From Omnitrophica WOR_2 bacterium GWF2_43_52 (lineage in GTDB: Bacteria > Omnitrophota > Gorgyraeia > Gygaellales > UBA12090), in the NCBI GenBank assembly GCA_001805445.1, contig MHGF01000003.1, positions 184,429 through 248,428 on the forward strand: 64,000 bases of DNA, written 5' to 3'. This document shows positions 1 through 64,000 of the stretch, piece after piece. The number at the start of each line of letters is the position of its first letter. The stretch's first letter is position 1. A program made the translations under genes and the position numbers. A model generated the notes under the pieces. It was not told where the DNA came from, ran no database searches, and saw nothing but the letters and a program-made list of their open reading frames with translations.

Positions 1-1
1 A

Positions 2-484
2 TATTATTGCAGGATTTTTTCAGAATTCTTTAACGTAGAAACTGTCTGCCTGCGTTATTTTAACGTCTTCGGCCCGCGCCAGGCGCTTGATGATGAATAC
101 GCCGTAGTTATCCCTAAATTCATCCACAGCATCCTCCATGACGAACAGCCGCCGATTTTCGGCACAGGCAAACAATCACGGGACTTTACCTATATCGATA
201 ATGTGGTCAACGCCAACATCTTATCCGCATTAACACCGGGAATCAAACACGAAGTCTTTAATGTGGCTAACGGAAAAGACAATACCGTCCTGGAATTAGT
301 GAGTTCACTCAACAAAATTATCGGCAAAAACATAGCCCCGAAGCTGCTACCGGTGCGGGCGGGAGATGTCTTTCGCACTCTTGCTGATATCAGTAAAATC
401 AAGAAACTGCTGAAATTTGAAATATTAGTCAATTTTGAGGAAGGATTAAAGCGGACAGTTGAATATTTCAAGGCGCAAAAGTAA
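2..484 (+). CDS. NAD-dependent sugar epimerase/dehydratase, C-terminal part (5' end truncated by the window edge)
   Basis: The frame is open from position 2. The translation reads ...ETVCLRYFNVFGPRQ...DFTYIDNVV..., which matches the conserved C-terminal half of SDR-type UDP-sugar 4-epimerases/dehydratases. Stop codon at 482-484. Confidence 0.65.
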   Translation, partial: YYCRIFSEFFNVETVCLRYFNVFGPRQALDDEYAVVIPKFIHSILHDEQPPIFGTGKQSRDFTYIDNVVNANILSALTPGIKHEVFNVANGKDNTVLELVSSLNKIIGKNIAPKLLPVRAGDVFRTLADISKIKKLLKFEILVNFEEGLKRTVEYFKAQK

Positions 485-505
485 CCCTGTCCGTACTATA
501 CGCGT

Positions 506-1180
506 ATGAGTAAATTCTTAGACCAAATAAAACAGGTAGAAGCAGAACGGGAAAGAAAGAGGCTAAAAAATAAACCTCCTCAACCGGCCCCTGTTACTCG
601 TGCGCCGCAAGAAAACAACGCCGCGCTTACACCTGATAGCCAAACACTCACACAAGAATCTCCTACAGTTATAGCAAAAAACGCGGCATCTACGAACAAC
701 GATACCGCGCGTCCTGAAAAAGAACAAAGCAATATCACCCCCGCGCTCACGAAGGCCCCGGCTCGACAGGCTGTAGGGTTTATGGTAGGACTTATCGGTT
801 TATCCCTCTGTCTGGCTGCTCTTGCGGCTGTTTTCTACCAAGAGCACGCTAAACTCATTACCACAGCCAAAGCCTATTCCATAGCCATAGAAAACCTTGA
901 AAAAGACATGAGCCGCGTTAAGACTACCCTTCTTGAGGATGAGGATAAAACAAGCGGCATAGAGCTAAAAGTACAGACACTCAACTCAGAAATAGATAAG
1001 CTCTCTCAAGTGGCTAACGGCATGGCTACCCAGATAAGCGCGTTAGAAAGCGCGAAAGACAATCAACAGACAACTATAGAAGCGCTTCTTAAAGAAAAAG
1101 ACGGTTTCATGAACAAAATCGCGGCTCTTCAAGCAGGACTGGAGAGCTTAAAAGAAACAAATAACAAGAAGGGTCAGTAG
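506..1180 (+). CDS. Hypothetical membrane-anchored coiled-coil protein
   Basis: Pro/Thr-rich N-terminus, one hydrophobic transmembrane segment (GFMVGLIGLSLCLAALAAVF), then a long heptad-like coiled-coil region. No enzymatic motif recognised. Confidence 0.4.
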   Translation: MSKFLDQIKQVEAERERKRLKNKPPQPAPVTRAPQENNAALTPDSQTLTQESPTVIAKNAASTNNDTARPEKEQSNITPALTKAPARQAVGFMVGLIGLSLCLAALAAVFYQEHAKLITTAKAYSIAIENLEKDMSRVKTTLLEDEDKTSGIELKVQTLNSEIDKLSQVANGMATQISALESAKDNQQTTIEALLKEKDGFMNKIAALQAGLESLKETNNKKGQ

Positions 1181-1244
1181 TAACTTATAGCAAAATGCTA
1201 TAAGGCTAATCGGGAGGGAGGGCAAAGAGAAAAGAGGTAACAAA

Positions 1245-1529
1245 ATGCTAAAATTTGTAATCTTAGTGTCGCTCTTATTATTGACCGCGGGCTGCGGCAG
1301 CGGCGGGAGTGGTTCAGGATTAGGCGCCTTGTTGAGCTTTATCTCATCAAGCCTCTCCGGAGGCTCGGGCAGTAGTAGTAGCAGTTCCTCATCAGGCGGC
1401 TCTTCAGGTTTTTTTTCTGACACAACAATTCACACCGTGCAGAACCCTGAACCCAGCAGCATGGCACTCTTAGCCACCGGCCTTGCCGGCTTTGCAATCG
1501 CGCAATTAAGAAAAAGAAAAAAAAGCTAG
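1245..1529 (+). CDS. Small Gly/Ser-rich PEP-CTERM protein with an N-terminal lipoprotein signal
   Basis: Lipobox LLTAGC after a hydrophobic N-terminus. The C-terminus is PEPSSMALLATGLAGFAIAQLRKRKKS, i.e. PEP motif + transmembrane helix + basic tail, the canonical PEP-CTERM sorting signal. The RBS gagg lies upstream. Confidence 0.55.
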   Translation: MLKFVILVSLLLLTAGCGSGGSGSGLGALLSFISSSLSGGSGSSSSSSSSGGSSGFFSDTTIHTVQNPEPSSMALLATGLAGFAIAQLRKRKKS

Positions 1530-1553
1530 AATTTCAATTCTCTGCAAAACAAA

Positions 1554-1578
1554 CCACCGCCTCCTGTAATGGAGGCGG
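1554..1578 (+). terminator. Stem-loop (CCGCCTCC-tgtaat-GGAGGCGG) downstream of the small PEP-CTERM gene
   Basis: An 8-bp GC-rich perfect inverted repeat sits 25 nt after the stop codon. The downstream U-tract is weak. Confidence 0.3.
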
Positions 1579-1616
1579 TGTGCTTACGAGGCTAAGCCTC
1601 GTAAGCAAGAACTTTC

Positions 1617-3050
1617 ATGACGACACTCAAAAAACAGACGATTTCAGGGGTAAAGTGGGTATTTCTTGCCAGTATCGCCCAGAAGCTGCTCTCACTTGGG
1701 GCAACGGTAATCCTGGCGCGCATCCTAAGCCCTGCGGACTTCGGCTTATTTGCCCTTGCCTTTGTGATGATTGACGGCTTCGGTATCTTTAAAAGCTTAG
1801 GCTTTGACTCTGCTTTGGTAAGAAGAAAGGATGATATTGACAAAGCGGCGAATACCGCCTTTTTTCTGATACCGACAATGGGCCTGAGCCTCTTCATCAT
1901 TCTTTTTTTTGTGGCACCTCTTGGCGCGAAATTCTTAGGCAACCCTTCGGTTACCAATGTCATCAGGGCGTTAGCGCTTATCTTTGTTATCGGCTGTTTC
2001 GGCAAAGTGCCCCAGACTATGCTCTATAGGAATATGAGCTTTAACTACAAAGCAATTGCCGAGGTCTCCGCCCAGCTTGTTTATGTACTAACCGCGGTTA
2101 TCCTGGCACTCAATAAACTCGGAGTCTGGAGCTTAGTCATTGCCTATGTCCTAAAGAACATAGTCCAGACAAGCATAGAATGGTATTTCTCCGGCTGGAA
2201 GCCGAAGCTTGAATTTGATAAAACAATAGCCTGGGACATGTTTCACTTTGGCAAGTTTGTGTTACTGAGCTCCATAATCGGCTTTCTTTACGGCAATATG
2301 GATAATATCGTCATTGCCAAATACTTAGGCATTACTATGCTTGGCTATTACGCTATTTCAATGAATATCTCTAATATCTTAAGCGATTACTTCTTTGCGA
2401 AAGTAGGGATGGTAATGTATCCGGCATACTCCAAGCTTCAGGATGATAGCGAAGACATAAAAAAAGTTATGCTCAAGGCCTTGCGCTACATAAGCACTGT
2501 TATACTGCCCTTTAGCTTCGGGCTCTTTGTTTTCGCCCCCGACATCCTGCGTGTGGTCTACGGGCAGAAATGGCTTCCGGCAACGAATGTCCTGCGGATA
2601 CTGGCGTTTGTAGGAATATTTCGCTCATTAGGCAGTGCCATTTGGCCGGTCTTTATGGCGCGGGGGAAATCAAAGGTTGATTTTCAGATAGGCTTAACGC
2701 AGGTAGTTATATTCTTTGTTTTGCTTATCCTGCTGGCGGGAAAATTCAAGCTTATAGGCGCGGGCATCGCGGCACTGCTTGCCGCGCTTATCGCGTTCGT
2801 CATCGGTTTACATAGAATGAAAAAAATCGCCAATATCCGGCCTCTGGATATATTTGAAGCCCTCAAGCCGGCTTTGGGGTGCTCTTTGCTTATGTTAGTA
2901 GGAGCATTCCTGATAAAATCGCTGATGGCATCTCAGCATGTCGCGTATGGCTTTCTCATATCCGCATCCAGCGCCGCGCTGATTTACGCCGGCGCGACCT
3001 ATGTTACCAACAGAAGCGTCTTAAAGGATATGAAAGAAGCATTTATATGA
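1617..3050 (+). CDS. Wzx-like polysaccharide/oligosaccharide flippase (MOP superfamily polysaccharide biosynthesis protein)
   Basis: 477 aa with about 12-14 hydrophobic helices. The N-terminal region is typical of Wzx/polysaccharide biosynthesis proteins (…LSLGATVILARILSPADFGLFALAF…). The genomic context is glycosyltransferase-rich. Confidence 0.65.
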   Translation: MTTLKKQTISGVKWVFLASIAQKLLSLGATVILARILSPADFGLFALAFVMIDGFGIFKSLGFDSALVRRKDDIDKAANTAFFLIPTMGLSLFIILFFVAPLGAKFLGNPSVTNVIRALALIFVIGCFGKVPQTMLYRNMSFNYKAIAEVSAQLVYVLTAVILALNKLGVWSLVIAYVLKNIVQTSIEWYFSGWKPKLEFDKTIAWDMFHFGKFVLLSSIIGFLYGNMDNIVIAKYLGITMLGYYAISMNISNILSDYFFAKVGMVMYPAYSKLQDDSEDIKKVMLKALRYISTVILPFSFGLFVFAPDILRVVYGQKWLPATNVLRILAFVGIFRSLGSAIWPVFMARGKSKVDFQIGLTQVVIFFVLLILLAGKFKLIGAGIAALLAALIAFVIGLHRMKKIANIRPLDIFEALKPALGCSLLMLVGAFLIKSLMASQHVAYGFLISASSAALIYAGATYVTNRSVLKDMKEAFI

Positions 3051-3189
3051 GTAACTTGAATTATTTAGGAGAAAGGATATTGCGGATTTTGCGCGTATTA
3101 CTTAGTAGCAGGCTCTACTTTAGTCAACCGCTATATATTCAGCGAGAGATTGAGGATGATTGCGCTTGTTTTAAAATGCTATTTAACGA

Positions 3190-3462
3190 TTATCTGTAAA
3201 CATCACGGCGGTGGCCTGCGCGAATTATAAGGATTATATTTCGCGCAGGATACACTTCGTAGATAATACGATAATCGCCTTCGCGCAAGGAATAGCAGCC
3301 TTTTTTACTGCCTGAGAGAGGTTTGCCTTCAAAAGGATTTGATATGAGAGAATCTATGGCGTGCGATAAACGGGAAAACAAAGAATCATTATTCCTGCAA
3401 AGTTTCTTAAACTCACTGGCCGCTTTTGTGTCAAATTCAACAGTGAATTTTCTTGAGTCCAT
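3190..3462 (-). CDS. RelE/ParE-family type II toxin
   Basis: A 90-aa protein ending …GDYRIIYEVYPARNIILIIRAGHRRDVYR, which is a RelE/ParE fold signature. It overlaps the upstream small ORF by 26 nt. Confidence 0.55.
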   Translation of the reverse strand: MDSRKFTVEFDTKAASEFKKLCRNNDSLFSRLSHAIDSLISNPFEGKPLSGSKKGCYSLREGDYRIIYEVYPARNIILIIRAGHRRDVYR

Positions 3463-3658
3463 CTTTAAGAGATTTCCAGCTTATGATTATGCCCTTTTTA
3501 AATCGTTGCCTTGCCTCGGCAATTTCCCGGTCAAGCTTTGGGGTAGGGGTAAAGCCAGCTTCCTTGAGCAGGAGTTCGTACTCTTTGGCAGGAATCATCA
3601 CCATTGGTTGAGTAATGGTAATAGCGTTATGTATGGAATGGTATTGCATATTTATCAC
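3437..3658 (-). CDS. Putative antitoxin partner of the RelE/ParE toxin
   Basis: A 73-aa ORF immediately upstream of the toxin, overlapping it on the same strand. This is the typical antitoxin-toxin arrangement. Confidence 0.4.
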   Translation of the reverse strand: MINMQYHSIHNAITITQPMVMIPAKEYELLLKEAGFTPTPKLDREIAEARQRFKKGIIISWKSLKDGLKKIHC

Positions 3659-3711
3659 CTCTAAATGAAAGTATATACGATAAGCACAATAAAGTCAAGG
3701 ATAACAACTAT

Positions 3712-3803
3712 TTCCCTCACGGGAATTCCCAAATCCCCTCTCCCTAACGGGGAGAGGGCAGCCTGCCTGCGGCAGGCAGGGGGTGAGGGGGAAGAAAGCT
3801 TTT
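3712..3803. repeat. Structured intergenic repeat element: nested hairpins CCCTCTCCC-taac-GGGGAGAGGG and CCTGCCTGC-ggc-GCAGGCAGG inside an outer CCCTCAC…GTGAGGG stem
   Basis: The inverted repeats are directly visible. Related hairpin units recur at about 11918-11947, 12051-12132, 41224-41246, 41634-41654 and 43442-43504. Confidence 0.5.
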
Positions 3804-3819
3804 CAAGGATAAAAATATA

Positions 3820-5040
3820 ATGCATCTTAAAAAAGTAGAGTTGATAAATTCTCCATTCTCTCCTGATTATACCCGTTTAGTAGGAGAGGTAAGCTACGAT
3901 AACCGCGCTTACAATTCAGAGACGTATTGGTTTGACATACCAAAAGGCTATGCGCACAGTAGCAGTACAACAGGAAATCCTTGGCTGACATGTCTATTAC
4001 CGCTGGCGCTCACACTGGGTGAGCCTTTGAGAATTGACCTGCCTGTAGACAAGGTTCTTTTTAAAAACATTACAAAACTGATACAAATATGGAAGTCTTG
4101 GTATCCACAGTTGCAGGCAGAGCCTCTTGAGGTAAATCTAAGCGATACTCAAACTAATTCAGTTGCTAAAACTGCCGCGTTCTTTTCCGGAGGGGTTGAC
4201 GCCTTTTTTACTTTATTAAAAAATAATCCCTCTACTAATCCAGAGGCTCAAACTACTATTGACCATCTTTTAATAGTATGGGGCTTTGACATACCGCTTT
4301 CTAATCCTGCGGCTTTCCTCAGAATGAAAGACAGGCTAAATTCAGCAGCGCTTAAGCTGAATAAGAAGCTTATTGATATCCACACCAATATCAAGACAAC
4401 CCAGTGGAACCGCGCGGATTGGGGGAAACTTTCACACGGCTCGGCGCTGGCAAGCGTCGCGCTCGTGCTTGAAAAAGCCTACAGCAAAGTGTTAATCGCT
4501 TCAACCGGAGGATATTATGATTTGTCACCATGGGGCTCCCACGTGGTAACCGACCCCTTATTGTCAACAAGCGCTTTGCAGATTATCCATGACGGAGCCG
4601 AATTTAACAGAATCCAAAAGACTCAATTTATTTCCAATTTTGAGATAGCTCAAGAAGCGCTCCATGTTTGTTATAAGCATGGCTCGGACGAAAACTGCAG
4701 TGCCTGCACGAAATGTTACCGGACAATGATTATGCTGGATCTATGTAATTCCTTAAAAGCCTTCAAAACCTTCAATCTTAAAAAATACAAAACAAACAAA
4801 ATCGGCAGGATTTTATTATCCCAGCCATCTGACCATTTCTATATGGAACAGATAAAAACCTTAGCAAGAGAAAAGAAACGCCACGATATTTTAAAAGGGC
4901 TTAAGAAAAGTGCAGACTACTCAAAGAGAAGAAACAGGCTTCTAAAATTAGTATCCTGGCAGAACAAGCAGAGGTTTATTTGGAGATTATCAGAACCGTT
5001 TAAGAAAATAATCCTTCTTGGCGCAATACACACACAATGA
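3820..5040 (+). CDS. Hypothetical protein, possibly a PP-loop-like (SGGxD) ATP-pyrophosphatase-fold enzyme with a C-terminal Cys cluster
   Basis: FFSGGVDAFF resembles the PP-loop SGGxDS (the last Ser is replaced by Ala). CSACTKCYRTM forms a CxxCxxC cluster later in the protein. The position within a sugar-modification locus is suggestive, but the assignment is weak. Confidence 0.25.
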   Translation: MHLKKVELINSPFSPDYTRLVGEVSYDNRAYNSETYWFDIPKGYAHSSSTTGNPWLTCLLPLALTLGEPLRIDLPVDKVLFKNITKLIQIWKSWYPQLQAEPLEVNLSDTQTNSVAKTAAFFSGGVDAFFTLLKNNPSTNPEAQTTIDHLLIVWGFDIPLSNPAAFLRMKDRLNSAALKLNKKLIDIHTNIKTTQWNRADWGKLSHGSALASVALVLEKAYSKVLIASTGGYYDLSPWGSHVVTDPLLSTSALQIIHDGAEFNRIQKTQFISNFEIAQEALHVCYKHGSDENCSACTKCYRTMIMLDLCNSLKAFKTFNLKKYKTNKIGRILLSQPSDHFYMEQIKTLAREKKRHDILKGLKKSADYSKRRNRLLKLVSWQNKQRFIWRLSEPFKKIILLGAIHTQ

Positions 5041-5131
5041 ATACGAGAAACGAAGGAAGGAGCACCATTTTTTCAAACAGTAGCGTATTAAGATAAATGA
5101 TAGAGACGCGTATATAAAAGGTAACCTGGGC

Positions 5132-6133
5132 ATGGAAAATACAGAATGCAGAATTTGTCATAATACTGCGGGGAACCAATCGCATGAAGTGAAAGAGATG
5201 CTATTTGGTTTCAGGGATAAATTTGACTACTTTCAGTGCGCAAGCTGCGGCTGTTTACAGATATCAAAAATACCTCCCAACATGTCAAAATATTATCGAA
5301 GCGACTACTATAGCTATACCTTTAAGATAAATGAATTAAAGAAGAGCAAAAACACAGTATTGCAATTCTTAAAAGGGGCCAGAAATGATTATGCGATATT
5401 CAATAGGGGCCTGTTAGGCAAGTTCCTTTATGCTCTATCTCCTGTGGATTGGGTTAAAGAGCGCCTATCAAAACACTTTCCGGGGATGCCAACGGAAATC
5501 CTCTTTACAAAAAAATCGGGCATATTAGACGTAGGATGCGGTAATGGCAAATTGCTCTATTTTTTTAAAGAACTTGGATTTGAAGACGTGCTTGGAATAG
5601 ACCCTTATGGAAAAGACATACTTTATCCGAATGGATTAAAGGTCAAAAAAACATTTCTTCACAATATTGACAGGCACTTTGATTTGATTATGTTTCACCA
5701 TTCTTTCGAACATATCGTAGACCCAGTAAAAACCCTACAGCATGTTTCACGGCTGTTGGCAAAAAATGGCAAATGTGTTATTCGTATCCCCACAGTAGAT
5801 TCTCACGCATGGCGCCACTATAAACATAATTGGGTATCGTTAGATGCTCCACGCCACTTTCATGTTTTTTCAAAAAAAAGCATACATTTACTAGCGCATA
5901 TGGCTGGGCTTGAGCTTATAAAAATTGTTTACGATTCAGACGAATTCCAGTTTTTTGGATCTGAGCAATACAAGAGAGATATTCCCTTAACGGCTGAGCA
6001 ATCTTATGTTGTTAACAAAGATAAGAGCATTTTTTCAGAGAAAGAAATCCTGATGTTTAGAAAAGAGGCTCTGCGTTTAAATGCTGAGAATCAAGGTGAC
6101 TGCGCCGCATTTTACTTGCAAAAACAAGATTAG
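5132..6133 (+). CDS. Class I SAM-dependent methyltransferase with an N-terminal zinc-ribbon (CxxC…CxxC)
   Basis: CRICHN…CASCGC forms a zinc ribbon. It is followed by SAM motif I, ILDVGCGNGKLL, and an acidic motif II. The architecture matches sugar O-/C-methyltransferases found in glycan loci. Confidence 0.6.
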   Translation: MENTECRICHNTAGNQSHEVKEMLFGFRDKFDYFQCASCGCLQISKIPPNMSKYYRSDYYSYTFKINELKKSKNTVLQFLKGARNDYAIFNRGLLGKFLYALSPVDWVKERLSKHFPGMPTEILFTKKSGILDVGCGNGKLLYFFKELGFEDVLGIDPYGKDILYPNGLKVKKTFLHNIDRHFDLIMFHHSFEHIVDPVKTLQHVSRLLAKNGKCVIRIPTVDSHAWRHYKHNWVSLDAPRHFHVFSKKSIHLLAHMAGLELIKIVYDSDEFQFFGSEQYKRDIPLTAEQSYVVNKDKSIFSEKEILMFRKEALRLNAENQGDCAAFYLQKQD

Positions 6134-6252
6134 CCTGATTATAAGACAACACAATTAACCGATTATAAACATTGCAAAGAAATTGTTAAGCCAGGAAAAG
6201 TGAAAGATTTAACCCTCGTCGCATCATTAAATCTGTTAGGGATTGCTCAAAA

Positions 6253-7224
6253 ATGAATACCGAACACAAAGTGTATATAGCGATGCCGACATATAATGGA
6301 GAAAACTTTCTTGCCCAGGCTATCACAAGCGTTTTAGAGCAAACATTTACAGATTGGGAACTTCATATCGTAGACGACTGCTCAAAAGACAAGACTGAAG
6401 AAATTGCACTCTCTTTTAAGCATAAAGAAATATTTTTTCATAAAAATAGCAAAAATTTAGGATTGGTGAGGAATTTCAATAAGAGCCTTGCCTACTGCCG
6501 AAGTGAATATATTTCTTTCTTCCATCAAGACGATATAATGAAACCGGAAAATTTAGAGAAGAAAATTGCAGTACTGAAAAAAAATCCCAACGTAGGATTC
6601 GTGCACTCCAATATTGAATTAATTGATGAAGGAAGTAATCCGTTAGGTATACCCTGGTTTAAGAACAAAAGTTATGACACCATAGAAAAGGGCAGGGAAG
6701 TATTCAATAGCTTATGGCAACAGGGAAACCGTATTATTCTCCCCTCAGTTTTAATTCGAAGCTTGTGTATAAAAGAATGGGGGGGGTTTGATGAACGACT
6801 GCCATACACCTGTGATTATGAGCTCTTCATGAGGATGGCTTACCACTACGACGTTGCTTATCTTCACGAACGACTGATAGAAAGGAGATTGCATAGAAAT
6901 CAAGAAACAAAAAAATATTGTGCTTCTTTAAAAGGTTATCAGCATGATAGGTTAGCACGAACTATAGCTATCGAAAAAAGTAAAATAGAACTACCCCACA
7001 ATGAACTTCGCAAGTTTGAAAAACGTTTCATCGTGTATTATACGCGGTACAGCTACTACGATAACAATATGGCTGAGTGTAAGAAGTTTCTTTTATTCTC
7101 AATAAAGAATCATCCTTCGCTTTACTTAAATATAAGCTTTTTAATCTTATTCTTCAAAATTATTTCGGGCCGCAAAGGGAAATATTTAGCAGGGAAAGTA
7201 AAAAATTTATTATACAAAAGGTGA
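6253..7224 (+). CDS. Family 2 glycosyltransferase (GT-A fold)
   Basis: The N-terminus reads YIAMPTYNGENFLAQAITSVLEQTFTDWELHIVDDCSKDKT, and a DxD-like motif, HQDD, follows. Confidence 0.7.
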   Translation: MNTEHKVYIAMPTYNGENFLAQAITSVLEQTFTDWELHIVDDCSKDKTEEIALSFKHKEIFFHKNSKNLGLVRNFNKSLAYCRSEYISFFHQDDIMKPENLEKKIAVLKKNPNVGFVHSNIELIDEGSNPLGIPWFKNKSYDTIEKGREVFNSLWQQGNRIILPSVLIRSLCIKEWGGFDERLPYTCDYELFMRMAYHYDVAYLHERLIERRLHRNQETKKYCASLKGYQHDRLARTIAIEKSKIELPHNELRKFEKRFIVYYTRYSYYDNNMAECKKFLLFSIKNHPSLYLNISFLILFFKIISGRKGKYLAGKVKNLLYKR

Positions 7225-7254
7225 ATTTCAACTGGACATTTTAATTTAATTATC

Positions 7255-8616
7255 ATGTGTAAAAACAACAGGCAAACGTTATTAAACGCGCTTGGGTTAA
7301 GCTGCTATCAGTTATTCTCTCAAAAAAAAGAGGAAAGGATAAAGGAAAGACTATTTAAACTATCTATCCATCTGCTGGCTTTATGGCTGCATTGTAAGAG
7401 ATTTCTTTCTAAAGATAAAAAAACTTGCCATAAAATCGGGCTACTTACTCCCGAATTCTTCCATAGCGATTGCGGCGGATTTGGAGGGTATGGAGCAAAC
7501 CTAAGGAAAATAACTGATTATGTCAATGGTAATGGAGGCACAATTTCCGCGGATATCCTTCTTACGCGCGCGCATGGGAGCATACCTCATTCTATTAAGA
7601 AATATCATAACGCGTTTGTCTTATTTCGGCCAAACCATCATAAAAGTTACCTGATAAATTTCTTGCGCTATTCCAGAATGGCACGAGGCAGAGGGCTTAA
7701 TCTTCTTATAAGTATAGACTGGTACAAAGATTATGAATATTCTGCCTATGCTTTGCCTATGACCCCTCTTTTGATATGGATACGGGATCCCCGAAGCCTT
7801 AAAGAATGGCAGGCTATCGCTACTGTCCCGCAAGAAATGCAGGCCAGCGGGCACCATACAATACAAAATATAGAAAATATCGTTAATCGTAAACGGGATT
7901 CAATCAACAGGATTGTAAAATTCAGCCGGCAAACAGGCAGAAAGATAGTATTTGCCACTCAAGCAAAATATTTGATAGCACGGGCCAGAGAAGCCTATGG
8001 ATTAGATGTAGGAAACCCTATTTTGCTTCCTAAACCCTTAAACATGCCGAATACTGAAGAAATTACGTATTCTAAAAAACCTTCTCTAGGGTTTTTGGGA
8101 AGACTGGAACCTATCAAAAGGCCATGGATATTCTTTGAACTTGCCAAGAGGTTTCCTCATGTTGATTTTTTGGTCGCGGGTAAAAGCCATTTCCCGGAGA
8201 TTATGGACCCTATAATTAAACGCTATTCCCATCTTCCAAATCTAAAGTTCCTGGGGATGCTCGCGGAAGAGCAAAAAGATGAATTCTTAAGGAATATATG
8301 GGGGCTCCTCCTGCCCAGCATACATGAGGCTATGCCTAATGTATTTGAAGAAGCATTTTCTTATTGCAAACCGGTAGTAAGCTGTCAGAACCCTGATAAC
8401 GTTGTCGCTGAATTCGGGTTTTACACCGGAGAAATTCTGGGGCAAGGACTGGACAATAACTCCTTGGATGCTTTTTCAAAAGCTGTAGAAGAACTTTTAA
8501 CTAATCACGCGTTAAGAAAGGAAAAAGGAATAAGAGCAAGAAAACATGTAGCGGCTGTTAATTCCTTTTCTTATTTTGAGAATACCATAAGTAAGTTCTT
8601 GGCTGACTGTAACTAA
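7255..8616 (+). CDS. GT-B fold glycosyltransferase (GT1/GT4-like C-terminal domain)
   Basis: The C-terminal half (…LGFLGRLEPIKRPW…FLVAGKS…EAMPNVFEEAFSYCKPVV…) resembles the donor-binding domain of GT4 enzymes. The start codon position is uncertain. Confidence 0.5.
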   Translation: MCKNNRQTLLNALGLSCYQLFSQKKEERIKERLFKLSIHLLALWLHCKRFLSKDKKTCHKIGLLTPEFFHSDCGGFGGYGANLRKITDYVNGNGGTISADILLTRAHGSIPHSIKKYHNAFVLFRPNHHKSYLINFLRYSRMARGRGLNLLISIDWYKDYEYSAYALPMTPLLIWIRDPRSLKEWQAIATVPQEMQASGHHTIQNIENIVNRKRDSINRIVKFSRQTGRKIVFATQAKYLIARAREAYGLDVGNPILLPKPLNMPNTEEITYSKKPSLGFLGRLEPIKRPWIFFELAKRFPHVDFLVAGKSHFPEIMDPIIKRYSHLPNLKFLGMLAEEQKDEFLRNIWGLLLPSIHEAMPNVFEEAFSYCKPVVSCQNPDNVVAEFGFYTGEILGQGLDNNSLDAFSKAVEELLTNHALRKEKGIRARKHVAAVNSFSYFENTISKFLADCN

Positions 8617-8641
8617 CTGATATCAACCGCGCTTAACTATT

Positions 8642-9832
8642 ATGAAAATTTGCCTGCTTTCTGAAGGATATCACCAGTATAGAGGAGGGATAGAAAGCTT
8701 CACCCATATGCTGGCGCATAGTTTGATTGCCCAAGGCCATCAGGTACACATTATTACAACTACTGGAGAGGAAAAATTTTATTTGGAAGACGCCTCATTA
8801 CAAGAGAAAGGCTTATATATCCATAAAGTAACGCTTAAACAACAGCCTTTCTTTGGCTTCTGGAAAATCAACAAGATACTGCCTCTTTACGAAATATATT
8901 TTTCATATTGTATAACAAAAAAACTTAATGAAATCATTCGTGGCCATAAGATAGATATTTTTGAATCTTCAATCATTAATCTTTGGTATTTCAAGAAAAG
9001 AATCCCTTTTGTCATACGCCTGCATGGATACGCAGGCTTTGAAGAAAGATATTCGCATGATGGCAGCCTGCGTAATTTTTTGAGAGTTACCATAAAATGG
9101 TGGATAGAGAAGAAACTTTTAGAGAATGCCGACGCCCTTATTTCTGTCTCGCGCGATCATGTTAAAGCAGCCTCTAAACTTTGGAAATTAAAGCATGCTT
9201 CGGATATGCATATAATCCATAACGGCATTGATGCTACGCTGTTCTCGCCAGTTCGAGATAGTGGGAGCCGTAATAACGATATACTTTTTGTTGGGAGAAT
9301 ACATAAAGGCAAAGGTGTGGGCGTTTTAGTTGATGTTATACCAGAGGTGTTAAAGGATTTCCCTGAAACACAATTTATTTTTGTCGGAAAAGATAGTACT
9401 GATGAATACGGGAATTCATACACGGCACAATTAACATATAAAACACAGAATAAGAGAATCTCCTTTTTGGGCGCGCTTTCTCAGGAAGAGGTTATCGGTT
9501 TTTACAGAAAAACTTCTGTCTGCGTATTCCCATCGTTATTTCGTGAACCGTTTCCCATGGTAATGTTAGAGGCTATGGCATGTGGTTGTGCCGTTATTGC
9601 TTCAGATAAGGGAGGGTTTACTGAAGTAATACAGGATGGGGCCAACGGGTTATTGGTCCCTCAGGGAGATGCGGGACTTTTGGCCCTGGCTATTAAGAAG
9701 CTGCTTGGTAACTCAAAGCTTACGGATGATTTATCGCGTAATGCCATTAAAGAAATTAGAAGTAATTTTACTATTAACCATACCACTGAAAAGACTTTAG
9801 CAGTTTACCAAACTGTATTAGATAAGCCTTAG
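8642..9832 (+). CDS. Family 4 (GT-B) glycosyltransferase
   Basis: Canonical GT4 C-terminal motif EPFPMVMLEAMACGCAVIASDKGGFTEVIQDGANGLLV. Confidence 0.75.
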   Translation: MKICLLSEGYHQYRGGIESFTHMLAHSLIAQGHQVHIITTTGEEKFYLEDASLQEKGLYIHKVTLKQQPFFGFWKINKILPLYEIYFSYCITKKLNEIIRGHKIDIFESSIINLWYFKKRIPFVIRLHGYAGFEERYSHDGSLRNFLRVTIKWWIEKKLLENADALISVSRDHVKAASKLWKLKHASDMHIIHNGIDATLFSPVRDSGSRNNDILFVGRIHKGKGVGVLVDVIPEVLKDFPETQFIFVGKDSTDEYGNSYTAQLTYKTQNKRISFLGALSQEEVIGFYRKTSVCVFPSLFREPFPMVMLEAMACGCAVIASDKGGFTEVIQDGANGLLVPQGDAGLLALAIKKLLGNSKLTDDLSRNAIKEIRSNFTINHTTEKTLAVYQTVLDKP

Positions 9833-9848
9833 ACTAAACATATTTTGT

Positions 9849-9901
9849 TACACCTACGCGGTGCAGCAGATGGAAAATGATTTTTTCACCGCGTAGGTGT
9901 A
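9849..9901 (+). promoter_or_regulatory. Perfect 15-bp stem (TACACCTACGCGGTG / CACCGCGTAGGTGTA) with a 23-nt loop between the GT4 gene and the radical SAM gene
   Basis: The inverted repeat is directly visible. There is no downstream U-run, so it may be an attenuator or processing/REP-like hairpin rather than an intrinsic terminator. Confidence 0.4.
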
Positions 9902-9951
9902 AACAGCACGGCTCAAGTTTACCGCGTTCACAGACTGGGAAAAACCAAACA

Positions 9952-10953
9952 ATGGTAAAGACTCCTTACGATATAGAGGTTGCCTGGCAGATAAACGACT
10001 TCTGCGATTTTGACTGCGCCTATTGCTGGCTTCATGAAAGGGATTGGACAAAATCAAAAAGATTCGCGGGGATACAAGACACACAGAAAGTAATCAACAG
10101 TTTTAATAACGCAGGGCTGGTCTGGCTGGTGCATATGTCTGGCGGAGAGCCGTTTTTCTCTCCTCATTTTATTGAGCTATGCCAGGGGCTGACTCAAACA
10201 CATTATATCAGCATCAATACCAACTTAAGCCACAAGGATGTAGCGCGTTTTGCCAAGACAATTAATCCGGAAAAAGTGGAGTTTATCCATGCAAGCCTTC
10301 ACATTACTGAAAGAAAAAAGCAGGGAAAGGTAAAGGATTTTATACAAAAATATCACACCCTTAAAACGCGAGGGTTTAACATTTTTGTTTCCTATTTAAT
10401 GCATCCGTCTATTTTGGGTAGATTTGAGAAAGACTACGCGTATTTTAAATCTGAAGGAATAATCCTCAGGCCAAAAATATTTTGGGGTGATTATTATGGA
10501 ATTTTCGGTATATTGAACACCCCGATAGTGCGAGAAGTAAACCGTTTTAATCATATACGAAGCCGCTTAAGGAAACAGTATCCCAACAGTTATACCGACA
10601 CTCAAAAAAACCTAATTAAGGCTTATATTGAAAAAAGCCGCGTTGATGAGGGCGCGATAGGGCAAAAGCATGACGCAGGGCAAAGAACCGTAGATTTAAG
10701 CTTAGATAAAAATTGGGCTGACGGCTTACTTTCCTTTAGAGGCAGGCCCTGCCTTGCGGGAGTAAAATTCGTCAAGATGGATCAATACGGAAAAGTGTAT
10801 CGCTGTAATGATGAAACAAAACACTATTTGGGAAATTTGTTTAATGGGGGAATAAAACTTCTCCCTGAGCCTATAGAATGTAGCGCTGAGATATGCAGCT
10901 GCCCCTATGTTGGCTCACGATATGCTTCTAATCAAATACTATGCCAAAAGTAA
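9952..10953 (+). CDS. Radical SAM enzyme with a C-terminal SPASM-like Cys-rich domain
   Basis: CDFDCAYC is a CxxxCxxC radical-SAM cluster motif. SGGEPF is a glycine-rich SAM-binding motif. The C-terminus, CSAEICSCPYVG, forms a Cys cluster. The ATG at 9952 is preferred over the upstream in-frame ATG at 9877, which lies in the loop of the hairpin. Confidence 0.6.
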   Translation: MVKTPYDIEVAWQINDFCDFDCAYCWLHERDWTKSKRFAGIQDTQKVINSFNNAGLVWLVHMSGGEPFFSPHFIELCQGLTQTHYISINTNLSHKDVARFAKTINPEKVEFIHASLHITERKKQGKVKDFIQKYHTLKTRGFNIFVSYLMHPSILGRFEKDYAYFKSEGIILRPKIFWGDYYGIFGILNTPIVREVNRFNHIRSRLRKQYPNSYTDTQKNLIKAYIEKSRVDEGAIGQKHDAGQRTVDLSLDKNWADGLLSFRGRPCLAGVKFVKMDQYGKVYRCNDETKHYLGNLFNGGIKLLPEPIECSAEICSCPYVGSRYASNQILCQK

Positions 10954-11891
10954 GCGTTGTAATACCTACCTATAATAGGGCTGATTACCTGCAAGAAGCC
11001 ATAGACAGCGTTTTGGCTCAGGCCTACACTGATTATGAAATCATAGTCCTTGATGACGGTTCAACTGACAATACCAAAGAAGCTCTAGCTCATTACAAGG
11101 ACAAAATAAAGTATTTCTATCAGGAAAATAGAGGGCCTACAGCAGCAAAAAATTCAGGGATGCAAAAGGCCCGTGGAGAATATATCGCCTTTTTAGATGA
11201 TGATGACCTTTGGCTGCCTGAAAAACTCGCGAAACAAGTAGAGGCGCTGGACAACAACCAGAAATTAGCCTTTGTCTGCTCAGGAAGCTACGTTATAGAC
11301 AGCTCTGGACAACGTATAGATGAATGGAAAAAGGTTACCCAAAATCAGGAAACATTCAGTAACCTCTATGAGGCTAATTTTGTCTTTACCTTGACTGTCA
11401 TGATAAGGCGCAAATGCTTAGCGGCTACCGGATTGTTTGATGAAAACCTGTCTATAGTTCAAGATTATGACTTATGGCTGCGCCTGGCTAAAAGGTATCC
11501 GTTTGCTTATATCGCTCTGCCACTGGCACAATACCGCAAACACGACAGCAATGTCACGAGAAATATTCCACAACGTTTAAAAGAGCACCTGCGAATAGTC
11601 AATAAAAAGGAAATCGCGGGAGATCTTAGTTTTATCAAAAGAAGGATACGCACGGCAAAGGTATATATTCTGTTTGCGGCCACCTACTATGCGGCAAAAA
11701 ACTTTAAAAAAGCAGGGATATGTTACCTTAACGCCGTATTAACCTTTCCGTTCATAGGAAATTATTATTGGCCCAAGGAAGCTCTCTCTATGAGGTTTTC
11801 CTCTATCTATAGGATTTTAAAAATTTACTACATGGTTGCTGTGTGCTTTTTAAAGAATATTAACGCTCCCTGTAGTAGGCTGTTACCTTAA
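10941..11891 (+). CDS. Family 2 glycosyltransferase
   Basis: VSVVIPTYNRADYLQEAIDSVLAQAYTDYEIIVLDDGSTDNT, followed by a FLDDDD DxD motif. Confidence 0.75.
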   Translation: MPKVSVVIPTYNRADYLQEAIDSVLAQAYTDYEIIVLDDGSTDNTKEALAHYKDKIKYFYQENRGPTAAKNSGMQKARGEYIAFLDDDDLWLPEKLAKQVEALDNNQKLAFVCSGSYVIDSSGQRIDEWKKVTQNQETFSNLYEANFVFTLTVMIRRKCLAATGLFDENLSIVQDYDLWLRLAKRYPFAYIALPLAQYRKHDSNVTRNIPQRLKEHLRIVNKKEIAGDLSFIKRRIRTAKVYILFAATYYAAKNFKKAGICYLNAVLTFPFIGNYYWPKEALSMRFSSIYRILKIYYMVAVCFLKNINAPCSRLLP

Positions 11892-12190
11892 TTTTTTTCA
11901 TCTGTAATTTGTAGCGGTTGCCGCCTGCCGGCAGGCAGGTAAGGCAACGATATTACAAGGTCAGCTTACGCTGACCCCTACGGTAACTACATTATGACAT
12001 AAATTTATGTAACAATGTAGTAGTACACTGTAACAAAAGTTTTTAACTCTTCCCCTCCCTTGATGGGAGGGGTTAGGGGAGGGAGATGCCCGACTAATAT
12101 CACCCCCACCTATCCTCCCCATCAAGGGGGAGGAAATTCAATAACTTATGTTACACTGTAGTAGAGACAAATAGGAAAGAACAATAGACT
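11892..12190. repeat. Repeat-dense 300-bp intergenic region (palindromes CCTGCCGGCAGG and CATAAATTTATG; inverted copies of CCCTCCC-ttgat-GGGAGGG / CCTCCCC-atcaa-GGGGAGG)
   Basis: Hairpins and inverted copies are directly visible at 11918-11947, 12051-12071 and 12114-12132. The arrangement resembles a miniature inverted-repeat element. Confidence 0.4.
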
Positions 12191-13486
12191 ATGCCCAAAA
12201 GGATATTACTTGACCACGGAGCGAATTATAATATAGGCGATATTGCCCAGCTTGAGAATGTGGCGTTACGACTACTCCACAATTATCCGGATACCGAGTT
12301 ATATATCACAGACCGGCCTAACCTAAAAACATCACTTTGGGATAATGCCGCTATTCACAGACAAAAGTATTTCAGGGTCAACATTCCCGGCGCTCATGCC
12401 TTCTCTAACCTGCCTTTTGCCTGGCGGTATGATGAATCCTGGCGAAGGATGGTGTCAAACGTTGCCTTATTGTATTCAGAGCGAGCTAACATGCAAAGAT
12501 TATTCCCTGTCACCTATTGTGACAATGATAGTAAAAACAGCCTTGATTTAAAAGAATATTGCAAAGGCTTTGATGGCTTGGTTATCTCAGGAGGCGGTTT
12601 TTTTAATGACACATTGCATTATACTTTGATAGAAAAATGCTCTTTAATTAACGCGTTTATTAGCAAAGGTATACCGGTAATGCTTACGGGACAACAAATA
12701 GGGCCTTTTAAATCTACTTTAACCAAGAAACTGCTTAAAAAAACCCTAAAGAAGGTTTCTTTTATAGGCCTGAGGGACCCAGGGTATTCACTTACATTCT
12801 GCGAAGATGCGGGCATTAATAGAAATACTTTTGGGCTCATGGGCGATGATTCCTTGGGGGCGCCTTGCGCTCCAGAGACCACTATAGAAACGCTCCTAAA
12901 AAATAATCAGCTTGAGGCAGGGAATTTCTTAGCCGTAAACGTGCGCCTGAGCAATTACAACCGTGAGGTATACGCGCATATAAAGAATATTGCTTCTTTA
13001 TTTGAAAAACTGGCAGAAAGGCTTCAAATGCCTTTGGTATTTATTCCGATTGCTTTTAATACCCAGGACAGCGGGATAGCCGCGGCAAAGGTATTGGTAA
13101 AGCATATGCCTGGCAACACTGTTAAAATCTTGCAATGCCCCAATCAAACCCCCGCTATAACCAAAGGAATCCTCAAGAAGGCATACGCGGCTGTTGGGGT
13201 TTCCTATCATTTTTGCGTCTTTGCTTTAAGTCAAGGCACTCCGGCTGTATGTATGCATGATGGGGCGTATTACGGGCAAAAAGCAAAGAATATTTCCTTA
13301 TTCTGGCAGGACCACCGGCTTTCTCTTGACTTAAGCAAAACCTCCGTTGATGGAGCAGGTGAACAAATAATGAAGGTATCAAACGACGCGGCACTCAGAG
13401 AAAAAATCAAGGGCATCTCTGAAAAAGCATTATTGGAATGGCAGAATATTTTTGATAATAGATTAAAAGAATTAATGCGGCAGTAG
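12191..13486 (+). CDS. Polysaccharide pyruvyl transferase-family-like protein
   Basis: A 431-aa cytoplasmic protein with an N-terminal HGANYNIGDIAQ glycine/aspartate motif and the overall pattern of CsaB/WcaK-type pyruvyl transferases. Low-identity call. Confidence 0.35.
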   Translation: MPKRILLDHGANYNIGDIAQLENVALRLLHNYPDTELYITDRPNLKTSLWDNAAIHRQKYFRVNIPGAHAFSNLPFAWRYDESWRRMVSNVALLYSERANMQRLFPVTYCDNDSKNSLDLKEYCKGFDGLVISGGGFFNDTLHYTLIEKCSLINAFISKGIPVMLTGQQIGPFKSTLTKKLLKKTLKKVSFIGLRDPGYSLTFCEDAGINRNTFGLMGDDSLGAPCAPETTIETLLKNNQLEAGNFLAVNVRLSNYNREVYAHIKNIASLFEKLAERLQMPLVFIPIAFNTQDSGIAAAKVLVKHMPGNTVKILQCPNQTPAITKGILKKAYAAVGVSYHFCVFALSQGTPAVCMHDGAYYGQKAKNISLFWQDHRLSLDLSKTSVDGAGEQIMKVSNDAALREKIKGISEKALLEWQNIFDNRLKELMRQ

Positions 13487-13521
13487 ACAAAAGAAACGCC
13501 ATAGTAAACTATTTAAACGAA

Positions 13522-15846
13522 ATGAAAAATACGATTGCGGTTATAGCTCCGGAGGTTTTTCCCATTCCACCAGTAAAGGGCGGAGCAGTGGAGGGCGAGA
13601 TATACGAAACCGCTAAGGAAATGCGCGGCTTCAAAATCAACATATTCTCAACCCACTCCGAGGGACTGCCGCAAAGCAATCGCGAAGGAGAAATACAGTA
13701 TTTCTGGTACAGGCGCTCTTGGTTAGATAACCTCGCCCTGCTGACGTATAAACTCCCTTTTAAAAACAGCCGTTCTTTCGGGTATTGGCTATTTTATTCC
13801 TTCTGGTGCGCGCGGCTTTGCCGAAGGATACAGGCAAACATCATCCATATCCATAACCGCTGGCAGTTTGTGGCTGTAGTAAAGCGGTTTAATCCGGACG
13901 CGAAGATTTTTCTTCATATTCATCAGGTAAGCGCTTTGAACTTCTCTAAGGCACAGGCAGAGTATCTCAAGAAAAATATATACGGGTTTATCTCCTGCAG
14001 TGATTTTCTGGCTCAAAAAATAAGAGAAAAATGCTTCATCGCTAAAGAAAAAATATTCGTAGTCAAAAATGGCGCTGACCTTACAAGCTTTCAGCCAGCC
14101 TCTGAAACTGAAAAACGCGCGATAAAAGGCAGGCTTGGATTAGCTGGCGGTAAAGTTATCCTTTATGCCGGCCGCTTAGCAGAAAACAAGGGAGCGCATA
14201 TTTTACTACAGGCTTTTAATAAGCTTACCTATTCAGATGTTACCCTCATTTTAGCCGGAGGCATTACCTATAGCGATTCCACGCAAAATGAATACCTGAA
14301 ATCCTTAAAAACCCTGGCTGAGGGCAAAAAAGAAAAAATAAAGTTCTTAGGCCATGTCCCCCATGAGAAAATCCCTGAACTTTACAAGGCAGCGGATATA
14401 TTCGCGATACCTTCTCAGGTTGAAGAAGCCTTGGGAATATCCCTCATTGAAGCGATGGCAACAGGGCTTACGGTAATTGGAAGTAAGCGAGGAGGCATCC
14501 CTGAATTGATAGAGGATAAAGAAAACGGCGTATTAGTCAATGATTATTCAAATCCTGATGCCTGGCGCCAGAGACTAGATGCGCTTTTAGAAAACGACGC
14601 CTTAAGTGTAAGTTTAGGCAAGAAAGCAAGGCAAAAGACAGAGGTAAGTCTTAGCTGGAAACATAGTGCCGATAGCTTAAAACATTTGTACAACCAAGCC
14701 TTAGCCAATACGAAAACAAAGGTTCTGTTCATTGAAACCGGAAGCGGCTTTGGCGGCTCTGCCAAATACCTTTATGAGCTAACCAGCCGTATTAATAAAG
14801 AGAATTTTGAGCCTTATGTTATTTATTCCGGATATGGCCCAAACATCAAAAAGGTGATAGAGCTTGGTATACCGGCGCGAAGAATCAACCTGTTTTTAGA
14901 GGATAAACATAACATCCTGTTAAATTATCTTTATTTATTCTACTGGCTTATTTTTAGGGTACTCCCGAACATCTTTAGGATTGCGGCTATAATCAAGAAG
15001 ACTGCCCTTGATATCGTATACCTTAACAATGAATTGCTCAGTCATTTGCCCTCAATTATCGCGGCAAAGCTATGCGGAAAGAAAGTAATCTGCCATAACC
15101 ACGGGTTAAGGCAATTAACATTTATAGAAAGAAAACTTATCACCTATGTAGACTTATTTGTCTGTGTTTCAAACGCGACGCTTGAGGCTATTAAAGAAGA
15201 TGTTAGCAATAAACCGGCGAAAGTGGTGTATAATGGCTTGGATACGCAGGACTTTGACTTAGGGAAAATTGCCTTAGACAGCAAAATAGAAGCTCTCAAA
15301 AAAACCAAGAAATTAGTCGGGATTTACGGGAGGATCGTGGAATGGAAGGGGCATAGTGTGTTTGTTGAAGCGGCGGCAGGAGTGCTCCAGGACTTTCCGG
15401 ATACCCTTTTTCTGGTTATCGGGGATGACCTTACGCCGCGGAAAAATTTTCTTAAAGAAGTAAAGAGGCGCGTAAAGGAATTGGGCATCGAGAATAGTTT
15501 CGTCTTTACCGGTTGGCAGGAAGATACGAAACCTATGGTTTTAGGGCTAGACATAGTGGTGCATCCTTCAATAAAGCCTGAGCCGTTTGGGCTGGCGGTC
15601 ATAGAAGCAATGGCATTAGAGCGCCCCGTCGTTGCTTCACGTTTAGGCGCGCTTCCTGAAATAATTGATGATACGGTTGACGGCATATTGTTTGAGCCGA
15701 ATAACCCGCAAGATTTGGCACAAAAGATAAAGCTTCTCCTTGCTGACGATAGCCAGCGACAAAAAATAGGCAAAGCCGCTAGGATTAAAGTAGCGAACAA
15801 CTTTAGCATAGACAAGAATATACGTTCAATCGAGTCCCTTTTATAA
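13522..15846 (+). CDS. Tandem fusion of two GT4 glycosyltransferase domains
   Basis: Two complete GT-B units. The first ends …EALGISLIEAMATGLTVIGSKRGGIPELIEDKENGVLV and the second …EPFGLAVIEAMALERPVVASRLGALPEIIDDTVDGILF. Confidence 0.7.
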   Translation: MKNTIAVIAPEVFPIPPVKGGAVEGEIYETAKEMRGFKINIFSTHSEGLPQSNREGEIQYFWYRRSWLDNLALLTYKLPFKNSRSFGYWLFYSFWCARLCRRIQANIIHIHNRWQFVAVVKRFNPDAKIFLHIHQVSALNFSKAQAEYLKKNIYGFISCSDFLAQKIREKCFIAKEKIFVVKNGADLTSFQPASETEKRAIKGRLGLAGGKVILYAGRLAENKGAHILLQAFNKLTYSDVTLILAGGITYSDSTQNEYLKSLKTLAEGKKEKIKFLGHVPHEKIPELYKAADIFAIPSQVEEALGISLIEAMATGLTVIGSKRGGIPELIEDKENGVLVNDYSNPDAWRQRLDALLENDALSVSLGKKARQKTEVSLSWKHSADSLKHLYNQALANTKTKVLFIETGSGFGGSAKYLYELTSRINKENFEPYVIYSGYGPNIKKVIELGIPARRINLFLEDKHNILLNYLYLFYWLIFRVLPNIFRIAAIIKKTALDIVYLNNELLSHLPSIIAAKLCGKKVICHNHGLRQLTFIERKLITYVDLFVCVSNATLEAIKEDVSNKPAKVVYNGLDTQDFDLGKIALDSKIEALKKTKKLVGIYGRIVEWKGHSVFVEAAAGVLQDFPDTLFLVIGDDLTPRKNFLKEVKRRVKELGIENSFVFTGWQEDTKPMVLGLDIVVHPSIKPEPFGLAVIEAMALERPVVASRLGALPEIIDDTVDGILFEPNNPQDLAQKIKLLLADDSQRQKIGKAARIKVANNFSIDKNIRSIESLL

Positions 15847-15849
15847 CCA

Positions 15850-15888
15850 TTCAACCTCGTAGGTTGAATTTTCAACCTACGAGGTTGA
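15850..15888. repeat. REP family A pair (TTCAACCTCGTAGGTTGAA / TTCAACCTACGAGGTTGA)
   Basis: Two adjacent near-perfect palindromic units lie right after the stop of the GT4 fusion gene. It is the same unit that flanks the RAYT gene at 27601-28400. Confidence 0.6.
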
Positions 15889-15908
15889 CGCGGTGAGGTT
15901 AAAAAAAT

Positions 15909-17357
15909 ATGGATGAAACTAGAAAAAATAATCAAATACCACAGACAAAGGCAGCGGTAAAGAAAACTAATTACAAAAGCTACTTTCCATTCTTTATCTT
16001 TATCTCCGCGATGGCATTTATCATTGCTAAGGACGTCCCCATCCCCACAGTAATTATGCTCCCTGTAGGGGTAGTGGGATTACTGGCGCTTGGACTCGGA
16101 AGTTTTTTTAATCCTGAGCTTTCCTTATTGATATTAGTCGCGTATGTGCCTTTCTCCAAGATACTCATAGGGAGGTTTGATGCCCAGATAACAGGCTTAA
16201 ACCTGACCAATGTCCTTATTTTCATTGTTACCTTAGGCTGGCTTGCTAACTGCTATAATACCAGGAAGAAGATATTTACCAAGAGTTCGCTGAATCTTGT
16301 AGTCCTCTTATTCTGCTTGTGGGGTTTTTTCTCGCTGATGATGGCGCGGTTTCTCTACGGCGAATTCTACGACCTGGAAAGTTTTTTTATCCTTTTTAAA
16401 CGCTGGGTTACCCCAATTTTCTTATATTTTATCGGGCTGAATATGGTAAAAAACAGAGAAACTTTTAAAAAAGTTATGTTTGTGGCAATGTTCTCCACCT
16501 TTATTATCGCGCTTATGGCAATCAGGGATTATATGAACGTAGGAGGAGGCAGCTTAGAGGAATCCCGCGTGGGAGGAGTCTTTGAACAGCCGAATATGCT
16601 GGGGGCATTTTTTGTCTATAACATGTTTTTCTTTTTATCGTTTTTCCTGTACTATTATCGCTCGCTGAAATACTGGCTTTTACTCATACCATTTTTGGCG
16701 TGCCTGAGGGGAATAATGGTTACCTTCTCGCGCGGGGCGTATCTCGCGTTTGGCGCGGGGGGCATTATGACTACCTTTTTTAGAAGTAAAGTCCTCTTTA
16801 TTATCGCTATGTTTTTGTTTATGGCCTCACTGATTAATCCTATTTATCTGCCGCAAGGGATGCGCGAGCGTTTGGCTTCTACGTTCGGGGGGGAAAAAGT
16901 CATGTCTACTAATGTGGAAGACATCACTGACAAAAGCGCGGGCAACAGGATTATCATCTGGAAAGGCGCTATTGAAATGATTAAGGCCAAGCCTATGTTT
17001 GGTTTTGGCTATGGAACGTTTCCTTACATCATCGGTTATTTCATCCCGGCAATGAAGGATGTGGACGCGCATAATACTTATTTAATTATTGCCGCGGAGA
17101 TGGGTATTCCGGCACTGCTTATATTCTTGCTGATTTTATTTATGCTGATAAAAAATGCCGTGTGGCTCCTCAAGCGGACAAAGGAAAGGTATTTCAAGGC
17201 CTTCGCGGTTGGCATATTAGGCAATATTTTCGGCCTCTTGCTTGCCAATATGTTCGGCTCAAGGCTCAATTCAGAGGAAGTAAGCTCATACTTCTGGATT
17301 TACGCCGGCCTCATTATGGCGGCGGTTAACATGAAAAAGAAGGGAGAGATTAATTAA
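15909..17357 (+). CDS. O-antigen ligase / polymerase (Wzy-like) family membrane protein
   Basis: A polytopic membrane protein with the O-antigen ligase-type loop …FGFGYGTFPY…DAHNTYLIIAAEMGIPALL…. Confidence 0.6.
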   Translation: MDETRKNNQIPQTKAAVKKTNYKSYFPFFIFISAMAFIIAKDVPIPTVIMLPVGVVGLLALGLGSFFNPELSLLILVAYVPFSKILIGRFDAQITGLNLTNVLIFIVTLGWLANCYNTRKKIFTKSSLNLVVLLFCLWGFFSLMMARFLYGEFYDLESFFILFKRWVTPIFLYFIGLNMVKNRETFKKVMFVAMFSTFIIALMAIRDYMNVGGGSLEESRVGGVFEQPNMLGAFFVYNMFFFLSFFLYYYRSLKYWLLLIPFLACLRGIMVTFSRGAYLAFGAGGIMTTFFRSKVLFIIAMFLFMASLINPIYLPQGMRERLASTFGGEKVMSTNVEDITDKSAGNRIIIWKGAIEMIKAKPMFGFGYGTFPYIIGYFIPAMKDVDAHNTYLIIAAEMGIPALLIFLLILFMLIKNAVWLLKRTKERYFKAFAVGILGNIFGLLLANMFGSRLNSEEVSSYFWIYAGLIMAAVNMKKKGEIN

Positions 17358-17360
17358 CCT

Positions 17361-17915
17361 ATGTTCCCAAACCTGAAATACGACTTTAGAAGAATATACC
17401 AAAAGACTTCCTATACAGGAAAATTGAGGAAGGTGTTTGCCTGCTTGGGCGCGCAGGGGTTTCAGGCGGTAATGGGGTATCGGATATGCCGCTGGCTATT
17501 TCTTAAGCGCATCCCTATAATTCATCTTATTATCCAAAGATTTATTGAAATTACCACCGGCATCTCTCTACCCCCGGAGGCGAAAATAGGCAAAGGGCTT
17601 TTGATAATGCATTTTGGAGGGATTATCATAAATTCTGACGTTAGTATGGGAGATTTCTGTACCATTGGCCATGGCGTAACTATCGGGAACAAAAGGCCGG
17701 GAGGCACATCTCCGAAAATTGGAAACAACGTGTATCTGTGCGCGGGGGCAAAGGTATTAGGTGAAATTGCGATCGGCGATAACAGTATTGTGGGAGCTAA
17801 TGCCGTAGTATTAGAGAGTTTTTCTGAGAATTCGGTAGTGGGAGGTGTCCCCGCGAAACTTATAAAAAAAATTGAAAACCCTCAAGAATATAAGGGTTTT
17901 ATCTATGAAGATTAA
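17361..17915 (+). CDS. Hexapeptide-repeat (LbH) acetyltransferase, serine O-acetyltransferase-like
   Basis: GKGLLIMHFGGIIINSDVSMGDFCTIGHGVTIGN…GNNVYLCAGAKVLG…IGDNSIVGANAVV are left-handed beta-helix hexapeptide repeats. Confidence 0.65.
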   Translation: MFPNLKYDFRRIYQKTSYTGKLRKVFACLGAQGFQAVMGYRICRWLFLKRIPIIHLIIQRFIEITTGISLPPEAKIGKGLLIMHFGGIIINSDVSMGDFCTIGHGVTIGNKRPGGTSPKIGNNVYLCAGAKVLGEIAIGDNSIVGANAVVLESFSENSVVGGVPAKLIKKIENPQEYKGFIYED

Positions 17916-19029
17916 AGTGTGCATAGTGATTGATAATCTTTATGCCGGCGGCACCCAGCGCCAGCTTTTAGAATTCCTCAAATCGTGCGACAGGCAGAGA
18001 TTTAATATCACGGTCATCAGCCTTGACGGCCAAAGGAATCCTATGGAGGCTGATATTGTTTCCTTAGGGTATAGTGTGCTGCGGGTAAGCCATAAGGGAT
18101 TTTTCAATCTCACAACTATTTTTTCCTTATGCCGCATTTTCAAAAGCGAAAAGCCTGATATTGTACATACCTATCTCTATACTTCAGATTTCTACGGGCG
18201 CTTAGCCGCCATATTTAGCAACATCACGGCCATCATATGCTCAGTGCGCAATATTCAGATCTGGAAAAAATGGTATCATCTTTTAGCTGACAAGATATTA
18301 TCCAGTTTTACTGACACAATAACCGTTAACGCGGAGAATATAAAGCCGTATTTGATTAAAAGGGCGGGAATTAATCCGGACAAGATACGTACCATCTATA
18401 ATGGCAAGGATTTAAGCAGGTTTGCGCACTTACGCGACGCAGATGAAATGAAGAGAGAATTAAGAATACCGCAAAATTCCTGTGTGGTGGGAATGGTGGG
18501 GCGCTTTAGCGAGCAAAAGGATTATCCTACGTTTCTCAAAGCGGCAAAAAAAGTATCCCAGAGCCTTCCCGACACCTATTTCGCCGCAATCGGAGACGGC
18601 CAGACAAAACAGGAAATGCGGGATTTGGCTCTGCGTTTAGGGCTCAGCGGCCATACTATTTTCACCGGTTTAAGAAACGATGTCCCGGATCTAATCAATA
18701 CTCTGGATATTGGGGTCTTAGTAAGCCATTATGAAGGTTGCCCCAATGTCATCCTGGAATATATGGCAGGGTCAAAGCCCACGATTGCCGCGGATGTAGG
18801 AGGATGCGCCGAAGTGATAGAAGATGGTAAAACCGGTTTTATCGTAGCACCCCGGGATACCGAAGCCTTAGCAGAGAAGATTATCACATTGTTAAAGGAC
18901 ACTTCAATGCGCGCGCGTATGGGGGAAGCGGGAAGAAAAAGAGTAGAAGAATGTTTTTCCCTAAAAAAAATGGTGCAAAGCACAGAAAACCTCTATACAG
19001 AGCTTTATCAGCAAAAGTATAGCCACTAG
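17905..19029 (+). CDS. Family 4 glycosyltransferase
   Basis: KIKVCIVIDNLYAGGTQRQL…EGCPNVILEYMAGSKPTIAADVGGCAEVIEDGKTGFIV. The start is taken at ATG 17905, and the gene overlaps the acetyltransferase stop by 11 nt. Confidence 0.7.
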   Translation: MKIKVCIVIDNLYAGGTQRQLLEFLKSCDRQRFNITVISLDGQRNPMEADIVSLGYSVLRVSHKGFFNLTTIFSLCRIFKSEKPDIVHTYLYTSDFYGRLAAIFSNITAIICSVRNIQIWKKWYHLLADKILSSFTDTITVNAENIKPYLIKRAGINPDKIRTIYNGKDLSRFAHLRDADEMKRELRIPQNSCVVGMVGRFSEQKDYPTFLKAAKKVSQSLPDTYFAAIGDGQTKQEMRDLALRLGLSGHTIFTGLRNDVPDLINTLDIGVLVSHYEGCPNVILEYMAGSKPTIAADVGGCAEVIEDGKTGFIVAPRDTEALAEKIITLLKDTSMRARMGEAGRKRVEECFSLKKMVQSTENLYTELYQQKYSH

Positions 19030-19032
19030 GAG

Positions 19033-19064
19033 AGGCGGAGCCTCCATAGGGAGGCTCCGCCTCA
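19033..19064 (+). terminator. 12-bp GC-rich hairpin (GGCGGAGCCTCC-atag-GGAGGCTCCGCC)
   Basis: A perfect inverted repeat between the GT4 gene and the next radical SAM gene. The U-tract is weak. Confidence 0.35.
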
Positions 19065-19077
19065 AAACGTAGAAAAC

Positions 19078-20229
19078 ATGAAAACATTCGCTAAGAAAAT
19101 CGCACGGAAGCTGGGGCTGCGTTTTGACGACCTTGTCTGGCCTTATTATTGGGCCGCGTATAACTTTTTAGGTGGGAAGGCGTTTAATCCCCTAAAAATA
19201 ACCATAGAGCTTACCTATGGGTGCAACCTTCGCTGTAAAATGTGCCCTTTGGAAAATGCCAAGGCTGATGAACACACGCCAGCGCCAAATTCTCAAAAGG
19301 AATTATCAATTGATGAACTGCAAGGCTTTGTTAATGACTTAAAAAAGCTTAAGGTAAAATCTATCCTGCTTACCGGCGGTGAGCCTTTTATAAAAAAAGA
19401 TATTGAAAAGCTCATCGCGAAGATTAAAGAAAATAACTTTTACTGCTGTATCCTCAGCAACGGCTATTTTATTACCGAGTATCACGCCAAGAAATTAGTG
19501 GATGCCAAGGTTGACCTGATCAGTTTTTCTATGGACGGGCCCCAAGCGCTGCACAATAAAATCCGGGGCGTTGACGATTCTTTTGAGAAAATATGCCAAA
19601 GCATAAAACTCATTCAAGCCGAGAAAAAACGCGCCCATTCAGCGCTTCCCAGAATCATCCTTAATTGCACCATTTCCGCGCTTAACCAGGAGCACATAAG
19701 TGAAATTGTTGATATTGCTCATGAATTGGGGGTTGAATTAGTAGATTATATGTACCTGTTTTATACCAACCCGGAAAAAATCACCGCTACAAAGAGTGTT
19801 ATGGCGGTAGGCAGCCTAAAGCCGGAAAGCCAAATCCTGCCTGAGAGCATAAAAAAGATAGATGCCCAAAAGCTTATTCAGGAGGTCAACCGGGCTAGGA
19901 ATAAGGCAAAGGAATATAACATCTCTATCGGCTTTAATCCTCCGCTTAAGGACAGTGAAATCGAGAAAAGGTTTTTTGATGATTCATTTTCTTTTAGCTC
20001 AAAATGCTTTTATCCCTGGTTTGAAACCAGGCTTGACCCTTACGGCAATGTCTATCCCTGCTCTTTAGACGTTCCAATGGGTAATATCAGAAAAATGCCT
20101 TTTAGCCAAATCTGGAACGGCGCTCAGTATATTGATTTTCGCAATAAGCTAAAACAGCATAAATTATTGCCGATGTGCGCCAAATGCTGCAAGCTGGTGT
20201 ATCGCTATTGGTCAAAGCTTCCCACCTGA
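19078..20229 (+). CDS. Radical SAM / SPASM-domain enzyme
   Basis: YGCNLRCKMCP is a CxxxCxxC motif. TGGEPF is the glycine-rich motif. The C-terminal Cys-rich region (CSLDVPMGN…CAKCCKL) follows. Confidence 0.65.
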   Translation: MKTFAKKIARKLGLRFDDLVWPYYWAAYNFLGGKAFNPLKITIELTYGCNLRCKMCPLENAKADEHTPAPNSQKELSIDELQGFVNDLKKLKVKSILLTGGEPFIKKDIEKLIAKIKENNFYCCILSNGYFITEYHAKKLVDAKVDLISFSMDGPQALHNKIRGVDDSFEKICQSIKLIQAEKKRAHSALPRIILNCTISALNQEHISEIVDIAHELGVELVDYMYLFYTNPEKITATKSVMAVGSLKPESQILPESIKKIDAQKLIQEVNRARNKAKEYNISIGFNPPLKDSEIEKRFFDDSFSFSSKCFYPWFETRLDPYGNVYPCSLDVPMGNIRKMPFSQIWNGAQYIDFRNKLKQHKLLPMCAKCCKLVYRYWSKLPT

Positions 20230-20230
20230 C

Positions 20231-20271
20231 TTACCGAGGCTAAGCCTCGTTTACGAGGCTTAGCCTCGGTA
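20231..20271. repeat. REP family B: inverted pair of ACCGAGGCTAAGCCTCGT / TACGAGGCTTAGCCTCGGTA
   Basis: A 41-bp composite palindrome. Related units occur at 1583-1605, 23568-23589 and in tandem at 38866-38905. Confidence 0.5.
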
Positions 20272-20281
20272 TGACAAAAAG

Positions 20282-23200
20282 ATGAAAAAAATCGCTTTTA
20301 TTTTTTCCCAGTTCCCCTGCTACGATGAAACCTTTATCTTGCGGGAGATGAATGCCTTGAAGGAAGAAGGGCTTGATTTTATGATATTTTCCCTAAAAAC
20401 CCCTAAGGATGCAATCATTCATTCTGAGGCAAGGGAATTGGCGCAGGATACTTTGTATATACCTTTTCTATCGCTTAAAGTATTTCTGGCGCAACTTTCC
20501 ACTTTGTTGATACATCCTCTTAAATACATAGGCGCGTTTTTTCATATTGTGAAGATATATATCAAAAGCAGCGATTTCCTATTAAAGTCTCTTGCCCTGT
20601 TTCCAGAATCCGTGTACGCGGCGAAACTATTTAAGAAAATGGAAATAAGCCATATCCACGCCCAATGGGCAACGCATCCGGCAACAAGCGCCATCATTAT
20701 CTCTCGGCTCACCGGCATACCATTTAGCTTTACCGGCCATGCCCATGATATTTATGTAAGCACGGCAGGGCTGAAAGAGAAGATACGGGACGCGCGGTTT
20801 GTGGTGACGTGTACTGAAGATAATAAGAAATACTTGGAAAAATTAATAAATAGTCACCAGGTCACCACGTCACAAGGTCACAAGGTAGAACAAAGTCACA
20901 AGGTCACAAGTCACAAGTCACAAGTTAAAATTATAGTTAACTACCATGGGGTTGATTTAAAGCGTTTTAGCGCCCTACATCCCACATCTGAGGTCACGCA
21001 TCCTACATCCATCGTCCATCGTCCATTTCACATCCTCTCTGTCGGAAGTCTCCTGGAATGCAAAGGTTTTGACACCTTGATTGAGGCCTGCGGGCTTTTG
21101 AAGGAGAGAGGCATTGACTTTGAATGTACGATTGCCGGAGGAGGGAGGCTTCTTAGTAGCCTACAGTCCATGGCCCAGAGTAGACAGTTAAAAGATAATG
21201 TAAAATTTACAGGATATATTACCCAAGATAAGCTCATCCCATTATATCAGGAAGCGGATGTGTTTGTTTTGGCTATGGTGCCGGATATTCATTGGGGGAT
21301 TCCCAATGTCCTGCTTGAGGCTGCCAGCTGCGCTGTGCCAATTGTCTGCACGATGCTGCCATCTATCCCGGAACTGATTGAAGACGGCAAAACAGGCTTC
21401 ATTACTCCACCCAAAGACCCAAAGGCAATAGCGGATATACTGGAAAAACTGTATCGCGATGAAGCAATCAGAAAACAAGCAGGGGAAGCGGCACAAGCTG
21501 TAATTGAAGATAAGTTTGACACAGTAAAAAATGCCCAAAGGCTGAAAGAATTATTTTCCACCAATTCACCAAAACAACCTACGAGGTTGAAAATTCAACC
21601 TCGTAGGTTGTTTATGCGGTCATTACTCAGCACAATTTTTTACTTGTTTACTTTTTTTCGTAAGAGAGAAGGGATACTTGTGCTTAATTACCACCGGGTA
21701 AACGATACTCTGGCTGTCAACGAGTTAGTGGTAAGCACAAAAACCTTTGAAGAGCAGATGCGCTATCTTAAAGAGCATAACTATAGAGTGATTGGGTTAC
21801 AACAAATGCTCAACGGGCTAAGCGTTGCCCCGCTTAAGCGCGAACCGGTTCACCCGCGAACTGTCCTGATAACCTTTGATGATGGTTTTCAGGATAATTA
21901 CCTTAATGCTTTCCCGATACTCAAGAAGTTTGGCTTCCCCGCGGTACTATTCTTAACTACAGGGATGATTGATACAGACAAAAAGTTTAAGAAGTACACA
22001 CATATGCCAAGCCCGGATATGCTCACTTGGAGCCAGGTAAGAGAAATGCACAATTACGGAATTGAATTTGGCGCGCATACCGTAACTCATAAACTGCTTA
22101 CTCACATAAGCGTTGACGAAGCAACAAAAGAAATACGAGAGTCGGGAAAATTAGTGTGCGAATTCGCGAGTTCAAAGACATGCGCGTTTTGCTATCCCGC
22201 GGGAGACTACAACAAAAAAATCAAAGAGATAGTCAGTGAATCTGGCTATACCTGCGCCTTCACGGTAAAACCGGGGATAAACCAAAGTACTGACGATTTA
22301 TTCGCGCTTAAGCGCACCGCGATAAATGGTAATGACAGCCTCTTTGATTTCAGGAAAAAACTCGCTGGTGCCTATGACGCACTCCACACCTTTATCCAGG
22401 CGCGAAAAAGTCCTCACTCGTTCCGCGTCCATCGTCCATCGTCCATCGTCAATCGTCAATCGTCTCCCCTGAATGTCCTTTATATCATCTGGTCTTTGGG
22501 CTTAGGAGGAGCAGAACAGGTAGTAATTAACCTCGCGCGAGGCTTAGACAAAAGTAAGTTTAAGCCGATGGTTTGCTGCTTAAACGACAAAGGCGTATTT
22601 GCCGATGAATTGGAAAAAGAGGGAATAAAGGTTATCGCTTTAAATAAAGGCGGGAAATACGATATTACGGTTATTGGTAAATTAATCAGTGTTATGCGAG
22701 CAAACAAAATATCAATAGTCAATACGCATCTTTGGGGGGCAAACCTCTGGGGAAGGATTGCGGCAAAAATTGCTCATATTCCTGTGGTAATTGCTACAGA
22801 GCACAACACCGATATATGGAAAAGTAACTTCTATTTTGTACTTGATAAAGCGCTCAGCTATTGTTGCGATAAAATCATCGCGGTTTCAGGAAGCGTCAAG
22901 GAATTCTACCAGAGTAAAGGAATTAACCCGGGAAAGATAGAAGTAATTTATAATGGAATAAAAGCACATGGGTCACCACGTCACCACGTCACCACGTCAC
23001 ATACGAGAGAAAATTTTGGAATTAAGAATGATGAAACGGTTTTAGCCATCATCGGCAGGCTGGTTCCCCAAAAGGGGCATAAATATCTTTTTGAGGCGTT
23101 GGGGTTGTTAAACGGTTATTGCAAAACGAAATTATTGGTCATAGGAGACGGCCCTTTAAAAGAAGAACTACGCTCAATCGCAAGCAGCCTGCAGCTAAAG

Positions 23201-23596
23201 GATAAAATCATATTTACCGGCTTGAGAAGGGATGTGCTGGACTTACTAAAGATTGTTGATATTGTGGTTATGCCTTCATTGCGGGAAGGCCTGCCGATTA
23301 TCGCCCTTGAGGCAATGGCATCTAAACTTCCGGTAATCGCCACCAAGGTAGGCGGAAATCCAGAAGTCATTACAGACAACCAAACCGGAATATTAGTCCC
23401 CGCGGAGAATACCATAGCCTTGCTGAGGGCAATAGAAAAATTAACTAAAGACAAGGCCTTACGCGAGCAATTGGGAGAAAACGGCTACACTCGGCTCAAG
23501 AAGCATTTTTCAATAGAAAAGATGGTTTCAGCCACGGAAGAATTGTATCTAAAGATATATAGACACAAAACGAGGCTTAGCCTCGTAATAGAATGA
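20282..23596 (+). CDS. 1104-aa tri-domain ORF: GT4 glycosyltransferase, CE4 polysaccharide deacetylase (NodB-like), GT4 glycosyltransferase, joined by repeat-encoded linkers
   Basis: Domain 1 ends …GIPNVLLEAASCAVPIVCTMLPSIPELIEDGKTGFI. Domain 2 carries VLNYHRV…VLITFDDGFQDNY…FGAHTVTHKLL. Domain 3 carries …GLPIIALEAMASKLPVIATKVGGNPEVITDNQTGILV. All three are in one frame with no stop codon. The junctions are occupied by REP A (21575-21610) and by 7-8-nt tandem repeats. Confidence 0.55.
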   Translation: MKKIAFIFSQFPCYDETFILREMNALKEEGLDFMIFSLKTPKDAIIHSEARELAQDTLYIPFLSLKVFLAQLSTLLIHPLKYIGAFFHIVKIYIKSSDFLLKSLALFPESVYAAKLFKKMEISHIHAQWATHPATSAIIISRLTGIPFSFTGHAHDIYVSTAGLKEKIRDARFVVTCTEDNKKYLEKLINSHQVTTSQGHKVEQSHKVTSHKSQVKIIVNYHGVDLKRFSALHPTSEVTHPTSIVHRPFHILSVGSLLECKGFDTLIEACGLLKERGIDFECTIAGGGRLLSSLQSMAQSRQLKDNVKFTGYITQDKLIPLYQEADVFVLAMVPDIHWGIPNVLLEAASCAVPIVCTMLPSIPELIEDGKTGFITPPKDPKAIADILEKLYRDEAIRKQAGEAAQAVIEDKFDTVKNAQRLKELFSTNSPKQPTRLKIQPRRLFMRSLLSTIFYLFTFFRKREGILVLNYHRVNDTLAVNELVVSTKTFEEQMRYLKEHNYRVIGLQQMLNGLSVAPLKREPVHPRTVLITFDDGFQDNYLNAFPILKKFGFPAVLFLTTGMIDTDKKFKKYTHMPSPDMLTWSQVREMHNYGIEFGAHTVTHKLLTHISVDEATKEIRESGKLVCEFASSKTCAFCYPAGDYNKKIKEIVSESGYTCAFTVKPGINQSTDDLFALKRTAINGNDSLFDFRKKLAGAYDALHTFIQARKSPHSFRVHRPSSIVNRQSSPLNVLYIIWSLGLGGAEQVVINLARGLDKSKFKPMVCCLNDKGVFADELEKEGIKVIALNKGGKYDITVIGKLISVMRANKISIVNTHLWGANLWGRIAAKIAHIPVVIATEHNTDIWKSNFYFVLDKALSYCCDKIIAVSGSVKEFYQSKGINPGKIEVIYNGIKAHGSPRHHVTTSHTRENFGIKNDETVLAIIGRLVPQKGHKYLFEALGLLNGYCKTKLLVIGDGPLKEELRSIASSLQLKDKIIFTGLRRDVLDLLKIVDIVVMPSLREGLPIIALEAMASKLPVIATKVGGNPEVITDNQTGILVPAENTIALLRAIEKLTKDKALREQLGENGYTRLKKHFSIEKMVSATEELYLKIYRHKTRLSLVIE
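20853..20924 (+). repeat. Tandem GTCACCA / GTCACAAG units (about 8 copies) inside domain 1 of the fused ORF
   Basis: caccaggtcaccacgtcacaaggtcacaaggtagaacaaagtcacaaggtcacaagtcacaagtcacaag, which encodes a Ser/Thr/His/Lys-rich stretch. Confidence 0.6.
21575..21610. repeat. REP family A pair embedded in-frame inside the fused ORF (at the GT4 / deacetylase junction)
   Basis: CAACCTACGAGGTTGAA-a-TTCAACCTCGTAGGTTG, translated as …QPTRLKIQPRRLFM…. Confidence 0.6.
22426..22464 (+). repeat. 5.5 tandem copies of the heptamer CGTCCAT / CGTCAAT inside the ORF (at the deacetylase / GT4 junction)
   Basis: cgtccat cgtccat cgtccat cgtcaat cgtcaat cgtc. The unit length is not a multiple of 3. Confidence 0.65.
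22972..23001 (+). repeat. Tandem octamer GTCACCAC x3 (+GTCACAT) inside domain 3
   Basis: gtcaccacgtcaccacgtcaccacgtcacat, encoding SPRHHVTTSH. Confidence 0.55.
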
Positions 23597-26500
23597 ACAA
23601 AAAAATAATACTTATTGCTTTAGGCGGTTTTATCGCGGGAATACTCTTTTGCGGAGGAAGTTATATTGCATTTAAAAAATCAAAGCCATTTATTAAAAAG
23701 GTGGCGAAAAAGCTGGAGGAGCGAAGGATTGCCGCTATCCCAAAGGCAAAAGAACCGCTTACACTTTTTGACTTTGAAACTCCTGCTGATACGGGGAAAT
23801 GGTCTGTAAGCCGCGCGGCGATAGATCTTTCCCTGGAACACCCGGCAAGCGGCGCGTCATGCGCGAAAATCACCTTTTTGCCTTCAGGGGCGGCATCATC
23901 AATACGCTTAGATACCTATTTTGAGAAAAATAAAGCCTTGCAAGACTGGTCTCGCTATGAAGTCATTACTTTTGATATCTTTAACCCGTCTTCCACGACA
24001 GAAAGAATAATCCTGCAAATTAAAGATACCAATGATGATAAAATCAAAAGAGACTTATACCTTGAACCTAACACCAATAACCACATAGAAGTTGATATCT
24101 CGGAATTATGGGGAGCATTAAAACCATCCCACCTAAACCAATTCAACCTTTTTCTCTGGGACAATAAGGCTACAAAAGTATTCTATCTTGATAACCTAAG
24201 GCTCCTGCCTTCGGCGATGCTTGAGAAGAAAAACATCAATATCGCTTCTGAAGAATATTTGCCTAAGCCGCAGGAGAAAATTTACGCGATAGAAGACTAT
24301 TTCGCGTTTAATGACCTGAAATGGAAAAAAACCGACCCCCAGACTAACACCGCCTATGTCGCGATACCGCTTATGCTCAGTAAAAATTATCTGCCTAGCG
24401 TTCCAGTAAACCTACCTATATGCGGCGGGATTCCTTTAGGAAAGGGGCAACTCTATACTATTGAAAATTTAGAATTGGTTGATAGCCAAGGTGTTCAGAT
24501 ACCCGCGCAAACCAAGATAATGGCTACGTGGCCTGATAAAAGCATCAAATGGCTGTTATTAAATAGCATCATCCCTGTCTCAAGCCAAGAGAAAAATAAC
24601 TATTACCTGCGATATGCTAAGGATATCCAAAGGCAAACGTATCAGGCTAAGCTCACTGTAGAGGAGAATCAAAATGAGGTAACGGTTAATACCGGAAAAC
24701 TTAGATTCACCATCAGTAAGCGAGGTTTTTGCCTGCTAAACAAGGTATGGCTTGATAAAAACAGCGACAGCACCTATGACGAAGCGGAAAGCCTCTCTTC
24801 ACAAGGTGACATGGTAATCGTGCACAAGGGCAAAGAATACAAGAGCTCTTTGGATAAAAATTATTCCCTTACTATTGAGGAATCAGGGCCGATAAGAGTC
24901 TGCTTAAAGGCGCAGGGATGGTTTGTGGCGGAAAACGGCAAAAAATTCTGCCAATTCAGTACCCGTATCTATGCGTTTGAAGGCTCAAGCTATATCAAAG
25001 TCCAACACACTTTTGTCTATACCGGCTACCCTGAAAATAAAGTGCATTATCTTTATAAAGGTAAACGCCTTCCCGAGAATGAAACCATTGACGCGATTTA
25101 TATCAAAACCCCGCTTAATGTAGGTGAAAATAAGCAATTCACTTTTGCCGCTGATAATAAAATTATGCAGGCGGGTTTAACAGAAAATACGGAATTCCTG
25201 CAAAGTAAATTTAATAGTTACACAATAACTAAGGGCGCCAATAGCCTGGGCTCAGGCGCTAAATTAGACGGCTGGATTGATGTAAGCACGCAAAGCGAAG
25301 GGGTAACCCTCGGAATAAAAAACTTCTGGCAGCAATACCCCAAAGGCTGGCTTTTAGATAAAGAGAAGAAAAATATCATTACCTATATCTGGCCGGCTCA
25401 GGCGGGAAAACTTGATTTTAAGACTACCCCTGAGGCTCTTGGGCCTGATTCGGTAGCCCGCGGCAGCGCCTTCGGAGTAGCTAAAACACATGAGCTGTTT
25501 TTTTATTTTCATACAGGGGATTACGCGGCGTCAAACGCGAAAGATATAGCCTATAGCTTAACCTCGGATATGCTAGTAACAGCAGCGCCGCAATGGGTAG
25601 CGGATACTAAGGTTTTAGGCAGGATATATCCGGCAGACAGCAGATTCTCTCAGGCAGAAGAATTTTTAAGCCGTCTATTTGACTGGGGCGCGCGTCAAAT
25701 TGAAAACTTCGGCTGGTACGGGATGGTTGATTTCGGCGATACCTTAAGCTGGCATAGAGACTCGGATGAAGATAATTCCTACGATACCGCGGACTGGCAT
25801 CCGGTGGGGCGGTGGGGGTGGTTTAATTGCGAGGCAGTGGGCACGCATACAGGGGCATTAATGCAATTCCTACGCAGCGCTGACTATAAATATTTAAAAT
25901 TCGGGGCAAATCAGGCGCGGCATAGTATGGATATAGATACCTGCCATTATAATACCGTTAGTAATGACAAACGCTTAAAAGGCGTAATCCCCGATGACTA
26001 TAGCCGGGTCGGCTCTATGCATAGGCATAATGGCAACCATTGGGGTGACCGTAATGAAGAAGCCTCTCATACTAATCTGACAGGATTGCTTTTGTATTAC
26101 TATATCACCGGCGATGAAAGGGCACATGATGTGCTTGATGAAATGGGAAGCTTCTTCTTAAATGAAAGGCTCACCTATTTTCGCCATCCTGATATGGCGC
26201 CGCAGCGTTCTATTGCCAATGTGCTTTGGGGCGAAGTGCTCTTATACGAACTGACCGCTGATGAAAGATATAAAAAAGCGGCGGATACATGGGCGGGATT
26301 ATTGTACCTTGGCCAAAAACATGATGGGGCATGGGCTGAAGATTATAACCCGGTTAAAAAGAGATGGGACGGAAGGCCTCATGGGGGCTATATCCGGGAA
26401 TATACCATACCTGCCTTAATTGCCTATCATCAGCTTACCGGCAACAAGGCTATTGCCGGCTCAATTCTTAAAGCGACAGAGTATGTAATCAAGACAGAGG

Positions 26501-26727
26501 AATATGGGGCATATTTTGACGGCTCCGCCTATTGCTATTGGTTAACAGGGGATAGGAGATATTTAGCTAACCTCCAGCAAAGATTAGATTATAGCATTAA
26601 CCATCAACGAAAAAGCAGCGACCCCCTGCAGGATGGCATGATTTACCAAAAGGCATATTACGCGCGGGTGATGGAATATCTGTATAAAATGCCCTTCGCC
26701 CTTGAGCCGCTTACTCATGAAAAATAA
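23593..26727 (+). CDS. Large (1044 aa) N-terminally membrane-anchored protein of unknown function; possibly a carbohydrate-binding module plus an alpha/alpha-toroid polysaccharide lyase/hydrolase-like domain
   Basis: An N-terminal transmembrane helix is followed by a beta-rich module, then a C-terminal region rich in W/H/D/Y (…HRHNGNHWGDRNEEASHTNLTGLLLYYYITGDERAHD…) reminiscent of heparinase-II/III-like folds. No firm motif match. The gene overlaps its neighbours by 4 and 26 nt, so it lies in the operon. Confidence 0.3.
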   Translation: MNKKIILIALGGFIAGILFCGGSYIAFKKSKPFIKKVAKKLEERRIAAIPKAKEPLTLFDFETPADTGKWSVSRAAIDLSLEHPASGASCAKITFLPSGAASSIRLDTYFEKNKALQDWSRYEVITFDIFNPSSTTERIILQIKDTNDDKIKRDLYLEPNTNNHIEVDISELWGALKPSHLNQFNLFLWDNKATKVFYLDNLRLLPSAMLEKKNINIASEEYLPKPQEKIYAIEDYFAFNDLKWKKTDPQTNTAYVAIPLMLSKNYLPSVPVNLPICGGIPLGKGQLYTIENLELVDSQGVQIPAQTKIMATWPDKSIKWLLLNSIIPVSSQEKNNYYLRYAKDIQRQTYQAKLTVEENQNEVTVNTGKLRFTISKRGFCLLNKVWLDKNSDSTYDEAESLSSQGDMVIVHKGKEYKSSLDKNYSLTIEESGPIRVCLKAQGWFVAENGKKFCQFSTRIYAFEGSSYIKVQHTFVYTGYPENKVHYLYKGKRLPENETIDAIYIKTPLNVGENKQFTFAADNKIMQAGLTENTEFLQSKFNSYTITKGANSLGSGAKLDGWIDVSTQSEGVTLGIKNFWQQYPKGWLLDKEKKNIITYIWPAQAGKLDFKTTPEALGPDSVARGSAFGVAKTHELFFYFHTGDYAASNAKDIAYSLTSDMLVTAAPQWVADTKVLGRIYPADSRFSQAEEFLSRLFDWGARQIENFGWYGMVDFGDTLSWHRDSDEDNSYDTADWHPVGRWGWFNCEAVGTHTGALMQFLRSADYKYLKFGANQARHSMDIDTCHYNTVSNDKRLKGVIPDDYSRVGSMHRHNGNHWGDRNEEASHTNLTGLLLYYYITGDERAHDVLDEMGSFFLNERLTYFRHPDMAPQRSIANVLWGEVLLYELTADERYKKAADTWAGLLYLGQKHDGAWAEDYNPVKKRWDGRPHGGYIREYTIPALIAYHQLTGNKAIAGSILKATEYVIKTEEYGAYFDGSAYCYWLTGDRRYLANLQQRLDYSINHQRKSSDPLQDGMIYQKAYYARVMEYLYKMPFALEPLTHEK

Positions 26728-27613
26728 AGACGCGATAATAATTGACAAGAAACCTCTCGTGCTGATGTACCATTCGGTAGGAGCGCCTGGCCCTTGCGAG
26801 GTGGGAGCGGAGCTGTATTGCGTCAACACCGAAAATTTCAGGAAGCAGATGGAGTATATCTCAAAAGTCACCAGGTCACTCCCGACGCTTCGGTCGGGAC
26901 AGGCAGGTCACCAAGTTACCAGCTCGCAAAATACAAAGGATGAGGAACGAGAGAAGAAAGACGATAGAGAAGGGATGATGGAAGATGGACAAGAAAAAAG
27001 AAACCACAGACCATTGACTATAGACCATCGACCAATTGTAATAACTTTTGACGACGGATTGCTCGATAATTACACGAATGCCTATCCTATACTCAAGGAA
27101 TTAGGACTAAAAGCGTATTTCTTTATTTTAGCCTCGAAAATCGGGACTGAAGGTTTTATGAACTGGGAACAGATAAAAGAATTAAAGAGTGCGGGAATGT
27201 ATATAGGCTCGCATGGAATGACTCACCGAATATTGACTGAGCTTAACGACGCGGACATGGAGTATGAATTACGTAAGTCTAAGCAACTCTTAGAAAAAAA
27301 CCTGGCTTGCAGTAGTGACTATCTCTCTATCCCGCGAGGATTCTACAATCAAAAGGTTATTGCCAAGGCAAAAGAAGCCGGCTACAAAGCGATTTTTACT
27401 TCTAATCCCAAAGATAACGATGGTTTTACCTTCGGCCGTATCGCGGTAAAAGGAAATTGGGACACAAACTACTTTATACGCGTCACTAAGAAAGGGCTGT
27501 CTTTAAAAGACAAAACTAAGGAGCTATTAAAGAACACTTCCAAAAAAATATTAGGCGCTAAAACCTACGACACCCTAAGAACCACCCTCCTCAAACCAAA
27601 TTCAACCTCGTAG
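26702..27613 (+). CDS. CE4 polysaccharide deacetylase (NodB homology domain) carrying a repeat-derived low-complexity insertion
   Basis: LVLMYHSV … IVITFDDGLLDNY … GSHGMTHRIL … are NodB motifs. Between the N-terminal YHSV block and the TFDDG motif lies a K/E/D-rich segment of about 57 aa encoded by 26866-27037, which contains GTCACCA units and a CCCGACGCTTCGGTCGGG hairpin. Confidence 0.6.
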   Translation: MSRLLMKNKDAIIIDKKPLVLMYHSVGAPGPCEVGAELYCVNTENFRKQMEYISKVTRSLPTLRSGQAGHQVTSSQNTKDEEREKKDDREGMMEDGQEKRNHRPLTIDHRPIVITFDDGLLDNYTNAYPILKELGLKAYFFILASKIGTEGFMNWEQIKELKSAGMYIGSHGMTHRILTELNDADMEYELRKSKQLLEKNLACSSDYLSIPRGFYNQKVIAKAKEAGYKAIFTSNPKDNDGFTFGRIAVKGNWDTNYFIRVTKKGLSLKDKTKELLKNTSKKILGAKTYDTLRTTLLKPNSTS

Positions 27614-27659
27614 GTTGAAACAATTTGTCGTCGGGAATAAAATTCAACCTCGTAGGTTG
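27601..27659. repeat. REP family A composite: TTCAACCTCGTAGGTTGAA - conserved linker (AATTTGTCGTCGGGA) - TTCAACCTCGTAGGTTG
   Basis: Lies immediately upstream of the RAYT gene. The same linker occurs in the copies at 30414-30475 and 45486-45546. Confidence 0.65.
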
Positions 27660-27688
27660 TTTTGGGAAATAGGAGGAAAACAAAATTT

Positions 27689-28351
27689 ATGAGAAAAGAC
27701 TTGCTTAGGACTGCTGAAATTTATCATGTTGTAAATAAAAGTATCGCGGGGTATACTATATTTAACAACAATGAGGAGTTTTTCAGGATGCTGAGCGTCA
27801 TCCGTTATTACCAAAGAAAGAACCCCGGCATCAGTTTTTGCAGATTCTTTGACCCTTCCGAAGACGGAAAAGATAACTTCTGCGATTTTACTGTTTTAGA
27901 AGATAAGGAAAAACTTGTCGAGATAATTTCATATTGCCTTATGCCAACCCACTTTCATTTAATTTTAAAACAGCTTATTGATAACGGAATCTCAACCTTT
28001 ATAAGCAATGTTGCAAATAGCTACGCGCGGTATTTCAACCTCAAACATAAACGAAAGGGCCCGCTTTGGGAAGGAAGATTTAAGAGCATTCTGGTAAAAT
28101 CCGATGAGCAGCTACTCCACTTAACACGATACATTCATTTAAATCCAGTAACAGCCTTGATAACAAACGAGCCTCACGACTGGCAAATGTCTTCTTATAA
28201 TGAATATGCCTATACCATGGCTGAAAATAAAAGAATCTGTAATTACAGCGATATTTTGAGCATCGATCCTGATTCTTACGGTAAATTCGTTAAAGACAGG
28301 ATTGCTTATCAAAAAGAATTGGCTAAAATTAAGGCTTTAATGCTTGAGTAA
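27689..28351 (+). CDS. REP-associated tyrosine transposase (RAYT; IS200/IS605-type Y1 HUH transposase)
   Basis: HUH motif in …CLMPTHFHLILKQ…, and a catalytic-Tyr region …LHLTRYIHLNPV… An AGGAGG RBS lies 8 nt upstream of ATG 27689. The gene is flanked on both sides by REP A palindromes. Confidence 0.7.
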   Translation: MRKDLLRTAEIYHVVNKSIAGYTIFNNNEEFFRMLSVIRYYQRKNPGISFCRFFDPSEDGKDNFCDFTVLEDKEKLVEIISYCLMPTHFHLILKQLIDNGISTFISNVANSYARYFNLKHKRKGPLWEGRFKSILVKSDEQLLHLTRYIHLNPVTALITNEPHDWQMSSYNEYAYTMAENKRICNYSDILSIDPDSYGKFVKDRIAYQKELAKIKALMLE

Positions 28352-28360
28352 CACCACGCA

Positions 28361-28400
28361 TTCAACCTCGTAGGTTGAAATAACAACCTACGAGGTTGAA
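28361..28400. repeat. REP family A pair (TTCAACCTCGTAGGTTGAA … CAACCTACGAGGTTGAA) immediately downstream of the RAYT
   Basis: The inverted arrangement is directly visible. Confidence 0.65.
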
Positions 28401-28413
28401 TCAGGTTAAAATT

Positions 28414-29535
28414 ATGGTAATGGTTTTTTGGGGCTCAATAGCGGTTATTTTGTATACGTACCTTGGATATCCTCTTATTGTTTACCTTATATCGCTTTTT
28501 TATAGACAACCGGTAAAAAGGTCGTATCCTTATCCTACGGTCACTATTGTTATGGCGGTGTATAATGAAGAAAAGAATATTGAAAGAAAAATGCAGTCGC
28601 TCCTGGAACTGGATTACCCGTCTTCAAGGGTGGAAATTTTGATTGGCTCTGACGGCTCAACCGATAACACGCATCAGATACTTTCGCGCTACACCAATGA
28701 AAGGATAAAGCTTTACTGTCAAGCCAACCGACAAGGAAAACCCTGCACCTTAAATATGCTCGCGAAACAGGCGCAGGGGGAATTACTCGTTTTTACCGAT
28801 GCCCGTCAAAGATTAGATAAAAGTTCTATTGATGAGCTAGTCAAAAATTTCGCTGACCCCAAAGTCGGTTCGGTAAGTGCTGAACTCTATTTTGAGGCTG
28901 ATAGAAATAAAACCGCGCAAGGCATGGGAATATATTGGAACTACGAAAAACTCATTCGTAAATATGAGTCTCGCACAGGCTCAATGATGGGGGCAACCGG
29001 CGCGCTCTATGCCATACGCAGGGATTTATTCCCTGAATTGCCCCAAGACCTGATTTTAGATGATGTCTATATCCCGATGAAAATAGTAGAACGAGGCTAC
29101 CGTACAATTTTTGACAAGAAAGCAAAATTATACGACCGCTACTCGGTTAATCCAAGAGAGGAATTTTCACGCAAGTGCCGGACATTGGCGGGCAATTACC
29201 AGCTGATTACCTATTTACCCTGGCTGCTTAATCCTTTTAAAAATAAAATAAGCTGGCAGTTTATCTCACACAAGTTTTTGCGGCTCATGGTTCCTTTTCT
29301 AATGATTATACTATTTACGAGCACTCTTTTCCTTGCCCAGGCCCAATTTTATAAAACGGCTTTATTTATCCAAAGTATTTTTTACGGCTTGGCGCTTATA
29401 GGCGGCGTGGTAAAGATTAAAAACAGTTTGATTGATATACCCCATATGTTTTGCGTCATGAACTTCGCGGCATTGATTGGTTGTTACCGTTTTTTGAGCC
29501 ATAAACAGGCTATCCTCTGGGAAAAAACAGCATAA
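28414..29535 (+). CDS. Membrane-bound family 2 glycosyltransferase (cellulose-synthase-like GT2)
   Basis: N-terminal transmembrane helix, then PTVTIVMAVYNEEKNIERKMQSLLELDYPSSRVEILIGSDGSTDNT, a DxD region and C-terminal transmembrane helices. The ATG at 28414 is preferred over the upstream TTG. Confidence 0.65.
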   Translation: MVMVFWGSIAVILYTYLGYPLIVYLISLFYRQPVKRSYPYPTVTIVMAVYNEEKNIERKMQSLLELDYPSSRVEILIGSDGSTDNTHQILSRYTNERIKLYCQANRQGKPCTLNMLAKQAQGELLVFTDARQRLDKSSIDELVKNFADPKVGSVSAELYFEADRNKTAQGMGIYWNYEKLIRKYESRTGSMMGATGALYAIRRDLFPELPQDLILDDVYIPMKIVERGYRTIFDKKAKLYDRYSVNPREEFSRKCRTLAGNYQLITYLPWLLNPFKNKISWQFISHKFLRLMVPFLMIILFTSTLFLAQAQFYKTALFIQSIFYGLALIGGVVKIKNSLIDIPHMFCVMNFAALIGCYRFLSHKQAILWEKTA

Positions 29536-29543
29536 CCGCCTTT

Positions 29544-29562
29544 TTCAACCTACGAGGTTGAA
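29544..29562. repeat. Single REP family A unit (TTCAACCTACGAGGTTGAA)
   Basis: Sits between the GT2 stop and the exosortase start. Confidence 0.55.
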
Positions 29563-29587
29563 AATAGGTTAAAACAGGAGAAACATC

Positions 29588-30400
29588 ATGAAAAAGATAG
29601 ACATAGCTAAAATTAGCGTTGTATCCTTAGTAACGTTGGCTGCCTATATACCCACTTTTATGTGGATGATAGACAGATGGAATGAACGTGATTCCTACTA
29701 TAACCACGGTATGTTAGTCCCCTTCATCAGCGCGTTCATTGTCTGGTTAAATAGAAAGAAGCTCGCCACATTAGAAATTAAGCCTTCAGCGCTCGGATGG
29801 CTTCTTTTTGGTACGGGGATTATCATCCATACCATAAGCGCGCTCGTCAGGGTATACTTTAGCTCAGGATTTTCACTTTTATTAACGCTCTCAGGACTAG
29901 TGCTGTTATTCCTAGGCAAGAAATTTCTGAAAGAACTTTTATTTCCCATCACATTCCTTATTTCCATGATACCTCTGCCGCTGGTAGCCATTGCTAATAT
30001 TAGTTTCCGCTTAAAAATATTCGCCGCGCAACTATCTACCGCCATCCTTAACGGCATGGGAATTCCCGCCATGCGTGACGGCAGTGTGATAAAAACCATG
30101 CACTCTTATTTAATGGTAGAGGACCCATGCTCCGGGATACGCTCATTGATTGCCCTCATTTCACTGGGAGCACTCATGGCATACTTTAGCAATACCACGA
30201 AAATAAAGAAGGCAATACTCTTTTTATCATCTATCCCCATAGCGGTTGGCTCTAACATCATCAGGATAGTTGCCTTGGCATTGGCCAGCGAGATGTATGG
30301 CACAAAGCTTGCCACCGGTACATTTCATGACGTCATGGGGATCCTTGTCTTTGTCTTTGCCTTTTTAGGGCTATCATTAGTAGGAAAAACGCTTGAATAA
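29588..30400 (+). CDS. Exosortase (XrtA/EpsH-family transpeptidase)
   Basis: An approximately 8-transmembrane-helix protein with exosortase hallmarks: the N-terminal …MWMIDRWNERDSYYNHGMLVPFIS… block, and conserved Arg/His in later loops. It is adjacent to an EpsI gene and multiple PEP-CTERM substrate genes. Confidence 0.7.
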   Translation: MKKIDIAKISVVSLVTLAAYIPTFMWMIDRWNERDSYYNHGMLVPFISAFIVWLNRKKLATLEIKPSALGWLLFGTGIIIHTISALVRVYFSSGFSLLLTLSGLVLLFLGKKFLKELLFPITFLISMIPLPLVAIANISFRLKIFAAQLSTAILNGMGIPAMRDGSVIKTMHSYLMVEDPCSGIRSLIALISLGALMAYFSNTTKIKKAILFLSSIPIAVGSNIIRIVALALASEMYGTKLATGTFHDVMGILVFVFAFLGLSLVGKTLE

Positions 30401-30413
30401 CAGCCAAACCAAA

Positions 30414-30475
30414 ATCAACCGCGGAGGTTGCGGAAATTTGTCGTCGGGAAAAAAAATCAACCGCGGAGGTTGATT
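30414..30475. repeat. REP family A variant composite: ATCAACCGCGGAGGTTG - linker (AAATTTGTCGTCGGGA) - ATCAACCGCGGAGGTTGAT
   Basis: The arms are a variant of the unit, and the linker is the same as in the 27601 and 45486 copies. Confidence 0.6.
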
Positions 30476-30487
30476 TAGGGAGGGGAG

Positions 30488-31108
30488 ATGAATAATAAGA
30501 CTTTTTTTGTGGTGTTGGGGGTTTTGATTGTGGTGGCGGGGTTGGCGCTTATGGCGTACCTGCCGGCAAGGACGGATATTGCTTTAAGCACAAAAGTTAG
30601 CGATTTTCCTAAAGAAATAGGGGAATGGAAGGGAACTGATTTGCCTATAGAAGAGAATGTATATGAAATCCTGGAAACCAGGAACCTTTTCATCAGAGAT
30701 TATAAAAACGCGAAAGGGGAATCTGTCTATCTTTACATTGTGTATTCGGAAGATAACCGAAAAGTCAGCCATCCTCCGGAAGTCTGCTTCTTGGGAAGCG
30801 GGGCTACGGTCGTAGACAAATCATCACTTGAACTCACACCCACTATTACAGCAAGCAAACTACTGATAGAAGACGCGAAGACCCGTAGTATAGTGGCCTA
30901 TTGGTTTAAGGCAGGAAACTTAAATACAAACCAATATATTAAGCAGCAGCTTAAAACCGTCTTTGACAGAATAGCGGGGAAAAGAACATCATCAGCGCTT
31001 ATTAGACTGTCTACAGATATAAAAAATGACCTGCACAATGATGCCATCAGTCTCTTAAAATCGTTTGCCAGCCAAATTGAACCGCTCATAACCAACTACG
31101 TACCATAA
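30488..31108 (+). CDS. EpsI-family exosortase-associated protein
   Basis: An N-terminal signal-anchor is followed by the characteristic …VSHPPEVCFLGSGATV… (H-x-PE-x-C…G-x-G) motif of EpsI. Confidence 0.65.
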   Translation: MNNKTFFVVLGVLIVVAGLALMAYLPARTDIALSTKVSDFPKEIGEWKGTDLPIEENVYEILETRNLFIRDYKNAKGESVYLYIVYSEDNRKVSHPPEVCFLGSGATVVDKSSLELTPTITASKLLIEDAKTRSIVAYWFKAGNLNTNQYIKQQLKTVFDRIAGKRTSSALIRLSTDIKNDLHNDAISLLKSFASQIEPLITNYVP

Positions 31109-31387
31109 TCTTAGCCTCCAGGCGTAACTCCTGTTATTTTTCGCCACAACAGATGTTGCATTCCTACTATTAATGTTTAAATAAGTATAAATTCATAACT
31201 CTTTTATTTTAATGGTGTAAGAGATAAATCAGGAAAACGTTTTCATAAGATGTTGCTTTTCGTGAACAAAAGAAGGAAAATATCAAAAAAATCAAAGAAA
31301 CAAAATACGTGTCATATAGAAAATCTTCGTAACCTGTTGTATAGCATTATACTAATATTTAAAAAAAGTTGTTGAAAAGGCACTTCT

Positions 31388-31404
31388 TGGCATAGAAATT
31401 GCTA
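31388..31404 (+). promoter_or_regulatory. Sigma-54 (-24/-12) promoter TGGCAT-agaaa-TTGCT upstream of the sugar-transferase / PEP-CTERM operon
   Basis: Matches the consensus TGGCAC-N5-TTGCW in 9 of 10 specified positions. Lies about 90 nt upstream of ATG 31494 in an AT-rich 380-bp intergenic region. rpoN and an NtrC-family activator are encoded in the same window. Confidence 0.5.
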
Positions 31405-31493
31405 CATACAATATATAAGGTATAAAACCTCACATGCGAAAACTTTTTTAAAGCCTACATCAGCGCGAGGAAAAAAAAGAAAAAAACAACTCT

Positions 31494-32345
31494 ATGATAA
31501 GTAAAAAACTAAATATATCATTAGTATTACTCATTGCCGGCCTATGGCTTAGCTTATTTAGCGGCATAAATAACCTTAGCTTTGCGGTAAATTCATTAGG
31601 GGATAACAAGAATATTTACAAAACCATAAAAACTAATTACCCTGTAAGCTCACCATCAAGCGCTCCTGTCCAGCAAAAATCACACGCCCCAGAACCAAGC
31701 AGCCTGTTTCTTATCTTAAGCGGAACCGTAGGAATGATTGTCCGCTTCGCCAGAAGAAGCTTTGAAAAATTTAAAAGGATTATGGATCTCTTTCTTTCTA
31801 TAGCAGGGCTTACCCTGACCTCTCCTTTAGTAACACTCGCGGCAGTAATGATTAAGCTCACCTCAAAGGGCCCGGTTGTCTACAAGCAAAACCGTGTTGG
31901 CAAAAATGGCGAGATTTTCAAAATCTATAAACTCAGGACCATGTTTCTTGACGCGGAAAAAAACACCGGAGCAGTCTGGGCACAGGAAAATGACCCGCGC
32001 ATCACCCCTGTCGGGAGGATTTTAAGAAAAACCCATATAGATGAAATCCCCCAGCTCCTTAATGTCATTACCGGCGAGATGAGCATTGTCGGGCCGCGGC
32101 CTGAGCGGCCTGAAATTGTGAAAGACCTAAAAGCCCTCATCCATGATTATGAAAATCGCCTAAGTGTAAAACCGGGCATTACAGGGCTTGCTCAAGTCAA
32201 ACATAAATACGATGAGACCATAGAAGACGTAAAGAAAAAGATAAAGTACGACCTCCTCTATATAAGGAAAATGTGCTGGCTGGTAGAAATGCGCATTATA
32301 GCCCAGACTTTTATTGTCGCGCTCACAGGGAAGGGAGCACGGTAG
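31494..32345 (+). CDS. Polyprenyl-phosphate sugar-phosphotransferase (bacterial sugar transferase domain; initiating glycosyltransferase)
   Basis: …PVVYKQNRVGKNGEIFKIYKLRTM…NDPRITPVGRILRKTHIDEIPQLLNVITGEMSIVGPRPERPE… is the canonical Bac_transf C-terminal domain. Confidence 0.75.
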   Translation: MISKKLNISLVLLIAGLWLSLFSGINNLSFAVNSLGDNKNIYKTIKTNYPVSSPSSAPVQQKSHAPEPSSLFLILSGTVGMIVRFARRSFEKFKRIMDLFLSIAGLTLTSPLVTLAAVMIKLTSKGPVVYKQNRVGKNGEIFKIYKLRTMFLDAEKNTGAVWAQENDPRITPVGRILRKTHIDEIPQLLNVITGEMSIVGPRPERPEIVKDLKALIHDYENRLSVKPGITGLAQVKHKYDETIEDVKKKIKYDLLYIRKMCWLVEMRIIAQTFIVALTGKGAR

Positions 32346-33113
32346 ATGATGATAACCAAACTAACGGCAAAGATACTAGCAGTTTGCGCCTTCGCCTCCG
32401 TTGTATCGGCGCACCAGGCAGGCGCGGCAATGATTGTATTTCAAAATGGCTTAAACGGATATACCGGAACCCAGGATGCCTATATATCGTCTGCCGCGAG
32501 CCAACGGGAAAAGAATTACGGAACAGCCGACAGATTAATTCTTAGAGCCGGCTCAGTGCCAAAGAATATTCTGGTTTCTTTTGATATCAATTCTCTCCCT
32601 GATGATTTATGCATTGATTCAGCAACCTTATCTCTGTATAAATTACGGACAACCCCTGACCCCATAGGCTCAGTGTATAAAATACTCAGCGGGCCATGGT
32701 CTGAAGGGAATGGAGGAAACGCGACAGCAGGCGATGTGGACTGGAATCACAGGATTCACGGCGGCACAGCATGGAATACCCCTGGTTTAGGCGCCAACAC
32801 CGATTACGAATTGCCCGCGTCAGATTCTGAAAACTTAACCGTCAACGGATGGTATAGCTGGGATATATCTTCAATTTTTCAGGATTGGTACAATGGAATA
32901 GACCCTAATTATGGCCTAGTGTTAAAAGCCACTGGCAATAACGATACATTAGAGTTCGCGTCTTCTGAATACGGCTACTGCTATAAACGCCCCAAATTAA
33001 TTATCAACTATCACCAGGGTTGCGGAATAGTTCCAGAACCGGCATCATTAAGTTTATTAGGATTTAGTTTATTAGGATTGGCAAAAATTAGAAGATTTAG
33101 AAAAGTTAATTAA
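32346..33113 (+). CDS. Secreted PEP-CTERM protein (paralog 1)
   Basis: A signal peptide and a C-terminus …GIVPEPASLSLLGFSLLGLAKIRRFRKVN, i.e. PEP + transmembrane helix + basic tail. Confidence 0.6.
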   Translation: MMITKLTAKILAVCAFASVVSAHQAGAAMIVFQNGLNGYTGTQDAYISSAASQREKNYGTADRLILRAGSVPKNILVSFDINSLPDDLCIDSATLSLYKLRTTPDPIGSVYKILSGPWSEGNGGNATAGDVDWNHRIHGGTAWNTPGLGANTDYELPASDSENLTVNGWYSWDISSIFQDWYNGIDPNYGLVLKATGNNDTLEFASSEYGYCYKRPKLIINYHQGCGIVPEPASLSLLGFSLLGLAKIRRFRKVN

Positions 33114-33127
33114 AACTGGAGGCATAT

Positions 33128-33991
33128 ATGAAAAAGTATCTCAATATAATAATCGGCGTAGTCTTAATTGCCACACTTGCCCTTATTCCTACGCTAAAGG
33201 CTGAAGCTGTGATAGTTGACAGCGGAAGCATCAGCCTTATTGACTCTACCGATATTATGCCCTTTCCAGACCCTGCCCCTACCGGCTCAGGGCTTGGGAC
33301 ATTAGACCTTATAATGCTTTCTTTTTCAGCAGGAGGCGCAGGCAATAACCCTTCAGGGCCGTTAAACTTTGATAACGCCAATACTGGCCTGCCCACCGGT
33401 TCAACTACAACAGCTAATGAATCCTATATAACTTCCGTTGGAGAACTCAGGGATTTCTACGACCTCAATTTTGGCGTTGGCGCGGTTAATGAAATGGTTC
33501 TCTTCCTAAATATCAACGAAACAGGAGGAACTCAAGATATACTTCTAAGTAAACTTGATATTGTTATTGACTACACTAGCCCAACTACCGGGGGAAGAGA
33601 TAATCCAGCGGCTAATGATATAACTTCAGCGACACAGAACAGCACCAACGACGTATTTGACGGCGGCACCCGCATCGCGAAATTAGGTGCGGGAACGCCT
33701 TTCTCCGTGCTACAGATAAATACCGGTATAGGCGCTATTGACCAGTATATCCTAACAGGCATAGACCCTTTTGACCCCGCGTATTCAGATTCTACAAGGA
33801 TTCTATTTCACTGGGAAAGCTCTGTACATGATGCGGGGGGCGAAGTGGTTTTCTTGAGCGGGACCTTTCGTAAAGAAGACCTTCCTGGTGACGGCGGTGG
33901 CGGCGGCAATGGCGTTATTCCCGAACCAACCACCATGTCGCTTTTAGGCTTAGGGCTTTTAGGGTTGGCAAAGTTAAGAAAGAAAAGATAG
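33128..33991 (+). CDS. Secreted PEP-CTERM protein (paralog 2)
   Basis: Signal peptide and Gly-rich stretch, then …GGGGGNGVIPEPTTMSLLGLGLLGLAKLRKKR. Confidence 0.65.
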   Translation: MKKYLNIIIGVVLIATLALIPTLKAEAVIVDSGSISLIDSTDIMPFPDPAPTGSGLGTLDLIMLSFSAGGAGNNPSGPLNFDNANTGLPTGSTTTANESYITSVGELRDFYDLNFGVGAVNEMVLFLNINETGGTQDILLSKLDIVIDYTSPTTGGRDNPAANDITSATQNSTNDVFDGGTRIAKLGAGTPFSVLQINTGIGAIDQYILTGIDPFDPAYSDSTRILFHWESSVHDAGGEVVFLSGTFRKEDLPGDGGGGGNGVIPEPTTMSLLGLGLLGLAKLRKKR

Positions 33992-34120
33992 TAAACACCC
34001 AAGCTTGACGTTACAAATTTCCTAAAAATAACAGGAAAACGCGGCTTGCTATATATAACGTAATAATACCAACATTTAAAAGTAACTGCCCTTGCAGACT
34101 CAATCAAAAGGAGAAGCAAA

Positions 34121-34771
34121 ATGAAAAGACTCGCAGTGATAACAGCAATACTTTCTATTGCGCTAACGGTAAGCAATGCCTCTGCCAGCACATTGACAGG
34201 ATTTGGCGATCCTATTGATGCTGCCGCGCTTGCCGGCGGAACAGTTATCGATTTTGATAGTGGCCCAACAGGATCTTATTCTTCGCTTACGCTTCTTGGT
34301 GTAACCTTCAATGATTTGGATTACACATTCAGAATCAGTTCTGCTTACATCGGTTCTTACAATACGGAAGGCACATATTCTCTTCAGAACGGTGATTACG
34401 ATAGCACGATGACCCATCGCCTTCGTTTTGACTTTGCGTCTGCGGTTGATGCCTTTGGTTTTAATTGGGGAGCGTCTGACGATACCTGGCTGCTTAGTGC
34501 TTTTGATTCAAGCAATAATTTACTTGATAGCCTTTCTATCGCACCAACTCAGAGCAGTAACTCCGGTGATTATTTTGGCATTGCATCTTCTAACATTTCA
34601 TATGCCACCATTGTTAATCAGTCAGGAGATAATGGTGACTTTATTTTTCTTGATGATTTCACTTATAAGGGTCAAGGCGGCGGCGGTAACGGCGTCATCC
34701 CTGAACCGACTACCATGTCGCTCTTAGGCTTAGGGCTTTTGGGGTTAGCAAAGTTAAGAAGGAAAGGGTAG
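34121..34771 (+). CDS. Secreted PEP-CTERM protein (paralog 3)
   Basis: Signal peptide, then …GQGGGGNGVIPEPTTMSLLGLGLLGLAKLRRKG, a tail nearly identical to paralog 2. Confidence 0.65.
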   Translation: MKRLAVITAILSIALTVSNASASTLTGFGDPIDAAALAGGTVIDFDSGPTGSYSSLTLLGVTFNDLDYTFRISSAYIGSYNTEGTYSLQNGDYDSTMTHRLRFDFASAVDAFGFNWGASDDTWLLSAFDSSNNLLDSLSIAPTQSSNSGDYFGIASSNISYATIVNQSGDNGDFIFLDDFTYKGQGGGGNGVIPEPTTMSLLGLGLLGLAKLRRKG

Positions 34772-34928
34772 GAAGCACCCAAGCTTGACGTTACAAATTT
34801 CCTAGAAATAACGGGAAACGCGGCTTGTTACATATATAACGTAATACTACCAACATTAAAGAGCGATTATCCTTGCAGATTTAAATTGGTTGCGGGGAGA
34901 TTCAATCAAAAAGAGAGGAGAACCATAG

Positions 34929-35891
34929 ATGGTAAGAAAAGTAACACTTATAACCTTAGCGGCATTCGGACTGCTCATCGGCAGACTGCCTAATGCCCAC
35001 GCCGCTACCTTCGCGACCGGAGATATTTTTGCTTCGGTAGCCAGCGGTAATGTAAACTGGTATCGGGCTGATGGATCATTTGTCCAAACCCTTAATATCG
35101 GAGCAGGCGGCTTTACTACAGGTATGGCCTTTGATGCTGCCGGGAATCTTTATGTCACAGGGTTCTCTGTCGGCACAGTTGACAAATTTGATACCAGCGG
35201 AAACCCATTAGGGAATTTTGCCGCGGGGCTTCCTACACCGGAATCTATTGTGTTTGATAATTCCGGAAACGCGTATGTGGGAAATGTGGGTGGCAGTATT
35301 AGAAAATTTGATTCTGCCGGGAATCCTTTAGCTACCATTCTTGCCGGTACCAGGGTCGATTTTATGGATCTTATGGCAGACCAAACCACCATGCTTTATA
35401 CGCAGGAAGGCGGCCTAATTAAATCGGTCAATGTAGCCACGAACACCGGGCTGGCTGACTTTGCCTCAGGTTATGGCGGAAGCCAGGCATTCGCCCTGCG
35501 TGTCTTAGCTGATGGCGGGGTTCTCTTAGCCGACAGGGTAAATGTAAAAAGGTTTAACTCAGCAGGCACCCTTATCCAAAGCTATGATATCGGGGGAGAA
35601 GACAGCTGGTTTGCCCTTAACCTCAATCCGGATGGAAACTCTTTCTGGAGCGGAAATTATAGTACCGCGAATCTCTATGAATTTGACCTTGCATCCGGAG
35701 TCAATACCCAGATTCTCAATACCGGGACAGGTGGGAACACTTTGTACGGAGTGGGTATTTTCGGCGAGCAAACCCAGGGATGCCAAGATTGCGGTGGAAC
35801 AGATAATAATGTTATTCCCGAACCTACCACCATGTCGCTTTTAGGCTTAGGGCTTTTAGGGTTAGCAAAGTTAAGAAAAAAAGCCGCATAG
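34929..35891 (+). CDS. Secreted PEP-CTERM protein with NHL/beta-propeller-like repeats (paralog 4)
   Basis: Repeated …GNPLGNF… / …SGNAYVGNVGG… / …AGNPLATI… blades, followed by …NVIPEPTTMSLLGLGLLGLAKLRKKAA. Confidence 0.65.
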   Translation: MVRKVTLITLAAFGLLIGRLPNAHAATFATGDIFASVASGNVNWYRADGSFVQTLNIGAGGFTTGMAFDAAGNLYVTGFSVGTVDKFDTSGNPLGNFAAGLPTPESIVFDNSGNAYVGNVGGSIRKFDSAGNPLATILAGTRVDFMDLMADQTTMLYTQEGGLIKSVNVATNTGLADFASGYGGSQAFALRVLADGGVLLADRVNVKRFNSAGTLIQSYDIGGEDSWFALNLNPDGNSFWSGNYSTANLYEFDLASGVNTQILNTGTGGNTLYGVGIFGEQTQGCQDCGGTDNNVIPEPTTMSLLGLGLLGLAKLRKKAA

Positions 35892-35961
35892 TCATCGTCT
35901 TGTGACATGGTGACTTTGTGACTTGTGACTCTATAAGTTTTTTAAATCTACAGTAGAGGAG

Positions 35962-36765
35962 GTGAAAAACATAATGAAGAAAGTATTAATCGCGTTGTTT
36001 GTATTAGCATTAGCTGTTAGCGGTGCCACAAAAGCTCAAGCTATAAATATTCCCGCGGGTCCAATTACCTTTCACTGGACAAATTGGGAAACTAGAGTCG
36101 ACGAAGTAGATGATACCTTAGACGGTATCTTCAGACTTGACCAGATTCTCCAAGGTGTTAACGTTATCTGGAGTGCTGGTGGCGGCGAAGAGCTTACTGG
36201 AACCTTTCAAAACCTGACAGTAGATACTTTTGATGGAGAGAGTGTTGGTGATATCATAGGATTTTCAGGTGGTGACTTACAAGTATATTTAGACACCACC
36301 CCTGACTTTGATCCTACGTCTCCGGGAAGCGGGGTAACTGATGGTGACCTTTGGTTAGACATGGACTTTGTAACCGGAGGAGATTTCTTTAACCCTACGA
36401 ATACTCTCACTTCAATCGTAACCGGCGCAGGAGTTGATCCCGACGCAGTTCTTTCTATCAAAGGAACAGGTTCAGGGTTACTTGAGGTAGTTGGCGGTAG
36501 CGCGGCAGGTATCTTTGACACCAACACCTATGCCCGTCTTGATGGAAGCGGCTTGTTCGCTGATATGAGTTTGTCCGCAAACTTTTTTATCAGATATACA
36601 GGTACAGATCCATTTGATGTGACTGGGAATAGGAAAGATGGCTGGGATGTCTGGAGCAGTGACCCTATCGGGGCCAATGCAGTTCCTGAACCAACCTCAA
36701 TGCTGCTTTTTGGCATGGGAATGGCTGGTTTAGTAGCAAAGAAGTTAGCAAAGAAAAGAGCCTAA
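35962..36765 (+). CDS. Secreted PEP-CTERM protein (paralog 5)
   Basis: Signal peptide, then …AVPEPTSMLLFGMGMAGLVAKKLAKKRA. Confidence 0.6.
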   Translation: MKNIMKKVLIALFVLALAVSGATKAQAINIPAGPITFHWTNWETRVDEVDDTLDGIFRLDQILQGVNVIWSAGGGEELTGTFQNLTVDTFDGESVGDIIGFSGGDLQVYLDTTPDFDPTSPGSGVTDGDLWLDMDFVTGGDFFNPTNTLTSIVTGAGVDPDAVLSIKGTGSGLLEVVGGSAAGIFDTNTYARLDGSGLFADMSLSANFFIRYTGTDPFDVTGNRKDGWDVWSSDPIGANAVPEPTSMLLFGMGMAGLVAKKLAKKRA

Positions 36766-36786
36766 TTTACAGCATTAACGTAAATT

Positions 36787-36869
36787 AGCGCCTCTTTTTG
36801 AAAGAAAGAGCTCTTGATTAAAAAAAGAGGCGCTGAAACTTAGCAATAAGTGACAGCGCCTTTTTTTTT
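36787..36869. terminator. Bidirectional intrinsic terminator region between convergent genes, with three mutually complementary segments
   Basis: AGCGCCTCTTTTT (36787-36799) pairs with AAAAAGAGGCGCT (36822-36834). That segment can alternatively pair with CAGCGCCT (36854-36861), which is followed by a T9 run. A-tract and T-tract flank the stems on opposite strands. Confidence 0.5.
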
Positions 36870-36879
36870 ATTCTAGTGG

Positions 36880-37332
36880 CTATTCTTTATATAAGATCCC
36901 AAGGCAAGCTCCGAGGAGGATATAGCTTACTAAATCATTTATTATCCAGTAGAAGATTAAGCCTGAAGCCATCGTCGTACTCATGGCTAAGAGTAAGCGT
37001 GAAGGTAAAAAGCCAAGAAGCCAAATAAAGAATCCATAGGTAAGCCCTTTTGCCATTCCTTTTCCCGGAAGAGCCTTAGACAAAAAGCCATAGCCTAACG
37101 TTGTAAGTAGAGCGATAAAAATTTTGAGTATTCCCATTGCCAGCAGCCATGGTGTACGCGCCTTAAGCATAGCCGTGTTACAGATAGCTACAGGCTCCAG
37201 GAAATATACCCATTTAAACAGCCATTGGCAGGTCAACATGCCCCAAAGGTTACTCACCATACCCGTAACCAAGCCTACCACAACAATCTTTTTCCACTTC
37301 ATTTTTGCATCCCCTTTCAATAAAAGTATCAT
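36880..37332 (-). CDS. Small polytopic membrane protein, unknown function
   Basis: 150 aa with four predicted hydrophobic helices. No motif recognised. Confidence 0.35.
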   Translation of the reverse strand: MILLLKGDAKMKWKKIVVVGLVTGMVSNLWGMLTCQWLFKWVYFLEPVAICNTAMLKARTPWLLAMGILKIFIALLTTLGYGFLSKALPGKGMAKGLTYGFFIWLLGFLPSRLLLAMSTTMASGLIFYWIINDLVSYILLGACLGILYKE

Positions 37333-37416
37333 AGCATTACAACACGATTTTGCAATACCTAAATCCTTAGCGCGTATTTTTCACTCCGAAATAAATATCC
37401 ATAACCTTCTCTTTTA

Positions 37417-37425
37417 TGCTATAAT
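37417..37425 (+). promoter_or_regulatory. Extended -10 promoter element TGcTATAAT
   Basis: TGCTATAAT lies about 30 nt upstream of ATG 37458. No good -35 element is present, which is consistent with an extended -10 promoter. Confidence 0.3.
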
Positions 37426-37457
37426 AAGTTAAAAGTTGCCACAGGAAAACTAGAAAA

Positions 37458-38291
37458 ATGCAGAGAATCGCGGAACATATACATCCTGAGGAATTCTCGG
37501 GAATAAATTACCGGGTCGCCCGCACAAGAGAAGAGATAGAGCAGGCCTACGCGCTCGTCTATAAAGAATATCTGAAGAAGGGCTATACTAAGAAAAATAA
37601 TAGCGGATTACGATTTTCCATCTATAACGCCCTGCCCCTGACAACCACTTTTATCGCTGCTACCAACACTAACCATATCGCCGCCACGGCAACGGTTATC
37701 TCCGATTCACCAATAGGCTTGCCTATGGATGAGCTCTATCAGAAGGAATTGTCAACATTCAGAGGCCAAGGCAAAAAACTATGCGAAATTTCAATGCTTG
37801 CCACTGACAATACCCTCCTGCGCCATGAGCCGCTAGCATCGCCTCTTAAGAAACTATTACCCTTATTCATCCTTTTTAAAACACTTCTTGACTATACTCA
37901 AGACATCCTGAAATCGGATATTATGTACATCACTATACATCCTAAGTATAAAACCGCCTTTAATTTGCTGGCATTTAAAGACTTGAGCGGAGTAAAAAGC
38001 TATCAAGAAGTCAATGGCGCCCCCGCGATAGGCCAATATGTAGATTTTCCCACCATGGCCCAGGAGTTACGTAAACCAGGGAAAGAAAAACTCTATGCCA
38101 TATTTATCATTAATAAAACAGACCATTCAAAATTCGAGAATAAGCTTGCTTTTAGCCTTGAGGACTTACGATATTTTTTCTCGGAAAAAAGCGACATCTT
38201 TAAAACCGCGCCCCAGGCGCATAAGGAATATATTGAGCGCTGTTATTCTACAGGAGAGCATTCATTATCTTCTTTACGCGAATTAACGTAA
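37458..38291 (+). CDS. GNAT-fold acyltransferase; resembles exosortase-system-associated N-acyl amino acid synthase-like acyltransferases (paralog A)
   Basis: 277 aa. It shares a conserved core (YRVAR…EEIEQAYALVYKEYLKKGY…SIYNALP…ATATVISDSPIGLPMDELY…CEISMLA) with the paralog at 48093-48935. The size and pattern resemble the autoinducer-synthase/FeeM-like N-acyltransferase fold. Its position next to the exosortase locus supports the call. Confidence 0.35.
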   Translation: MQRIAEHIHPEEFSGINYRVARTREEIEQAYALVYKEYLKKGYTKKNNSGLRFSIYNALPLTTTFIAATNTNHIAATATVISDSPIGLPMDELYQKELSTFRGQGKKLCEISMLATDNTLLRHEPLASPLKKLLPLFILFKTLLDYTQDILKSDIMYITIHPKYKTAFNLLAFKDLSGVKSYQEVNGAPAIGQYVDFPTMAQELRKPGKEKLYAIFIINKTDHSKFENKLAFSLEDLRYFFSEKSDIFKTAPQAHKEYIERCYSTGEHSLSSLRELT

Positions 38292-38402
38292 GAGTTCAGC
38301 TTTTAGAAGCATTCTCTTTATAAGATTGCTTCTCCGCCTTCGGCGGATCGCAATGACACCGATACGAATTAACCGGTAGTCCTTAAAATCTAATTCCAGG
38401 AC

Positions 38403-39953
38403 GTGCTAAAAAACCTTCTCGCAGTATACGCAAGGCACATTAAAGGTTTATCTTGTTCAAGCCGGGTTATCAATTTTTCATTCGCGAAACATAAAGCAAA
38501 ACCCTTCCTTATTCAGCCTGATGAAAACCGCAGCCTAACTTTCCAAGAGCTAGAAACACTGACTGAAAAAGCCGTTTTACTCTTAGCAGAAAAAGGTATC
38601 GGGGAAGCAGAGGTAGCGGCGTTTAGCGCTTCTAACTGTATAGACTACTTTATAATCAGAGCGGCCTGCCATATACGCGGAGTTATCTTCTTCGGGTTAC
38701 CACCGACCCTTACCCAAGAGCAAACTATCCATTTCCTGACTGTCTCAAAGGCAAAAATTTTCTTTTATCAGAACCGCGATGACGCGGCAATTGAGGAAAT
38801 AAAGGCAAAGGCTCAAGTAAAATACCTCGTGGAACTTAACACTGGCTTTCATAGCACAACCACAGACGAGGCTAAGCCTCGTAAAACGAGGCTAAGCCTC
38901 GTAACCGACGGCAATCAATGCGCTACGTTTAATCTCAGTTCCGCCACAACAAGCAAAACCCCAAAGATAATCCGGCTCTCGGATACTAACTGGATAGAAA
39001 GCCTCTATGGCTATATACGTAATGCCACACTAAAAACCGCTCAACGCAATGTTTTTTTCTGCAGTGTGCCTCTTTTGACCGCTGGCTCTACCACATTCCT
39101 GCCTTGCCTTCTATCAGGCTTTAGCTGCCTGGTAGTAAAAGAAACTATTGCCATAGAGCATGTGGTTAGCTATAGTATACAGTATAACGTTACCCGGCTC
39201 TATATTACGCCCAGCAGGCTCTTAGAATTATTAGAGTGGTGTAAAATACATAACCAGCATTTTAGCGCGTTAGAGAGTATCGTTACCGGAACCGAGAGGA
39301 TTCCCACGCTGCGGCTCAAAGAGGCAATCGACTACTTCGGGCCAATTATCAGCGTTGGCTACGGAATGGCGGAGGCGCTTCCTCCGATTTCGTTACTCTC
39401 ACCTGGCGTCTATCATAAATTAGGTAGTGTGGGGAAAATCGCCAAAGGGGTAAAGATTAAAATTACCGACGAGGGAAGAATCGCCATTAAAAGCAAGACG
39501 GTAAGCATGGGGTACTTGGATAATCCGACTGAAACCTCCCAGCATTTTAAAGACGGCTGGTTTTACAGCGATGATTACGGGTATATAGATAAAGATAAAT
39601 ATCTTTATATCTTCGGCAGGAAAGAGGAGATTTTAACTGAGAGCCCGCGCCGTATTTTTGCCAAGGAAGCAGAAGACAAGCTCTACACCCTTGCCTTTAT
39701 TAACCGATGCGCTGTCTTAAGTAGAAACGCTCAGATGTATATTTTCGCATCCCTACGCGAAGCCATAGGAAACGATCAAGCAAAAAATGCGATCCAGAAA
39801 ATTTTCGATGAAAACTTCAAAAACATCCTTGCCCTTAAAAAAATCATCATCAAAGAAGCCTTACCCATCAACGCCTTTGGAAAACTTGATAGGAGAAGGT
39901 TAGAAGAGGAAATAACTATAGCCTGTGCAACTGAAACATTGTTTACATTTTAG
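38403..39953 (+). CDS. Divergent AMP-dependent synthetase/ligase (acyl-activating enzyme)
   Basis: A degenerate A3 motif LSSATTSKTPKII. A8-like motifs …YSDDYGYIDKDKYLYIFGRKEEIL… and GYGMAEA. The CDS contains an in-frame REP B tandem. Confidence 0.45.
   Translation: MLKNLLAVYARHIKGLSCSSRVINFSFAKHKAKPFLIQPDENRSLTFQELETLTEKAVLLLAEKGIGEAEVAAFSASNCIDYFIIRAACHIRGVIFFGLPPTLTQEQTIHFLTVSKAKIFFYQNRDDAAIEEIKAKAQVKYLVELNTGFHSTTTDEAKPRKTRLSLVTDGNQCATFNLSSATTSKTPKIIRLSDTNWIESLYGYIRNATLKTAQRNVFFCSVPLLTAGSTTFLPCLLSGFSCLVVKETIAIEHVVSYSIQYNVTRLYITPSRLLELLEWCKIHNQHFSALESIVTGTERIPTLRLKEAIDYFGPIISVGYGMAEALPPISLLSPGVYHKLGSVGKIAKGVKIKITDEGRIAIKSKTVSMGYLDNPTETSQHFKDGWFYSDDYGYIDKDKYLYIFGRKEEILTESPRRIFAKEAEDKLYTLAFINRCAVLSRNAQMYIFASLREAIGNDQAKNAIQKIFDENFKNILALKKIIIKEALPINAFGKLDRRRLEEEITIACATETLFTF
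38866..38905 (+). repeat. Two tandem REP family B units (ACGAGGCTAAGCCTCGTAA x2) embedded in-frame in the AMP-ligase CDS
   Basis: acgaggctaagcctcgtaaaacgaggctaagcctcgtaac, translated as …DEAKPRKTRLSLVTD…. Confidence 0.55.
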
Positions 39954-39956
39954 ACC

Positions 39957-41177
39957 GGGTACATCGTTTACACTTTTTTAGTTACGAATAATCTTGTTCT
40001 TTCTCAAATCTACGGAACCGAGAACGTAAAAGCTATACTGAAGCTGCCAGAGGCCATCGGCAGTTTCTTTAAGACCGACAGGCTGTTTTGCGAGTAATCC
40101 TGTAACATAAAACATCCGGCCCTTGAATTTAATCTCTCCGCTGTGTTTGACGTGGCGAACCGTGTACTCGTAACCATATTCCGGAGAATGCGGATGTTCC
40201 ACATAAGGCCGATTTGACTTTTTATAGAATTCATTCGGCGTTTGATCATTAAGCGATTCATGCGGACGCTCGTTGTTGTAATCTAGACGAAAAATATCAA
40301 AACGCTCTTGTTGTTCCTTGAAATTCCTGGCAATCTGATCTAGGGCATCGCTTTTTAGCGTTCGGTGCATACACTCATGCCGTCCGTTCTCTTGGGGGCA
40401 GCCTTTTTCAATCCGTTCTGGGATGATCCCTAATTGAATAAACCAGATAGATAAACGACTAAGTCCTCCAACGCCTTTACCGACGAATGGTGTACCATTA
40501 TCGCTGCGAATGGCGTCAGGCAACCCGTATTTCCGAAACGTTTCAATTAAGACTTCTTTCGTCGGAGCGTAACGTGGGCCTTCTAGCGCTTTACAACCTA
40601 AGAGAAATCGGCTTAAGTTATCGCTGATCGTCAACGGGTAACACACATGACCGTTTTTCATATAAAATTGGCCCTTATAATCAATGCTCCAGACATCGTT
40701 GGGAGCTTTACATTCACAAAAAGGCTGCGTATAGGGCGGTACACGTAAACGTTTCTTTCGTTTTTCAACGAGGCCTTCTTTCTTGAGCCAATACGCTATG
40801 GTGCTGACTGCGGGTAGCTCAAGATTCGAATATTGACGCTTTAACTGAGCTCGTATCTTTCGGGGCCCGCGTTTACGATTCTTAAGCTTTTCTTGAATTA
40901 CAAGATTGATAACTTTTTCCGGCGTCTTATGAGGGCAAGTTTTTGGCGCACGGCTTTGTTCTTTGAGCCCTTCGATTCCACGCTGTTCGTACCGCTCAAT
41001 CAATTTATAAACTGTTGGGCGGCTGATTCCGTATTTTTGAGAAAGATCGGTTAAGCTAAGATTTTTTGATTGCCAATCGGCAATAAGCTGAATCTTTTGA
41101 TCCATAGCACTTATTATTTTCCACGGCATGGCATGTTACCTCCTTGCCGTATAGTATAATATGTAAACTATGTACCC
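39957..41177 (-). mobile_element. IS481-family insertion sequence (about 1.22 kb) with 16-bp terminal inverted repeats
   Basis: Left end GGGTACATCGTTTACA (39957-39972) versus the reverse complement of the right end TGTAAACTATGTACCC (41162-41177), matching at 15 of 16 positions. A single DDE transposase gene lies inside. Confidence 0.65.
39978..41129 (-). CDS. IS481-family DDE transposase (HTH + rve integrase core)
   Basis: The N-terminal HTH (…LSQKYGISRPTVYKLIERY…) and an integrase catalytic core with conserved D, D, E spacing (…WSIDYKGQF…SDNGTPF…NGRHECMHRTLK…). An AGGAGG RBS precedes the start. Confidence 0.75.
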   Translation of the reverse strand: MPWKIISAMDQKIQLIADWQSKNLSLTDLSQKYGISRPTVYKLIERYEQRGIEGLKEQSRAPKTCPHKTPEKVINLVIQEKLKNRKRGPRKIRAQLKRQYSNLELPAVSTIAYWLKKEGLVEKRKKRLRVPPYTQPFCECKAPNDVWSIDYKGQFYMKNGHVCYPLTISDNLSRFLLGCKALEGPRYAPTKEVLIETFRKYGLPDAIRSDNGTPFVGKGVGGLSRLSIWFIQLGIIPERIEKGCPQENGRHECMHRTLKSDALDQIARNFKEQQERFDIFRLDYNNERPHESLNDQTPNEFYKKSNRPYVEHPHSPEYGYEYTVRHVKHSGEIKFKGRMFYVTGLLAKQPVGLKETADGLWQLQYSFYVLGSVDLRKNKIIRN

Positions 41178-41223
41178 AGTCTATTTTGTAAACTATGTTA
41201 CCAGTTTGTACCGCCCCCACATT

Positions 41224-41246
41224 CCCTCTCCCCGAAGGGGAGAGGG
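41224..41246. repeat. Family C hairpin CCCTCTCCCC-gaag-GGGGAGAGGG
   Basis: A perfect 10-bp inverted repeat directly upstream of the DUF559 gene. A partner hairpin sits at 41634-41654, directly downstream. Confidence 0.5.
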
Positions 41247-41264
41247 CGAGGGTGAGGGAACATA

Positions 41265-41633
41265 ATGAAACGAAATAGCATAGCAATAGCCAAAAAGCTC
41301 AGGAAGAATCAGACAGATGCTGAAGGTAAACTTTGGGCCATATTACGTAATCGTCAGCTATCCGGAGTAAAATTTAGAAGGCAATTTCCTATTGGCAGCT
41401 ATATTTTAGATTTTTACTCTCCAGAGTATAAACTTGGTATTGAAGCTGATGGTGGACAGCATTATGTAGATAAAGGCAAAGGACAGGACGAACAGAGAAC
41501 TAGAGAATTGAGTGTCTATGGGATAAAGATAGTAAGATTTAATGATTTAGATGTATTGAATAATATTGAGGGAGTTTATGAAATTATTCAGGAAAGTATA
41601 GAAAGCAAGAGGAAACAATTCCCCTCACCTTAA
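41265..41633 (+). CDS. DUF559-family endonuclease-domain protein (Vsr/restriction-endonuclease-like fold)
   Basis: …EGKLWAILRNRQLSGVKFRRQFPIGSYILDFYSPEYKLGIEADGGQHY…RTRELSVYGIKIVRFNDLDV… matches the DUF559 consensus. The gene is bracketed by family C hairpins. Confidence 0.6.
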   Translation: MKRNSIAIAKKLRKNQTDAEGKLWAILRNRQLSGVKFRRQFPIGSYILDFYSPEYKLGIEADGGQHYVDKGKGQDEQRTRELSVYGIKIVRFNDLDVLNNIEGVYEIIQESIESKRKQFPSP

Positions 41634-41654
41634 TCCTCTCCCCAAAGGGGAGAG
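41634..41654. repeat. Family C hairpin CCTCTCCCC-aaa-GGGGAGAGG
   Basis: The inverted repeat overlaps the stop codon of the DUF559 gene. Confidence 0.5.
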
Positions 41655-41658
41655 GATC

Positions 41659-43530
41659 ATGATGAAAGGGAAAAATTTTATGGCGCAGATAACCCTTTGG
41701 AATTCTATAGCAAAAAGAAGGCGCTCCTTGAGCGACACCTTTTACGATAATGGCCTGGCTACCTTAAAGGGATACCTGGAAGATAGAAACCATACGGTAG
41801 AGGTTATTGACTGGGCACGGGACGATTTCTTTACTATGCTTACCGTGCCTTTTTTAGCGCGCTGGATCAGAAATATTTACTCATCAATGGCTCGTTCAAA
41901 AAGCAAGCTCGCCGGGCGCTGTTTAGGCTTTATCTCCGTTTACCTGCAAGAAATACACGCCATTATCCAGGAAGTCAGATTTAAAAAACAGGCACGGCAC
42001 TTGGCCTATGAATTAAAGAATGACAACGCGCGTATTTTCGGGGTAAAACTCTGGTATGGAGAAGCCTTTAAGAACGCCAAAGAGCTTATTACTTTAATAA
42101 ATAAAATCGCCCCTGAAATTATCACTATCGCCGGGGGTTATCATGTTACTCTTTACGAAGAACACCTCTTAGAAAACAGCACTTTTGATTTAGGGGTAGT
42201 CTGTGAAGGAGAATTCGCCTTAGAGAAGATATTAGCTATCATTGACCAAAATAAAGAAAACTGGAATAAACATAATGTTTTAAGCACGATCATCGACGCG
42301 GCTGAAAAAGGAGAGATAGAAAATCTTATTTATCGTAAAAACGGAAAAATACACAAGACCAAACGCCGGCATATTGCCGGCCACAGCTTAAAAAGTATCC
42401 CGCGATATACGATGAATGAAAATAAGGTGCGTATCCATGTAATGGTTGAATCTTTAGGCTGTGATTGGGGCAAGTGCCATTTTTGCGTGCATCCGCATTT
42501 TTACAGCAGTTATTCCTTGAGGAGCCCTGATGAAGTAGTCAATGAAATAGAAGAGATGCTTAAAATCGGTATCGGCGTTTTTCGTTTTGCCGGCTCTGAC
42601 ACACCTCCGCATTTTGGGGCGCGGATTGCCCAAAAGATCAAAGAGAGGCGCTTAAAGGTTGTTTTTGGCATAGGTTCACGGGCGATAAAAGGAGCGCAAA
42701 AACAATATGAACATCTGGTAACTTCTTATACCACGCTTATTGAGAATGGTTTGCGCGCGGTATTTATGGGAGGAGAAACAGGGAATGATATCATTAACGA
42801 AGAAGTCATGAACAAAGGCGTCTTTTTTGATGATATTGTTACCACTATAAAAGCGCTCAGGGAAGCGGAAAAGAGAGCAGGGGCAAAGGTATTTTTAAGT
42901 TTAGCCTTCATTTATCCGGCTCCCCTTTTAGGAAAAGTAACCCTTGCGCAGGTAAAAGAAGATAATCTACGGCTTTTAAAGGAAACAATGCCGGATAGCG
43001 TCATGATTACACCCCCGGGGCCGTTCTTACATACCAAGTGGTATGACGAAAAAGATAAATTCGGCTTCAAGGTTGACGAACACATCATCAGACAGGCAAT
43101 GGAATACGAGTATGTCCTATATAAGCCACCTCATCTATGGCCAAATTTAGGAATATCTCTTGAAGGAAAACCTTTCAAAAAACTGCTGGCTGAATGCAAT
43201 GAATTCAGAAACATTGTAGAGAAGGAATTGCATATCCCCACCGATCTTTCCGACGAACATTTTTTGATGTTTTACGCCGCGGGGATCAGGGAAAAAGCGG
43301 AAGTATCGAAGGCCAAAGAAGAAACTATGCTGGATATTGTTTCCTGTGATTACAGCCTGACGAAAAATATTTCCATGAAGGTAAATGAATTTAGCCTCAA
43401 TGTAAGCCGAGAAAACATTACCATTTTACCCCTCACCCCACCCTCTCCCCAGCGGGGAGAGGAAAAGAGAGAGGACTCACCCCAGCCTCTCCCTAGGGGG
43501 AGAGGGAAAGGGTTAGGGGGGATAATTTAG
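41659..43530 (+). CDS. B12-binding-domain radical SAM enzyme (class B-like); the 3' end runs into family C repeats
   Basis: N-terminal Rossmann-like B12-binding region (…ITIAGGYHVTLYEEHL…). A radical SAM core with the Cys cluster CDWGKCHFC and GIGVFRFAGSD. The last ~30 codons (…PLTPPSPQRGEEKRE…PRGRGKG…) are translated hairpin repeats (43442-43504), so the true C-terminus is uncertain. Confidence 0.5.
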   Translation: MMKGKNFMAQITLWNSIAKRRRSLSDTFYDNGLATLKGYLEDRNHTVEVIDWARDDFFTMLTVPFLARWIRNIYSSMARSKSKLAGRCLGFISVYLQEIHAIIQEVRFKKQARHLAYELKNDNARIFGVKLWYGEAFKNAKELITLINKIAPEIITIAGGYHVTLYEEHLLENSTFDLGVVCEGEFALEKILAIIDQNKENWNKHNVLSTIIDAAEKGEIENLIYRKNGKIHKTKRRHIAGHSLKSIPRYTMNENKVRIHVMVESLGCDWGKCHFCVHPHFYSSYSLRSPDEVVNEIEEMLKIGIGVFRFAGSDTPPHFGARIAQKIKERRLKVVFGIGSRAIKGAQKQYEHLVTSYTTLIENGLRAVFMGGETGNDIINEEVMNKGVFFDDIVTTIKALREAEKRAGAKVFLSLAFIYPAPLLGKVTLAQVKEDNLRLLKETMPDSVMITPPGPFLHTKWYDEKDKFGFKVDEHIIRQAMEYEYVLYKPPHLWPNLGISLEGKPFKKLLAECNEFRNIVEKELHIPTDLSDEHFLMFYAAGIREKAEVSKAKEETMLDIVSCDYSLTKNISMKVNEFSLNVSRENITILPLTPPSPQRGEEKREDSPQPLPRGRGKGLGGII

Positions 43531-43537
43531 AAACACT

Positions 43538-44209
43538 ATGAGCATTGTCAAATTAGAAAAAATCTGTAAGAATTACACCTTAGGAAAAACAACCTTGAAC
43601 GCGCTCAAGAATATAGACTTAAACGTGGAACAAGGTGAATTCATTGCCCTTGCCGGGCCATCAGGCAGCGGGAAGACTACCGCCTTAAATATTATCGGCT
43701 GTATTGATAAACCAAGTTCAGGAAAGGTGTTTATCGATGAGTGTGAAATATCCTATCTCTCAAGCGACGGACTCGCGGATATTCGCGCCGGGAAAATAGG
43801 GTTTATCTTTCAAAATTTTAATCTCTTGCCAGTATTAAATGCCCTGGAAAATGTGGAATACCCGCTTTTACATAAAAAGATGGCTTTTCATAAAAAGAGA
43901 AAACTGGCGCAAGAGGCGCTGGAGAGCGTCGGCTTGGGGAAGTACGCCCGACACCGCCCGATGGAATTAAGCGGCGGACAGCAGCAAAGGGTCGCGATAG
44001 CGCGGGCGCTTAGCACTAGCCCGCTTATGATTTTAGCGGATGAGCCGACCGCGAACCTCGACCATGTAACAGGAACGGAAATCCTGACGCTTATGAAAAA
44101 AATGAACCTTGAGCGTAAAACCACCTTTATTTTCTCAACCCATGACCAAAAGGTCATGGAAATAGCCGATAAAGTGGTAAGGCTTTGGGACGGAGAAATC
44201 AGCTCATGA
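43538..44209 (+). CDS. ABC transporter ATP-binding protein (LolD/MacB/FtsE-type)
   Basis: Walker A GPSGSGKTT, signature LSGGQQQRVAIARAL, Walker B ILADEPT. Confidence 0.8.
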   Translation: MSIVKLEKICKNYTLGKTTLNALKNIDLNVEQGEFIALAGPSGSGKTTALNIIGCIDKPSSGKVFIDECEISYLSSDGLADIRAGKIGFIFQNFNLLPVLNALENVEYPLLHKKMAFHKKRKLAQEALESVGLGKYARHRPMELSGGQQQRVAIARALSTSPLMILADEPTANLDHVTGTEILTLMKKMNLERKTTFIFSTHDQKVMEIADKVVRLWDGEISS

Positions 44210-45471
44210 TTACCTTAACGATTGCTCTCAGGAATATTTTCCGCCATAAGACCAGGTCCCTTATTACCTTATCTACCATTATTTTCGGCTGTACGGCGAT
44301 TATCTTTGCCGGCGGTTTTTTTGAGGATGTTTTCTATAAAATGAGGGAGAGTTATATCCACTCTCATACCGGCCATTTCCAAATTTTTAGAAAAGGCTAT
44401 TGGGAAAAGGGAAACAGCCAGCCTTATAATTATTTGATAGATAATCCTGACGAAATCATCTCTCATCTTCAAGCTATACCGGGGATAAAGTTTATTACCA
44501 GCCGCCTGCAATTCTCAGGGCTTATCTCAACAGGGGAAAATACCGTTTCCTGTATCGGTATGGGTATTGACCCCGGCTATGAAAATCAGGATATTCCCGC
44601 GGGAGCTAATCTGCGGAAGATGTCAGACGCCATGACACTCGAAGGGCCGGTCATTATCCAAGGGAAGGCCTTAACCAAAAATAATCCTTATACCGTGATG
44701 CTGGGCAAGGGTTTGGCCTCAAGCCTCGGGATAACCGCGGGAGACCCGCTTATTATCTTAACCCACACTACCGGCGGCTCAATCAATGCCCTTGATGTAA
44801 CCGCGCAAGGAATCTTTATGACCTCATCAAAAGAATACGACGACCATTTCTTGCGCCTTTCGCTAGTAACCGCGAAGAAATTGCTCCATACGGATTCGGT
44901 GCAATCATTAGTTATCATGCTTGATAAAACCGAAGATACCGCTGGAGTTAAAAAAGCCTTAGCGCGCGTATTCCAAGATAAAAAACTAGACTTAGAATTA
45001 AAATCATGGGATGAAATAAGCGATTTTTACCGCCATACGGTAAACCTTTTTAACCGCCTCTTTCTTATTTTAAAGCTTGTCATCGCGATCATCGTTATCT
45101 TGAGTATCTTTAATACCATGAATATGGCGGTCTTAGAGAGGACAGATGAAATCGGCACAATCATGGCGTTAGGGACTAAAAAACGAGGGGTTTTAAGCCT
45201 CTTTATGCATGAAGGGTTAGGATTAGGAATTATCGGCGGTTCGTTCGGGGTCGCCATAGGTACCGCGCTCACTCACTGTATAGCCCGTATCGGAATCACC
45301 ATGCCGCCTCCGCCGGGAGCAAGCATGCCGTGGGTCTCGGAACCAAGAATCGTTTTGACCACGGTTGTCTTTGCTTTTATGACCTCCATACTTACCGCGC
45401 TGGTTTCTTCGCTGTATCCGGCATATAGCGCTTCACGTTTAGAAATTGCCGATTGCCTGCGGCACAAATAA
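44185..45471 (+). CDS. ABC transporter permease, FtsX/LolC/LolE/MacB-like (4 transmembrane helices with a large periplasmic domain)
   Basis: N-terminal transmembrane helix, then a periplasmic domain of about 230 aa, then three C-terminal transmembrane helices (FtsX-like fold). The gene overlaps the ATPase gene. Confidence 0.7.
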   Translation: MGRRNQLMITLTIALRNIFRHKTRSLITLSTIIFGCTAIIFAGGFFEDVFYKMRESYIHSHTGHFQIFRKGYWEKGNSQPYNYLIDNPDEIISHLQAIPGIKFITSRLQFSGLISTGENTVSCIGMGIDPGYENQDIPAGANLRKMSDAMTLEGPVIIQGKALTKNNPYTVMLGKGLASSLGITAGDPLIILTHTTGGSINALDVTAQGIFMTSSKEYDDHFLRLSLVTAKKLLHTDSVQSLVIMLDKTEDTAGVKKALARVFQDKKLDLELKSWDEISDFYRHTVNLFNRLFLILKLVIAIIVILSIFNTMNMAVLERTDEIGTIMALGTKKRGVLSLFMHEGLGLGIIGGSFGVAIGTALTHCIARIGITMPPPPGASMPWVSEPRIVLTTVVFAFMTSILTALVSSLYPAYSASRLEIADCLRHK

Positions 45472-45485
45472 AAGAAGGAGCGAAA

Positions 45486-45546
45486 ATCAACCTCCGCGGT
45501 TGATTTTTTTCTCCGACGACAAATTTCCGCAACCTCCGCGGTTGAA
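45486..45546. repeat. REP family A variant composite in reverse orientation (ATCAACCTCCGCGGTTGAT - linker - CAACCTCCGCGGTTGAA)
   Basis: The linker is the reverse complement of the AAATTTGTCGTCGG linker seen at 27620 and 30440. Confidence 0.6.
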
Positions 45547-45560
45547 TTGGGTTTGAGGAT

Positions 45561-46304
45561 ATGCTGCGTACATTCATAACAATTACGATTGCCTGGTTTT
45601 TATTACCTGGTTTTCCTGCCTTTGCGCAATTAACCTCAGCTGAAATTGTGGAAAGAATTGATGAGGCGCGAAACCCCCAGATAGATTATACGGTAACGGT
45701 AGAGATTACCACCTATTCCAATAACCAACTCTCAAAATCAGCCACTTACGAAGTGCTCGTTAAAGGGAAAGAGAAGACTGTGGTAAAAACAATTTTACCC
45801 GCGGTAGAAAAGGGGAGAGTCTTACTCATGCTCAATGAAAACCTCTGGGCGTTTCTTCCGGAGGTTTCTAAACCGCTGCGTATCTCATTACAGGAAAGGC
45901 TTATCGGAGAAGTGGCTAACGGCGATGTTGCCCGCGTTAATTTCGCGGGGGATTATACTCCGATAGTATTACGGACAGAAACCTTAAACGATAAAGACTG
46001 TTACGTCTTAGAGCTTACGGCTAAAGATGACTCTGTAACCTATGGGAAGGTAATCGTATGGGCGGAAAAAGAAACCTTATGGCCGCGTAAGGCAGAATTT
46101 TATGCTCTCTCAGGCCGTATGCTAAAAACCTGCGCGTACCAGGAGTATCAGCTGCTCGGCGACAGGATACGGCCCACCCAATTGGTAATGGAGGGGCCTC
46201 TTGCCAAAGGCAAGAAATCAATTATACGCTATAGCGATATCCATATTGAAGAACTGCCGGAGAAATATTTTACCAAAGAGTATATGAAAAAGTTCATGGA
46301 GTAA
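45561..46304 (+). CDS. LolA-like outer-membrane lipoprotein-sorting-fold protein (periplasmic carrier)
   Basis: A signal peptide and a 230-aa beta-rich protein with the pattern of 'outer membrane lipoprotein-sorting protein' families that accompany LolCDE-like ABC systems and DUF1302/DUF1329 proteins. Confidence 0.4.
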   Translation: MLRTFITITIAWFLLPGFPAFAQLTSAEIVERIDEARNPQIDYTVTVEITTYSNNQLSKSATYEVLVKGKEKTVVKTILPAVEKGRVLLMLNENLWAFLPEVSKPLRISLQERLIGEVANGDVARVNFAGDYTPIVLRTETLNDKDCYVLELTAKDDSVTYGKVIVWAEKETLWPRKAEFYALSGRMLKTCAYQEYQLLGDRIRPTQLVMEGPLAKGKKSIIRYSDIHIEELPEKYFTKEYMKKFME

Positions 46305-46411
46305 CTCTAACAGGCAGCAGGATAAAAAATAACCAATCAGCAAATTCCAAACACCAAATAAGCTCCAATACCCAATAACCAAACCTATCGATTTGTATAC
46401 ACGGAGGAAAA

Positions 46412-47701
46412 ATGAAGAAGGCCATAATGATCGCGCTCGCTGTAGGCATTTACGCCTGTATCTGCGGCATAAGCTCTGCCACCTTTGAAAAGATACAACT
46501 AAAACAGCAGGGAAGCATCAAGCAGGAAACCGCCTACCGCATAGGGCAGCCACGCGTTTTTAGCAAGATAAAAAACCAGATAGTTCTCATCGAAAGCGCG
46601 AAGTTAACCGATAAACTGAATTTTAAGATAACCGGGCGCTTTTATTATGACCTGGTGTATAATCTGGCCCATAATTTTCCTAATAACGTTGACTCCGACC
46701 AAAGACAAGAGGTTGAGTTACGCGACACCTACTTTGATTATTCAGACGGCCCGTTTGACATCCGCCTGGGCAAACAACAAATTGTCTGGGGGGAAGCTGT
46801 GGGGCTTTTTTTTGCGGATGTGGTAAACGCCAAGGATTTACGCGAATTTATCCTGCCTGAGTTTGACCTAATCCGTATCCCCCAGTGGGGTATTGACGCG
46901 GAATACACAAAAAAGAATTTTCACGCCGAATTCCTCTGGCTGCCCATCCTTGAATTTAACAAAATAGGGGTAAGAGGAGCGGAATTTGAGTTTCCGTATC
47001 CGGTGCCGGAGGGCACCGTATTTACTGCCACAGACCCCGCGCAGCCGAAAAACAGCTTCAAAAACAGCGAAACAGGCATGCGCCTGTCCTATCTTTTAAA
47101 CGGCTGGGATATCAGCGCCTTTTACCTCTATACCTGGGAAAAATTCCCTATTTACTACCGCAGTATCGCCTCGGGTGCCTACAACTTTAGCCCATCCTAC
47201 AAAAGGCTTCATACCACAGGCTTGACCTTTGCCAGGGAACTCAACGATATTATTTACAAAGGGGAATTTGTCATGACTCCTCAGGGGTATTTTCCGCTCT
47301 TTGACGATACCGATCAAGACGGAATCACCCGCAAGGATTACCTTGATTACCTTCTGGGAATAGACTTTACAGTCCTGTCAAAGATCGATAACAATATCCA
47401 GTTTATGCAGAGAATAATTTTTGACTATGATAAGCATCTGGTAAACGAAAATCCGGTGCGTAATTCAATTTCCTATAGAATCAGCAGGGGATTCCTTGAT
47501 GATACGCTGAACGCTGAATTCTTAATCATCGCCAGCCTTATGGAAAAAGATTTCCTTTATAGGCCAAAGATTACCTATACGTTTGGGAACAACTGGAAAT
47601 TCAGGATAGGAATGGATATCTTTAAGGGTGAGCCTTCAGGGGTATTCGGAAAATTCAAGAAGAAAAGCAGGGTATACAGCGAAGTTACTTTCAGCTTTTA
47701 A
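46412..47701 (+). CDS. DUF1302-family outer-membrane protein (putative beta-barrel)
   Basis: A signal peptide with the conserved …RLGKQQIVWGEAVGLFFADVVN… block typical of DUF1302. It ends in aromatic residues (…VTFSF), as outer-membrane beta-barrels do. Confidence 0.45.
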   Translation: MKKAIMIALAVGIYACICGISSATFEKIQLKQQGSIKQETAYRIGQPRVFSKIKNQIVLIESAKLTDKLNFKITGRFYYDLVYNLAHNFPNNVDSDQRQEVELRDTYFDYSDGPFDIRLGKQQIVWGEAVGLFFADVVNAKDLREFILPEFDLIRIPQWGIDAEYTKKNFHAEFLWLPILEFNKIGVRGAEFEFPYPVPEGTVFTATDPAQPKNSFKNSETGMRLSYLLNGWDISAFYLYTWEKFPIYYRSIASGAYNFSPSYKRLHTTGLTFARELNDIIYKGEFVMTPQGYFPLFDDTDQDGITRKDYLDYLLGIDFTVLSKIDNNIQFMQRIIFDYDKHLVNENPVRNSISYRISRGFLDDTLNAEFLIIASLMEKDFLYRPKITYTFGNNWKFRIGMDIFKGEPSGVFGKFKKKSRVYSEVTFSF

Positions 47702-48090
47702 CCCGTAAAAACGTTGTCTACAGCCGAAAGCAGTTCCTCCTCAGAGCAAGATTTCTGAAGGTAGAGCCTCGTAGTAGAGATTGCTGAAAAATCACTTTGG
47801 ATTCCTTCCCGATGAGCACCTAAGTAATCGCCGGGTATATTGGTAAGAAAGATGATCGGGATACTGCTACAATCCGGCAGGGCTTTAAGCTGCTTTGCCA
47901 CCTCATCGCCTAACATCTTAGGCATTAACACATCCAGAATAATCAGGTCAGGCTTGTATGATTTTGCTTTAGACAAGCCATCCTCACCGTCATAGGCGGT
48001 CATAACCTCAAAGCCATGATTCTCCAGGGTGAACTTCATTATCACCACGATATCTGGCTCATCATCCACAATTAAGATTCTTTTGGCCAT
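47698..48090 (-). CDS. Single-domain response regulator (CheY-like receiver)
   Basis: …ILIVDDEPDIVVIMKFTLE…PDLIILDVLMPKMLG…PIIFLT… carries the phospho-acceptor Asp and the Thr/Lys motifs. Confidence 0.7.
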   Translation of the reverse strand: MAKRILIVDDEPDIVVIMKFTLENHGFEVMTAYDGEDGLSKAKSYKPDLIILDVLMPKMLGDEVAKQLKALPDCSSIPIIFLTNIPGDYLGAHREGIQSDFSAISTTRLYLQKSCSEEELLSAVDNVFTG

Positions 48091-48092
48091 GG

Positions 48093-48935
48093 CTATTTCT
48101 TAGTAAAGCCTGAAAAATCAAAGGAAGGGTAGCACTTTCTAAGATACTCCATCTCAAGAGAAGTAGCCTTTCTGAAAACATCTGTTTTCTCATGAAAAAA
48201 ATACCCCAGGTCTGACACGCCAAACGAAGCCTTACCGGCCAAGCTCACCGCTGGAGTCGATTTTTCAAAAAACATCTTATAGAGGCCCTCTTTATTTTTC
48301 TCTTTACATTCAGACTCCAGAGTAGCGAATTCAACGCACTTGGCAATGGCGGGGGCGCCATTGGCATTATCATAGGTTTTGAGCCCTCCCAAATCCTTGA
48401 ATAAAAGAAAATCATAGGTCAGGCTGTGCTTAGGATTTATGGTAATGCACATATAATCTAAGCCAAGGCGCCTGTAGGCATAATCAAAGATAAGCTTAAA
48501 GAGATTAAAAATAAAAAACATCTTTTTAGAGTTAAGAAGCATCGAGACGCCATTCTTAAAAAGCTCTGTGTCGCTGGCAAGCATCGAAATCTCGCAGATT
48601 TTCTTACCGTTTGAGCGCAGGACTGATAATTCCTCATGGTAGATCTCATCCATGGGAAGCCCCAAAGGCGAATCTGGAATCAGGGTCGCGGTCGCGAATA
48701 TTTCATTTTCAAGAATGGTGACAAAACTGGCAGTCTCCGGCAGGGCATTATATATGGAAAGCTTTAACCGCGAATCGGATTCCCTGCAATAGCCGCGTTT
48801 TAAATACTCCCTGTACACAAGGGCATAGGCTTTCTCCAATTCATTTCTGGAGCGGGCAACCCGGTATTCTATCTGCTCAAGAAAGCGCTGCAGGCTTGCC
48901 TGTTCTGCCGCTGTGGCTGTTTTTACTGTATCCAT
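48093..48935 (-). CDS. GNAT-fold acyltransferase, paralog B of the 37458 protein (exosortase-associated N-acyl amino acid synthase-like)
   Basis: The same conserved blocks as paralog A (YRVARSRNELEKAYALVYREYLKRGY…SIYNALP…ATATLIPDSPLGLPMDEIY…CEISMLASD). Confidence 0.35.
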   Translation of the reverse strand: MDTVKTATAAEQASLQRFLEQIEYRVARSRNELEKAYALVYREYLKRGYCRESDSRLKLSIYNALPETASFVTILENEIFATATLIPDSPLGLPMDEIYHEELSVLRSNGKKICEISMLASDTELFKNGVSMLLNSKKMFFIFNLFKLIFDYAYRRLGLDYMCITINPKHSLTYDFLLFKDLGGLKTYDNANGAPAIAKCVEFATLESECKEKNKEGLYKMFFEKSTPAVSLAGKASFGVSDLGYFFHEKTDVFRKATSLEMEYLRKCYPSFDFSGFTKK

Positions 48936-48944
48936 ACGAAACCT

Positions 48945-49367
48945 TTATTGTAAATATTTAAGGAGAATCTTTTCGCTTATATATTCAATATAGCGCCTGC
49001 GGTCGGTGTCATTCATTTTATGAAACTTTACCCCAATTGTATACCCGTGTTTTTTCTTCGCGCACCAGCATACCTCTGACTCAACAACAATAGGCTTCAT
49101 GGATTCCTCAAGAAAGAGTATCTTAAGATAAAGCCTGGTGCCAAGAGCTACCTTGATGTCGCTGCCAAACCTGACGCCCTGGCCGCTGATATCATCTATC
49201 AGAAAGGGGCCGCACCATTCTTCAAGGAGGCTGGAGCTGTACAAAAGCCTTACCTGAATAGCTAAGCGCTCGCTTTTACGCTTATCTTTGGAAATAAACT
49301 CCCTGACATCGCTGATTCGTATATCGAATGACTTTTTAATCATACGTATGTACCCTCTTTTAAGCAT
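48945..49367 (-). CDS. PilZ-domain c-di-GMP-binding protein
   Basis: RKSER (RxxxR) and DISGQGVRF (DxSxxG) motifs with PilZ spacing. The gene overlaps the 3' end of the upstream acyl-ligase gene. Confidence 0.55.
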   Translation of the reverse strand: MLKRGYIRMIKKSFDIRISDVREFISKDKRKSERLAIQVRLLYSSSLLEEWCGPFLIDDISGQGVRFGSDIKVALGTRLYLKILFLEESMKPIVVESEVCWCAKKKHGYTIGVKFHKMNDTDRRRYIEYISEKILLKYLQ

Positions 49368-51961
49368 ATCAATCGTGCCCTTAAATTATCGGCTATATTT
49401 TGATACATGTCAATAGTTTCTCCCTGAGAAAAGCCTAACGCCTCAGAAGATGCTGCCTTTCCGAAAACAACCTCAATCTTTCCAAACGACGGGAACATTG
49501 CATACGGCGGCCAGGCTTCATAAGCCCCGCGGATATAGACAGGCACCGCGTCTACCTGAAGTTCTTTAATCAAAATACCGATGCCACGCTTAAACTCCTG
49601 GATTTCCCCATCTATTGAACGTATGCCTTCAGGGAAAAGGCAGAGCGCCTTTTTATTCCTCAAGACATAACTGCACATGGTTAAGGTATCAGCTACATGA
49701 GCGGCTGGGTCAATGGGGATAAGGCGAAAAAGTTGTTTTGACCACCTAAGAAAAGGATGTTCAAGGTACGCACGATAGCCCAGGAAAAAGGTAAAAAGCA
49801 AGGCGCGATAACCCATCGCCGCTACCAATAACGGCACATCTAAATAGCTCGAATGGTTGGGACAAAGGATAAAAGGGCCCTTTTGAGGAATGTTTTCACT
49901 GCCGCTTACTTTGATACGCAAAAATAACCGCATCAGAAAAGATACCATGGCAATAGCCATAAAATTTATCAGCCGATAGAAGAAGCCTTGTTTAAATGAA
50001 AGGGGCATTTTTTTACCGGAGCCGCCGTGCGTGATAGAGTCCCAGCTTACCGCTTCGCTTTGGCGCGCGCTACTGATTTGTGAGCCATGCAATTTTTCCA
50101 AGACATCCCGCACGGTCGCGATAAAGAAAAAATCTTTTTCATCTAAGGCGGCTCCTGAAAGCTTTTGAAACTCAAAGAAAATCCCGATGCGCTCCAAGGA
50201 ATCTAATCCAAGGTCAAGTTCAAGATGCTCATCCAGACTCACCTTACGCTTGAGTTTTTCACAAAGATACTGCATCGCCTTGCGGCAAAGAGGAGAGGAA
50301 AGAAGGCGGCGGTCAGAGGATGAAAGAGTTTCATCCTTCAGAAAATCATGATGGAGTACATAGCGGTGCTTTATATCAAAACGCCTCAGGTTCCCCATTA
50401 CGGTTTCAGGAAGGCTGTCTTTAATCAGGGTATAGTTTTTAATTCTTTTATAATCAGAGAGGCCTTGGGATAGCCTTTCTATTTCCCAATGGATTCTGTC
50501 TTTTATTTGGGATACGCCATGTAACGCGCAATACTTAAAATCAGGTAAAATTAAGGCGGTTAAAAAATGCTCTTTTCCTTCCTGAGAGAAGTACACGCAT
50601 ATCTGTTTTACATAAAGGCTTTTTCTGTACCAGGATTCAAGTTCTACCACATTAATCCTTCTATTCCCGGGGGCTATACTTTCTTCATCTTTTCTACCCT
50701 GAACATAAAGAAAGCCGTGCTCGTCAACATAGCCTACGTCGCCGGTAGGAAACCAATCACCCTGAAAAGCTAAAGAGGCATTTGCTTCGTCTTTATAATA
50801 ACCGCGGAAACCCGCGGCATCTTTAACCATGATTTCGCCCGGGGCGCCAGGAGAAGACTCCGCTATTTTTATTTCAAACCCGGGAGCCGGACTGCCCACC
50901 GCGGAGGGGGGGAGCTTATCGGATAAGCTAAAAGCTATAAAAGGAGATATTTCAGTTACTCCGTAAAGCGTTAAAAATTGAAGGCCTGCCCGGGAAAAGA
51001 ATACGCTTATATCGCTTGATACATTTGCTACGCTAGAGACTATGAGACGAAGCTTCGTACCCAGAACAGAATTAATGTAAGCTTTATAACGCCGCTGTTC
51101 ACTGAAAAAACTCCTCAACCATATTTTTTTGAGAAAGGAAAAAGAGCGAACTCCATCATTGAGCTTTTTATAGAAGATCTGAAGCAGCTCTGGAGCCCCG
51201 GCTATGACGCTCACCGCGGTCTTTCGCATACACTCGGTGATTTCATCCCACTGGTCATTCTTGGGAAAACTAACGCTCGCGCCTATGCATAAAGGTAAGA
51301 GGAGATTAAACGTAAGCGGATACGCGTGGCAAAGAGGAAGCAATGAAATAAAACAATCATCGCTGGTAACGAAACCCGCTTGCCGCATCGTTTGTATCCA
51401 TGCAAGAGACGCTTGGTTCGTAATTGCTACAGCCTTTGGTTTATTGCTTTGGCCTTGAGTGTAAACGGCCATCGCTGTGTGTCCGGGAGCAACATCCTTA
51501 ACTAAGTGCTGTTTCGAGGAAACGCGCGTAAAATGCTTAAGCAATTCCTCTGAATCAATACCGATGAGGGGTATACGCGCTTCATGCGCGATTACTTTTA
51601 TTTTCTCTGTGAGGTCCACGGTAGTGATGAGGCATTTCACATCCAAGGATACAAGCGCATCTTTAAGCTCAGGAGCATCCAACGCATGATAAAGAGGAAG
51701 AGCAATCGCTCCCATACCTACAACTCCAAAAAAGGCAGCCGGCCAGAAGCGGCTATTATCAAGAATAAGGGCAACCGTATCTGCCTGGTTTATATGATGC
51801 TCCCTTAAAAACGCGGTTACCGATAATGACTGTTGGTATAGCTCTTGATAGGTAAAAGAATGGTAGGCATCATTCTCCTTAAACAAAACAGCTTTTTTTT
51901 GAGGATTCTTTCGCGAGGCCTCCTCAAAGGCCTTAAAAAGTGTAAAAATAGACTCGTCCAT
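49340..51961 (-). CDS. Tri-domain fatty-acyl-AMP ligase / acyl carrier protein / lysophospholipid acyltransferase (AMP-binding - PP-binding - PlsC-like)
   Basis: AMP-binding A3 motif YTQGQSNKPKAV and A8 motif TGDVGYVDEHGFLYVQGRKDE. Carrier domain with the Ser attachment site LDLGLDSLE. LPLAT motifs NHSSYLD (HxxxxD) and FPEGIRS. Confidence 0.65.
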   Translation of the reverse strand: MDESIFTLFKAFEEASRKNPQKKAVLFKENDAYHSFTYQELYQQSLSVTAFLREHHINQADTVALILDNSRFWPAAFFGVVGMGAIALPLYHALDAPELKDALVSLDVKCLITTVDLTEKIKVIAHEARIPLIGIDSEELLKHFTRVSSKQHLVKDVAPGHTAMAVYTQGQSNKPKAVAITNQASLAWIQTMRQAGFVTSDDCFISLLPLCHAYPLTFNLLLPLCIGASVSFPKNDQWDEITECMRKTAVSVIAGAPELLQIFYKKLNDGVRSFSFLKKIWLRSFFSEQRRYKAYINSVLGTKLRLIVSSVANVSSDISVFFSRAGLQFLTLYGVTEISPFIAFSLSDKLPPSAVGSPAPGFEIKIAESSPGAPGEIMVKDAAGFRGYYKDEANASLAFQGDWFPTGDVGYVDEHGFLYVQGRKDEESIAPGNRRINVVELESWYRKSLYVKQICVYFSQEGKEHFLTALILPDFKYCALHGVSQIKDRIHWEIERLSQGLSDYKRIKNYTLIKDSLPETVMGNLRRFDIKHRYVLHHDFLKDETLSSSDRRLLSSPLCRKAMQYLCEKLKRKVSLDEHLELDLGLDSLERIGIFFEFQKLSGAALDEKDFFFIATVRDVLEKLHGSQISSARQSEAVSWDSITHGGSGKKMPLSFKQGFFYRLINFMAIAMVSFLMRLFLRIKVSGSENIPQKGPFILCPNHSSYLDVPLLVAAMGYRALLFTFFLGYRAYLEHPFLRWSKQLFRLIPIDPAAHVADTLTMCSYVLRNKKALCLFPEGIRSIDGEIQEFKRGIGILIKELQVDAVPVYIRGAYEAWPPYAMFPSFGKIEVVFGKAASSEALGFSQGETIDMYQNIADNLRARLICLKEGTYV

Positions 51962-52088
51962 TAAAAATAGTGTATCATATTAATCGCATAAAAACAAGTA
52001 ACTTAGCCTTGGGCTCTCCAGAAAGATGCTAGGCTAACACGTTAAACAACAATAGCTTAGAAGTATAAAAAAATACTCATTGGCAGGC

Positions 52089-52117
52089 TTGACAGGTGAG
52101 GGCATACATGGTATACT
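52089..52117 (+). promoter_or_regulatory. Near-consensus sigma-70 promoter: TTGACA - 17 bp - TATACT
   Basis: -35 TTGACA at 52089-52094, a 17-nt spacer, and -10 TATACT at 52112-52117. It lies about 78 nt upstream of ATG 52195. Confidence 0.45.
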
Positions 52118-52194
52118 TTAGCAACGGTAACAAGAGGCCTATCAGGCGACAAAGCACTATCTAAAACCACCCAAAAACCCACTATCTTGAATAT

Positions 52195-53139
52195 ATGGAC
52201 TTAGCTGTCTTCAAAAAAGGTTTACTCGGAAAGGCCCTCAGCAAATCCCTCACTACCTTTAGGCAGTATCCATCCATTGTTATCCCGTTTCTGGCCTTTA
52301 CTATCATAGAGCTTATCGCGCTCATAGCCTTATACAACATTCCCCGCCAACCACTGGTGGGCATATTGGGCCCTCCGGTGCGGACATTCTGGGGAGAAAA
52401 ATTCCTCCATTATCCTTACAATTTCCTTATTCTGCCAAAGATATCCTACTATAGCAGAATAGTGCTATCCGTTTTTTTTGGCTCGCTTTTGATGGGAACA
52501 GCTATAGCGCTTATCGGGGCTTTCCATTATAAAAAACCAATCCGGCTCGGAAAGGCGCTTCAATTCGCTTTTCGCAAATACATACTGCTTTTCGCGGTTC
52601 TCCTGCTTCTGACGGCACTCTATTATTTCCTCGACAAATGCATTACCCTGGGACTGGTTAAATACTTTATAGCAGGGCACAAAAAGCTTCTCTTCCTCAA
52701 TGCAAAAGCATGGCTGGGCCCGATTTTACCTGTACTCACCTTTTTACTCGCGATATTACTTCAATCGCTTTTCGCGTATGCTTTACCGGCGGTAATAATC
52801 GGCAACGAAAAGCTCCTTTCGGCACTCTGGAAATCAGTAGTACTATGCAAGCGGCTGTTCATCACAACACTCATTATCGTAACGGTTACCCTGCTCTTGT
52901 TTGTGCCGATATTGACATTAATCTATAACTCGACATTCTTGATTAATAAACTTTTCCCGGAATTTATTCTTTACGTTCTGATCGCGGGAGTTATTGCCAA
53001 CTCCCTGATCATTGACCTCTGCCTGACGCTTTTTACTACCAACATCTATGTGCTCTACTCTGACGCCAACGATGGCACTCTCGCGCAAGAAACAGGAAAG
53101 GCATCCGGCGCGAAAAAAGAGAAAAAACATAAACCATAA
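52195..53139 (+). CDS. Polytopic membrane protein, unknown function
   Basis: 314 aa with about 6 hydrophobic helices and a Lys-rich C-terminus. No motif recognised. Confidence 0.35.
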   Translation: MDLAVFKKGLLGKALSKSLTTFRQYPSIVIPFLAFTIIELIALIALYNIPRQPLVGILGPPVRTFWGEKFLHYPYNFLILPKISYYSRIVLSVFFGSLLMGTAIALIGAFHYKKPIRLGKALQFAFRKYILLFAVLLLLTALYYFLDKCITLGLVKYFIAGHKKLLFLNAKAWLGPILPVLTFLLAILLQSLFAYALPAVIIGNEKLLSALWKSVVLCKRLFITTLIIVTVTLLLFVPILTLIYNSTFLINKLFPEFILYVLIAGVIANSLIIDLCLTLFTTNIYVLYSDANDGTLAQETGKASGAKKEKKHKP

Positions 53140-53984
53140 TGAAGACACTATTGAATATTATCCTTACGGTACTGGCCTCATGCGCTCTCATTTCGTGCAG
53201 CAATGACCAATACTCAGTAGAGAGGAAATACTATAATGCCCAAAAGCAGGCAGAAAAGATATTTAAAAATCCGCTCTCGAGCCCTCCGCAAGAACTGCAA
53301 AGAAGCGTCGATACCTTTGCCCGCTTTACTCAAGAATACCCCCAGACCAATTTAGCCCTGCAGGCTGAGTTCGTTATTGCCCGGCTTTACATGGCAAAAG
53401 AAGAATACGAGAAGGCAAGGGCGCACCTCAACACAATGATAAAAAATTACGCGAAATTCCCCGATGTCTGCTCAGAGGCATCCTTCTTAATCGCCTATTC
53501 CTACGAAGCCGCTGGCACATGGAACAAGGCGCTCGAACACTACAAAAAAACAATTCAGGATTATCCGACAACTCGCAAAAGCCTTGAAATACCCATCTAC
53601 ATCGCCCGCTACTACAAAGCAAAATTCCAGCCGGACAAGATGCTTTCTGCCTACCATGAGGCAGTATCTCACTATAGCGCGCTCGTAAAGAAATATCCTA
53701 ATTCGCTGCTTGCCCTCACCGCGCAAAATCTTACTGCCCGATGCCATCTGGCGGCAGGAGAATGGAACCAGGCGCTTGAGTCCTTTGATGCCATGCTCCA
53801 AAAATACAAGGGAACAAAAATCAGCATGGATGGCATCATGGTGCAGATGGCGCTTATCTATGTAAAGGAACTTCATGACACAAGTAAAGCTAAAGAACTA
53901 TTAGAAACCCTTATCAAGGACTATCCTAAAAGCCGATTAATAAGAATAGCCAATAAATTATTAGAAGAGGTAAGTAAAAAATGA
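53139..53984 (+). CDS. TPR-repeat lipoprotein
   Basis: Lipobox LASCALISC. Repeated 34-residue TPR-like units (…ARLYMAKEEYEKARAHL… / …AYSYEAAGTWNKALEHYKK… / …ARCHLAAGEWNQALESF…). Confidence 0.55.
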   Translation: MKTLLNIILTVLASCALISCSNDQYSVERKYYNAQKQAEKIFKNPLSSPPQELQRSVDTFARFTQEYPQTNLALQAEFVIARLYMAKEEYEKARAHLNTMIKNYAKFPDVCSEASFLIAYSYEAAGTWNKALEHYKKTIQDYPTTRKSLEIPIYIARYYKAKFQPDKMLSAYHEAVSHYSALVKKYPNSLLALTAQNLTARCHLAAGEWNQALESFDAMLQKYKGTKISMDGIMVQMALIYVKELHDTSKAKELLETLIKDYPKSRLIRIANKLLEEVSKK

Positions 53985-55189
53985 CCGGACATAAAATCTC
54001 CGAACTCCACACAGAAACATCAGCCACCCTAAAAGACTTCTTAAACAGCGCGCTTAAGGATATTATGGCTGTTACCCACGCGGAGTGCGGCTCCCTGTTT
54101 TTATTTGATTCAGAAAATAAAGAGCTTGTCATGAACTCGTTTTACAATACCAAAGAATTACCTCTTAAAGGGCTCAAGCACAGGATAGGGGAGGGGGTTT
54201 CCGGAAAAGTGGCAGGCATACAAAGCCCGGTTCTCGTCAAAGACATCGATACCGATATACGTTTCAGGCGTAATGGCTATACGCACTACCGCACAAAATC
54301 TTTCATTTCAGTGCCGATTTCCAACTCTCAAGAATTATTAGGGCTCATTAACTTAGCAGATAAAGCAAACGGAGAACCTTTTTCTAAGGATGACCTCAAC
54401 GCCGCGGTTGCGATAGCAAAATATGCCTGCCTAAGCCTTGATGCCTTACACAGCTATACCGAGTTAAAGAAAGAAACCGATGCCCTTCATACGCAAAGCG
54501 CCCATCTTGAAAAATATGCCTCCGTGGGAAAACTTGCCGGGGGCATTGTCCATGAAGTCAATAATCCGCTTGATGGAATTATTCGCTACACCAACATGCT
54601 CCTTAACCAGACCGATGACAACACTACCGCCAGAGGATACCTTCTGGAGATAAAAAAGGGCCTTGAAAGGATCGCGCACATTACCAAGAGCCTCCTTGAA
54701 TTTTCCCACCAAATTAATGCCAACGCCTCCTGTCAAAAAAGGTATATAGACATCGAGCACCTGATAAGGGAAACCCTGGATGTCATTCATGATGAGTCCT
54801 TAAAGAATATTAAAGTCATTAACCTAATCAAACACTCTTTGCCCAAGGTTATTGATTTCGGGTTATCTCATATAGTGATAAATATAATCCGTAACGCCAT
54901 TGACGCTATGGCCAGTGGAGGGGCGCTCAGCATTAGCGCCCAAACACATTACGCGGGCATCAATATTAGCTTTCAAGATACAGGCACAGGCTTAAGTGAT
55001 GAAGTCAAGAAAAGGATATTTGAGCCATTCTTTACTACCAAAAGTAGAGAGAAGGGAAGCGGGCTTGGCCTGGCAATTTGCAATGAGATTATCCAAAAGT
55101 ATGAAGGCACAATTGATGTAAAAAGCTCACCGGGACAAGGAAGCACTTTTACCATTTTTATCCCCCAAAAATATATCACGCATGCATAA
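53981..55189 (+). CDS. Cytoplasmic GAF-domain sensor histidine kinase (PrsK-like partner of the sigma-54 activator)
   Basis: An N-terminal GAF domain. H-box …HEVNNPLDGI…. HATPase_c N, G1 and G2 boxes (…NAIDAM…, …DTGTGL…, …GSGLGLAI…). The stop overlaps the start of the response-regulator gene. Confidence 0.65.
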   Translation: MTGHKISELHTETSATLKDFLNSALKDIMAVTHAECGSLFLFDSENKELVMNSFYNTKELPLKGLKHRIGEGVSGKVAGIQSPVLVKDIDTDIRFRRNGYTHYRTKSFISVPISNSQELLGLINLADKANGEPFSKDDLNAAVAIAKYACLSLDALHSYTELKKETDALHTQSAHLEKYASVGKLAGGIVHEVNNPLDGIIRYTNMLLNQTDDNTTARGYLLEIKKGLERIAHITKSLLEFSHQINANASCQKRYIDIEHLIRETLDVIHDESLKNIKVINLIKHSLPKVIDFGLSHIVINIIRNAIDAMASGGALSISAQTHYAGINISFQDTGTGLSDEVKKRIFEPFFTTKSREKGSGLGLAICNEIIQKYEGTIDVKSSPGQGSTFTIFIPQKYITHA

Positions 55190-56603
55190 CAAGCCGGTTC
55201 CTCATGGCAGGCATATCCTCATCGTTGATGACGAGCCGCTGGTGAGGCGTTCGTTAAGCGAATTCCTGACCCTCCAAGGCTACAGCGTCAGCTCTGCCGC
55301 AAACGGCAAGGAAGCCTTAGGATTGTTAACAACTTATACCGCGGATATCGTTATCACCGATATACGAATGCCGGAATTAGACGGCCTGCAATTGCTCAAG
55401 CACATCAAACAAGACTATCCGCATACCCCCGTTATCCTGATGACCGGCTACGGCAGCATAGAAAGCGCTGTCGCGGCAATCAAGGAAGGCGCCTATGATT
55501 ACGTAACCAAGCCTATTGTTGACAGCGAAATAAAGATAGTCATTGAACGCCTCGTTACCCAGCGCCAGCTCCAGGAAGAAAATATAAGGCTTAAGCAGCA
55601 ACTTTCGGTTGCTTCTGTAAGAGAACGGTTTCATCATATCGTCGGAAAAGACGAAAAGATGCAAAAGATTTATTCTCTTATTGAGGCAATAACCGGTACC
55701 AGGACAACCGTGCTCATTCATGGGGAAAGCGGCACCGGGAAACGTTTAATAGCCCATGCCATACACAAATACAACGAGCAGGAAAGAGGGAAACCTTTTA
55801 TTGAGGTAAGCTGCGGCGCGTTGACCGAAACACTCCTGGAGAGCGAACTTTTCGGCCACGCCAAAGGCTCCTTTACGGGAGCGATAAAAGACAGAATCGG
55901 CCGCTTTGAGCTGGCAAACGCGGGGACAATCTTTCTTGATGAAATAGACGCGTCATCGCCGGCGTTACAGGTAAAACTCTTGCGGGTACTCCAGGACGGT
56001 GAATTTGAGCGGGTAGGAGATGCCACTACTATCACTGTCGATGTCCGTGTCATTGTCGCGACCAACCAAAACCTCCAGGAATTAATAACGCAGGGGAAAT
56101 TCCGTAAAGACCTCTATTACCGCCTTAATATCATTTCTATCGATATCCCGCCTTTACGGGAACGCAAAGGCGATATTCCACTTTTGGTTGAAGAATTTAT
56201 CAAGAAACATTCTAAGCATACAAGCAAAAAAATAGACGGGATATCAGAAGAGGCCTTAGGCCTTTTGGCAAAATACGCGTGGCCGGGAAACGTCCGGGAA
56301 CTTGAAAATACCATAGAAAGGGCGGTCATCTTAAGTAAGGACCACATCATTCAACCCAGAGATCTGCCGAAATCTATTCACAGCCACATAGCAACGCAAG
56401 CAAAAGAATCTGCTGATAGCCTGGGATTAAAAGATGCCTTAAAATCCCCGGAAAAAGACTTGATTCTAAGAGCCTTGGACGCCACGGGCTGGAATAGAAA
56501 TGAAACAGCGCAAAACCTAGGGATTAACCGGACTACACTTTATAAAAAAATGCAAAAATACAGTTTGCTAAAACCGCGTAACTCCGATGCCGGAAGAACA
56601 TAA
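55182..56603 (+). CDS. Sigma-54-dependent transcriptional response regulator (NtrC family: receiver + AAA+ sigma54-interaction + Fis-type HTH)
   Basis: Receiver domain (ILIVDDEP…DIVITDIRMP). AAA+ domain with GESGTGK Walker A and a GAFTGA-like loop (GSFTGA). ESELFGH and the C-terminal HTH (…NRNETAQNLGINRTTLYKKM…) complete the family signature. Confidence 0.8.
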   Translation: MHNKPVPHGRHILIVDDEPLVRRSLSEFLTLQGYSVSSAANGKEALGLLTTYTADIVITDIRMPELDGLQLLKHIKQDYPHTPVILMTGYGSIESAVAAIKEGAYDYVTKPIVDSEIKIVIERLVTQRQLQEENIRLKQQLSVASVRERFHHIVGKDEKMQKIYSLIEAITGTRTTVLIHGESGTGKRLIAHAIHKYNEQERGKPFIEVSCGALTETLLESELFGHAKGSFTGAIKDRIGRFELANAGTIFLDEIDASSPALQVKLLRVLQDGEFERVGDATTITVDVRVIVATNQNLQELITQGKFRKDLYYRLNIISIDIPPLRERKGDIPLLVEEFIKKHSKHTSKKIDGISEEALGLLAKYAWPGNVRELENTIERAVILSKDHIIQPRDLPKSIHSHIATQAKESADSLGLKDALKSPEKDLILRALDATGWNRNETAQNLGINRTTLYKKMQKYSLLKPRNSDAGRT

Positions 56604-57606
56604 AAGCGATCACACCCATCAAGACATAAGCTTAAAAGATTTACTTGATATCCAGAAATGGCAGGAAATCCAGGATGATTTCTCTGACATAACCGGTATT
56701 TGCCTGCGTATCGTAAGCCCTGAAGGTAATCTCATTGCCTCCTCCTGCGAAAAAGCAACCTTATGCACCGAGGTACTCAGAAACAGCCCGACAAAGAACA
56801 GGCTCTGCGGGACATGCCTGCCGACCTTTTTATCAGGGAAAGCAGTAGTAGACAAGAATTTGAGTTTTTATTGCGACGCGGGCATGTATAACTTTATTTC
56901 TCCGCTTATAGCCCATCACGATAAAATCTTAGGATACCTTATCATGGGGCCTGTCATTTTAGTCATGCGTCAGCCTAAAGAGGCCTACGAAACCATTGCC
57001 CATGAATTCAGCGTGGAATTAGAGGATTTTTGGAACGCGCTCTTAGAAATCAAGGCTATCTCTTTCCATTACGCGCAATCGCTCATGAAAGTAATACAAA
57101 ATGTCGCGGAGTATATGCTGCAATCATCTTCACGAGGCAAAGAGGAAACATACGCAGCTCTTCCGGCCAACACTAAAGAAGCATTAACGAAGCGCTTCGA
57201 GGCATTTTTAGACGTAGCATTTGAGTTAAGCAAAGCAGATATAGGTTCGGTAATGTCCTTACCTAAGGATACCAATGAGCTGACCATAGAAGCCGCCAAG
57301 GGCATACCCGATGCTATTGTAAAAAATACAAGAGTAACACTGGGAAACGGAATTGCCGGACTCGCGGCAGAAGAGGGGATATCGCTTTTATTAGATAACA
57401 CGGTAGCCGATAACAGGCTGCTTCACTATTTCAAAAGGCCACACCTTAATTCTTCGATGGTTATCCCTTTTAAAACAGAAGAGGGGAGAGTACTTGGAGT
57501 ATTAAATGTAGGCGCGCTCAATACGTCTCAAGTCCACTTTAATAAGAATACCCTGCAGATGATGGACACCTTCGCGCGGCTTGCGGCTGTTTCGATGCAA
57601 CCGTAG
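56587..57606 (+). CDS. PocR-domain + GAF-domain sensory protein
   Basis: The N-terminal half matches the PocR ligand-sensing domain pattern (…FSDITGICLRIVSPEGNLIA…CTEVLR…CGTCL…FYCDAGMYNFISPLI…). The C-terminal half is GAF-like (…GNGIAGLAAEEG…). Confidence 0.5.
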   Translation: MPEEHKSDHTHQDISLKDLLDIQKWQEIQDDFSDITGICLRIVSPEGNLIASSCEKATLCTEVLRNSPTKNRLCGTCLPTFLSGKAVVDKNLSFYCDAGMYNFISPLIAHHDKILGYLIMGPVILVMRQPKEAYETIAHEFSVELEDFWNALLEIKAISFHYAQSLMKVIQNVAEYMLQSSSRGKEETYAALPANTKEALTKRFEAFLDVAFELSKADIGSVMSLPKDTNELTIEAAKGIPDAIVKNTRVTLGNGIAGLAAEEGISLLLDNTVADNRLLHYFKRPHLNSSMVIPFKTEEGRVLGVLNVGALNTSQVHFNKNTLQMMDTFARLAAVSMQP

Positions 57607-57612
57607 CGCTCT

Positions 57613-58932
57613 TTATTTGACCCGCCGAAAACCGGAAGAGAGAATTTTCAAGCCTTCCCGGTACTTAGCAACCGTCCTTCTTGAAACATCTATTTTTCTT
57701 TCTTTGAGAAGATAACGTGTTATTTCCTGATCACTCAAAGGGTGTTTTTTATCTTCCTGCTCAATGCATTCTTTAATGATGGATTTAATCTGGCCTGAAG
57801 AAAAAGATTCCCCGTCTTTACCGTTGATACGGCTGGTAAAGAAGTTTTTTAAGGCTATAACAGACCCCTCGGGTAATTCCACGTATTTATTCATCACTGC
57901 CCGGCAGACCGTGGTTTCATGAAGAGAAAGCCTTTTGGCTACTTCTTTAAAGGTAAGCGGCTTAAGGCTGGAAAAATCATTAAGCAAGGCCTCCTGCTGG
58001 ATATCCACCAAAACCTGCATGATTTTTAAGAGTGTTTCTTTTCTTTTAGAAACAGCCTGTACCAACTCAAGGGCGTAACGAAGTTTATCGCTTAAAAACT
58101 CCTTGGCCTCTTTATCATCACGGTGTTTCTTTAAAAGAGAGCGGTAAGATTCATTAATACGTATGCTAAAACTATCTTCATTATTGATGGTAACCTTGAT
58201 GCACTCGGCATCATGAGTAATAATAACGTCAGGAATCACTGCCTGCGGCTCTTCCTGGGAATAATTGCGGCCTGGTTTGGGGTCAAGCCGTACTATTTTT
58301 TTTATCGCTAATTCAACTTCATCAAGGGGTTGTTTAAGGCTCTTGGCGATATGGCTATAGTTTTTCCTTGCGACATCCTCAAGATGAAATTGAATAATCA
58401 TTTCTACCAAAGGCTCATTTTCTCCCAGTGATTTCTGCTGAATAAGCAGGCATTCTGAAATTGAGCGCGCGCCAATTCCGGCAGGCTCAAACTGCTGAAT
58501 AAGGCGAAGTACGCTTTCAACATTGGTTAAAGGCAGATTGACCGCGAGGGCTATTCTGTCCAGGGGAGTAGTCAAGTAACCGTTTTCATCCAAATTGCCA
58601 ATAATTTCCTGCCCAATAAGCAACGTCTGATCATCATCAGCAAACATACTCAATTGTCTCAAGAGCACATCCTGTAAAGAGATTTTCTGGGTAATTAAGC
58701 TCAAGCGGTAATTAGACTCCTCATTATGGTAACCTGCTTGAGCGCTGCGAAAACGTAGGTTCTTGTCCTGTGGCTTGGATAAAGGCCTAAATTCCTCAAG
58801 AAAGGGATTTGCATCCAATTCCTGCTGAATAGCAGTAATCAGGTCTGCCTGGGGTAAGGTTAATATCTGCAGCGATTGCTGAAGGCGGGGAAGTAAATAT
58901 GTCCTTAATTCTGGGCGTTGTCTGATTTCCAT
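57613..58932 (-). CDS. rpoN: RNA polymerase sigma-54 factor
   Basis: The C-terminal RpoN box …DVSRRTVAKYREGLKIL…, an upstream HTH, and a Gln/Leu-rich N-terminal region I. Confidence 0.8.
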   Translation of the reverse strand: MEIRQRPELRTYLLPRLQQSLQILTLPQADLITAIQQELDANPFLEEFRPLSKPQDKNLRFRSAQAGYHNEESNYRLSLITQKISLQDVLLRQLSMFADDDQTLLIGQEIIGNLDENGYLTTPLDRIALAVNLPLTNVESVLRLIQQFEPAGIGARSISECLLIQQKSLGENEPLVEMIIQFHLEDVARKNYSHIAKSLKQPLDEVELAIKKIVRLDPKPGRNYSQEEPQAVIPDVIITHDAECIKVTINNEDSFSIRINESYRSLLKKHRDDKEAKEFLSDKLRYALELVQAVSKRKETLLKIMQVLVDIQQEALLNDFSSLKPLTFKEVAKRLSLHETTVCRAVMNKYVELPEGSVIALKNFFTSRINGKDGESFSSGQIKSIIKECIEQEDKKHPLSDQEITRYLLKERKIDVSRRTVAKYREGLKILSSGFRRVK

Positions 58933-59169
58933 ACTATAAGTATAACATAGTTTTGCCTAATTTCAAGTAGGGCATCCTTCTGGCTAACTTCCTATAATAT
59001 ATCTTATGTTAACTACAGCCTATAGAGTTTATGCTCTTTGCCTGTTGCTTTGTAATAGGTTGCGTAATCTAGCTGTTATTCTGCCTTATTTACTCAACGA
59101 ATCGGAATTTGCACTTGTTGCTTATGCGCAAATTAGCTTATGGGCATTTGGGGAAACGGATACTCATCC

Positions 59170-59667
59170 CTATCGGTAATTGCAAAAATTCAGCGCCAAA
59201 GGAAAGTCTATAGCCTTAAGATGAGCAATGACTGCCTGCAGTTCGTCTTTTTTACCGGAGCTTACTTTCAATTTTTCGCCTTCAATTTGAGCCTGAATTT
59301 TGCTATTAAACTCTTTAATAATTTTAACTAAATCCTTGGCTTTTTCCTTAGGGATACCCATGGTTATTTCGACTTTTTGGCGCATTGTTCCTTCAAATGC
59401 CCTTTGCGGCTCTCCAAAAACAAGCGACTTGAGCGAAATACCCCGCTTTACCATTTTGGTACACAAAATATCGGTCAAAGCCTGTAATTTTGTGTCATCA
59501 TCAGCGATTAGGATAAGCTCCTTGGCATTTCGGTCTAAATCCACGGATGCCTTGCTATTTCTGAAATCATAGCGCTGGGAAAGCTCTTTCTTAGCCTGAT
59601 TGACCGCGTTATCCGCTTCCTGAAGGTTTACTTCTGATACAATGTCAAATGAGCAGGTTTCTGCCAT
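59170..59667 (-). CDS. yajQ: YajQ-family (UPF0234) nucleotide/c-di-GMP-binding protein
   Basis: A 165-aa protein: MAETCSFDIVSEVNLQEADNAVNQAKKELSQRYDFRNSKASVDL… matches the YajQ family along its whole length. Confidence 0.7.
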   Translation of the reverse strand: MAETCSFDIVSEVNLQEADNAVNQAKKELSQRYDFRNSKASVDLDRNAKELILIADDDTKLQALTDILCTKMVKRGISLKSLVFGEPQRAFEGTMRQKVEITMGIPKEKAKDLVKIIKEFNSKIQAQIEGEKLKVSSGKKDELQAVIAHLKAIDFPLALNFCNYR

Positions 59668-59812
59668 ATAAACTATCCTCCTGTAATAATTAATAACAGC
59701 TGCTTTTTTTGTAACCGATTTTTAAAGTTAGTAACCATTAGTAATCGCTATTAACTATCTTATTTTACCTTATTCTAAAGATTAGCCCTGATTTTTACCC
59801 CGGCAAATCTGC

Positions 59813-60091
59813 CTAAGCATTGATGCGGCTAAGGATTTTCGCGTAAACATCTCTCCTATTGCCGATTTTAAGGATAAAGATAGAATTTCCCTGGATTTTG
59901 TGTATTACGCGGTAATCGCCGACACGCAATTTACGATATCCTTCCAAATTCCGTTTTAAAGGCTCACTTGCGACCTCAGGATTAGCAAGAAGCCTTTCTT
60001 CAATAGCGCGTCTTATTGTTACTTTTATGTTCTGGGGAAGCCTTTTCAAATCATTTGGGATATCCGGATGGTAAAAAACTTCGTAGGCCAT
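59813..60091 (-). CDS. RelE/ParE-family toxin
   Basis: …RKLRVGDYRVIHKIQGNSIFILKIGNRRDVY… signature, with an antitoxin-like ORF immediately upstream. Confidence 0.6.
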   Translation of the reverse strand: MAYEVFYHPDIPNDLKRLPQNIKVTIRRAIEERLLANPEVASEPLKRNLEGYRKLRVGDYRVIHKIQGNSIFILKIGNRRDVYAKILSRINA

Positions 60092-60097
60092 AAGTCT

Positions 60098-60325
60098 TTA
60101 TCCCCAGACTTGTTTATGGGTTAGGGCAGTTTTATTTGAAAACGTCTTTTCGCGGGATTCAGCCGTCTTGGCCCAATATCCGTCTTCGTAGCTTTCAAGC
60201 GCCTCACGAATCAAATCCCTAGCCTTAAAAGACAAGGAAACACGATCCTTTTGGGCAAGATGCCGCAGCGCCATATACAAAGGCGCCTCCAAAACAACAT
60301 TCAAACGCGGGTTTTTAGTAGCCAT
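60098..60325 (-). CDS. Ribbon-helix-helix-type antitoxin
   Basis: A 75-aa ORF 6 nt upstream of the toxin. An N-terminal beta-strand (…RLNVVLEAPLYMALR…) followed by helices is typical of CopG/RHH antitoxins. A GGAGG RBS is present. Confidence 0.45.
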   Translation of the reverse strand: MATKNPRLNVVLEAPLYMALRHLAQKDRVSLSFKARDLIREALESYEDGYWAKTAESREKTFSNKTALTHKQVWG

Positions 60326-60713
60326 ATATTTTTACCTCCAAAAATAGTGTATCATAAGTGATGAACCTTGTCAAGGATGGATTTATAATTCCGCACGGAA
60401 GTCTGGGAATCCACGCGCCCGCACGGGGCGCGATGTTTTCTCAATGGACATCTCAAGAGCAGTTAGGTCTATTTAAATCCTTTCTATCTTGTCAATAAAA
60501 CAGAACCGTCCCCTTTTTCCTGATAACGGCCTCCATTGATGAAAATATTTCTTCATCTCTGTGGCGCATTGTTGGGTCAGATTTATCTGCTCTAACCATA
60601 AACCGAGCTTATCCTTAAAACCTTTGTGCTTCTCCCAGATATTATTGATTTCGAAAATAATCATTGTCTATATTTGTTTCTGTTAGTGCGTATCAAAATC
60701 ATTGTATTTTTCC

Positions 60714-61154
60714 TTAGACACGTATCTCTAACAATGCCTGCCCAAGTGGTTCTTTTTCTTCAACAAACCGGACATCCATTCTCTTGATCCGCTCGCGCGC
60801 GTCATCAAATGCTTTCCTAAAAGGCGTATTATTCTTTAATAGGTCTTTCCGTGATCCCGATGGCCGATACGATGCGCTTAGCCGTTCGGTAGCGTGCCGC
60901 GCCAAAAGAAAGGCAAATGTCGCCATATTATGAGAGGGCCGCGTGTGATTACGGAGTCGACGTTTAAGATTGTTTGTCCGGCCAACGTAGAGAGGCTTAT
61001 CGTTTTCAGAAAACAGATATATCCCAGCTTCATGCTCATACTTCTTCGGAACTGTATTCCACGTAAACGGCAAGGATTCCCTGAGATGATCGTATTTTCT
61101 ATCAACGTCTGTCATGATTTTATTAAATTTATTTTTCATAAATCTTCTCAACAT
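60714..61154 (-). CDS. GIY-YIG nuclease-domain protein
   Basis: GIYLFSENDKPLYVGRTNNLKRRLRNH matches the GIY-(x10)-YVG-(x)-R…R…H catalytic motif. Confidence 0.5.
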   Translation of the reverse strand: MLRRFMKNKFNKIMTDVDRKYDHLRESLPFTWNTVPKKYEHEAGIYLFSENDKPLYVGRTNNLKRRLRNHTRPSHNMATFAFLLARHATERLSASYRPSGSRKDLLKNNTPFRKAFDDARERIKRMDVRFVEEKEPLGQALLEIRV

Positions 61155-61376
61155 TCAGAAGAAATCCTACAATTAATTGGACTTCTTGAGCTTCACGATC
61201 AAGGCGGCGCGGTTAATGTCGGGGAAATATTCTTCGGTCATAACGCAGATACTTTCAAATTAACGAGCTGCACTAAAAAACCTCTGTTCAATAAATACAA
61301 TTACATTATTAGACGCCATCTCTATAACATTTTCTTTCCTTCACCATTCTTTTCTTCTCTGTCCTTCACTACAACT

Positions 61377-62006
61377 TTATACGTCAATCACTATGGGCTG
61401 ATTGACCACATCATAGTCTTCGTTCAAGACGGAACAATTGACGTATGTTGTATCTTTTGTTTTCTGAATGCCGTAACCGCCATGAATATGCCCATGGATG
61501 ACATACGGGATCTTTAGTTTCTCAACTCTATTGGCCAAGGTTCTACTGCCCCAATGATCGCCCTGAAGCTCGGCAGTATCCAAATAGCCATGAGCGGGCC
61601 CATGCGTTAAAAGCACATCAGTATTTTGAGGTATCTTGCTCCAATGATACCGGTCGAGATTCTCCTCCGATTCCATGAACGCCCAATTCAAGAATGTTAT
61701 CGTCATCGGAGATGCCCATAATGCCATGCCGTTAGGCAAGGTATACGATTGGTTTTTCAAATAAACCGCTTTAGTTAAATACTTCCCGGCCTCATTCGGG
61801 AACCGCTCACAGAAAAAGTCATGATTCCCCGCGATAACAATAACAAGCTTGTGCCTTAATTCTGAAAGCCAGTTATTAAAGTCAATCAAATCTAATGCCG
61901 AACGAAATTCCCCATCACCCGCAAAGAGCAAAACATCGCCATCAGGAACCTGAAGTTTCCGGTGCTTGGCATGAGTATCTCCTATAACGACTACACGCAT
62001 TAACAC
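61377..62006 (-). CDS. Calcineurin-like metallophosphoesterase
   Basis: Motifs GDTHA, GDGEF, GNHDF, …HGP… and GHIHG (the D-x-H…GD…GNH[DE]…H…GH-x-H set). Confidence 0.7.
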   Translation of the reverse strand: MLMRVVVIGDTHAKHRKLQVPDGDVLLFAGDGEFRSALDLIDFNNWLSELRHKLVIVIAGNHDFFCERFPNEAGKYLTKAVYLKNQSYTLPNGMALWASPMTITFLNWAFMESEENLDRYHWSKIPQNTDVLLTHGPAHGYLDTAELQGDHWGSRTLANRVEKLKIPYVIHGHIHGGYGIQKTKDTTYVNCSVLNEDYDVVNQPIVIDV

Positions 62007-62295
62007 CTATTCCAATTCAGTTATTTCCTTTTTGGAAACAACTTGCCTTATTTAACGCCTTCCATCGCCTTATTGATCCGTTCAAGCGCCTTATCCAGAT
62101 CGAAATTATCGCGTTCAATTGGGGATAGAACGTCAAACAATTCAGCTTCGATACGAGAACGCATATCATCAATCTCAGTGTAAATATTTCTTAAGAGCGG
62201 GAAACCGATCCCACATAGCCAGCATAAATGAAGCTATTGAGATGATACCTATAAAAAATGACCACAAATCGATTTTTCCCATTTCACCTTCTCTG

Positions 62296-62838
62296 CTATA
62301 CCTGCATAGCTTTCAGAATCAAATCCAACTCTGAAACTTGCGCTCTTCGGCCATCAAGCATTGTTTTAGGAAATTTAGCCACATACGACCGCTTATCCAT
62401 CTTTTTTTCTTCAGATATATACTCGGTATGGAAATCACGCTTACAGTTATCAGACGTGGCACTTGCCTGTGAAAATCCGGGATGTCCCAGTATCGCTAAA
62501 AATAACCCCTCAATGCAGGGAGTCGCTGTTAGTATTTCTACGCGCGGTCGCTTTTTCATTCGATCGGATAATTTATAATCTGTTTCAAGCGGCCTATCGG
62601 CATCAAATAGCACATAACACTTATCGTAAGCTCTACTTCCACGTAAACGTATTGCTTTTTGAACCACGCAACATGGCGACCCGCCTGAACCACATTCAAC
62701 CTTGACGGCACAATCAAAATCCCGGGCGACGTATAATTCCTTGAGATACTGCAAGAAAGCTTTATCAGTGGGGCCTTCCCCTACTATGAGAATTGTTGTT
62801 TTTGTGTTTCTGGTCGGTTTTATTCGTCTTGGTGTCAT
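62296..62838 (-). CDS. RloB/AbiLii-like small protein (TOPRIM-like), partner of the upstream AAA ATPase
   Basis: …TTILIVGEGPTDKAFLQYLKELY… resembles the ILIVCEG-x-TE core of RloB-like proteins. The gene lies 12 nt downstream of the ATPase gene on the same strand. Confidence 0.45.
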   Translation of the reverse strand: MTPRRIKPTRNTKTTILIVGEGPTDKAFLQYLKELYVARDFDCAVKVECGSGGSPCCVVQKAIRLRGSRAYDKCYVLFDADRPLETDYKLSDRMKKRPRVEILTATPCIEGLFLAILGHPGFSQASATSDNCKRDFHTEYISEEKKMDKRSYVAKFPKTMLDGRRAQVSELDLILKAMQV

Positions 62839-62850
62839 ATTGCGGCTCCT

Positions 62851-63996
62851 TTATAGGTTGGGAACCGCACCATAAGCACCGGCCATGTATTTTGCGTAAA
62901 TATTATCGTCTCGCCGCACTCCCTTTAGCTCATCAAGCCGATATAGTTCGCTCTTACACTCTTGTTTTTTTTCGACCAATACAATTTGTTCTTTTTCAAG
63001 ATGATTGAGAACTTCTAATGAATGCGAAGTAAAAAGAAGCTGACTATTTTTGGGGTTAGTAGCAGGGTTAGCGAATAACTCAATTATTTGCGGCACGGCA
63101 TGAGGATGCAAGTCAATCTCAAGCTCATCTATTACTGCAAGCCCACCCTGCTCAATAGCTGACAAAAGAAAATGCAATAGCACAAACATATTTTTCGTGC
63201 CGCTGGATTCAAAAGCCAATGGCAATTTATATTGCTTATCCTTGACCTTATGCACGCCATATGGCAAATAAACTTTTCTTGCTTCTCCTGTCTTAGGATT
63301 ACGCGCTTCGCCCTCTTCAATTAATATACCTTCAAGACCAAGATCTATATCTTTTAAGAATTGAACAACCTTAACAAAAAGATTTTGATTTTTATTATAG
63401 GCCTCAGTAGCTTCAAATAATCCGCGTTCGCCAAGCGAAGAAGTATCCCATGATTTTCCCATGCGATTAACGTTGCTAATAATCTTCTCCCAAAACCCAG
63501 CAATATCAGTAAGAAAATCGTTTTTTATTGCGACAGATGCAGCAATTAAAGACACATTCTTGCGCAAAATTTCTTTAAGTATCTCCGTCTTTAAATTTAT
63601 GCGCTGAACAATATCAGAACTCTCCGCCTGAGCGTTCCAATTTCTTTTGAATATATAATTAAAATGTTGCGTGTCTTCTTTGCGGTATAGCTCTTCCTTT
63701 ACGACATGAGTTTTGCATAGATGCAGAATATATTTATAGACAACATCTCTGTGATCAAAAACCAATTCGAATTCTGATACGCTCTCTTTGTCCTCTGAGA
63801 ACGCAAAATTATCGACAGGAATTGATTCCTTTTCCCCTTCTAACCCGACAAAAGAATTCCGTACAAACCAACTAAGAAAAGCCAGCGCCTTAAGAGCGCT
63901 TGTTTTACCAGAGGCATTAGGCCCGATCACAATCATGACCTTACTGAGACGATCGCCTAACGGTGTGTCACAGAACATATTACTTTTTGTTTCCAC
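62851..63996 (-). CDS. AAA_21/ABC-like ATPase (RloA/AbiLi-like)
   Basis: Walker A GPNASGKTS near the N-terminus. A Walker B / D-loop region LAVIDELEIDLHPHAV and a LFTSHSLEVL H-loop are typical of AAA_21-family ATPases that pair with RloB-like proteins. Confidence 0.55.
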   Translation of the reverse strand: METKSNMFCDTPLGDRLSKVMIVIGPNASGKTSALKALAFLSWFVRNSFVGLEGEKESIPVDNFAFSEDKESVSEFELVFDHRDVVYKYILHLCKTHVVKEELYRKEDTQHFNYIFKRNWNAQAESSDIVQRINLKTEILKEILRKNVSLIAASVAIKNDFLTDIAGFWEKIISNVNRMGKSWDTSSLGERGLFEATEAYNKNQNLFVKVVQFLKDIDLGLEGILIEEGEARNPKTGEARKVYLPYGVHKVKDKQYKLPLAFESSGTKNMFVLLHFLLSAIEQGGLAVIDELEIDLHPHAVPQIIELFANPATNPKNSQLLFTSHSLEVLNHLEKEQIVLVEKKQECKSELYRLDELKGVRRDDNIYAKYMAGAYGAVPNL

Positions 63997-64000
63997 TCCC

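Follow-up and report, generated by a model that had tools for sequence, protein, structure and literature searches.

How three glycan enzymes came to lie on one polypeptide, with repeat DNA at both of the junctions between them, is the question raised by this locus of an uncultured Omnitrophota bacterium (WOR_2 population). The window, by which we mean the whole 64-kb stretch of DNA analyzed (64,000 nt), contains a 1104-aa ORF in which a CE4 deacetylase module stands between two GT4 glycosyltransferase modules (Table 1). An earlier note on this DNA had proposed either a trifunctional enzyme created by repeat-mediated gene fusion or gene boundaries erased by stop-free repeats; on the evidence below, the repeats probably embellish a fusion that they did not bring about.

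Table 1. Features of the locus, in positions counted from the first nucleotide of the window.
Feature	Position	Strand	Remarks
Separate GT4(0) gene	17872..19029	+	Module HMM 416 bits; TIGR03088 190 (cutoff 409)
Radical-SAM/SPASM gene	19078..20229	+	Between GT4(0) and GT4(1), at the linker position of fused relatives
REP-B doublet	20227..20276	.	Within the 52-nt spacer that precedes the ORF start
1104-aa ORF, GT4(1)-CE4-GT4(2)	20282..23596	+	ATG start, stop-free
GT4(1) module	20282..21571	+	Residues 1–430; EpsE/WcaL-like
Array 1, GTCACAAG x9	20853..20925	+	80% matches; 72–73 nt; residues 191–215, inter-lobe loop of GT4(1)
Array 2, TCCATCG x2.7	21008..21026	+	Residues 243–249 (TSIVHRP), C-lobe start of GT4(1)
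REPIN-A, perfect REP doublet AAACAACCTACGAGGTTGAA / TTCAACCTCGTAGGTTGTTT	21572..21613	+	42 nt; encodes KQPTRLKIQPRRLF
In-frame ATG, Met445	21614..21616	+	Heads the conserved hydrophobic RSLLSTIFYLF, with which the CE4 module begins
CE4 (NodB-type) polysaccharide deacetylase module	21614..22420	+	PF01522
Array 3, CGTCCAT x5.6	22426..22464	+	96% matches; residues 715–728, junction-2 linker
GT4(2) module	22466..23554	+	Similar to TIGR03088 "stp2" (PEP-CTERM/XrtA-associated)
Array 4, GTCACCAC x3.6	22972..23000	+	100% matches; residues 897–907, inter-lobe loop of GT4(2)
REP-B palindrome ACGAGGCTTAGCCTCGT	23570..23586	+	Second palindrome family; encodes C-terminal TRLSLV, the last six residues
RAYT-like Y1 transposase region	27601..28400	+	Gene 27689..28351, REP-A on both sides

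That three enzyme domains share a single frame without a stop, as the earlier note had it, was borne out by Pfam matches and by further assemblies. The ORF sequence recurs across five or more independent assemblies of the population, all those compared being short-read, with 0 differences over 3315 nt in GCA_003499645.1 (NCBI), 3300009031 (JGI), SRR3989339 (Logan), and ERZ27254750 (ENA), and three more 1104-aa haplotypes differ by only 1–2 residues. Both glycosyltransferase modules belong to GT4 (GT-B fold), with N-lobe and C-lobe profiles above their curated cutoffs (PF00534, 273 bits over two stretches against 26.4; PF13439, 116 bits against 28.5). The N-terminus of GT4(1) carries SQFPCYDETFI, an invariant motif in the homolog alignment, a Glycos_transf_1-type C-lobe matches at approximately residues 281–421 (Pfam), and the module scores 689 bits against its module HMM; in GT4(2), Glyco_transf_4 lies at residues 742–893 and Glycos_transf_1 at 909–1070 (Pfam; whole-protein E 1e-81). 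Residues E1002 and E1010 (EX7E) of GT4(2) and E346 of GT4(1) are invariant across nine full-length homologs, the first-Glu position of the GT4(1) motif being the conserved HWGIPN segment. The CE4 (NodB-type) assignment is based on Polysacc_deac_1 at residues 522–658 (E 2.6e-25; PF01522 at 89 bits, its cutoff being 23.1) together with the Asp-Asp and His-His motifs: the metal and catalytic residues TFDDG (531–535), H599, H603, and Y638-P639 are kept in near-invariant alignment columns, with T531-F-D-D-G535, H599, and H603 each at least 90% conserved. The intact catalytic motifs, and homologs that conserve the architecture, support the genuine multi-domain enzyme that the earlier note had considered. 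The ATG of the next gene, at 23593, overlaps the stop of the ORF (ATGA).

Folds, catalytic motifs, and locus type are shared with TIGR03088 "stp2", EpsE/WcaL-type GT4, and PgaB/IcaB/HfsH CE4 proteins, but described members of these families have a single domain, whereas three (elsewhere four) modules occur per polypeptide here, and all NCBIfam matches fall under the equivalog cutoffs. GT4(1) aligns end to end with EPS_EpsE at 197 bits (cutoff 400), GT4(2) reaches 227.6 bits against TIGR03088 (cutoff 409), and the PgaB/IcaB/HfsH-like matches of the CE4 module are likewise under cutoff; GT4(0), GT4(1), and GT4(2) are related to the TIGR03088/EpsE equivalogs, not members of them. The neighborhood encodes Wzy, EpsH exosortase, EpsI, Bac_transf (a priming transferase), and PEP-CTERM proteins, and the sequence predicts that the ORF is a multi-enzyme for a sugar polymer within an exosortase/PEP-CTERM exopolysaccharide locus. 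In such a Wzy-dependent locus, GT4(0), GT4(1), CE4, and GT4(2) would act on one lipid-linked repeat unit, with sugar transfer, de-N-acetylation, and sugar transfer presumably all occurring on the cytoplasmic face. GT4(0) is the orthologue of an N-terminal fourth module that most homologs of ∼50% identity bear on the same chain, fused to GT4(1). It was probably parted from this chain by the radical-SAM gene, which would lie in the former linker and is bordered by palindromes (19032–19063 and 20227–20276).

Eight homologs (P0002–P0008 and P0010; 46–53% identity, 98–99% ORF coverage) are continuous through both junctions, and their linkers are ordinary non-repeat sequence, with lengths of 12–27 aa at junction 1 (20 here) and 7–42 aa at junction 2 (21 here). 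Because homologs of only ∼50% identity have the same chain, uninterrupted at both junctions, the fusion appears to be older than the repeats. In a neighbor-joining (NJ) tree, which is without support values, the window and its closest relative (75% identical) are sister to a clade fused at junctions 1 and 2. The proposal that repeats created the trifunctional fusion is left unsupported by these eight homologs and by the uniformly fused sister clade. Module HMMs run on 72 genome loci revealed all four modules fused in L008, a 2+2 arrangement in L009 and L012, all modules separate in L011, L017, L022, L072, and L077, and other permutations as well.

Junction 1 is the labile junction. In the closest relative an inserted PF05635 gene interrupts it, and in a strain-level contig (L080) a variant REPIN bears two stops, TAG and TGA. 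The separate genes that the earlier note would have looked for at orthologous loci are thus found at junction 1; junction 2 is fused in every close relative. The in-frame ATG that directly follows REPIN-A, pointed out previously as a possible independent start of the deacetylase, does lie at or within four codons of the starts of stand-alone CE4-GT4 genes in relatives (MRKLIRS... in L005, MHKLIRS... in L080, and MKYIARS... in P0049), the split genes of L005 and L080 starting at an ATG homologous to 21614 or four codons upstream. Such split-gene ATGs near 21614 are equally expected from a recently re-fused gene pair.

Both linkers do now consist of repeat DNA, as had been noted, but the view that both are mobile sequence held for junction 1 alone. 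There, REPIN-A is an inverted repeat with 20+20-nt arms that are 100% complementary (RNA hairpin −31.9 kcal/mol, z = −9). Its length corresponds to 14 codons that are stop-free solely in the frame used, and the encoded peptide supplies 14 of the 20 linker residues; residues 428–460 around the junction have pLDDT <50 (AlphaFold). The REP-A family has 18 matches in the window versus 0.39 expected by chance (16-mer, ≤3 mismatches). A close parallel is the REP/REPIN-RAYT system of Pseudomonas and E. coli, whose GTAG-containing palindromes are multi-copy, often arranged as inverted doublets, and form a long hairpin (PMC3116915, PMC3733652). REP-A is likewise a short GTAG-containing palindrome, multi-copy in the 64-kb window, with inverted doublets and a long hairpin, and a single Y1 transposase gene, 6 kb downstream of junction 1, is flanked by REP-A copies (at 27601 and 27643 on one side, 28361 and 28385 on the other). 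This RAYT-like gene scores 34.2 against Pfam Y1_Tnp (cutoff 23) and falls under the NCBIfam RAYT cutoff (REP_Tyr_transpos, 57.6 versus 80); its product is likely the mobilizer of the junction-1 REPIN. However, REPINs are extragenic by definition, whereas at least two doublets here are translated in frame inside ORFs, the one at junction 1 and one at 38866–38904 inside an AMP-binding enzyme gene; every further REP-A copy in the window lies at a gene end or in a spacer. Two single REPs also supply C-terminal codons or a stop: a REP-B palindrome encodes the C-terminus of the present ORF, which is unlike that of the closest relative, and one REP copy in the window provides the stop codon of a CE4 gene.

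Rickettsia palindromic elements (RPEs) are known as in-frame insertions in protein-coding genes (PMC10969869), and by analogy REPIN-A may be viewed as RPE-like: a short palindromic element within an ORF that keeps the frame and encodes a peptide at a permissive site, here a segment of pLDDT <50 between two folded modules. As with RPEs, several genes of the genome are affected (junction 1, the ORF C-terminus, and the AMP-binding gene at 38866–38904). RPEs differ in being about 100–150 bp, without a known dedicated transposase, and in an intracellular alpha-proteobacterial host, as compared to 42 nt, a REP-doublet structure, a neighboring RAYT-like gene, and an Omnitrophota host; moreover, RPEs insert within one domain, and REPIN-A lies in an inter-enzyme linker.

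The remaining repeats are tandem arrays of 7- and 8-nt units, detected with TRF. Four of the five period-7/8 arrays of the 64-kb window are in this ORF, which makes up 5% of the sequence (P about 3e-5). Segments of pLDDT <50 accompany all four (residues 193–213, 233–245, 703–726, and 898–902 for Arrays 1 to 4), and, two very short loops excepted, pLDDT falls below 50 only at repeat-encoded stretches; in the AlphaFold model, these stretches are low-confidence and predicted to be disordered linkers. Array 1 also occupies gap-rich alignment columns, and homologs at the Array 2 position encode heptamer peptides of the "RPSTIDHRP" type. The junction-2 peptide is ...FRVHRPSSIVNRQSSP; the peptide quoted earlier, "SIVHRPSIVNRQS", mixes this with the product of Array 2. 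At the Array 3 site of L005 there is a degenerate heptamer x6 that shares the seed and encodes a 21-aa linker as here. Because that linker is already a heptamer array of equal length, Array 3 is best regarded as a microsatellite formed in situ rather than as a mobile "stitch". Arrays with differing unit sequences recur at equivalent linker positions in eight species, where 12 of 19 in-module arrays fall at relative position 0.38–0.52 of GT4 modules (P about 1e-6). A further 22 arrays lie beyond a module boundary but no more than 100 nt from it. The two 8-mer arrays, GTCACAAG x9 and GTCACCAC x3.6, had been absent from the earlier note.

The explanation that we favor, and consider probable, is that an old modular enzyme family has had its linkers occupied later by tolerated repeats, the GT4(1)-CE4-GT4(2) chain having most likely been inherited in the fused state. 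The ORF would encode a working enzyme from a long-established Omnitrophota/PVC family that makes exopolysaccharide in modular fashion and whose four modules are encoded fused or split in nearly all combinations. Arbitrary sequence may be tolerated only in disordered linkers and in the inter-lobe loops of the GT-B fold, and these are the sites that repeats would have come to occupy. The genome's own REP/RAYT system would have supplied the REPIN at junction 1, adding a basic 14-residue peptide while leaving the typical 20-residue linker length unchanged, with a second REP type placed at the C-terminus; the 7-/8-nt microsatellites would have grown by slippage from local seeds, selection holding total lengths that preserve the frame. 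The repeats would thereby be tolerated and presumably neutral passengers that now encode linker peptides. The earlier suggestion that they shape the protein survives in that limited sense and not as an account of how the trifunctional architecture arose. They may also make junction 1 fragile, in that small indels beside the REPIN could turn a fused gene into two. What counts against this reading is that the two nearest data points, the closest relative and L080, are both split at junction 1. The concentration of four of five arrays of 64 kb in one ORF is unaccounted for by the passenger idea, as is the recurrence of octamer GTCACAAG in species only about 51% identical (L006, L017).

Of the alternatives, a recent REPIN-bridged re-fusion limited to junction 1 survives best and may be considered unlikely but credible. 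Here, a two-gene ancestor, in which GT4(1) ended in or before the REPIN and CE4-GT4(2) had its own ATG, would have lost its gene boundary when two small indels, one of +8 nt before the REPIN and one of −11 nt after it, shifted the frame to the only one open through it. The earlier note's erasure of gene boundaries by stop-free repeats would thus apply, but to this junction alone. This would agree with L080, which is 100% identical to the window for ∼700 nt left of the REPIN and then has TAG in the variant REPIN, a TGA stop, an 18-nt spacer, and a separate CE4 start (ATG CAT AAG CTA ATA CGT, MHKLIRS), and with the 75%-identical relative, whose CE4-GT4(2) gene starts with the homologous ATG CGT AAA CTA ATA CGT. 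From this conserved start segment 12 nt are missing in the window, apparently through a derived deletion, and the usual location of REP-A copies, with the 38866–38904 doublet as the exception, is at gene ends or in intergenic spacers. However, L080 is short (983 nt), and its left 115 nt belong to an iscU-like gene unrelated to the locus, the join falling precisely at the 8-mer array, so that the contig is chimeric at least in part; the split in the relative has another cause, the PF05635 insertion; all of the sister clade is fused at junction 1; and the linker of the window has the length and basic character typical of ancestral fused linkers.

A second alternative is that the arrays are phase-variation switches, in which a unit gained or lost would throw the reading out of frame, cutting the multi-enzyme short at a module boundary or turning it off, so that the surface polysaccharide varies within a population. 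LOS genes of Haemophilus carry tetra- to octanucleotide repeat switches, and the design of the present ORF resembles them. Contingency loci for LOS/LPS in Haemophilus, Neisseria, and Campylobacter have in common with it non-triplet tandem repeats inside surface-glycan glycosyltransferase ORFs (here four arrays of period 7 or 8, at module boundaries and in inter-lobe loops). Heptanucleotide switches are discussed in PMC2651432. The enrichment of arrays in the ORF and their equivalents at matching sites in eight species also agree with this reading, as does the hypervariable patch at Array 4, where 27 of 29 strain differences lie within 71 nt. Yet the lone variant allele there (L081), in which the 71-nt patch is swapped for a GTCACAAG-type version, is identical in length, and copy number was constant in all arrays among L001–L004, L081, and three more haplotypes (five or more contigs or haplotypes), leaving phase variation unsupported, although the test is a weak one because minority length variants are invisible in consensus assemblies. 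The known tracts are long, free of impurities, close to the 5′ end, and different in copy number from isolate to isolate; those here are short or impure (2.7–5.6 copies, with Array 1 only 80% matched), lie in internal linkers, and have constant length in the consensus assemblies compared. Since Array 3 has retained ∼6 units since the split from the 75%-identical relative, its history points to long-term frame conservation and not rapid switching, and we consider phase variation improbable.

A broader conjecture, that Omnitrophota linkers are dedicated "evolvability sites" at which REPINs and arrays are maintained for reversible conversion between fused, split, and truncated forms, strikes us as equally doubtful. 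If true, it would mean modular phase variation of a multi-enzyme through single slippage or indel events, and it would explain both the unrelated array units at shared linker positions in many species and the coexistence of fused and split haplotypes at junction 1.

Lastly, it is highly improbable that the continuous frame results from misassembly or belongs to a pseudogene in decay, with collapsed repeats masking stops or frameshifts: the assemblies are short-read, some contigs end at arrays (P0126 at ...HPTSIVHRPF and P0122 just before Array 3), and one is chimeric at Array 1, but the four identical assemblies come from different pipelines and samples, further haplotypes keep the frame, every repeat is far below read length, and the modules have all their catalytic motifs and are full-length versus the family HMMs.

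Heptamer repeats dispersed through bacterial genomes include the cyanobacterial STRR, GGGAATC/GGGGAYT of Xanthomonas and Nostoc, and TAACTGA of Beggiatoaceae (PMC4692102, PMC4679880). The arrays described here resemble them as a lineage-wide habit in which a given unit turns up at numerous loci and also in related species. In contrast to those arrays, which lie mostly between genes and are depleted on the coding strand, the present ones cluster within ORFs at homologous linker positions, with 8-mers as frequent as 7-mers.

The mega-ORF is one ATG-initiated reading frame of 1104 codons at 20282..23596 of the plus strand, in which Pfam recognizes a GT4 glycosyltransferase, GT4(1), a CE4 deacetylase (Polysacc_deac_1) and a second complete GT4, GT4(2), all far over the curated cutoffs. 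The earlier note was thus right about three enzyme domains in one stop-free frame, and right also that both junctions are repeat DNA: a perfect inverted repeat at junction 1 (the GT4(1)/CE4 linker), directly followed by an in-frame ATG at 21614, and 5.6 copies of CGTCCAT at junction 2 (the CE4/GT4(2) linker). Its junction-2 array was real but the peptide quoted for it slightly garbled (the true reading is FRVHRPSSIVNRQSSP), and its inventory, correct for the two junction repeats, missed three further repeat features. The palindrome REP-B, which encodes the C-terminal residues, is also present as a doublet just 5' of the start codon.

Repeat features, enzyme modules and compared loci
Feature	Position or loci	Remarks
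CE4 Polysacc_deac_1 domain	residues 522-658	Pfam
Second GT4, complete	residues 742-893 and 909-1070	Pfam
Array 1, GTCACAAG x9	20853-20925	loop between two Rossmann lobes of GT4(1)
Array 2, TCCATCG x2.7	21008-21026	
Junction-1 inverted repeat, 20+20 nt, 100% complementary	21572-21613	encodes KQPTRLKIQPRRLF
Array 3 (junction 2), CGTCCAT x5.6	22426-22464	
Array 4, GTCACCAC x3.6	22972-23000	loop between two Rossmann lobes of GT4(2)
REP-B palindrome ACGAGGCTTAGCCTCGT	23570-23586	encodes last residues of mega-ORF protein
REP-A copy	27601-27616	last five or six codons and TGA stop of CE4 gene 26702..27613 (303 aa)
Y1 transposase gene	27689..28351	same REP (REP-A) on both flanks
REP-B doublet (20-mer x2, 13 codons, 'DEAKPRKTRLSLV')	38866-38904	in frame inside AMP-binding ORF 38403..39953
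Two PF05635 genes in closest relative	contig ERZ27297570 and L005 1-356	one at junction 1, one between EpsH and EpsI
Four modules in one chain	L008	
2+2 arrangement	L009, L012	
GT4(0)-GT4(1) fused, CE4 and GT4(2) apart	L018	
Modules separate yet adjacent	L011, L017, L022, L072, L077	
GT4(0)-GT4(1)-GT4(2), without CE4	L013	
GT4(1)-GT4(2) fused, CE4 adjoining	L035 (Lautropia)	
GT4(0)-GT4(2) fused	L020, L021	
Long arrays, other Omnitrophota/PVC genomes	L016 7231-7544; L032 9509-9621; L027 1607-1687; L010 47-159; L077 throughout	

GenBank lists this protein, labeled hypothetical, under 'Omnitrophica WOR_2 bacterium GWF2_43_52'. Contigs of four independent origins (NCBI GCA_003499645.1, a 360-kb contig; JGI 3300009031; Logan SRR3989339; ENA ERZ27254750) encode it exactly, with zero DNA differences among them in the ORF, and three further 1104-aa haplotypes differ by 1-2 residues each. 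Although every assembly carrying the mega-ORF is short-read, this recurrence indicates that the continuous frame is not one assembly's accident. In an AlphaFold2 model (mean pLDDT 77), the stretches below 50 (193-213, 233-245, 428-460, 703-726, 898-902 and 1101-1104) match the four arrays, the junction-1 REPIN (an inverted REP doublet) and the REP-B tail.

A search of 5.8 billion proteins yielded eight homologs (P0002-P0008 and P0010) with 46-53% identity over 98-99% of the mega-ORF, aligned without interruption across both junctions and mostly carrying a fourth, N-terminal GT4 module, GT4(0). The proposal that repeats had created a trifunctional fusion does not survive this continuity. The enzyme is a true representative of a modular family, its fusion was not made by repeats, and the catalytic residues are kept (Asp-Asp and His-His in CE4, acidic motifs in each GT4 module). 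Fused homologs have linkers of 12-27 aa at junction 1 (20 aa in the window) and 7-42 aa at junction 2 (21 aa in both the window and its closest relative). The separate GT4 gene at 17872..19029 (385 aa) scores 416 bits against the fourth-module HMM and is the orthologue of GT4(0). Exactly at the GT4(0)-GT4(1) linker position of fused relatives sits a radical-SAM/SPASM gene (19078..20229) with a different GC-rich palindrome on either side (19032-19063 and 20227-20276), and it looks like an insertion that separated the fourth module.

When HMMs for the four modules were run against the open frames of 72 genome loci, the arrangements covered every conceivable combination; the separate genes that the earlier note had suggested looking for were found in several of these loci and, at junction 1, in the closest relative. 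In a neighbor-joining tree of concatenated modules, the window and that relative are sister to a clade fused at both junctions, and at junction 2 every near relative is fused. We conclude that the mega-ORF encodes a genuine, ancestrally modular enzyme, in which the repeats occupy the linkers and are not the architects.

The surrounding locus encodes Wzy, a hexapeptide acyltransferase, a pyruvyl transferase, further GT2 and GT4 enzymes, the exosortase EpsH, EpsI, a Bac_transf priming transferase and PEP-CTERM proteins. We infer that the three modules may act consecutively on a lipid-linked repeat unit at the cytoplasmic face, in which case sugar transfer would be followed by de-N-acetylation and a second sugar transfer. 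Their fusion in many lineages supports their working together, and the fused and split series of the same four modules offers a 'Rosetta-stone' argument for one shared substrate that helps to annotate Omnitrophota EPS loci. Overlapping the mega-ORF stop (ATGA) is a gene for a 1044-aa protein (23593-26727) with PcRGLX-type (rhamnogalacturonan-lyase-like) domains on record; the closest relative carries a GH123-like protein of similar size at its position.

Junction 1 is nonetheless labile. The closest relative (ENA ERZ27297570, locus L005; 74-77% identity, syntenic) has three genes at the mega-ORF position: GT4(0)-GT4(1) (782 aa), a small PF05635 gene and CE4-GT4(2) (655 aa), the last starting MRKLIRSTLSS... 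in the DNA. L080, a contig of 983 nt from a sister sample, matches the window without a difference over the ~700 nt leading to junction 1, where it carries a different REPIN variant with substitutions symmetric on both arms, lacks an 8-nt duplication seen in the window, runs through the REPIN to a TAG with a TGA further downstream, and restarts at ATG CAT AAG CTA ATA CGT (MHKLIRS...), a clear homolog of the relative's CE4-GT4(2) start. Relative to L080, the window has gained 8 nt before the REPIN and lost 11 nt after it, with a 12-nt in-frame deletion after the ATG. The net result is translation of the REPIN in the one frame that has no stop; direct reading of the sequence shows TGA and TAG in the other two.

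We consider it fairly probable that the fused state at junction 1 was inherited. The split form of L080, its stop-containing REPIN and its familiar restart would instead favor re-fusion of the junction in the window lineage, a less likely alternative. That evidence is weakened by the leftmost 115 nt of L080, which come from an unrelated iscU-like gene attached exactly at the 8-mer array and make the contig at least partly chimeric. L080 was accordingly downgraded as clean proof of a split strain. Within its positions 1-190 the iscU/nifU-like gene lies on the minus strand, and the join reflects either a further copy of the array that precedes iscU at another genomic site or an assembler jump between arrays. 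A search of metagenome contigs for close strain variants returned only two loci, both distant. Whether the fusion was inherited or regained, short insertions or deletions next to the REPIN turn a single gene into two. The earlier claim that repeats shape the protein therefore holds in part: they encode linkers and make junction 1 evolutionarily fragile, while the architecture is not their creation.

In the promoter and terminator scan of 17500-28500, counts equaled the shuffled expectation; on the plus strand the REPIN shows no canonical terminator, and the internal ATG has no promoter. A hydrophobic segment after Met445, the residue of that ATG, is unlikely to be a transmembrane anchor, which would make the fusion topologically impossible; it has only ~13 apolar residues and is kept in all fused homologs. 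The two small PF05635 genes ('23S rRNA intervening sequence protein', a four-helix bundle) inserted in the closest relative's EPS locus behave like mobile intergenic passengers.

REP and REPIN elements are normally regarded as strictly extragenic, and to our knowledge mobile elements have hardly been described in Omnitrophota. The 16-mer core AACCTACGAGGTTGAA has 18 copies in the window (at most 3 mismatches; 0.39 expected), mostly as doublets at gene ends, and contains GTAG, a tag typical of one REP superfamily (PMC3733652). The junction-1 element folds into a 19-bp hairpin (-31.9 kcal/mol, z = -9). The REP-flanked transposase passes Pfam Y1_Tnp and matches the NCBIfam 'REP-associated tyrosine transposase' with E = 1.3e-15, below the cutoff. 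The layout is the classical one of REPIN/RAYT systems (PMC3116915), from which the junction-1 element differs in being translated. The genome has other such cases: the REP-B doublet in the AMP-binding (adenylate-forming) enzyme lies just upstream of its SSATTSKTPK motif, within a single Pfam match (residues 28-372) unbroken across it, and a REP-A copy ends a CE4 gene. The closest precedent is the in-frame palindromic elements of Rickettsia (PMC10969869), a phenomenon that a translated REPIN serving as inter-domain linker extends to a REP-RAYT system. The mega-ORF belongs with two known kinds, palindromic elements read in frame and fusions of modular glycosyltransferases. A second REP-A subfamily, AACCTCCGCGGTTGAT, forms doublets with 42-nt spacing in intergenic spacers (30414-30471 and 45489-45546), and the REPIN at the L080 junction (AACCTACGCGGTTGAA) falls between the two subfamilies.

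Of five clear period-7/8 arrays in the window (64 kb), four lie inside the mega-ORF (P about 3e-5), all four in gap-rich alignment columns. At the array-3 site L005 has six degenerate heptamers that share its seed (TCGTCCCGCGTCC...), in a linker likewise of 21 aa; array 3 was therefore not inserted from elsewhere, and is old and homogenized in situ. L081, a strain allele, differs from the window at 29 of 3315 nt, with 27 of the 29 within 22957-23027, where a GTCACAAG-type array replaces GTCACCAC at unchanged length; array 4 thus shows allelic replacement. Since alleles or relatives are of identical length, linker-lengthening insertion is ruled out for junction 2 and array 4.

Other species also favor these periods (51 tandem repeats of period 7 and 32 of period 8, while periods 6 and 9 have 3 and 9; score at least 44). 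Among arrays inside full-length GT4 modules of 8 species, 12 of 19 fall in the inter-lobe loop (relative position 0.38-0.52; P about 1e-6), and another 22 lie at most 100 nt outside a module boundary. Units differ among species, yet GTCACAAG recurs in L006 and L017. The simplest explanation is a lineage-wide tendency to form 7/8-nt arrays, which selection would filter to frame-preserving lengths and to the only sites that tolerate indels; this does not fully account for the mega-ORF enrichment or the cross-species octamer sharing. Heptameric repeats are over-represented in many bacteria and described as mostly intergenic (PMC4692102); a literature search on tandem repeats in Omnitrophota found nothing relevant.

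Non-triplet tracts in surface-glycan transferase genes are a hallmark of contingency loci, and the arrays, being just that, might be read as phase-variation switches. This is not supported: no copy-number difference was seen in any array among the available contigs, which are consensus assemblies, the tracts are short or impure, and the length of array 3 has stayed the same despite substantial divergence.

The recurrence of 7/8-nt arrays at equivalent linker positions across species is an unexplained regularity and, of these findings, most deserves genome-wide follow-up. For annotation, repeat-rich linkers are the places at which such genes will be wrongly divided by gene callers or chimerized by assemblers. 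Outside the mega-ORF there is a single period-8 array (TTGTGACT x4, 35900-35930, the GTCACAAG family in reverse complement); it lies in a 70-nt spacer between two PEP-CTERM protein genes (34929..35891 and 35962..36765), just downstream of a 15-mer repeat at 35837-35865. Other Omnitrophota/PVC genomes have very long intergenic heptamer or octamer arrays (e.g., CAGTAAG x28, CTCAAAT x16 and CCATTCC x11.6), and in L077 related 8-mers mark almost all gene boundaries of the locus.

Follow-up and report, generated by a model that had tools for sequence, protein, structure and literature searches.

We analyzed a 64-kb stretch of Omnitrophota DNA (the window, by which we mean the whole stretch) and found that it very probably contains, inside a polysaccharide operon, a REPtron, that is, the gene of a RAYT-type Y1 HUH single-strand DNA transposase flanked by its cognate hairpins. 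The system is of a known kind, occurring here in a phylum unstudied for RAYT/REP; to our knowledge almost all work on such systems has concerned Proteobacteria. The transposase gene and the seven REP loci of the window are the following:

15848-15889, no strand assigned: inverted REP doublet between the GT4 and Wzy genes, 3 nt past the upstream stop codon (dG -19.7 kcal/mol, z -7.1)
21571-21612, no strand assigned: inverted REP doublet where the GT4 and deacetylase modules of ORF 20282-23596 meet (dG -21.4 kcal/mol, z -8.6)
27592-27666, plus strand: 75-nt composite upstream of the RAYT gene, with direct units at 27601-27619 and 27643-27661 and the linker AATTTGTCGTCGGGA at 27622-27636
27689-28351, plus strand: RAYT gene, Y1 HUH transposase, recognized by motifs, Pfam, PDB profile search, fold and conservation
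28359-28400, no strand assigned: inverted REP doublet downstream of the RAYT gene, with units at 28361-28379 (plus) and 28382-28400 (minus) (dG -20.0 kcal/mol, z -9.3)
29544-29562, minus strand: single REP unit at the GT2 to exosortase (EpsH) junction, which in relatives is empty (12 nt) or occupied by a decayed unit
30405-30479, plus strand: 75-nt composite with CCGCGG core at the EpsH to EpsI junction, with units at 30414-30432 and 30456-30474 and the same linker as the composite at 27592
45484-45559, minus strand: 75-nt composite with CCGCGG core between an FtsX-type permease gene and a LolA-like gene, 94% identical to 30405-30479

The RAYT gene encodes 220 aa, starting with an ATG at 27689, with an AGGAGG ribosome-binding site ahead of it (27672-27677), and ending with a stop codon at 28349-28351. 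The original prediction had described this ORF as an IS200-like REP-associated tyrosine transposase on the basis of HUH and catalytic Tyr motifs, and both motifs (THFHLIL and RYIHLNPV) are indeed present. The HUH pair corresponds to H88 and H90 (in PTHFH), the catalytic Tyr is Y148 in RYIHLNP (YIHLNP covers residues 148-153) and an SS motif follows at residues 168-169. By aligning 116 diverse relatives we observed that Y148 is invariant and that H88, H90, N152 and P153 are conserved in at least 90% of them; the consensus MPNHFH...RYIHLNP...SSY is represented in the window protein by THFH, WE, YIHLNP and SS. Pfam returned Y1_Tnp (PF01797; E 3e-8, 34.1 bits against a cut-off of 23 bits) as the sole match to the protein, with no DnaA_C or HTH-type C-terminal domain, and the curated RAYT model of NCBI (NF047646, REP_Tyr_transpos) matched residues 72-168 only and stayed below its 80-bit cut-off (57.6 bits, E 1.3e-15). 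In a profile search against the PDB the top match was E. coli TnpA_REP (4er8, E 1e-5), and ISDra2 TnpA was found at 2e-3. An earlier structure model built from 25 close homologues reached a pLDDT of 45 and was discarded, while the AF2 model built from the 116-sequence alignment reached 94.5. Foldseek again placed 4er8_A first for this model (E 1.6e-7, target-normalised TM 0.69), and the transposases of ISDra2 and IS608 (2xqc, 2vjv) came next. The ORF has the Y1 fold together with its catalytic residues, and with Y1_Tnp above the cut-off and TnpA_REP as the top match in both sequence and fold the predicted assignment holds.

For the REP unit TTCAACCTCGTAGGTTGAA, a 19-mer, the window scan yielded 13 matches at up to three mismatches where none were expected. 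All 13 units, distributed over seven loci, match the degenerate 13-mer AACCKCGKAGGTT (AACC[T/G]CG[T/G]AGGTT) without a single mismatch, compared to 0.18 matches expected by chance. The core is AACCTCGTAGGTT, which within the 19-mer takes the form of an 8-bp stem with a 3-nt loop. Exact or near-exact units are located at 15850-15868 (+), 15871-15889 (-), 21573-21591 (-) and 21594-21612 (+), and further ones at 27601-27619 (+), 27643-27661 (+), 28361-28379 (+), 28382-28400 (-) and 29544-29562 (-); the CCGCGG-core variant occupies 30417-30429, 30459-30471, 45489-45501 and 45531-45543. Our rescan of the window reproduced the previously listed REP positions to within 2-3 nt, and all copies in the 64 kb lie within 30 kb of the RAYT gene. 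As had been predicted, the gene lies between palindromes of its own (units at 27601-27661 and 28361-28400), so that a REP is found on both sides of it, which is the arrangement that characterizes a REPtron. A 24-nt terminal inverted repeat surrounds the gene as well, 27594-27617 pairing with 28384-28407.

Six of the seven loci are doublets, three of them inverted and three direct, the direct ones with a conserved linker; the remaining locus is a single unit. The 15-nt linker AATTTGTCGTCGGGA, which contains TCGTCGG, occurs without mismatch at 27622-27636 and 30435-30449 and with two mismatches at 45511-45525, in agreement with the claim that three of the copies are doublets sharing it, and the three 75-nt composites show pairwise identities of 82-94%. 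The inverted doublets have a spacer of 2 nt and fold into REPIN-like hairpins of 17-19 bp (dG -19.7 to -21.4 kcal/mol, z -7 to -9); as single-stranded DNA, the one at 28359-28400 forms a perfect REPIN-like hairpin of 18 bp. The inverted doublets are better termed REPIN-like long hairpins than BIMEs. Folding had also been proposed as a way to recognize the geometry of a 5' tetranucleotide guide. The doublets do fold, but the unpaired 5' GT[AG]G foot of canonical REPs (GTAG superfamily) is absent from the window units; GTAG sits inside the unit, reaching from the loop into the 3' arm (CCTC-GTAG-GTTG). The doublets at 15848 and 28359, but not the one at 21571, can be read as having a 'double foot' (GTAG-GTTGAA..TTCAAC-CTAC), and no cleavage site of the RAYT can be deduced from the sequence alone.

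A gene-palindrome pattern that recurs, with each palindrome following a promoter-less gene, would also be found in an integron-like cassette array in which the palindromes are attC sites. Here ATTCAAC...GTTGAAT fits RYYYAAC/GTTRRRY, and by eye two units fit the core-site consensus. However, attC sites are imperfect structures of 57-141 nt with extrahelical bases and R''/L''/L'/R' boxes, and an integron is defined by IntI and attI, whereas the window units are perfect hairpins of 19-41 nt in mixed orientations and no tyrosine-recombinase integrase was found among the window ORFs. Moreover, the gene order of the exosortase/EPS operon is kept in relatives with and without palindromes, and the palindromes associate with a Y1 transposase. 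We regard the integron explanation as extremely unlikely.

Between 13.5 and 31.5 kb we counted REPs at 6 of about 13 junctions, and one more is found at 45.5 kb. The original prediction that REPs have invaded every junction is accordingly reduced to about half of them, the remaining operon junctions showing overlapping genes, nothing, or another palindrome family. All seven loci are situated between co-directional genes, and they either overlap the upstream stop codon or start 0-13 nt past it, except for the doublet at 21571-21612, which is preceded by no stop codon, the frame running through both modules. Translated in frame, this doublet gives KQPTRLKIQPRRLF; an ATG follows at 21614, 1 nt beyond it. 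The predicted copy inside a coding sequence does lie within an ORF, but it sits precisely where the GT4 module of a read-through ORF meets the deacetylase module; in its one open frame the doublet fuses two genes into one ORF of 1104 aa. The deacetylase gene that precedes the RAYT gene also takes its stop codon from a REP, the TAG (27611-27613) falling in the loop of REP unit 1 of the composite 27592-27666. Other small selfish inserts are located at the gene junctions as well, for example hicAB and 23S-rRNA-IVP genes in a relative.

E. coli REPs affect mRNA stability. In the window, the hairpins may change how stable individual segments of the polycistronic transcript are. Such a role leads to a different explanation of the palindromes, namely as regulatory or structural elements of the host operon (mRNA stabilisers, attenuators or protein-binding sites) with the transposase as an incidental neighbour. 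The E. coli effect is established knowledge, all seven loci (7/7) lie between co-directional genes and close to the upstream stop, and the perfect state of all cores (13/13) could reflect selection. Against this, both unit orientations occur, Rfam gave no match on any repeat, and promoter and terminator consensus matches in the repeats were not more frequent than in shuffled sequences, the terminator-like ones being restricted to the antisense strand. A single sigma-70-like match was seen inside the composite (27615-27643) and is not kept in the other composites. A host role would in any case be compatible with spread by the RAYT.

The homologues of the RAYT provide a further argument against host elements, since lineage-specific repeats bracket the Y1 gene at nearly all of their loci. 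At 79 of the 82 homologue loci, a word of at least 11 nt found upstream of the gene recurs downstream of it, compared to 11.5% of mismatched flank pairs and 0 of 32 loci when the flanks were displaced by 2 kb. Flanking hairpins are a family property of the RAYT homologues. The hairpin sequence differs among RAYT lineages, and neighbours in the tree share hairpin types. One universal REP had been considered and was dropped in favour of lineage-specific hairpins because the core AACCTCGTAGGTT was found beside only 6 of 80 homologues; many homologue hairpins have no GTAG at all (for example TACACCCCAGGGGTGTA). The neighbour-joining tree of 89 RAYTs is too weakly resolved to distinguish a single from a repeated origin of the CAACCTCGTAGGTTG type. 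One metagenome contig of 533 kb contains two divergent RAYT copies (L116 and L131), each with a different hairpin, and some relatives bear tandem arrays of 14-15-nt units in which forward copies differ in number from reverse ones. The putative subfamily of the window RAYT amounts to 253 clusters at 50% identity (E <= 1e-30) and to more than 2,500 sequences when clustered at 90%; most of them are from Omnitrophota and other uncultured lineages. Taking operon and homologues together, we consider an origin of the palindromes as host elements very improbable.

The system had also been called active, with a search for polymorphic copies at strain level proposed as a check. Six strain-level assemblies, at least 99.9% identical and with identical RAYT, showed neither presence/absence polymorphism nor indels at REP sites over the compared region (17689-30573) and thus give no direct indication that transposition is still going on. 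What remains of the claim is turnover between relatives whose exosortases are 78-92% identical. The GT2 to EpsH junction is empty (12 nt) in relative L179 and contains a decayed unit in L178. In the EpsH-EpsI composite, both hairpins of L178 (exosortase 92% identical) have TCGTA cores where both hairpins of the window have GCGGA, a core that recurs in the window in the second copy at 45484-45559. An empty junction, a decayed unit and a concerted replacement of cores show REP turnover in the relatives. Every contig of the 92% relative breaks off within the composite that precedes the GT2 gene; for metagenomics this means that such repeats break assemblies.

The gene itself keeps its position. 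In relative L174, at 76% amino-acid and 73% DNA identity, the RAYT gene is found at the same position after the deacetylase gene, and the deacetylase C-terminus (...LKPNSTS*) ends in a REP there as in the window; the RAYT gene is missing from this slot in a relative with an EpsH 84% identical. A fixed gene position combined with a hairpin that varies by lineage would fit a domesticated, vertically inherited transposase, and the RAYT gene does look domesticated.

These comparisons also bear on whether the gene and its end hairpins transpose together as an autonomous IS200/IS605-type element, with the solo hairpins as MITE-like derivatives or footprints. The fold is shared with IS608 and ISDra2 TnpA, but the protein has the Y---NP motif of class 2 TnpA_Y1/RAYT (as YIHLNP) and not the Y---Q of IS200, and it has 220 aa compared to about 150 aa (PMC6006769, Table 1). 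The 24-nt inverted repeat brackets the gene as it would in an insertion sequence, but there is only one copy of the gene in the 64 kb and no tnpB among the neighbouring ORFs. The genomic context of the RAYT differs at 65-68% protein identity, as would be expected from a mobile gene, but the same gene position is occupied in the relative with only 73% DNA identity. Finally, the two divergent copies on the 533-kb contig could be regarded as products of transposition, but their different hairpins represent the RAYT pattern, unlike identical copies of an insertion sequence. Overall, autonomous transposition appears very unlikely to us, and we retain the REPtron.

A REPtron would work as follows, by analogy with E. 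coli TnpA_REP and with the TnpA proteins of IS608 and ISDra2. The RAYT would bind the hairpin when it is extruded on single-stranded DNA and would cleave through Tyr148, with a metal ion held by H88 and H90; strand rejoining by the RAYT would then, in the course of evolution, copy or move units and doublets to other places.

Beyond the window, we found the exact 19-mer in 87 stretches of GTDB genomes compared to about 4 expected; the window's own contig is not among them (blastn of the window against all 87 gave no match). In each of 12 MAGs it occurs at 3-9 separate loci, and its presence on many unrelated contigs of other MAGs also speaks against host elements of the operon. Seven of the 87 stretches contain a RAYT homologue within the 8-kb locus, mostly adjoining the 19-mer and about 2 kb away from it in one case (L035). 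The identical 19-mer accompanies RAYTs that are just 33-57% identical to the window RAYT; the MAGs concerned carry the labels Omnitrophota, Patescibacteria (Saccharibacteria, Roizmanbacteria, Berkelbacteria), Elusimicrobia and Bacteroidota. Among the contigs with the 19-mer, one or more 'archaeal' ones appear to be misbinned. As a vector for the spread between phyla we considered phages, which are without support given 2 matches in 2.9 million viral contigs. In the literature searched, the 13-mer core was not found, and RAYTs or REPINs were not linked to Omnitrophota or the Candidate Phyla Radiation (CPR).

The window RAYT may belong to a very large, essentially undescribed subfamily that has the motifs of subclass 2.1 but keeps strictly to the REPtron arrangement and follows a REP grammar of its own, and whose 19-mer is shared across phyla; we put this forward tentatively and with some doubt. 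The grammar consists of a hairpin top of the form ...ACC-N5-GGT..., often nested in an outer AACC...GGTT, without a GTAG foot, and the minimal unit of 13-15 nt can be multiplied into tandem arrays. If the proposal is true, the identical 19-mer beside distant RAYTs would reflect either a conserved and recurrently used recognition code or co-transfer of gene and repeat between phyla. The roughly 80 related loci, each pairing a protein with its own hairpin, offer material on how Y1 enzymes read hairpin sequences. In addition, the window shows REPs reshaping a host operon, with one stop codon supplied and two genes fused.

The comparison with known systems exposes a gap in the published classification, as the most similar subclass is the one reported as not REP-associated. 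TnpA_Y1 subclass 2.1 (Quentin et al. 2018), which equals Bertels Group 1 RAYTs and most TIRYT/TIRtron elements (PMC6006769; Di Nocera et al. 2013, PMC3733652), is described with NH[YF]H/NHVH, W[EQ] and Y[IV]HLNP motifs and an SS tail, a C-terminal HTH domain (Bac_DnaA_C, HTH_23, HTH_28) and no REP-like structures nearby (PMC6006769). Judged by motifs and length, and not by the MCL/HMM procedure of those authors, our RAYT family agrees with this subclass in its motif set and its size (about 220 aa compared to a median of 238 aa). It differs in the hairpins at 79 of 82 loci and in the lack of an HTH-type C-terminal domain according to Pfam. TIRtrons resemble the present system in having terminal inverted repeats that can be self-complementary and that form moderately abundant families with dimers and clusters (PMC3733652), whereas their GGGGWSAS consensus is absent from the window repeats. 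The TnpA proteins of IS200/IS605 elements (IS608, ISDra2) share the Y1 HUH fold and the recognition of subterminal hairpins on single-stranded DNA, and presumably also their chemistry, with the RAYT. They are set apart by Y---Q in place of Y---NP, and the window protein is longer, lacks an accompanying tnpB and is encoded by a single window copy that is syntenic in a diverged relative.

With E. coli TnpA_REP (YafM; TnpA_Y1 subclass 2.2, Bertels Group 2; 4er8) the window RAYT has the HUH, Y---NP and W..RF motifs in common, although the identity is only about 15% and refers to the aligned core, and although its 220 aa (compared to 165) include an extended N-terminal part and, at the C-terminus, a helical tail. 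Compared to E. coli REPs, the window REPs are short, AT-rich and perfect 8-bp hairpins without 5' GTAG foot or bulge. Both systems have a gene between its own hairpins, which are also dispersed intergenically as singles and doublets (here within the 64 kb; REP/BIME in E. coli), and both genes appear stable in position and look low in copy number. The REPINs of Pseudomonas, reportedly described by Bertels and Rainey in 2011 and said to reach hundreds of copies there, belong to Group 3 RAYTs. Their spacer is much longer than the 2 nt observed here, and in the window direct linker doublets are as common as inverted ones; we know of no description of REPINs in tandem unit arrays with unequal forward and reverse numbers. 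In common with Pseudomonas REPINs, however, the inverted doublets at 15848, 21571 and 28359 fold as one long hairpin, a doublet lies beside the RAYT gene, and the REP sequence varies with the RAYT lineage.

The 220-aa RAYT product carries the two motifs of the original prediction, the HUH motif THFHLIL and the tyrosine motif RYIHLNPV. Its score exceeds the cut-off of Pfam Y1_Tnp, and against the NCBI curated RAYT model it reaches 57.6 bits, which is under the 80-bit cut-off. Searching PDB sequences with a profile built from 25 RAYT homologues, we obtained E. coli TnpA_REP (4er8) as the top match (E 1e-5), with ISDra2 TnpA behind it (2e-3); the alignment with 4er8 spans the HUH, W..RF and Y-I-x-x-NPV motifs. 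An AlphaFold model with 116 diverse relatives as input reached a pLDDT of 94.5 (an earlier model with a pLDDT of 45 was discarded), and its best structural match was again 4er8_A (E 1.6e-7, target TM 0.69), followed by the ISDra2 and IS608 transposases. Among the 116 relatives Y148 never varies, and conservation is 90% or higher at H88, H90, N152, P153, S168 and S169. Clustered at 90% identity, the family exceeds 2,500 clusters, labelled mostly Omnitrophota; at 50% identity, with E <= 1e-30, there are 253.

Within the window the 19-mer TTCAACCTCGTAGGTTGAA gave 13 matches at up to 3 mismatches (0 expected); 4 of them come from reading a nearly palindromic unit on the reverse strand, which leaves nine units. 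Using the degenerate 13-mer core AACCKCGKAGGTT we found 13 units at seven loci, all perfect, compared to 0.18 expected. The predicted REP units, their CCGCGG-core variant and the conserved linker were all recovered; two composites carry the linker AATTTGTCGTCGGGA unchanged, the third with 2 mismatches. Gene and repeats are arranged as follows.

15848-15889: inverted doublet (two REPs in opposite orientation)
21571-21612: inverted doublet
27592-27666: 75-nt direct doublet (composite)
27689 (ATG) to 28351 (stop): RAYT ORF, 220 aa, AGGAGG ribosome-binding site upstream
28359-28400: inverted doublet
29544-29562: single unit
30405-30479: 75-nt direct doublet, GCGGA ('CCGCGG') core in both hairpins
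45484-45559, reverse strand: 75-nt direct doublet, GCGGA ('CCGCGG') core in both hairpins

Sigma-70-like hexamers lie 46 nt before the RAYT start (27615-27643, TTGAAA-17 nt-TAAAAT, 10 of 12 matches), built from the 3' arm of REP unit 1 together with the last part of the linker; they are unconserved in the other two composites, and promoter-like matches overall are no more numerous than expected by chance. In single-stranded DNA folding, the inverted doublets gave perfect hairpins of 17-19 bp (dG between -19.7 and -21.4 kcal/mol, z -7 to -9) and the single unit one of 10-13 bp (z -5.9); folds of the direct composites were less distinct (z -2 to -4). The GTAG of the REP unit sits in the loop and 3' arm and there is no unpaired 5' foot, so that the unit has no tag of the canonical REP kind. 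Of the three inverted doublets, those at 15848 and 28359 allow a 'double-foot' reading, which does not fit the one at 21571.

The repeats lie in an exosortase/PEP-CTERM polysaccharide locus with genes for GT4s, Wzy, an acetyltransferase, radical SAM enzymes, deacetylases, a PcRGLX-like enzyme, a GT2, EpsH (the exosortase), EpsI, a sugar transferase and PEP-CTERM proteins. REPs had been expected at every junction; between 13.5 and 31.5 kb we observed them at 6 of about 13 junctions, and a further junction is occupied at 45.5 kb, the remaining ones showing overlapping genes, nothing, or a different palindrome, CGAGGCTWAGCCTCG. The copy described as lying inside a CDS (21571-21612) does fall within ORF 20282-23596 (1104 aa), but exactly between its GT4 and deacetylase modules. 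This doublet is read in the palindrome's only stop-free frame, and 1 nt beyond it stands an ATG that begins a hydrophobic N-terminus; gene callers treat the ORF as one protein in five assemblies. Its modules are GT4, polysaccharide deacetylase and GT4, the first joint being the REP doublet and the second a CATCGTC-type tandem repeat, and other multi-module fusions occur at 13522-15846 and in relatives (L174, whose RAYT is 76% identical). Tandem repeats of 7-8 nt (GTCACCAS..., CATCGTC...; 20845-20916, 20997-21039, 22410-22466, 22964-23009 and 26899-26936) sit in frame within inter-domain linkers of the GT4 and deacetylase ORFs and encode low complexity, e.g. HQVTTSQGHKV and HRPSSIVNRQSS; such periods, not being divisible by three, are odd inside open frames. 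A 143-nt direct repeat (69-87% identity; 33896-34038, 34676-34818 and 35793-35935) ends three consecutive PEP-CTERM genes, which look like tandem paralogous exosortase substrates.

Two further palindrome families were noticed. CGAGGCT[AT]AGCCTCG has 6 exact copies (1587-1601, 20235-20268, 23571-23585, 38867-38901; a related doublet is at 19032-19063), including an inverted doublet in the junction of the radical-SAM gene and the fusion ORF, a copy coding for the C-terminal ...KTRLSLVIE* of ORF 20282-23596, and a direct doublet in frame within the AMP-binding CDS 38403-39953. In place of this direct doublet, a relative of 71% identity has an equally long, unrelated loop. No cognate transposase for this family was found in the window, and it flanks none of the fetched RAYT homologues. 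The GC-rich family CCCTCTCCCC-N3-GGGGAGAGGG (3737-3759, 12050-12135, 41226-41244, 41636-41654, 43443-43461, 43491-43510) clusters near a DDE (rve) transposase gene (39978-41129, reverse strand) and a DUF559 gene (41265-41633).

We then compared 80 metagenome loci with RAYT relatives at 48-60% identity, plus relatives from genome bins and assemblies. The AACCTCGTAGGTT core adjoins the RAYT gene in only 6 of the 80 metagenome loci, and a matching hairpin stands both upstream and downstream in nearly all homologue loci (e.g. CCACCTCGTAGGTGG, TACACCCCAGGGGTGTA, CTCACTTCCGAAGTGAG, ACCCGTTCCTGGAACGGG). A gene's own two flanks have a common word of at least 11 nt in 79 of 82 loci, compared to 11.5% of mismatched flank pairs and 0 of 32 flanks displaced by 2 kb, which bears out the claim that the RAYT is flanked by its own REPs. 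Neighbouring RAYTs in a rough neighbour-joining tree have hairpin types in common, and the hairpins follow one grammar: a stem top ...ACC, 5 nt, GGT..., often inside an outer AACC-N(3-9) ... N(3-8)-GGTT pair. Judged by these sequences, the RAYT loci show the REPtron pattern, in which protein and repeat vary together.

The window matches contig DNSN01000042.1 of GCA_003499645.1, in which record position 184374 corresponds to window position 1. A protein identical to the RAYT occurs in 48 blocks of public assemblies. The system had been called active; over 17689-30573, six loci from different samples match the window at 99.9% identity or more, none has an indel at a REP site, and they therefore lend no support to current mobility. 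At greater distance, L174 (RAYT 76% identical, 73% DNA identity) has the gene at the same position, and its deacetylase gene likewise ends ...LKPNSTS*, with the TAG within a REP unit; RAYTs at 65-68% identity have a different context and a different hairpin. We compared orthologous junctions through relatives of the exosortase gene. At the GT2-EpsH junction the window has an intact unit and L178 (92% relative) has a decayed one; in L179 (78% relative, probably from the same genome as L174) the junction is empty and 12 nt long. The EpsH-EpsI junction has a direct composite in the window and in L178, with cores in both hairpins of TCGTA in L178 and of GCGGA in the window, as in the window copy 45484-45559; in L179 this junction is taken by an inverted doublet of a further variant. 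A relative with an 84% identical EpsH carries a hicAB toxin-antitoxin pair in the RAYT slot (window 27614-28413) and a 23S-rRNA-intervening-sequence-protein (IVP) gene in the EpsH-EpsI slot (window 30401-30487). The same operon junctions appear to receive small selfish inserts of several kinds. Comparison of these junctions indicates that over evolutionary time repeats come and go, decay and are replaced in concert, within an operon whose backbone stays constant. Several relatives' contigs start or stop within REP doublets or composites (L174 end, 10664-10702; L178 and L180 start, 1-62; L179 start, 1-30); REP repeats break short-read assemblies, so that the RAYT neighbourhood is hidden in many metagenomes.

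We found the exact 19-mer in 87 stretches of GTDB species-representative genomes, compared to about 4 expected by our own arithmetic from the collection size, and at 3-9 loci in each of 12 MAGs, titled Omnitrophota, 'Planctomycetia', Saccharibacteria, Roizmanbacteria, Berkelbacteria, Elusimicrobia and Sphingobacteriales; viral contigs showed no 19-mer enrichment. Seven of the stretches include, inside the 8-kb locus, a RAYT with 33-57% identity to that of the window, in most directly adjoining the 19-mer, while in one locus, L035, the RAYT is flanked by a different hairpin and lies about 2 kb from the 19-mer. The core is part of a longer palindrome specific to each genome, and in several MAGs the 13-nt core forms head-to-tail tandem arrays of 14-15-nt period within this palindrome, as at these loci.

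L063, 1382-1456: core array
L077, 372-446: core array
L017, 1153-1209: core array
L069, 5112-5171: core array
L046, 11-70: core array

Forward and reverse unit numbers in the arrays are mostly unequal (4+1, 1+4, 1+3, 2+2, 3+1), and the arrays suggest amplification at unit level. A 2.2-kb 'Aenigmatarchaeota' contig (QMZY01000176.1) and a 'Planctomycetia' MAG (CAZESF010000117.1) have the same element of about 55 nt, a conserved 5' extension plus REP; the former is probably misbinned, and taxon labels of 19-mer matches therefore need checking. Since RAYTs closer to the window's (65-69% identity) have different hairpins, the shared 19-mer reflects either a recurring, restricted recognition code or joint transfer of gene and repeat, between which the neighbour-joining tree is too weak to choose. 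The identical REP core common to distant lineages deserves specialist attention.

Taken together, the prediction of a RAYT/REP system was right in substance. We rejected the view that the gene is an autonomous IS200-type element, as well as the view that the palindromes are purely regulatory hairpins; no Rfam family matches the repeats. Integron attC sites were likewise dismissed, no integrase being present among the window ORFs. As a basis for a mechanism we observed that the catalytic residues of the Y1 HUH enzyme are intact, that cognate hairpins lie at the two ends of the gene and also elsewhere, that protein and hairpin vary together, and that orthologous sites show turnover. By analogy with TnpA_REP and IS608/ISDra2 (PMC3479197, PMC3333891), the hairpin would be bound on single-stranded DNA, Tyr148 would form a 5'-phosphotyrosine link, and strand transfer would then copy or move REP units.

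We conclude that this is a RAYT/REP system of known type in an unstudied phylum, the Omnitrophota. Its motif set (NHFH in the family and THFH in the window, WE, YIHLNP, SS, about 220 aa) fits subclass 2.1 of Quentin et al. (PMC6006769, Table 1), which corresponds to Bertels Group 1 and most TIRYTs, but not the E. coli-type subclass 2.2. REP-like structures were reported absent near subclass 2.1 genes (Quentin et al., PMC6006769), and genes of this type were described with terminal inverted repeats on their flanks, some of them self-complementary and moderately repeated (Di Nocera et al., PMC3733652). A RAYT resembling a subclass published as being without REPs merits specialist attention.

What the first reader, a model, noticed from the sequence alone, without database searches (positions are those of the whole stretch)
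31388..36765. Sigma-54-driven exosortase substrate array: five PEP-CTERM paralogs with near-identical sorting tails and duplicated upstream modules
A strong -24/-12 promoter (TGGCATagaaaTTGCT, 31388-31404) precedes the initiating sugar transferase and five consecutive secreted PEP-CTERM proteins. Paralogs 2-4 end in an essentially identical 30-aa tag (GGGGNGVIPEPTTMSLLGLGLLGLAKLRKK) although their passenger domains are unrelated (lectin-like, Gly-rich, NHL propeller). The ~90-bp region downstream of paralog 2 (33992-34085) is repeated almost verbatim downstream of paralog 3 (34772-34865), and both copies start with CAAGCTTGACGTTACAAATTTCCT. This looks like a cassette system in which tag + intergenic module are copied as a unit, by gene conversion or duplication, onto different cargo domains. 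Together with rpoN (57613-58932), the NtrC-family regulator (55182-56603) and the GAF kinase, the control circuit is encoded in the same window.
Basis: seen in the sequence. Interest (0 to 1): 0.55.

Follow-up and report, generated by a model that had tools for sequence, protein, structure and literature searches.

The report
Sigma-54 operon of swappable exosortase cargo
This is an ordinary-in-kind but well-preserved surface-protein sorting locus of an uncultured Omnitrophota bacterium: one sigma-54 promoter drives a sugar-priming enzyme plus five secreted proteins whose near-identical sorting tails (and one adjacent spacer) have been copied between unrelated genes by recombination.

Summary
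A -24/-12 element (31388-31403) precedes a sugar transferase and five PEP-CTERM genes, and a strong terminator closes the unit at about 36820-36870. The repeat is real but not verbatim: tail plus spacer, 33896-34098 against 34676-34879, is 85% identical over 205 nt. The P4 tail is a third copy (96% over 74 nt) without the spacer.

The sigma-54 reading is supported by comparison. Eight Omnitrophota loci carry the same element with fixed GG-N10-GC spacing, seven of them before the orthologous transferase.

The "cassette system" reading is only partly supported:
- Cargo domains are unrelated.
- Paralogous tails are more alike than the P4 tail is to its own orthologue.
- Array content differs between relatives (3 to 8 genes).
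- A 97%-identical strain has different DNA upstream of P3.
- The spacer module has only two copies, both in this species, and is absent upstream of the P4 orthologue.
- It shows no promoter, RNA-family or significant folding signal, and is no more conserved than ordinary spacers.

I read it as a recombination footprint. The regulator in the window fails the PrsR and PrsK cut-offs.

A side finding may be more novel: the transferase carries a family-wide conserved PEP-CTERM-like segment ahead of its catalytic domain.

The parts
29588..30400 (+). Exosortase (EpsH family, XrtA-like but below the XrtA cut-off)
   Evidence: TIGR02602 167.7 bits (cut-off 105.55). TIGR03109 XrtA 186.7 bits (cut-off 208). 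PF09721 217.6 bits.
30488..31108 (+). EpsI, exosortase-associated protein
   Evidence: TIGR02914 107.2 bits (cut-off 42.8); PF11984.
31251..31268 (+). Candidate activator-binding dyad TGTTGCTTTTCGTGAACA (TGTT-N10-AACA), about 120 nt upstream of the -24 element
   Evidence: It is the only such dyad in the 64 kb. The same dyad sits at a comparable distance in L023, L025, L026 and L009, with partial matches in L027 and L015. A second GATGTTGC copy lies about 100 nt further upstream. Function is inferred.
31360..31373 (+). Conserved A-tract TAAAAAAAGTTGTT about 14 nt upstream of the -24 element
   Evidence: Invariant AAAAAAGT block in the four-locus alignment. Also present in L023, L026 and L027.
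31388..31403 (+). Sigma-54 type -24/-12 promoter element TGGCATAGAAATTGCT
   Evidence: TGGYAY-N5-NTGCT with fixed GG-N10-GC spacing is present upstream of the orthologous transferase in L009, L015, L023, L025, L026 and L027, and upstream of the first PEP-CTERM gene in L018.
31494..32345 (+). Small (PglC-like) phosphoglycosyl transferase with a 92-aa N-terminal extension
   Evidence: PF02397 222 bits covering aa 94-277. Residues 93-278 align to PglC chain 8e37_B residues 10-186.
31686..31757 (+). PEP-CTERM-like segment inside the transferase (aa 65-88, APEPSSLFLILSGTVGMIVRFARR)
   Evidence: Pfam PEP-CTERM 16.9 bits, below the cut-off of 20.7. The motif APEP..L.L.L.G..G..vRFArkSF.kFKR is conserved in 109 of 120 family representatives, at the level of catalytic motifs. 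A lineage-specific tail HMM gives up to 24.8 bits for family members but only 6.7 bits for the window protein.
32346..33113 (+). P1: DNRLRE/CBM96 carbohydrate-binding PEP-CTERM protein
   Evidence: NF033679 82.3 bits; PF24517; TIGR02595 21.1 bits.
33128..33991 (+). P2: PEP-CTERM protein, cargo of unknown family
   Evidence: TIGR02595 23.1 bits. No cargo similarity to the other paralogues.
33896..34098 (+). Repeat copy 1: Gly-linker plus P2 tail plus the spacer downstream of P2
   Evidence: 85.4% identity over 205 nt to 34676-34879. A 29-nt perfect block CACCCAAGCTTGACGTTACAAATTTCCTA is shared.
34121..34771 (+). P3: Npun_F0296-family PEP-CTERM surface protein
   Evidence: NF050191 23.7 bits (below its cut-off of 29) and a UniRef name among homologues. 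Homologues elsewhere are 54-59% identical in the cargo and carry different tails.
34676..34879 (+). Repeat copy 2: Gly-linker plus P3 tail plus the spacer downstream of P3
   Evidence: It is present at 156 of 157 spacer positions in strain L024.
34929..35891 (+). P4: NHL/beta-propeller-like PEP-CTERM protein, a core member of the array
   Evidence: Weak SGL/NHL-type hits plus the PEP-CTERM domain. An orthologue exists in L023 with 73% aa identity in the cargo.
35811..35883 (+). Third tail copy (P4), without the spacer module
   Evidence: 95.9% identity over 74 nt to the P2 tail; pS = 0.17, pN = 0.
35974..36765 (+). P5: PEP-CTERM protein with its own, cargo-linked tail type; a core member of the array
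   Evidence: TIGR02595 20.2 bits. Related to L015_7669 at 31% identity. A positional counterpart exists in L023 (29% cargo identity), and genes of similar length occupy that position in two contigs for which no DNA was available.
36820..36870 (+). Intrinsic terminator closing the operon
   Evidence: A GC stem followed by T9. Fold of 36766-36880 is -38.6 kcal/mol, z = -5.5, with 0 of 200 shuffles folding as well. The site is conserved in L023.
53139..56603 (+). TPR protein, GAF histidine kinase and sigma-54 activator (REC-AAA-HTH_8). A candidate regulator whose link to the operon is untested
   Evidence: PrsR model 406.8 bits (cut-off 502.6); PrsK model 82.7 bits (cut-off 300).
57613..58932 (-). 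rpoN (sigma-54)
   Evidence: TIGR02395 381 bits (cut-off 277).
1245..1529 (+). Sixth, small PEP-CTERM ORF: lipoprotein-like and Gly/Ser-rich
   Evidence: PF07589 25.8 bits. Found. Similar small NPEP-type genes sit inside the arrays of L009, L012, L015 and L026.

Best explanation
The region is the substrate operon of a PEP-CTERM/exosortase system in an Omnitrophota bacterium (Omnitrophica WOR_2 GWF2_43_52-like MAG).

**The operon.** Directly downstream of xrt-epsI in a large exopolysaccharide locus, one sigma-54 promoter lies upstream of the operon and, inferred, transcribes six genes. The promoter has a -24/-12 element at 31388-31403, an A-tract at 31360 and a candidate activator dyad at 31251. 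The six genes are a PglC-like priming sugar transferase and five signal-peptide proteins with PEP-CTERM tails. The unit ends at a strong terminator at about 36870.

**What varies.** The promoter-transferase-array layout is conserved across the lineage. The cargo set is not: P4 and P5 are core, while P1 to P3 come and go.

**Where the repeat comes from.** The near-identical tails are kept alike within the genome by purifying selection on the peptide plus recombination or gene conversion between tail-coding DNA. There were at least two events with different tract ends:
- an older one joined P2 and P3 (tail plus spacer, 205 nt, 85% identity);
- a younger one joined P2 and P4 (74 nt, 96% identity).

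The 'intergenic module' is most likely the footprint of the first event. It is the spacer that travelled with the tail when P3 (or P2) was inserted or duplicated. It is not a dedicated cassette site or a regulatory element.

**Shown:** sequence features, their conservation, and the divergence statistics. **Inferred:** sigma-54 dependence, co-transcription, sorting by the exosortase, and the recombination mechanism.
For: **Family assignments and source**
- Family hits for exosortase, EpsI, transferase and tails.
- Source genome and reproducibility across assemblies.

**Promoter**
- It is the only strong intergenic -24/-12 site in the window.
- It is conserved in eight Omnitrophota loci whose spacers are otherwise largely unalignable, seven of them upstream of the orthologous transferase. 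GG-N10-GC spacing is fixed and the A-tract is shared.
- The TGTT-N10-AACA dyad occurs once in the window, at the expected upstream-activator distance.

**Operon end**
- Terminator z = -5.5. No terminator-like hairpin lies in the internal spacers.

**Synteny and variable arrays**
- GT2-xrt-epsI-transferase followed by 3 to 8 PEP-CTERM genes.

**Recombination**
- Cargo domains are unrelated by BLASTP.
- Paralogue tails: pN 0-0.02, pS 0.17-0.44. The P4 orthologue pair: tail pN 0.19, cargo pS 0.64.
- P2/P4 and P2/P3 homology tracts end at different places.
- Strain L024 is 97% identical from 34095 onward but unrelated upstream. It also shows mosaic divergence: P3 pS 0.13, adjacent spacer 1 of 157 mismatches, P4 pS 0.03.
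- Tail-only DNA repeats of 77-96% identity recur in arrays of relatives.
Against: - No transcript data exist, so sigma-54 dependence and co-transcription are inferred.
- The spacers of 129 and 157 nt are long enough to hold internal promoters of a type the consensus scans do not cover.
- The spacer copies differ less (13.5%) than third codon positions of the adjacent tails (38%, Fisher p = 0.006). Taken alone this would suggest constraint. However, ordinary spacers between this genome and L025 show the same pattern: 17% against pS 0.35-0.39.
- Small site numbers make the pS values imprecise.
- The search for further module copies needed an exact 20-mer and covered only JGI metagenomes.
- The rest of this genome could not be scanned. 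The species is not in the genome collection searched.
- The P2 orthology of the 287-aa gene in the P0198 contig rests on length only, because no DNA was available.
Confidence: 0.7

Rival explanations
1. The duplicated spacer module is a functional cis element kept by selection in front of P3 and P4. It could be an internal promoter, a regulator binding site, or an RNA processing or stability hairpin that sets the relative amounts of the cargo proteins.
For: - A 29-nt perfect block sits right after both stop codons, and both copies predict the same hairpin (CAAGCU...GGCUUG enclosing UUCCU/GGGAA).
- Spacer divergence (13.5%) is lower than third-codon divergence in the adjacent tails, p = 0.006.
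- L015 also has a repeated, terminator-like spacer element flanking a PEP-CTERM gene.
Against: - No sigma-70-like site is centred on the module and there is no sigma-54 site.
- Fold z-scores are only -1.9 and -0.3.
- There is no Rfam match even at E up to 1.
- The module is absent upstream of the P4 orthologue in L023 and upstream of P3 in the 97%-identical strain L024.
- The spacer-to-synonymous divergence ratio is typical of ordinary spacers in this lineage.
- Only two copies were found.
Confidence: 0.15
2. The five genes descend from one ancestral PEP-CTERM gene by plain tandem duplication. The cargo parts diverged beyond recognition while the tails and spacers were simply conserved, with no recombination.
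For: - Tandem, same-strand arrangement.
- All have a signal peptide plus tail architecture.
- The tail peptide is under strong purifying selection (pN 0-0.03).
Against: - The cargo domains belong to different families (CBM96/DNRLRE, Npun_F0296, NHL-like) and give no BLASTP hit to each other.
- Synonymous sites of P2/P4 tails are far from saturated (pS 0.17), while orthologous genes of the nearest sequenced relative are at pS 0.64-0.74.
- The P4 tail matches its paralogues rather than its orthologue.
- Homology has sharp, differing boundaries.
- P3 homologues in other phyla keep the cargo but carry different tails.
Confidence: 0.07
3. A dedicated cassette-shuffling system, integron-like or transposase-driven, moves 'cargo plus tag plus module' units, using the module as its recombination site.
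For: - The repeat flanks the P3 cargo as direct repeats.
- Array content varies between strains and species.
- A Y1 (RAYT-like) transposase gene lies 3 kb upstream, at 27662-28351.
Against: - The transposase is flanked by its own, different palindromes (TTCAACCTCGTAGGTTGAA), which do not occur in the array.
- The module occurs at only two of five gene boundaries and in no other place found.
- Relatives with variable arrays have no such module.
- Tail DNA of 74-205 nt at 85-96% identity is enough for ordinary homologous recombination (established knowledge of RecA-dependent recombination).
Confidence: 0.05
4. The TTGGCA...TATATAAG region is a sigma-70 promoter (-35 TTGGCA, -10 TATA box) and not a sigma-54 promoter.
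For: TTGGCA matches TTGACA at 5 of 6 positions, and a TATA-rich box follows in all loci.
Against: By my count on the sequences printed, the distance from TTGGCA to the TATA box varies from about 12 to 23 nt among the eight loci. The GG-N10-GC spacing and the TGCT at -12 are invariant in the same sequences. rpoN is present.
Confidence: 0.08

Closest known systems
PEP-CTERM/exosortase (EpsH/XrtA) protein-sorting system with EpsI, embedded in an exopolysaccharide locus (Haft et al. 2006, PMC1569441)
   Same: - Exosortase, EpsI, glycosyltransferases, deacetylases and a priming sugar transferase sit in one locus.
- Several signal-peptide proteins end in PEP, a hydrophobic helix and a basic cluster.
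- Tails are much more alike within a genome than between genomes.
- Cargo is mostly without known domains.
   Different: - The exosortase falls just below the XrtA cut-off (186.7 against 208 bits).
- The substrates are not single-gene operons with long upstream regions. They form a tandem array co-oriented with, and apparently co-transcribed with, the priming transferase.
- The transferase is a small PglC-type enzyme with a PEP-CTERM-like N-terminal extension, not the roughly 440-aa TIGR03013 type.
- The host is Omnitrophota.
PrsK/PrsR/PrsT sigma-54 regulation of PEP-CTERM genes in Proteobacteria (Haft 2006). A 2023 paper title also reports an RpoN-dependent PEP-CTERM floc gene in Aquincola (PMC9850573, title and abstract listing only)
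   Same: - A -24/-12 promoter precedes exosortase substrates.
- A TPR protein, histidine kinase and NtrC-type activator lie in tandem in the same large locus, with rpoN nearby.
   Different: - The activator and the kinase fail the PrsR and PrsK equivalog cut-offs, and the kinase is a soluble GAF type.
- Haft's motif 1 (ending in TTTACA) is absent. The candidate upstream site is a TGTT-N10-AACA dyad.
- One promoter serves a six-gene operon instead of one promoter per PEP-CTERM gene.
- Haft reported the DNA motif only in Proteobacteria.
Concerted evolution or gene conversion of short conserved ends in surface-protein gene families. Examples from general knowledge, not tested here: shared signal and anchor regions of variable surface-protein paralogues, and sortase-substrate LPXTG tails
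   Same: A short, functionally constrained sorting module stays homogeneous within a genome while the attached domains differ. Homology tracts have sharp, variable ends.
   Different: Here the tract once included the downstream spacer. No programmed switching or silent-cassette archive is evident.

Membership tests
PEP-CTERM/exosortase system | An exosortase (EpsH family, TIGR02602/PF09721) is encoded | tested here: met
   29588-30400: TIGR02602 167.7 bits (cut-off 105.55); PF09721 217.6 bits.
PEP-CTERM/exosortase system | The exosortase is of subtype XrtA (TIGR03109 at or above 208 bits) | tested here: not met
   186.7 bits. XrtA is the best-scoring subtype but falls below its cut-off. All other named subtypes score lower and are also below their cut-offs.
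PEP-CTERM/exosortase system | Several proteins carry a C-terminal PEP-CTERM domain (TIGR02595 at or above 16 bits) | tested here: met
   P1 to P5 score 20.2-23.1 bits. The sixth, small ORF at 1245-1529 scores 25.8 bits on PF07589.
PEP-CTERM/exosortase system | EpsI and exopolysaccharide biosynthesis genes lie next to the exosortase | tested here: met
   EpsI TIGR02914 107.2 bits. GT2, GT4, deacetylase, O-antigen-ligase-like and sugar transferase genes are present.
PEP-CTERM/exosortase system | The tails are cleaved and the proteins sorted by the exosortase | not testable with these tools
   This needs proteomics or genetics in an uncultured organism.
PrsK/PrsR sigma-54 regulon of PEP-CTERM genes | A PrsR equivalog is present (TIGR02915 at or above 502.6 bits) | tested here: not met
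   55182-56603 scores 406.8 bits. The AtoC model scores higher (497 bits, also below its own cut-off).
PrsK/PrsR sigma-54 regulon of PEP-CTERM genes | A PrsK equivalog is present (TIGR02916 at or above 300 bits) | tested here: not met
   53981-55189 scores 82.7 bits. Its architecture is GAF-HisKA-HATPase.
PrsK/PrsR sigma-54 regulon of PEP-CTERM genes | A -24(GG)/-12(GC) motif lies upstream of PEP-CTERM genes | tested here: met
   It is present at 31388-31403 and conserved in seven further loci. It occurs once per operon, not once per gene.
PrsK/PrsR sigma-54 regulon of PEP-CTERM genes | The 17-nt motif 1 ending in TTTACA lies about 63 nt upstream of the -24/-12 motif | tested here: not met
   There is no TTTACA or TGTAAA in 31109-31493 or in any spacer of the array.
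Integron-like or site-specific cassette array | A dedicated recombinase and a recombination site at every cassette boundary | tested here: not met
   The module is at 2 of 5 boundaries and no other copy was found. The only transposase-like gene has unrelated palindromes of its own.
Structured RNA or known cis-regulatory RNA family (for the spacer module) | An Rfam match, or a fold more stable than shuffled sequence | tested here: not met
   No Rfam hit at gathering threshold or at E up to 1. Fold z-scores are -1.9 and -0.3.
PEP-CTERM domain (for the segment inside the sugar transferase) | The domain model scores above its cut-off and the domain lies at the C-terminus | tested here: not met
   PF07589 16.9 bits (cut-off 20.7); no TIGR02595 hit. 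The segment is internal, at aa 65-88 of 283. It is PEP-CTERM-like only. A lineage tail HMM gives 6.7 bits here and up to 24.8 bits in family members.

The most novel reading that the evidence does not exclude
The exosortase may recognise not only the cargo tails but also the PEP-CTERM-like helix that is conserved family-wide between a signal peptide and the catalytic domain of the operon's priming sugar transferase. That helix reads APEPS.LFLILSG..G.IVRFARKSF. It could dock the transferase to the exosortase, or be cleaved by it. Either way, synthesis of the lipid-linked sugar would be coupled physically to protein sorting. The transferase's product would then be a candidate for the long-sought acceptor onto which exosortase transfers PEP-CTERM proteins. 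In the same picture, the homogenised tail DNA acts as portable homology that lets strains swap cargo genes in and out of the array.
Probability: 0.2. Interest if true: 0.75.

Novelty: new variant of a known kind. Interest (0 to 1): 0.4.

Why it matters
Exosortase systems are widespread in environmental bacteria, yet their acceptor molecule, their regulation outside Proteobacteria and the evolution of their substrates remain poorly understood.

This locus, together with its relatives, gives three things:
- a clean, lineage-wide example of sigma-54 promoter architecture in front of exosortase substrates in Omnitrophota;
- DNA-level evidence that sorting tails are homogenised, and cargo genes exchanged, by recombination within a conserved operon frame;
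- a testable lead: a priming sugar transferase with an embedded PEP-CTERM-like signal, which may link polysaccharide priming with protein sorting.

The specific item flagged, the duplicated spacer module, is most likely a by-product of recombination and of low interest on its own.

Tried and rejected
**Searches that gave little**
- A protein search with the tail alone failed: first too short, then no shared words.
- A phmmer search of the 40-aa tail against 1.84 billion representatives returned no near-identical tail (best 79% identity). Cluster representatives carry other tails, so this could not count the cargo genes that share this tail.
- A tail-based scan of one genome per species found only diverged tails (50-87%). 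The species itself was not in that collection, so genome-wide copy number could not be measured.
- An exact 20-mer of the module in JGI metagenomes gave the same species plus one unrelated chance hit, L021.

**Readings tested and rejected**
- The module as a sigma-54 promoter. GG to GC spacing is 11-12 nt in my reading of the sequence, and one search finds no qualifying GG-N10-GC site there.
- The module as a sigma-70 or ECF promoter. Hexamers are poor and spacing is inconsistent between the copies (by inspection).
- The module as a terminator. No T-run follows the hairpin.
- The module as a REP element. The window's REP family has a different sequence.
- The module as coding sequence. There is no + strand ORF, and the antisense ORF 33808-34191 has no counterpart over copy 2.
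- 'TGGCGCAGGTTTGGCA' sites in L009 and L012 as promoters. They lie inside the transferase coding sequence, in the conserved PGITGLAQV motif.
- Spacer constraint inferred. It was withdrawn after calibration against ordinary spacers.

**Data limits**
- The 250-bp 'insertion' in L006 adjoins a run of N and is probably a scaffolding artefact.
- The contigs of P0198 and P0199 gave gene tables but no DNA.

Full report
**What is there**

The window comes from an Omnitrophota MAG: GCA_003499645.1, contig DNSN01000042.1. The identical transferase is named from Omnitrophica WOR_2 bacterium GWF2_43_52. Bases 12-31 kb hold exopolysaccharide genes: GT4 and GT2 glycosyltransferases, deacetylases, an O-antigen-ligase-like gene and a large PcRGLX/GH-like protein.

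These are followed by:
- an exosortase at 29588-30400. The general exosortase model passes. XrtA is the best subtype at 186.7 bits, below its cut-off of 208;
- EpsI at 30488-31108;
- a 385-nt spacer;
- a PglC-like sugar transferase at 31494-32345;
- five proteins with a signal peptide and a PEP-CTERM tail, all on the + strand with spacers of 0, 14, 129, 157 and 82 nt;
- a strong intrinsic terminator at about 36820-36870 (z = -5.5).

A sixth, small PEP-CTERM ORF lies at 1245-1529.

**Checking the observation**

TGGCATAGAAATTGCT is at 31388-31403. It is the only strong -24/-12 site in an intergenic position in the 64 kb, and the internal spacers have none.

The repeat is genuine but is a single unit that starts in the Gly-linker. 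It covers the tail and runs on through the spacer: 33896-34098 against 34676-34879, 85.4% identity over 205 nt. A further matching block lies at the ribosome-binding site. P4 carries a third copy of the tail only (35811-35883, 96% to P2), and its downstream spacer is unrelated. The arrangement recurs in at least six independent assemblies.

**The sigma-54 promoter**

I fetched related loci through the tail and through the transferase. I then found the same element upstream of the orthologous transferase in L009, L015, L023, L025, L026 and L027, and upstream of the first PEP-CTERM gene in L018.

The shared features are:
- TGGYAY-N5-NTGCT with invariant GG-N10-GC spacing;
- a shared TAAAAAAAGTTTT tract about 14 nt upstream;
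- a TATA(T/A)AAG box downstream, at a variable distance.

The variable distance to the TATA box argues against a sigma-70 reading.

A TGTT-N10-AACA dyad occurs once in the window. It sits about 120-140 nt upstream of the -24 element in five loci, with partial matches in two more. That is where an enhancer-binding protein would be expected to bind.

rpoN and a TPR, GAF-kinase and NtrC-type activator cluster are in the window. However, the activator and kinase fail the PrsR and PrsK cut-offs, and Haft's TTTACA motif is absent.

The sigma-54 link to PEP-CTERM genes is already known for Proteobacteria (PMC1569441). A 2023 title also reports an RpoN-dependent PEP-CTERM gene in a betaproteobacterium. 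What is new here is the lineage and the operon layout.

**The tails and the module**

- **Cargo.** The cargo domains are unrelated to each other. P3 homologues elsewhere keep the cargo at 54-59% identity but have other tails.
- **Paralogous tails.** Within the window, P2 and P4 tails differ at 3 of 72 nt (pS 0.17, pN 0). P3 differs from both at pS 0.44, pN 0.02.
- **Orthologous P4.** The P4 orthologue in the nearest sequenced relative, L023, has 73% identical cargo with pS 0.64. Its tail differs at pN 0.19.
- **Conclusion on tails.** The P4 tail has been homogenised with its paralogues since that split. The different tract ends show at least two separate events.

**Array content differs between relatives**

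| Genome or contig | Genes after the transferase |
|---|---|
| This genome | CBM96, P2, P3, NHL (P4), P5 |
| P0199 contig (no DNA) | CBM96, NHL-like, a 263-aa gene the length of P5 |
| P0198 contig (no DNA) | a 287-aa gene the length of P2, NHL-like, a 264-aa gene the length of P5 |
| L023 | DUF8239, NHL, a gene at the P5 position |
| Others | 4 to 8 unrelated genes |

A strain 97% identical from 34095 onward has unrelated DNA upstream of P3. Its divergence is mosaic: P3 pS 0.13, the next spacer 1 of 157 mismatches, P4 pS 0.03.

**Is the module functional?**

It gave no promoter consensus, no Rfam hit and weak fold statistics. Only two copies exist, both in this species. It is absent upstream of the P4 orthologue in L023.

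Its lower divergence compared with third codon positions at first looked like constraint. However, ordinary spacers between this genome and L025 show the same ratio: 17% against pS 0.35-0.39. The two tail-plus-spacer copies are about as diverged as orthologous DNA of two neighbouring lineages. I therefore read the module as the spacer that travelled with a tail in one recombination or insertion event.

- The sigma-54 operon is supported.
- Copying of the tag is supported.
- 'Tag plus module as the unit of a cassette system' is not supported.
- The regulatory circuit is untested.

**Side finding**

The transferase core (aa 93-278) aligns to PglC. Ahead of it lie a signal peptide, a 35-aa linker and the segment APEPSSLFLILSGTVGMIVRFARRSF.

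The motif is present in 109 of 120 family representatives; the rest have APEA, APEL or APEF. It is as conserved as the catalytic motifs. It falls below the PEP-CTERM cut-offs. A tail HMM built from 45 Omnitrophota tails gives up to 24.8 bits for family members, but only 6.7 bits for this one. I found no paper describing it.

A physical or proteolytic link between exosortase and the priming transferase is a speculative but testable idea.

**Limits**

- There are no expression data.
- pS values rest on 18-22 sites.
- The module search needed exact matches.
- The rest of this genome could not be scanned.
- Two informative relatives had gene tables but no DNA.

Noticed in passing
window 31494-31770 (aa 1-92 of the sugar transferase); also L015 3177-4022 and proteins P0193-P0312: The PglC-like priming transferase has an N-terminal extension: a signal peptide, a short linker, and a PEP-CTERM-like helix with a basic cluster (APEPS.LFLILSG..G.IVRFARKSF). 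The extension is conserved in 109 of 120 Omnitrophota family representatives. No family model describes it, and I found no paper that does.
   Followed up: partly
window 15848-15888, 21571-21611, 27592-27666, 28359-28399, 29521-29561, 30405-30479, 45484-45559: A REP-like palindrome family (TTCAACCTCGTAGGTTGAA, with a GTAG core) is scattered through spacers of the polysaccharide locus. Copies flank a Y1/RAYT-like transposase ORF at 27662-28351 (57.5 bits against a cut-off of 80). One pair sits between xrt and epsI. At that position, L026 and the P0198 contig carry a 23S_rRNA_IVP-family gene instead.
   Followed up: no
window 20845-20916, 22964-23009, 26899-26936 and, inverted, 35900-35935: Runs of an 8-nt periodic repeat (GTCACNAN) occur inside the long ORFs 20282-23596 and 26702-27613. 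The inverted form (TTGTGACTTGTGACT) occurs in the P4-P5 spacer. Their meaning is unknown; they may be domain linkers or a second repeat family.
   Followed up: no
window 30298-30313: A second good -24/-12 match (TGGCACAAAGCTTGCC) lies inside the 3' end of the exosortase gene, 190 nt before epsI. It could be an internal promoter or a chance match.
   Followed up: no
L024 1-149 against window 33946-34094: A strain 97% identical across P3-P4 has unrelated AT-rich DNA upstream of P3. The breakpoint is at the 3' end of module copy 1. P3 itself is about four times more diverged than the adjacent spacer and P4, which indicates population-level recombination in the array.
   Followed up: partly
L015 7794-7863 and 8569-8637: Another Omnitrophota array has its own repeated spacer element flanking a PEP-CTERM gene. 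It is a long-loop hairpin (TTAAGCCTA...TAGGCTTAA followed by a T-run), 96% identical between the two copies and unrelated in sequence to the module studied here.
   Followed up: partly
proteins P0121-P0130: The best matches to the tail in the 1.84-billion-protein library are very long predicted proteins (up to 2500 aa) with 4 to 10 internal PEP-CTERM-like stretches. They may be arrays read through as one ORF, for example under a recoded stop codon or a gene-calling error.
   Followed up: no
window 1245-1529; L009 about 4025-4333, L012 about 5192-5485, L015 4824-5129, L026 9398-9652: A small (84-101 aa) lipoprotein-like, Gly/Ser-rich protein recurs in these loci. Its distinct tail has N directly before PEP (NPEP.S.LL..GLLG...), and most copies sit inside the cargo arrays.
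   Followed up: no
window 37458-44209; L023 7260-11866: Downstream of the array, a FeeM-type N-acyl amino acid synthase, an AMP-binding ligase, a B12-binding radical SAM protein and an ABC ATPase are syntenic in relatives (L023; by gene table in the P0198 and, lacking FeeM, P0199 contigs). They may be part of the same surface-modification locus.
   Followed up: no
L006 1937-2190: The anammox-reactor assembly has a run of N followed by about 240 nt of foreign sequence inside P2. This is probably a scaffolding artefact rather than an insertion.
   Followed up: partly
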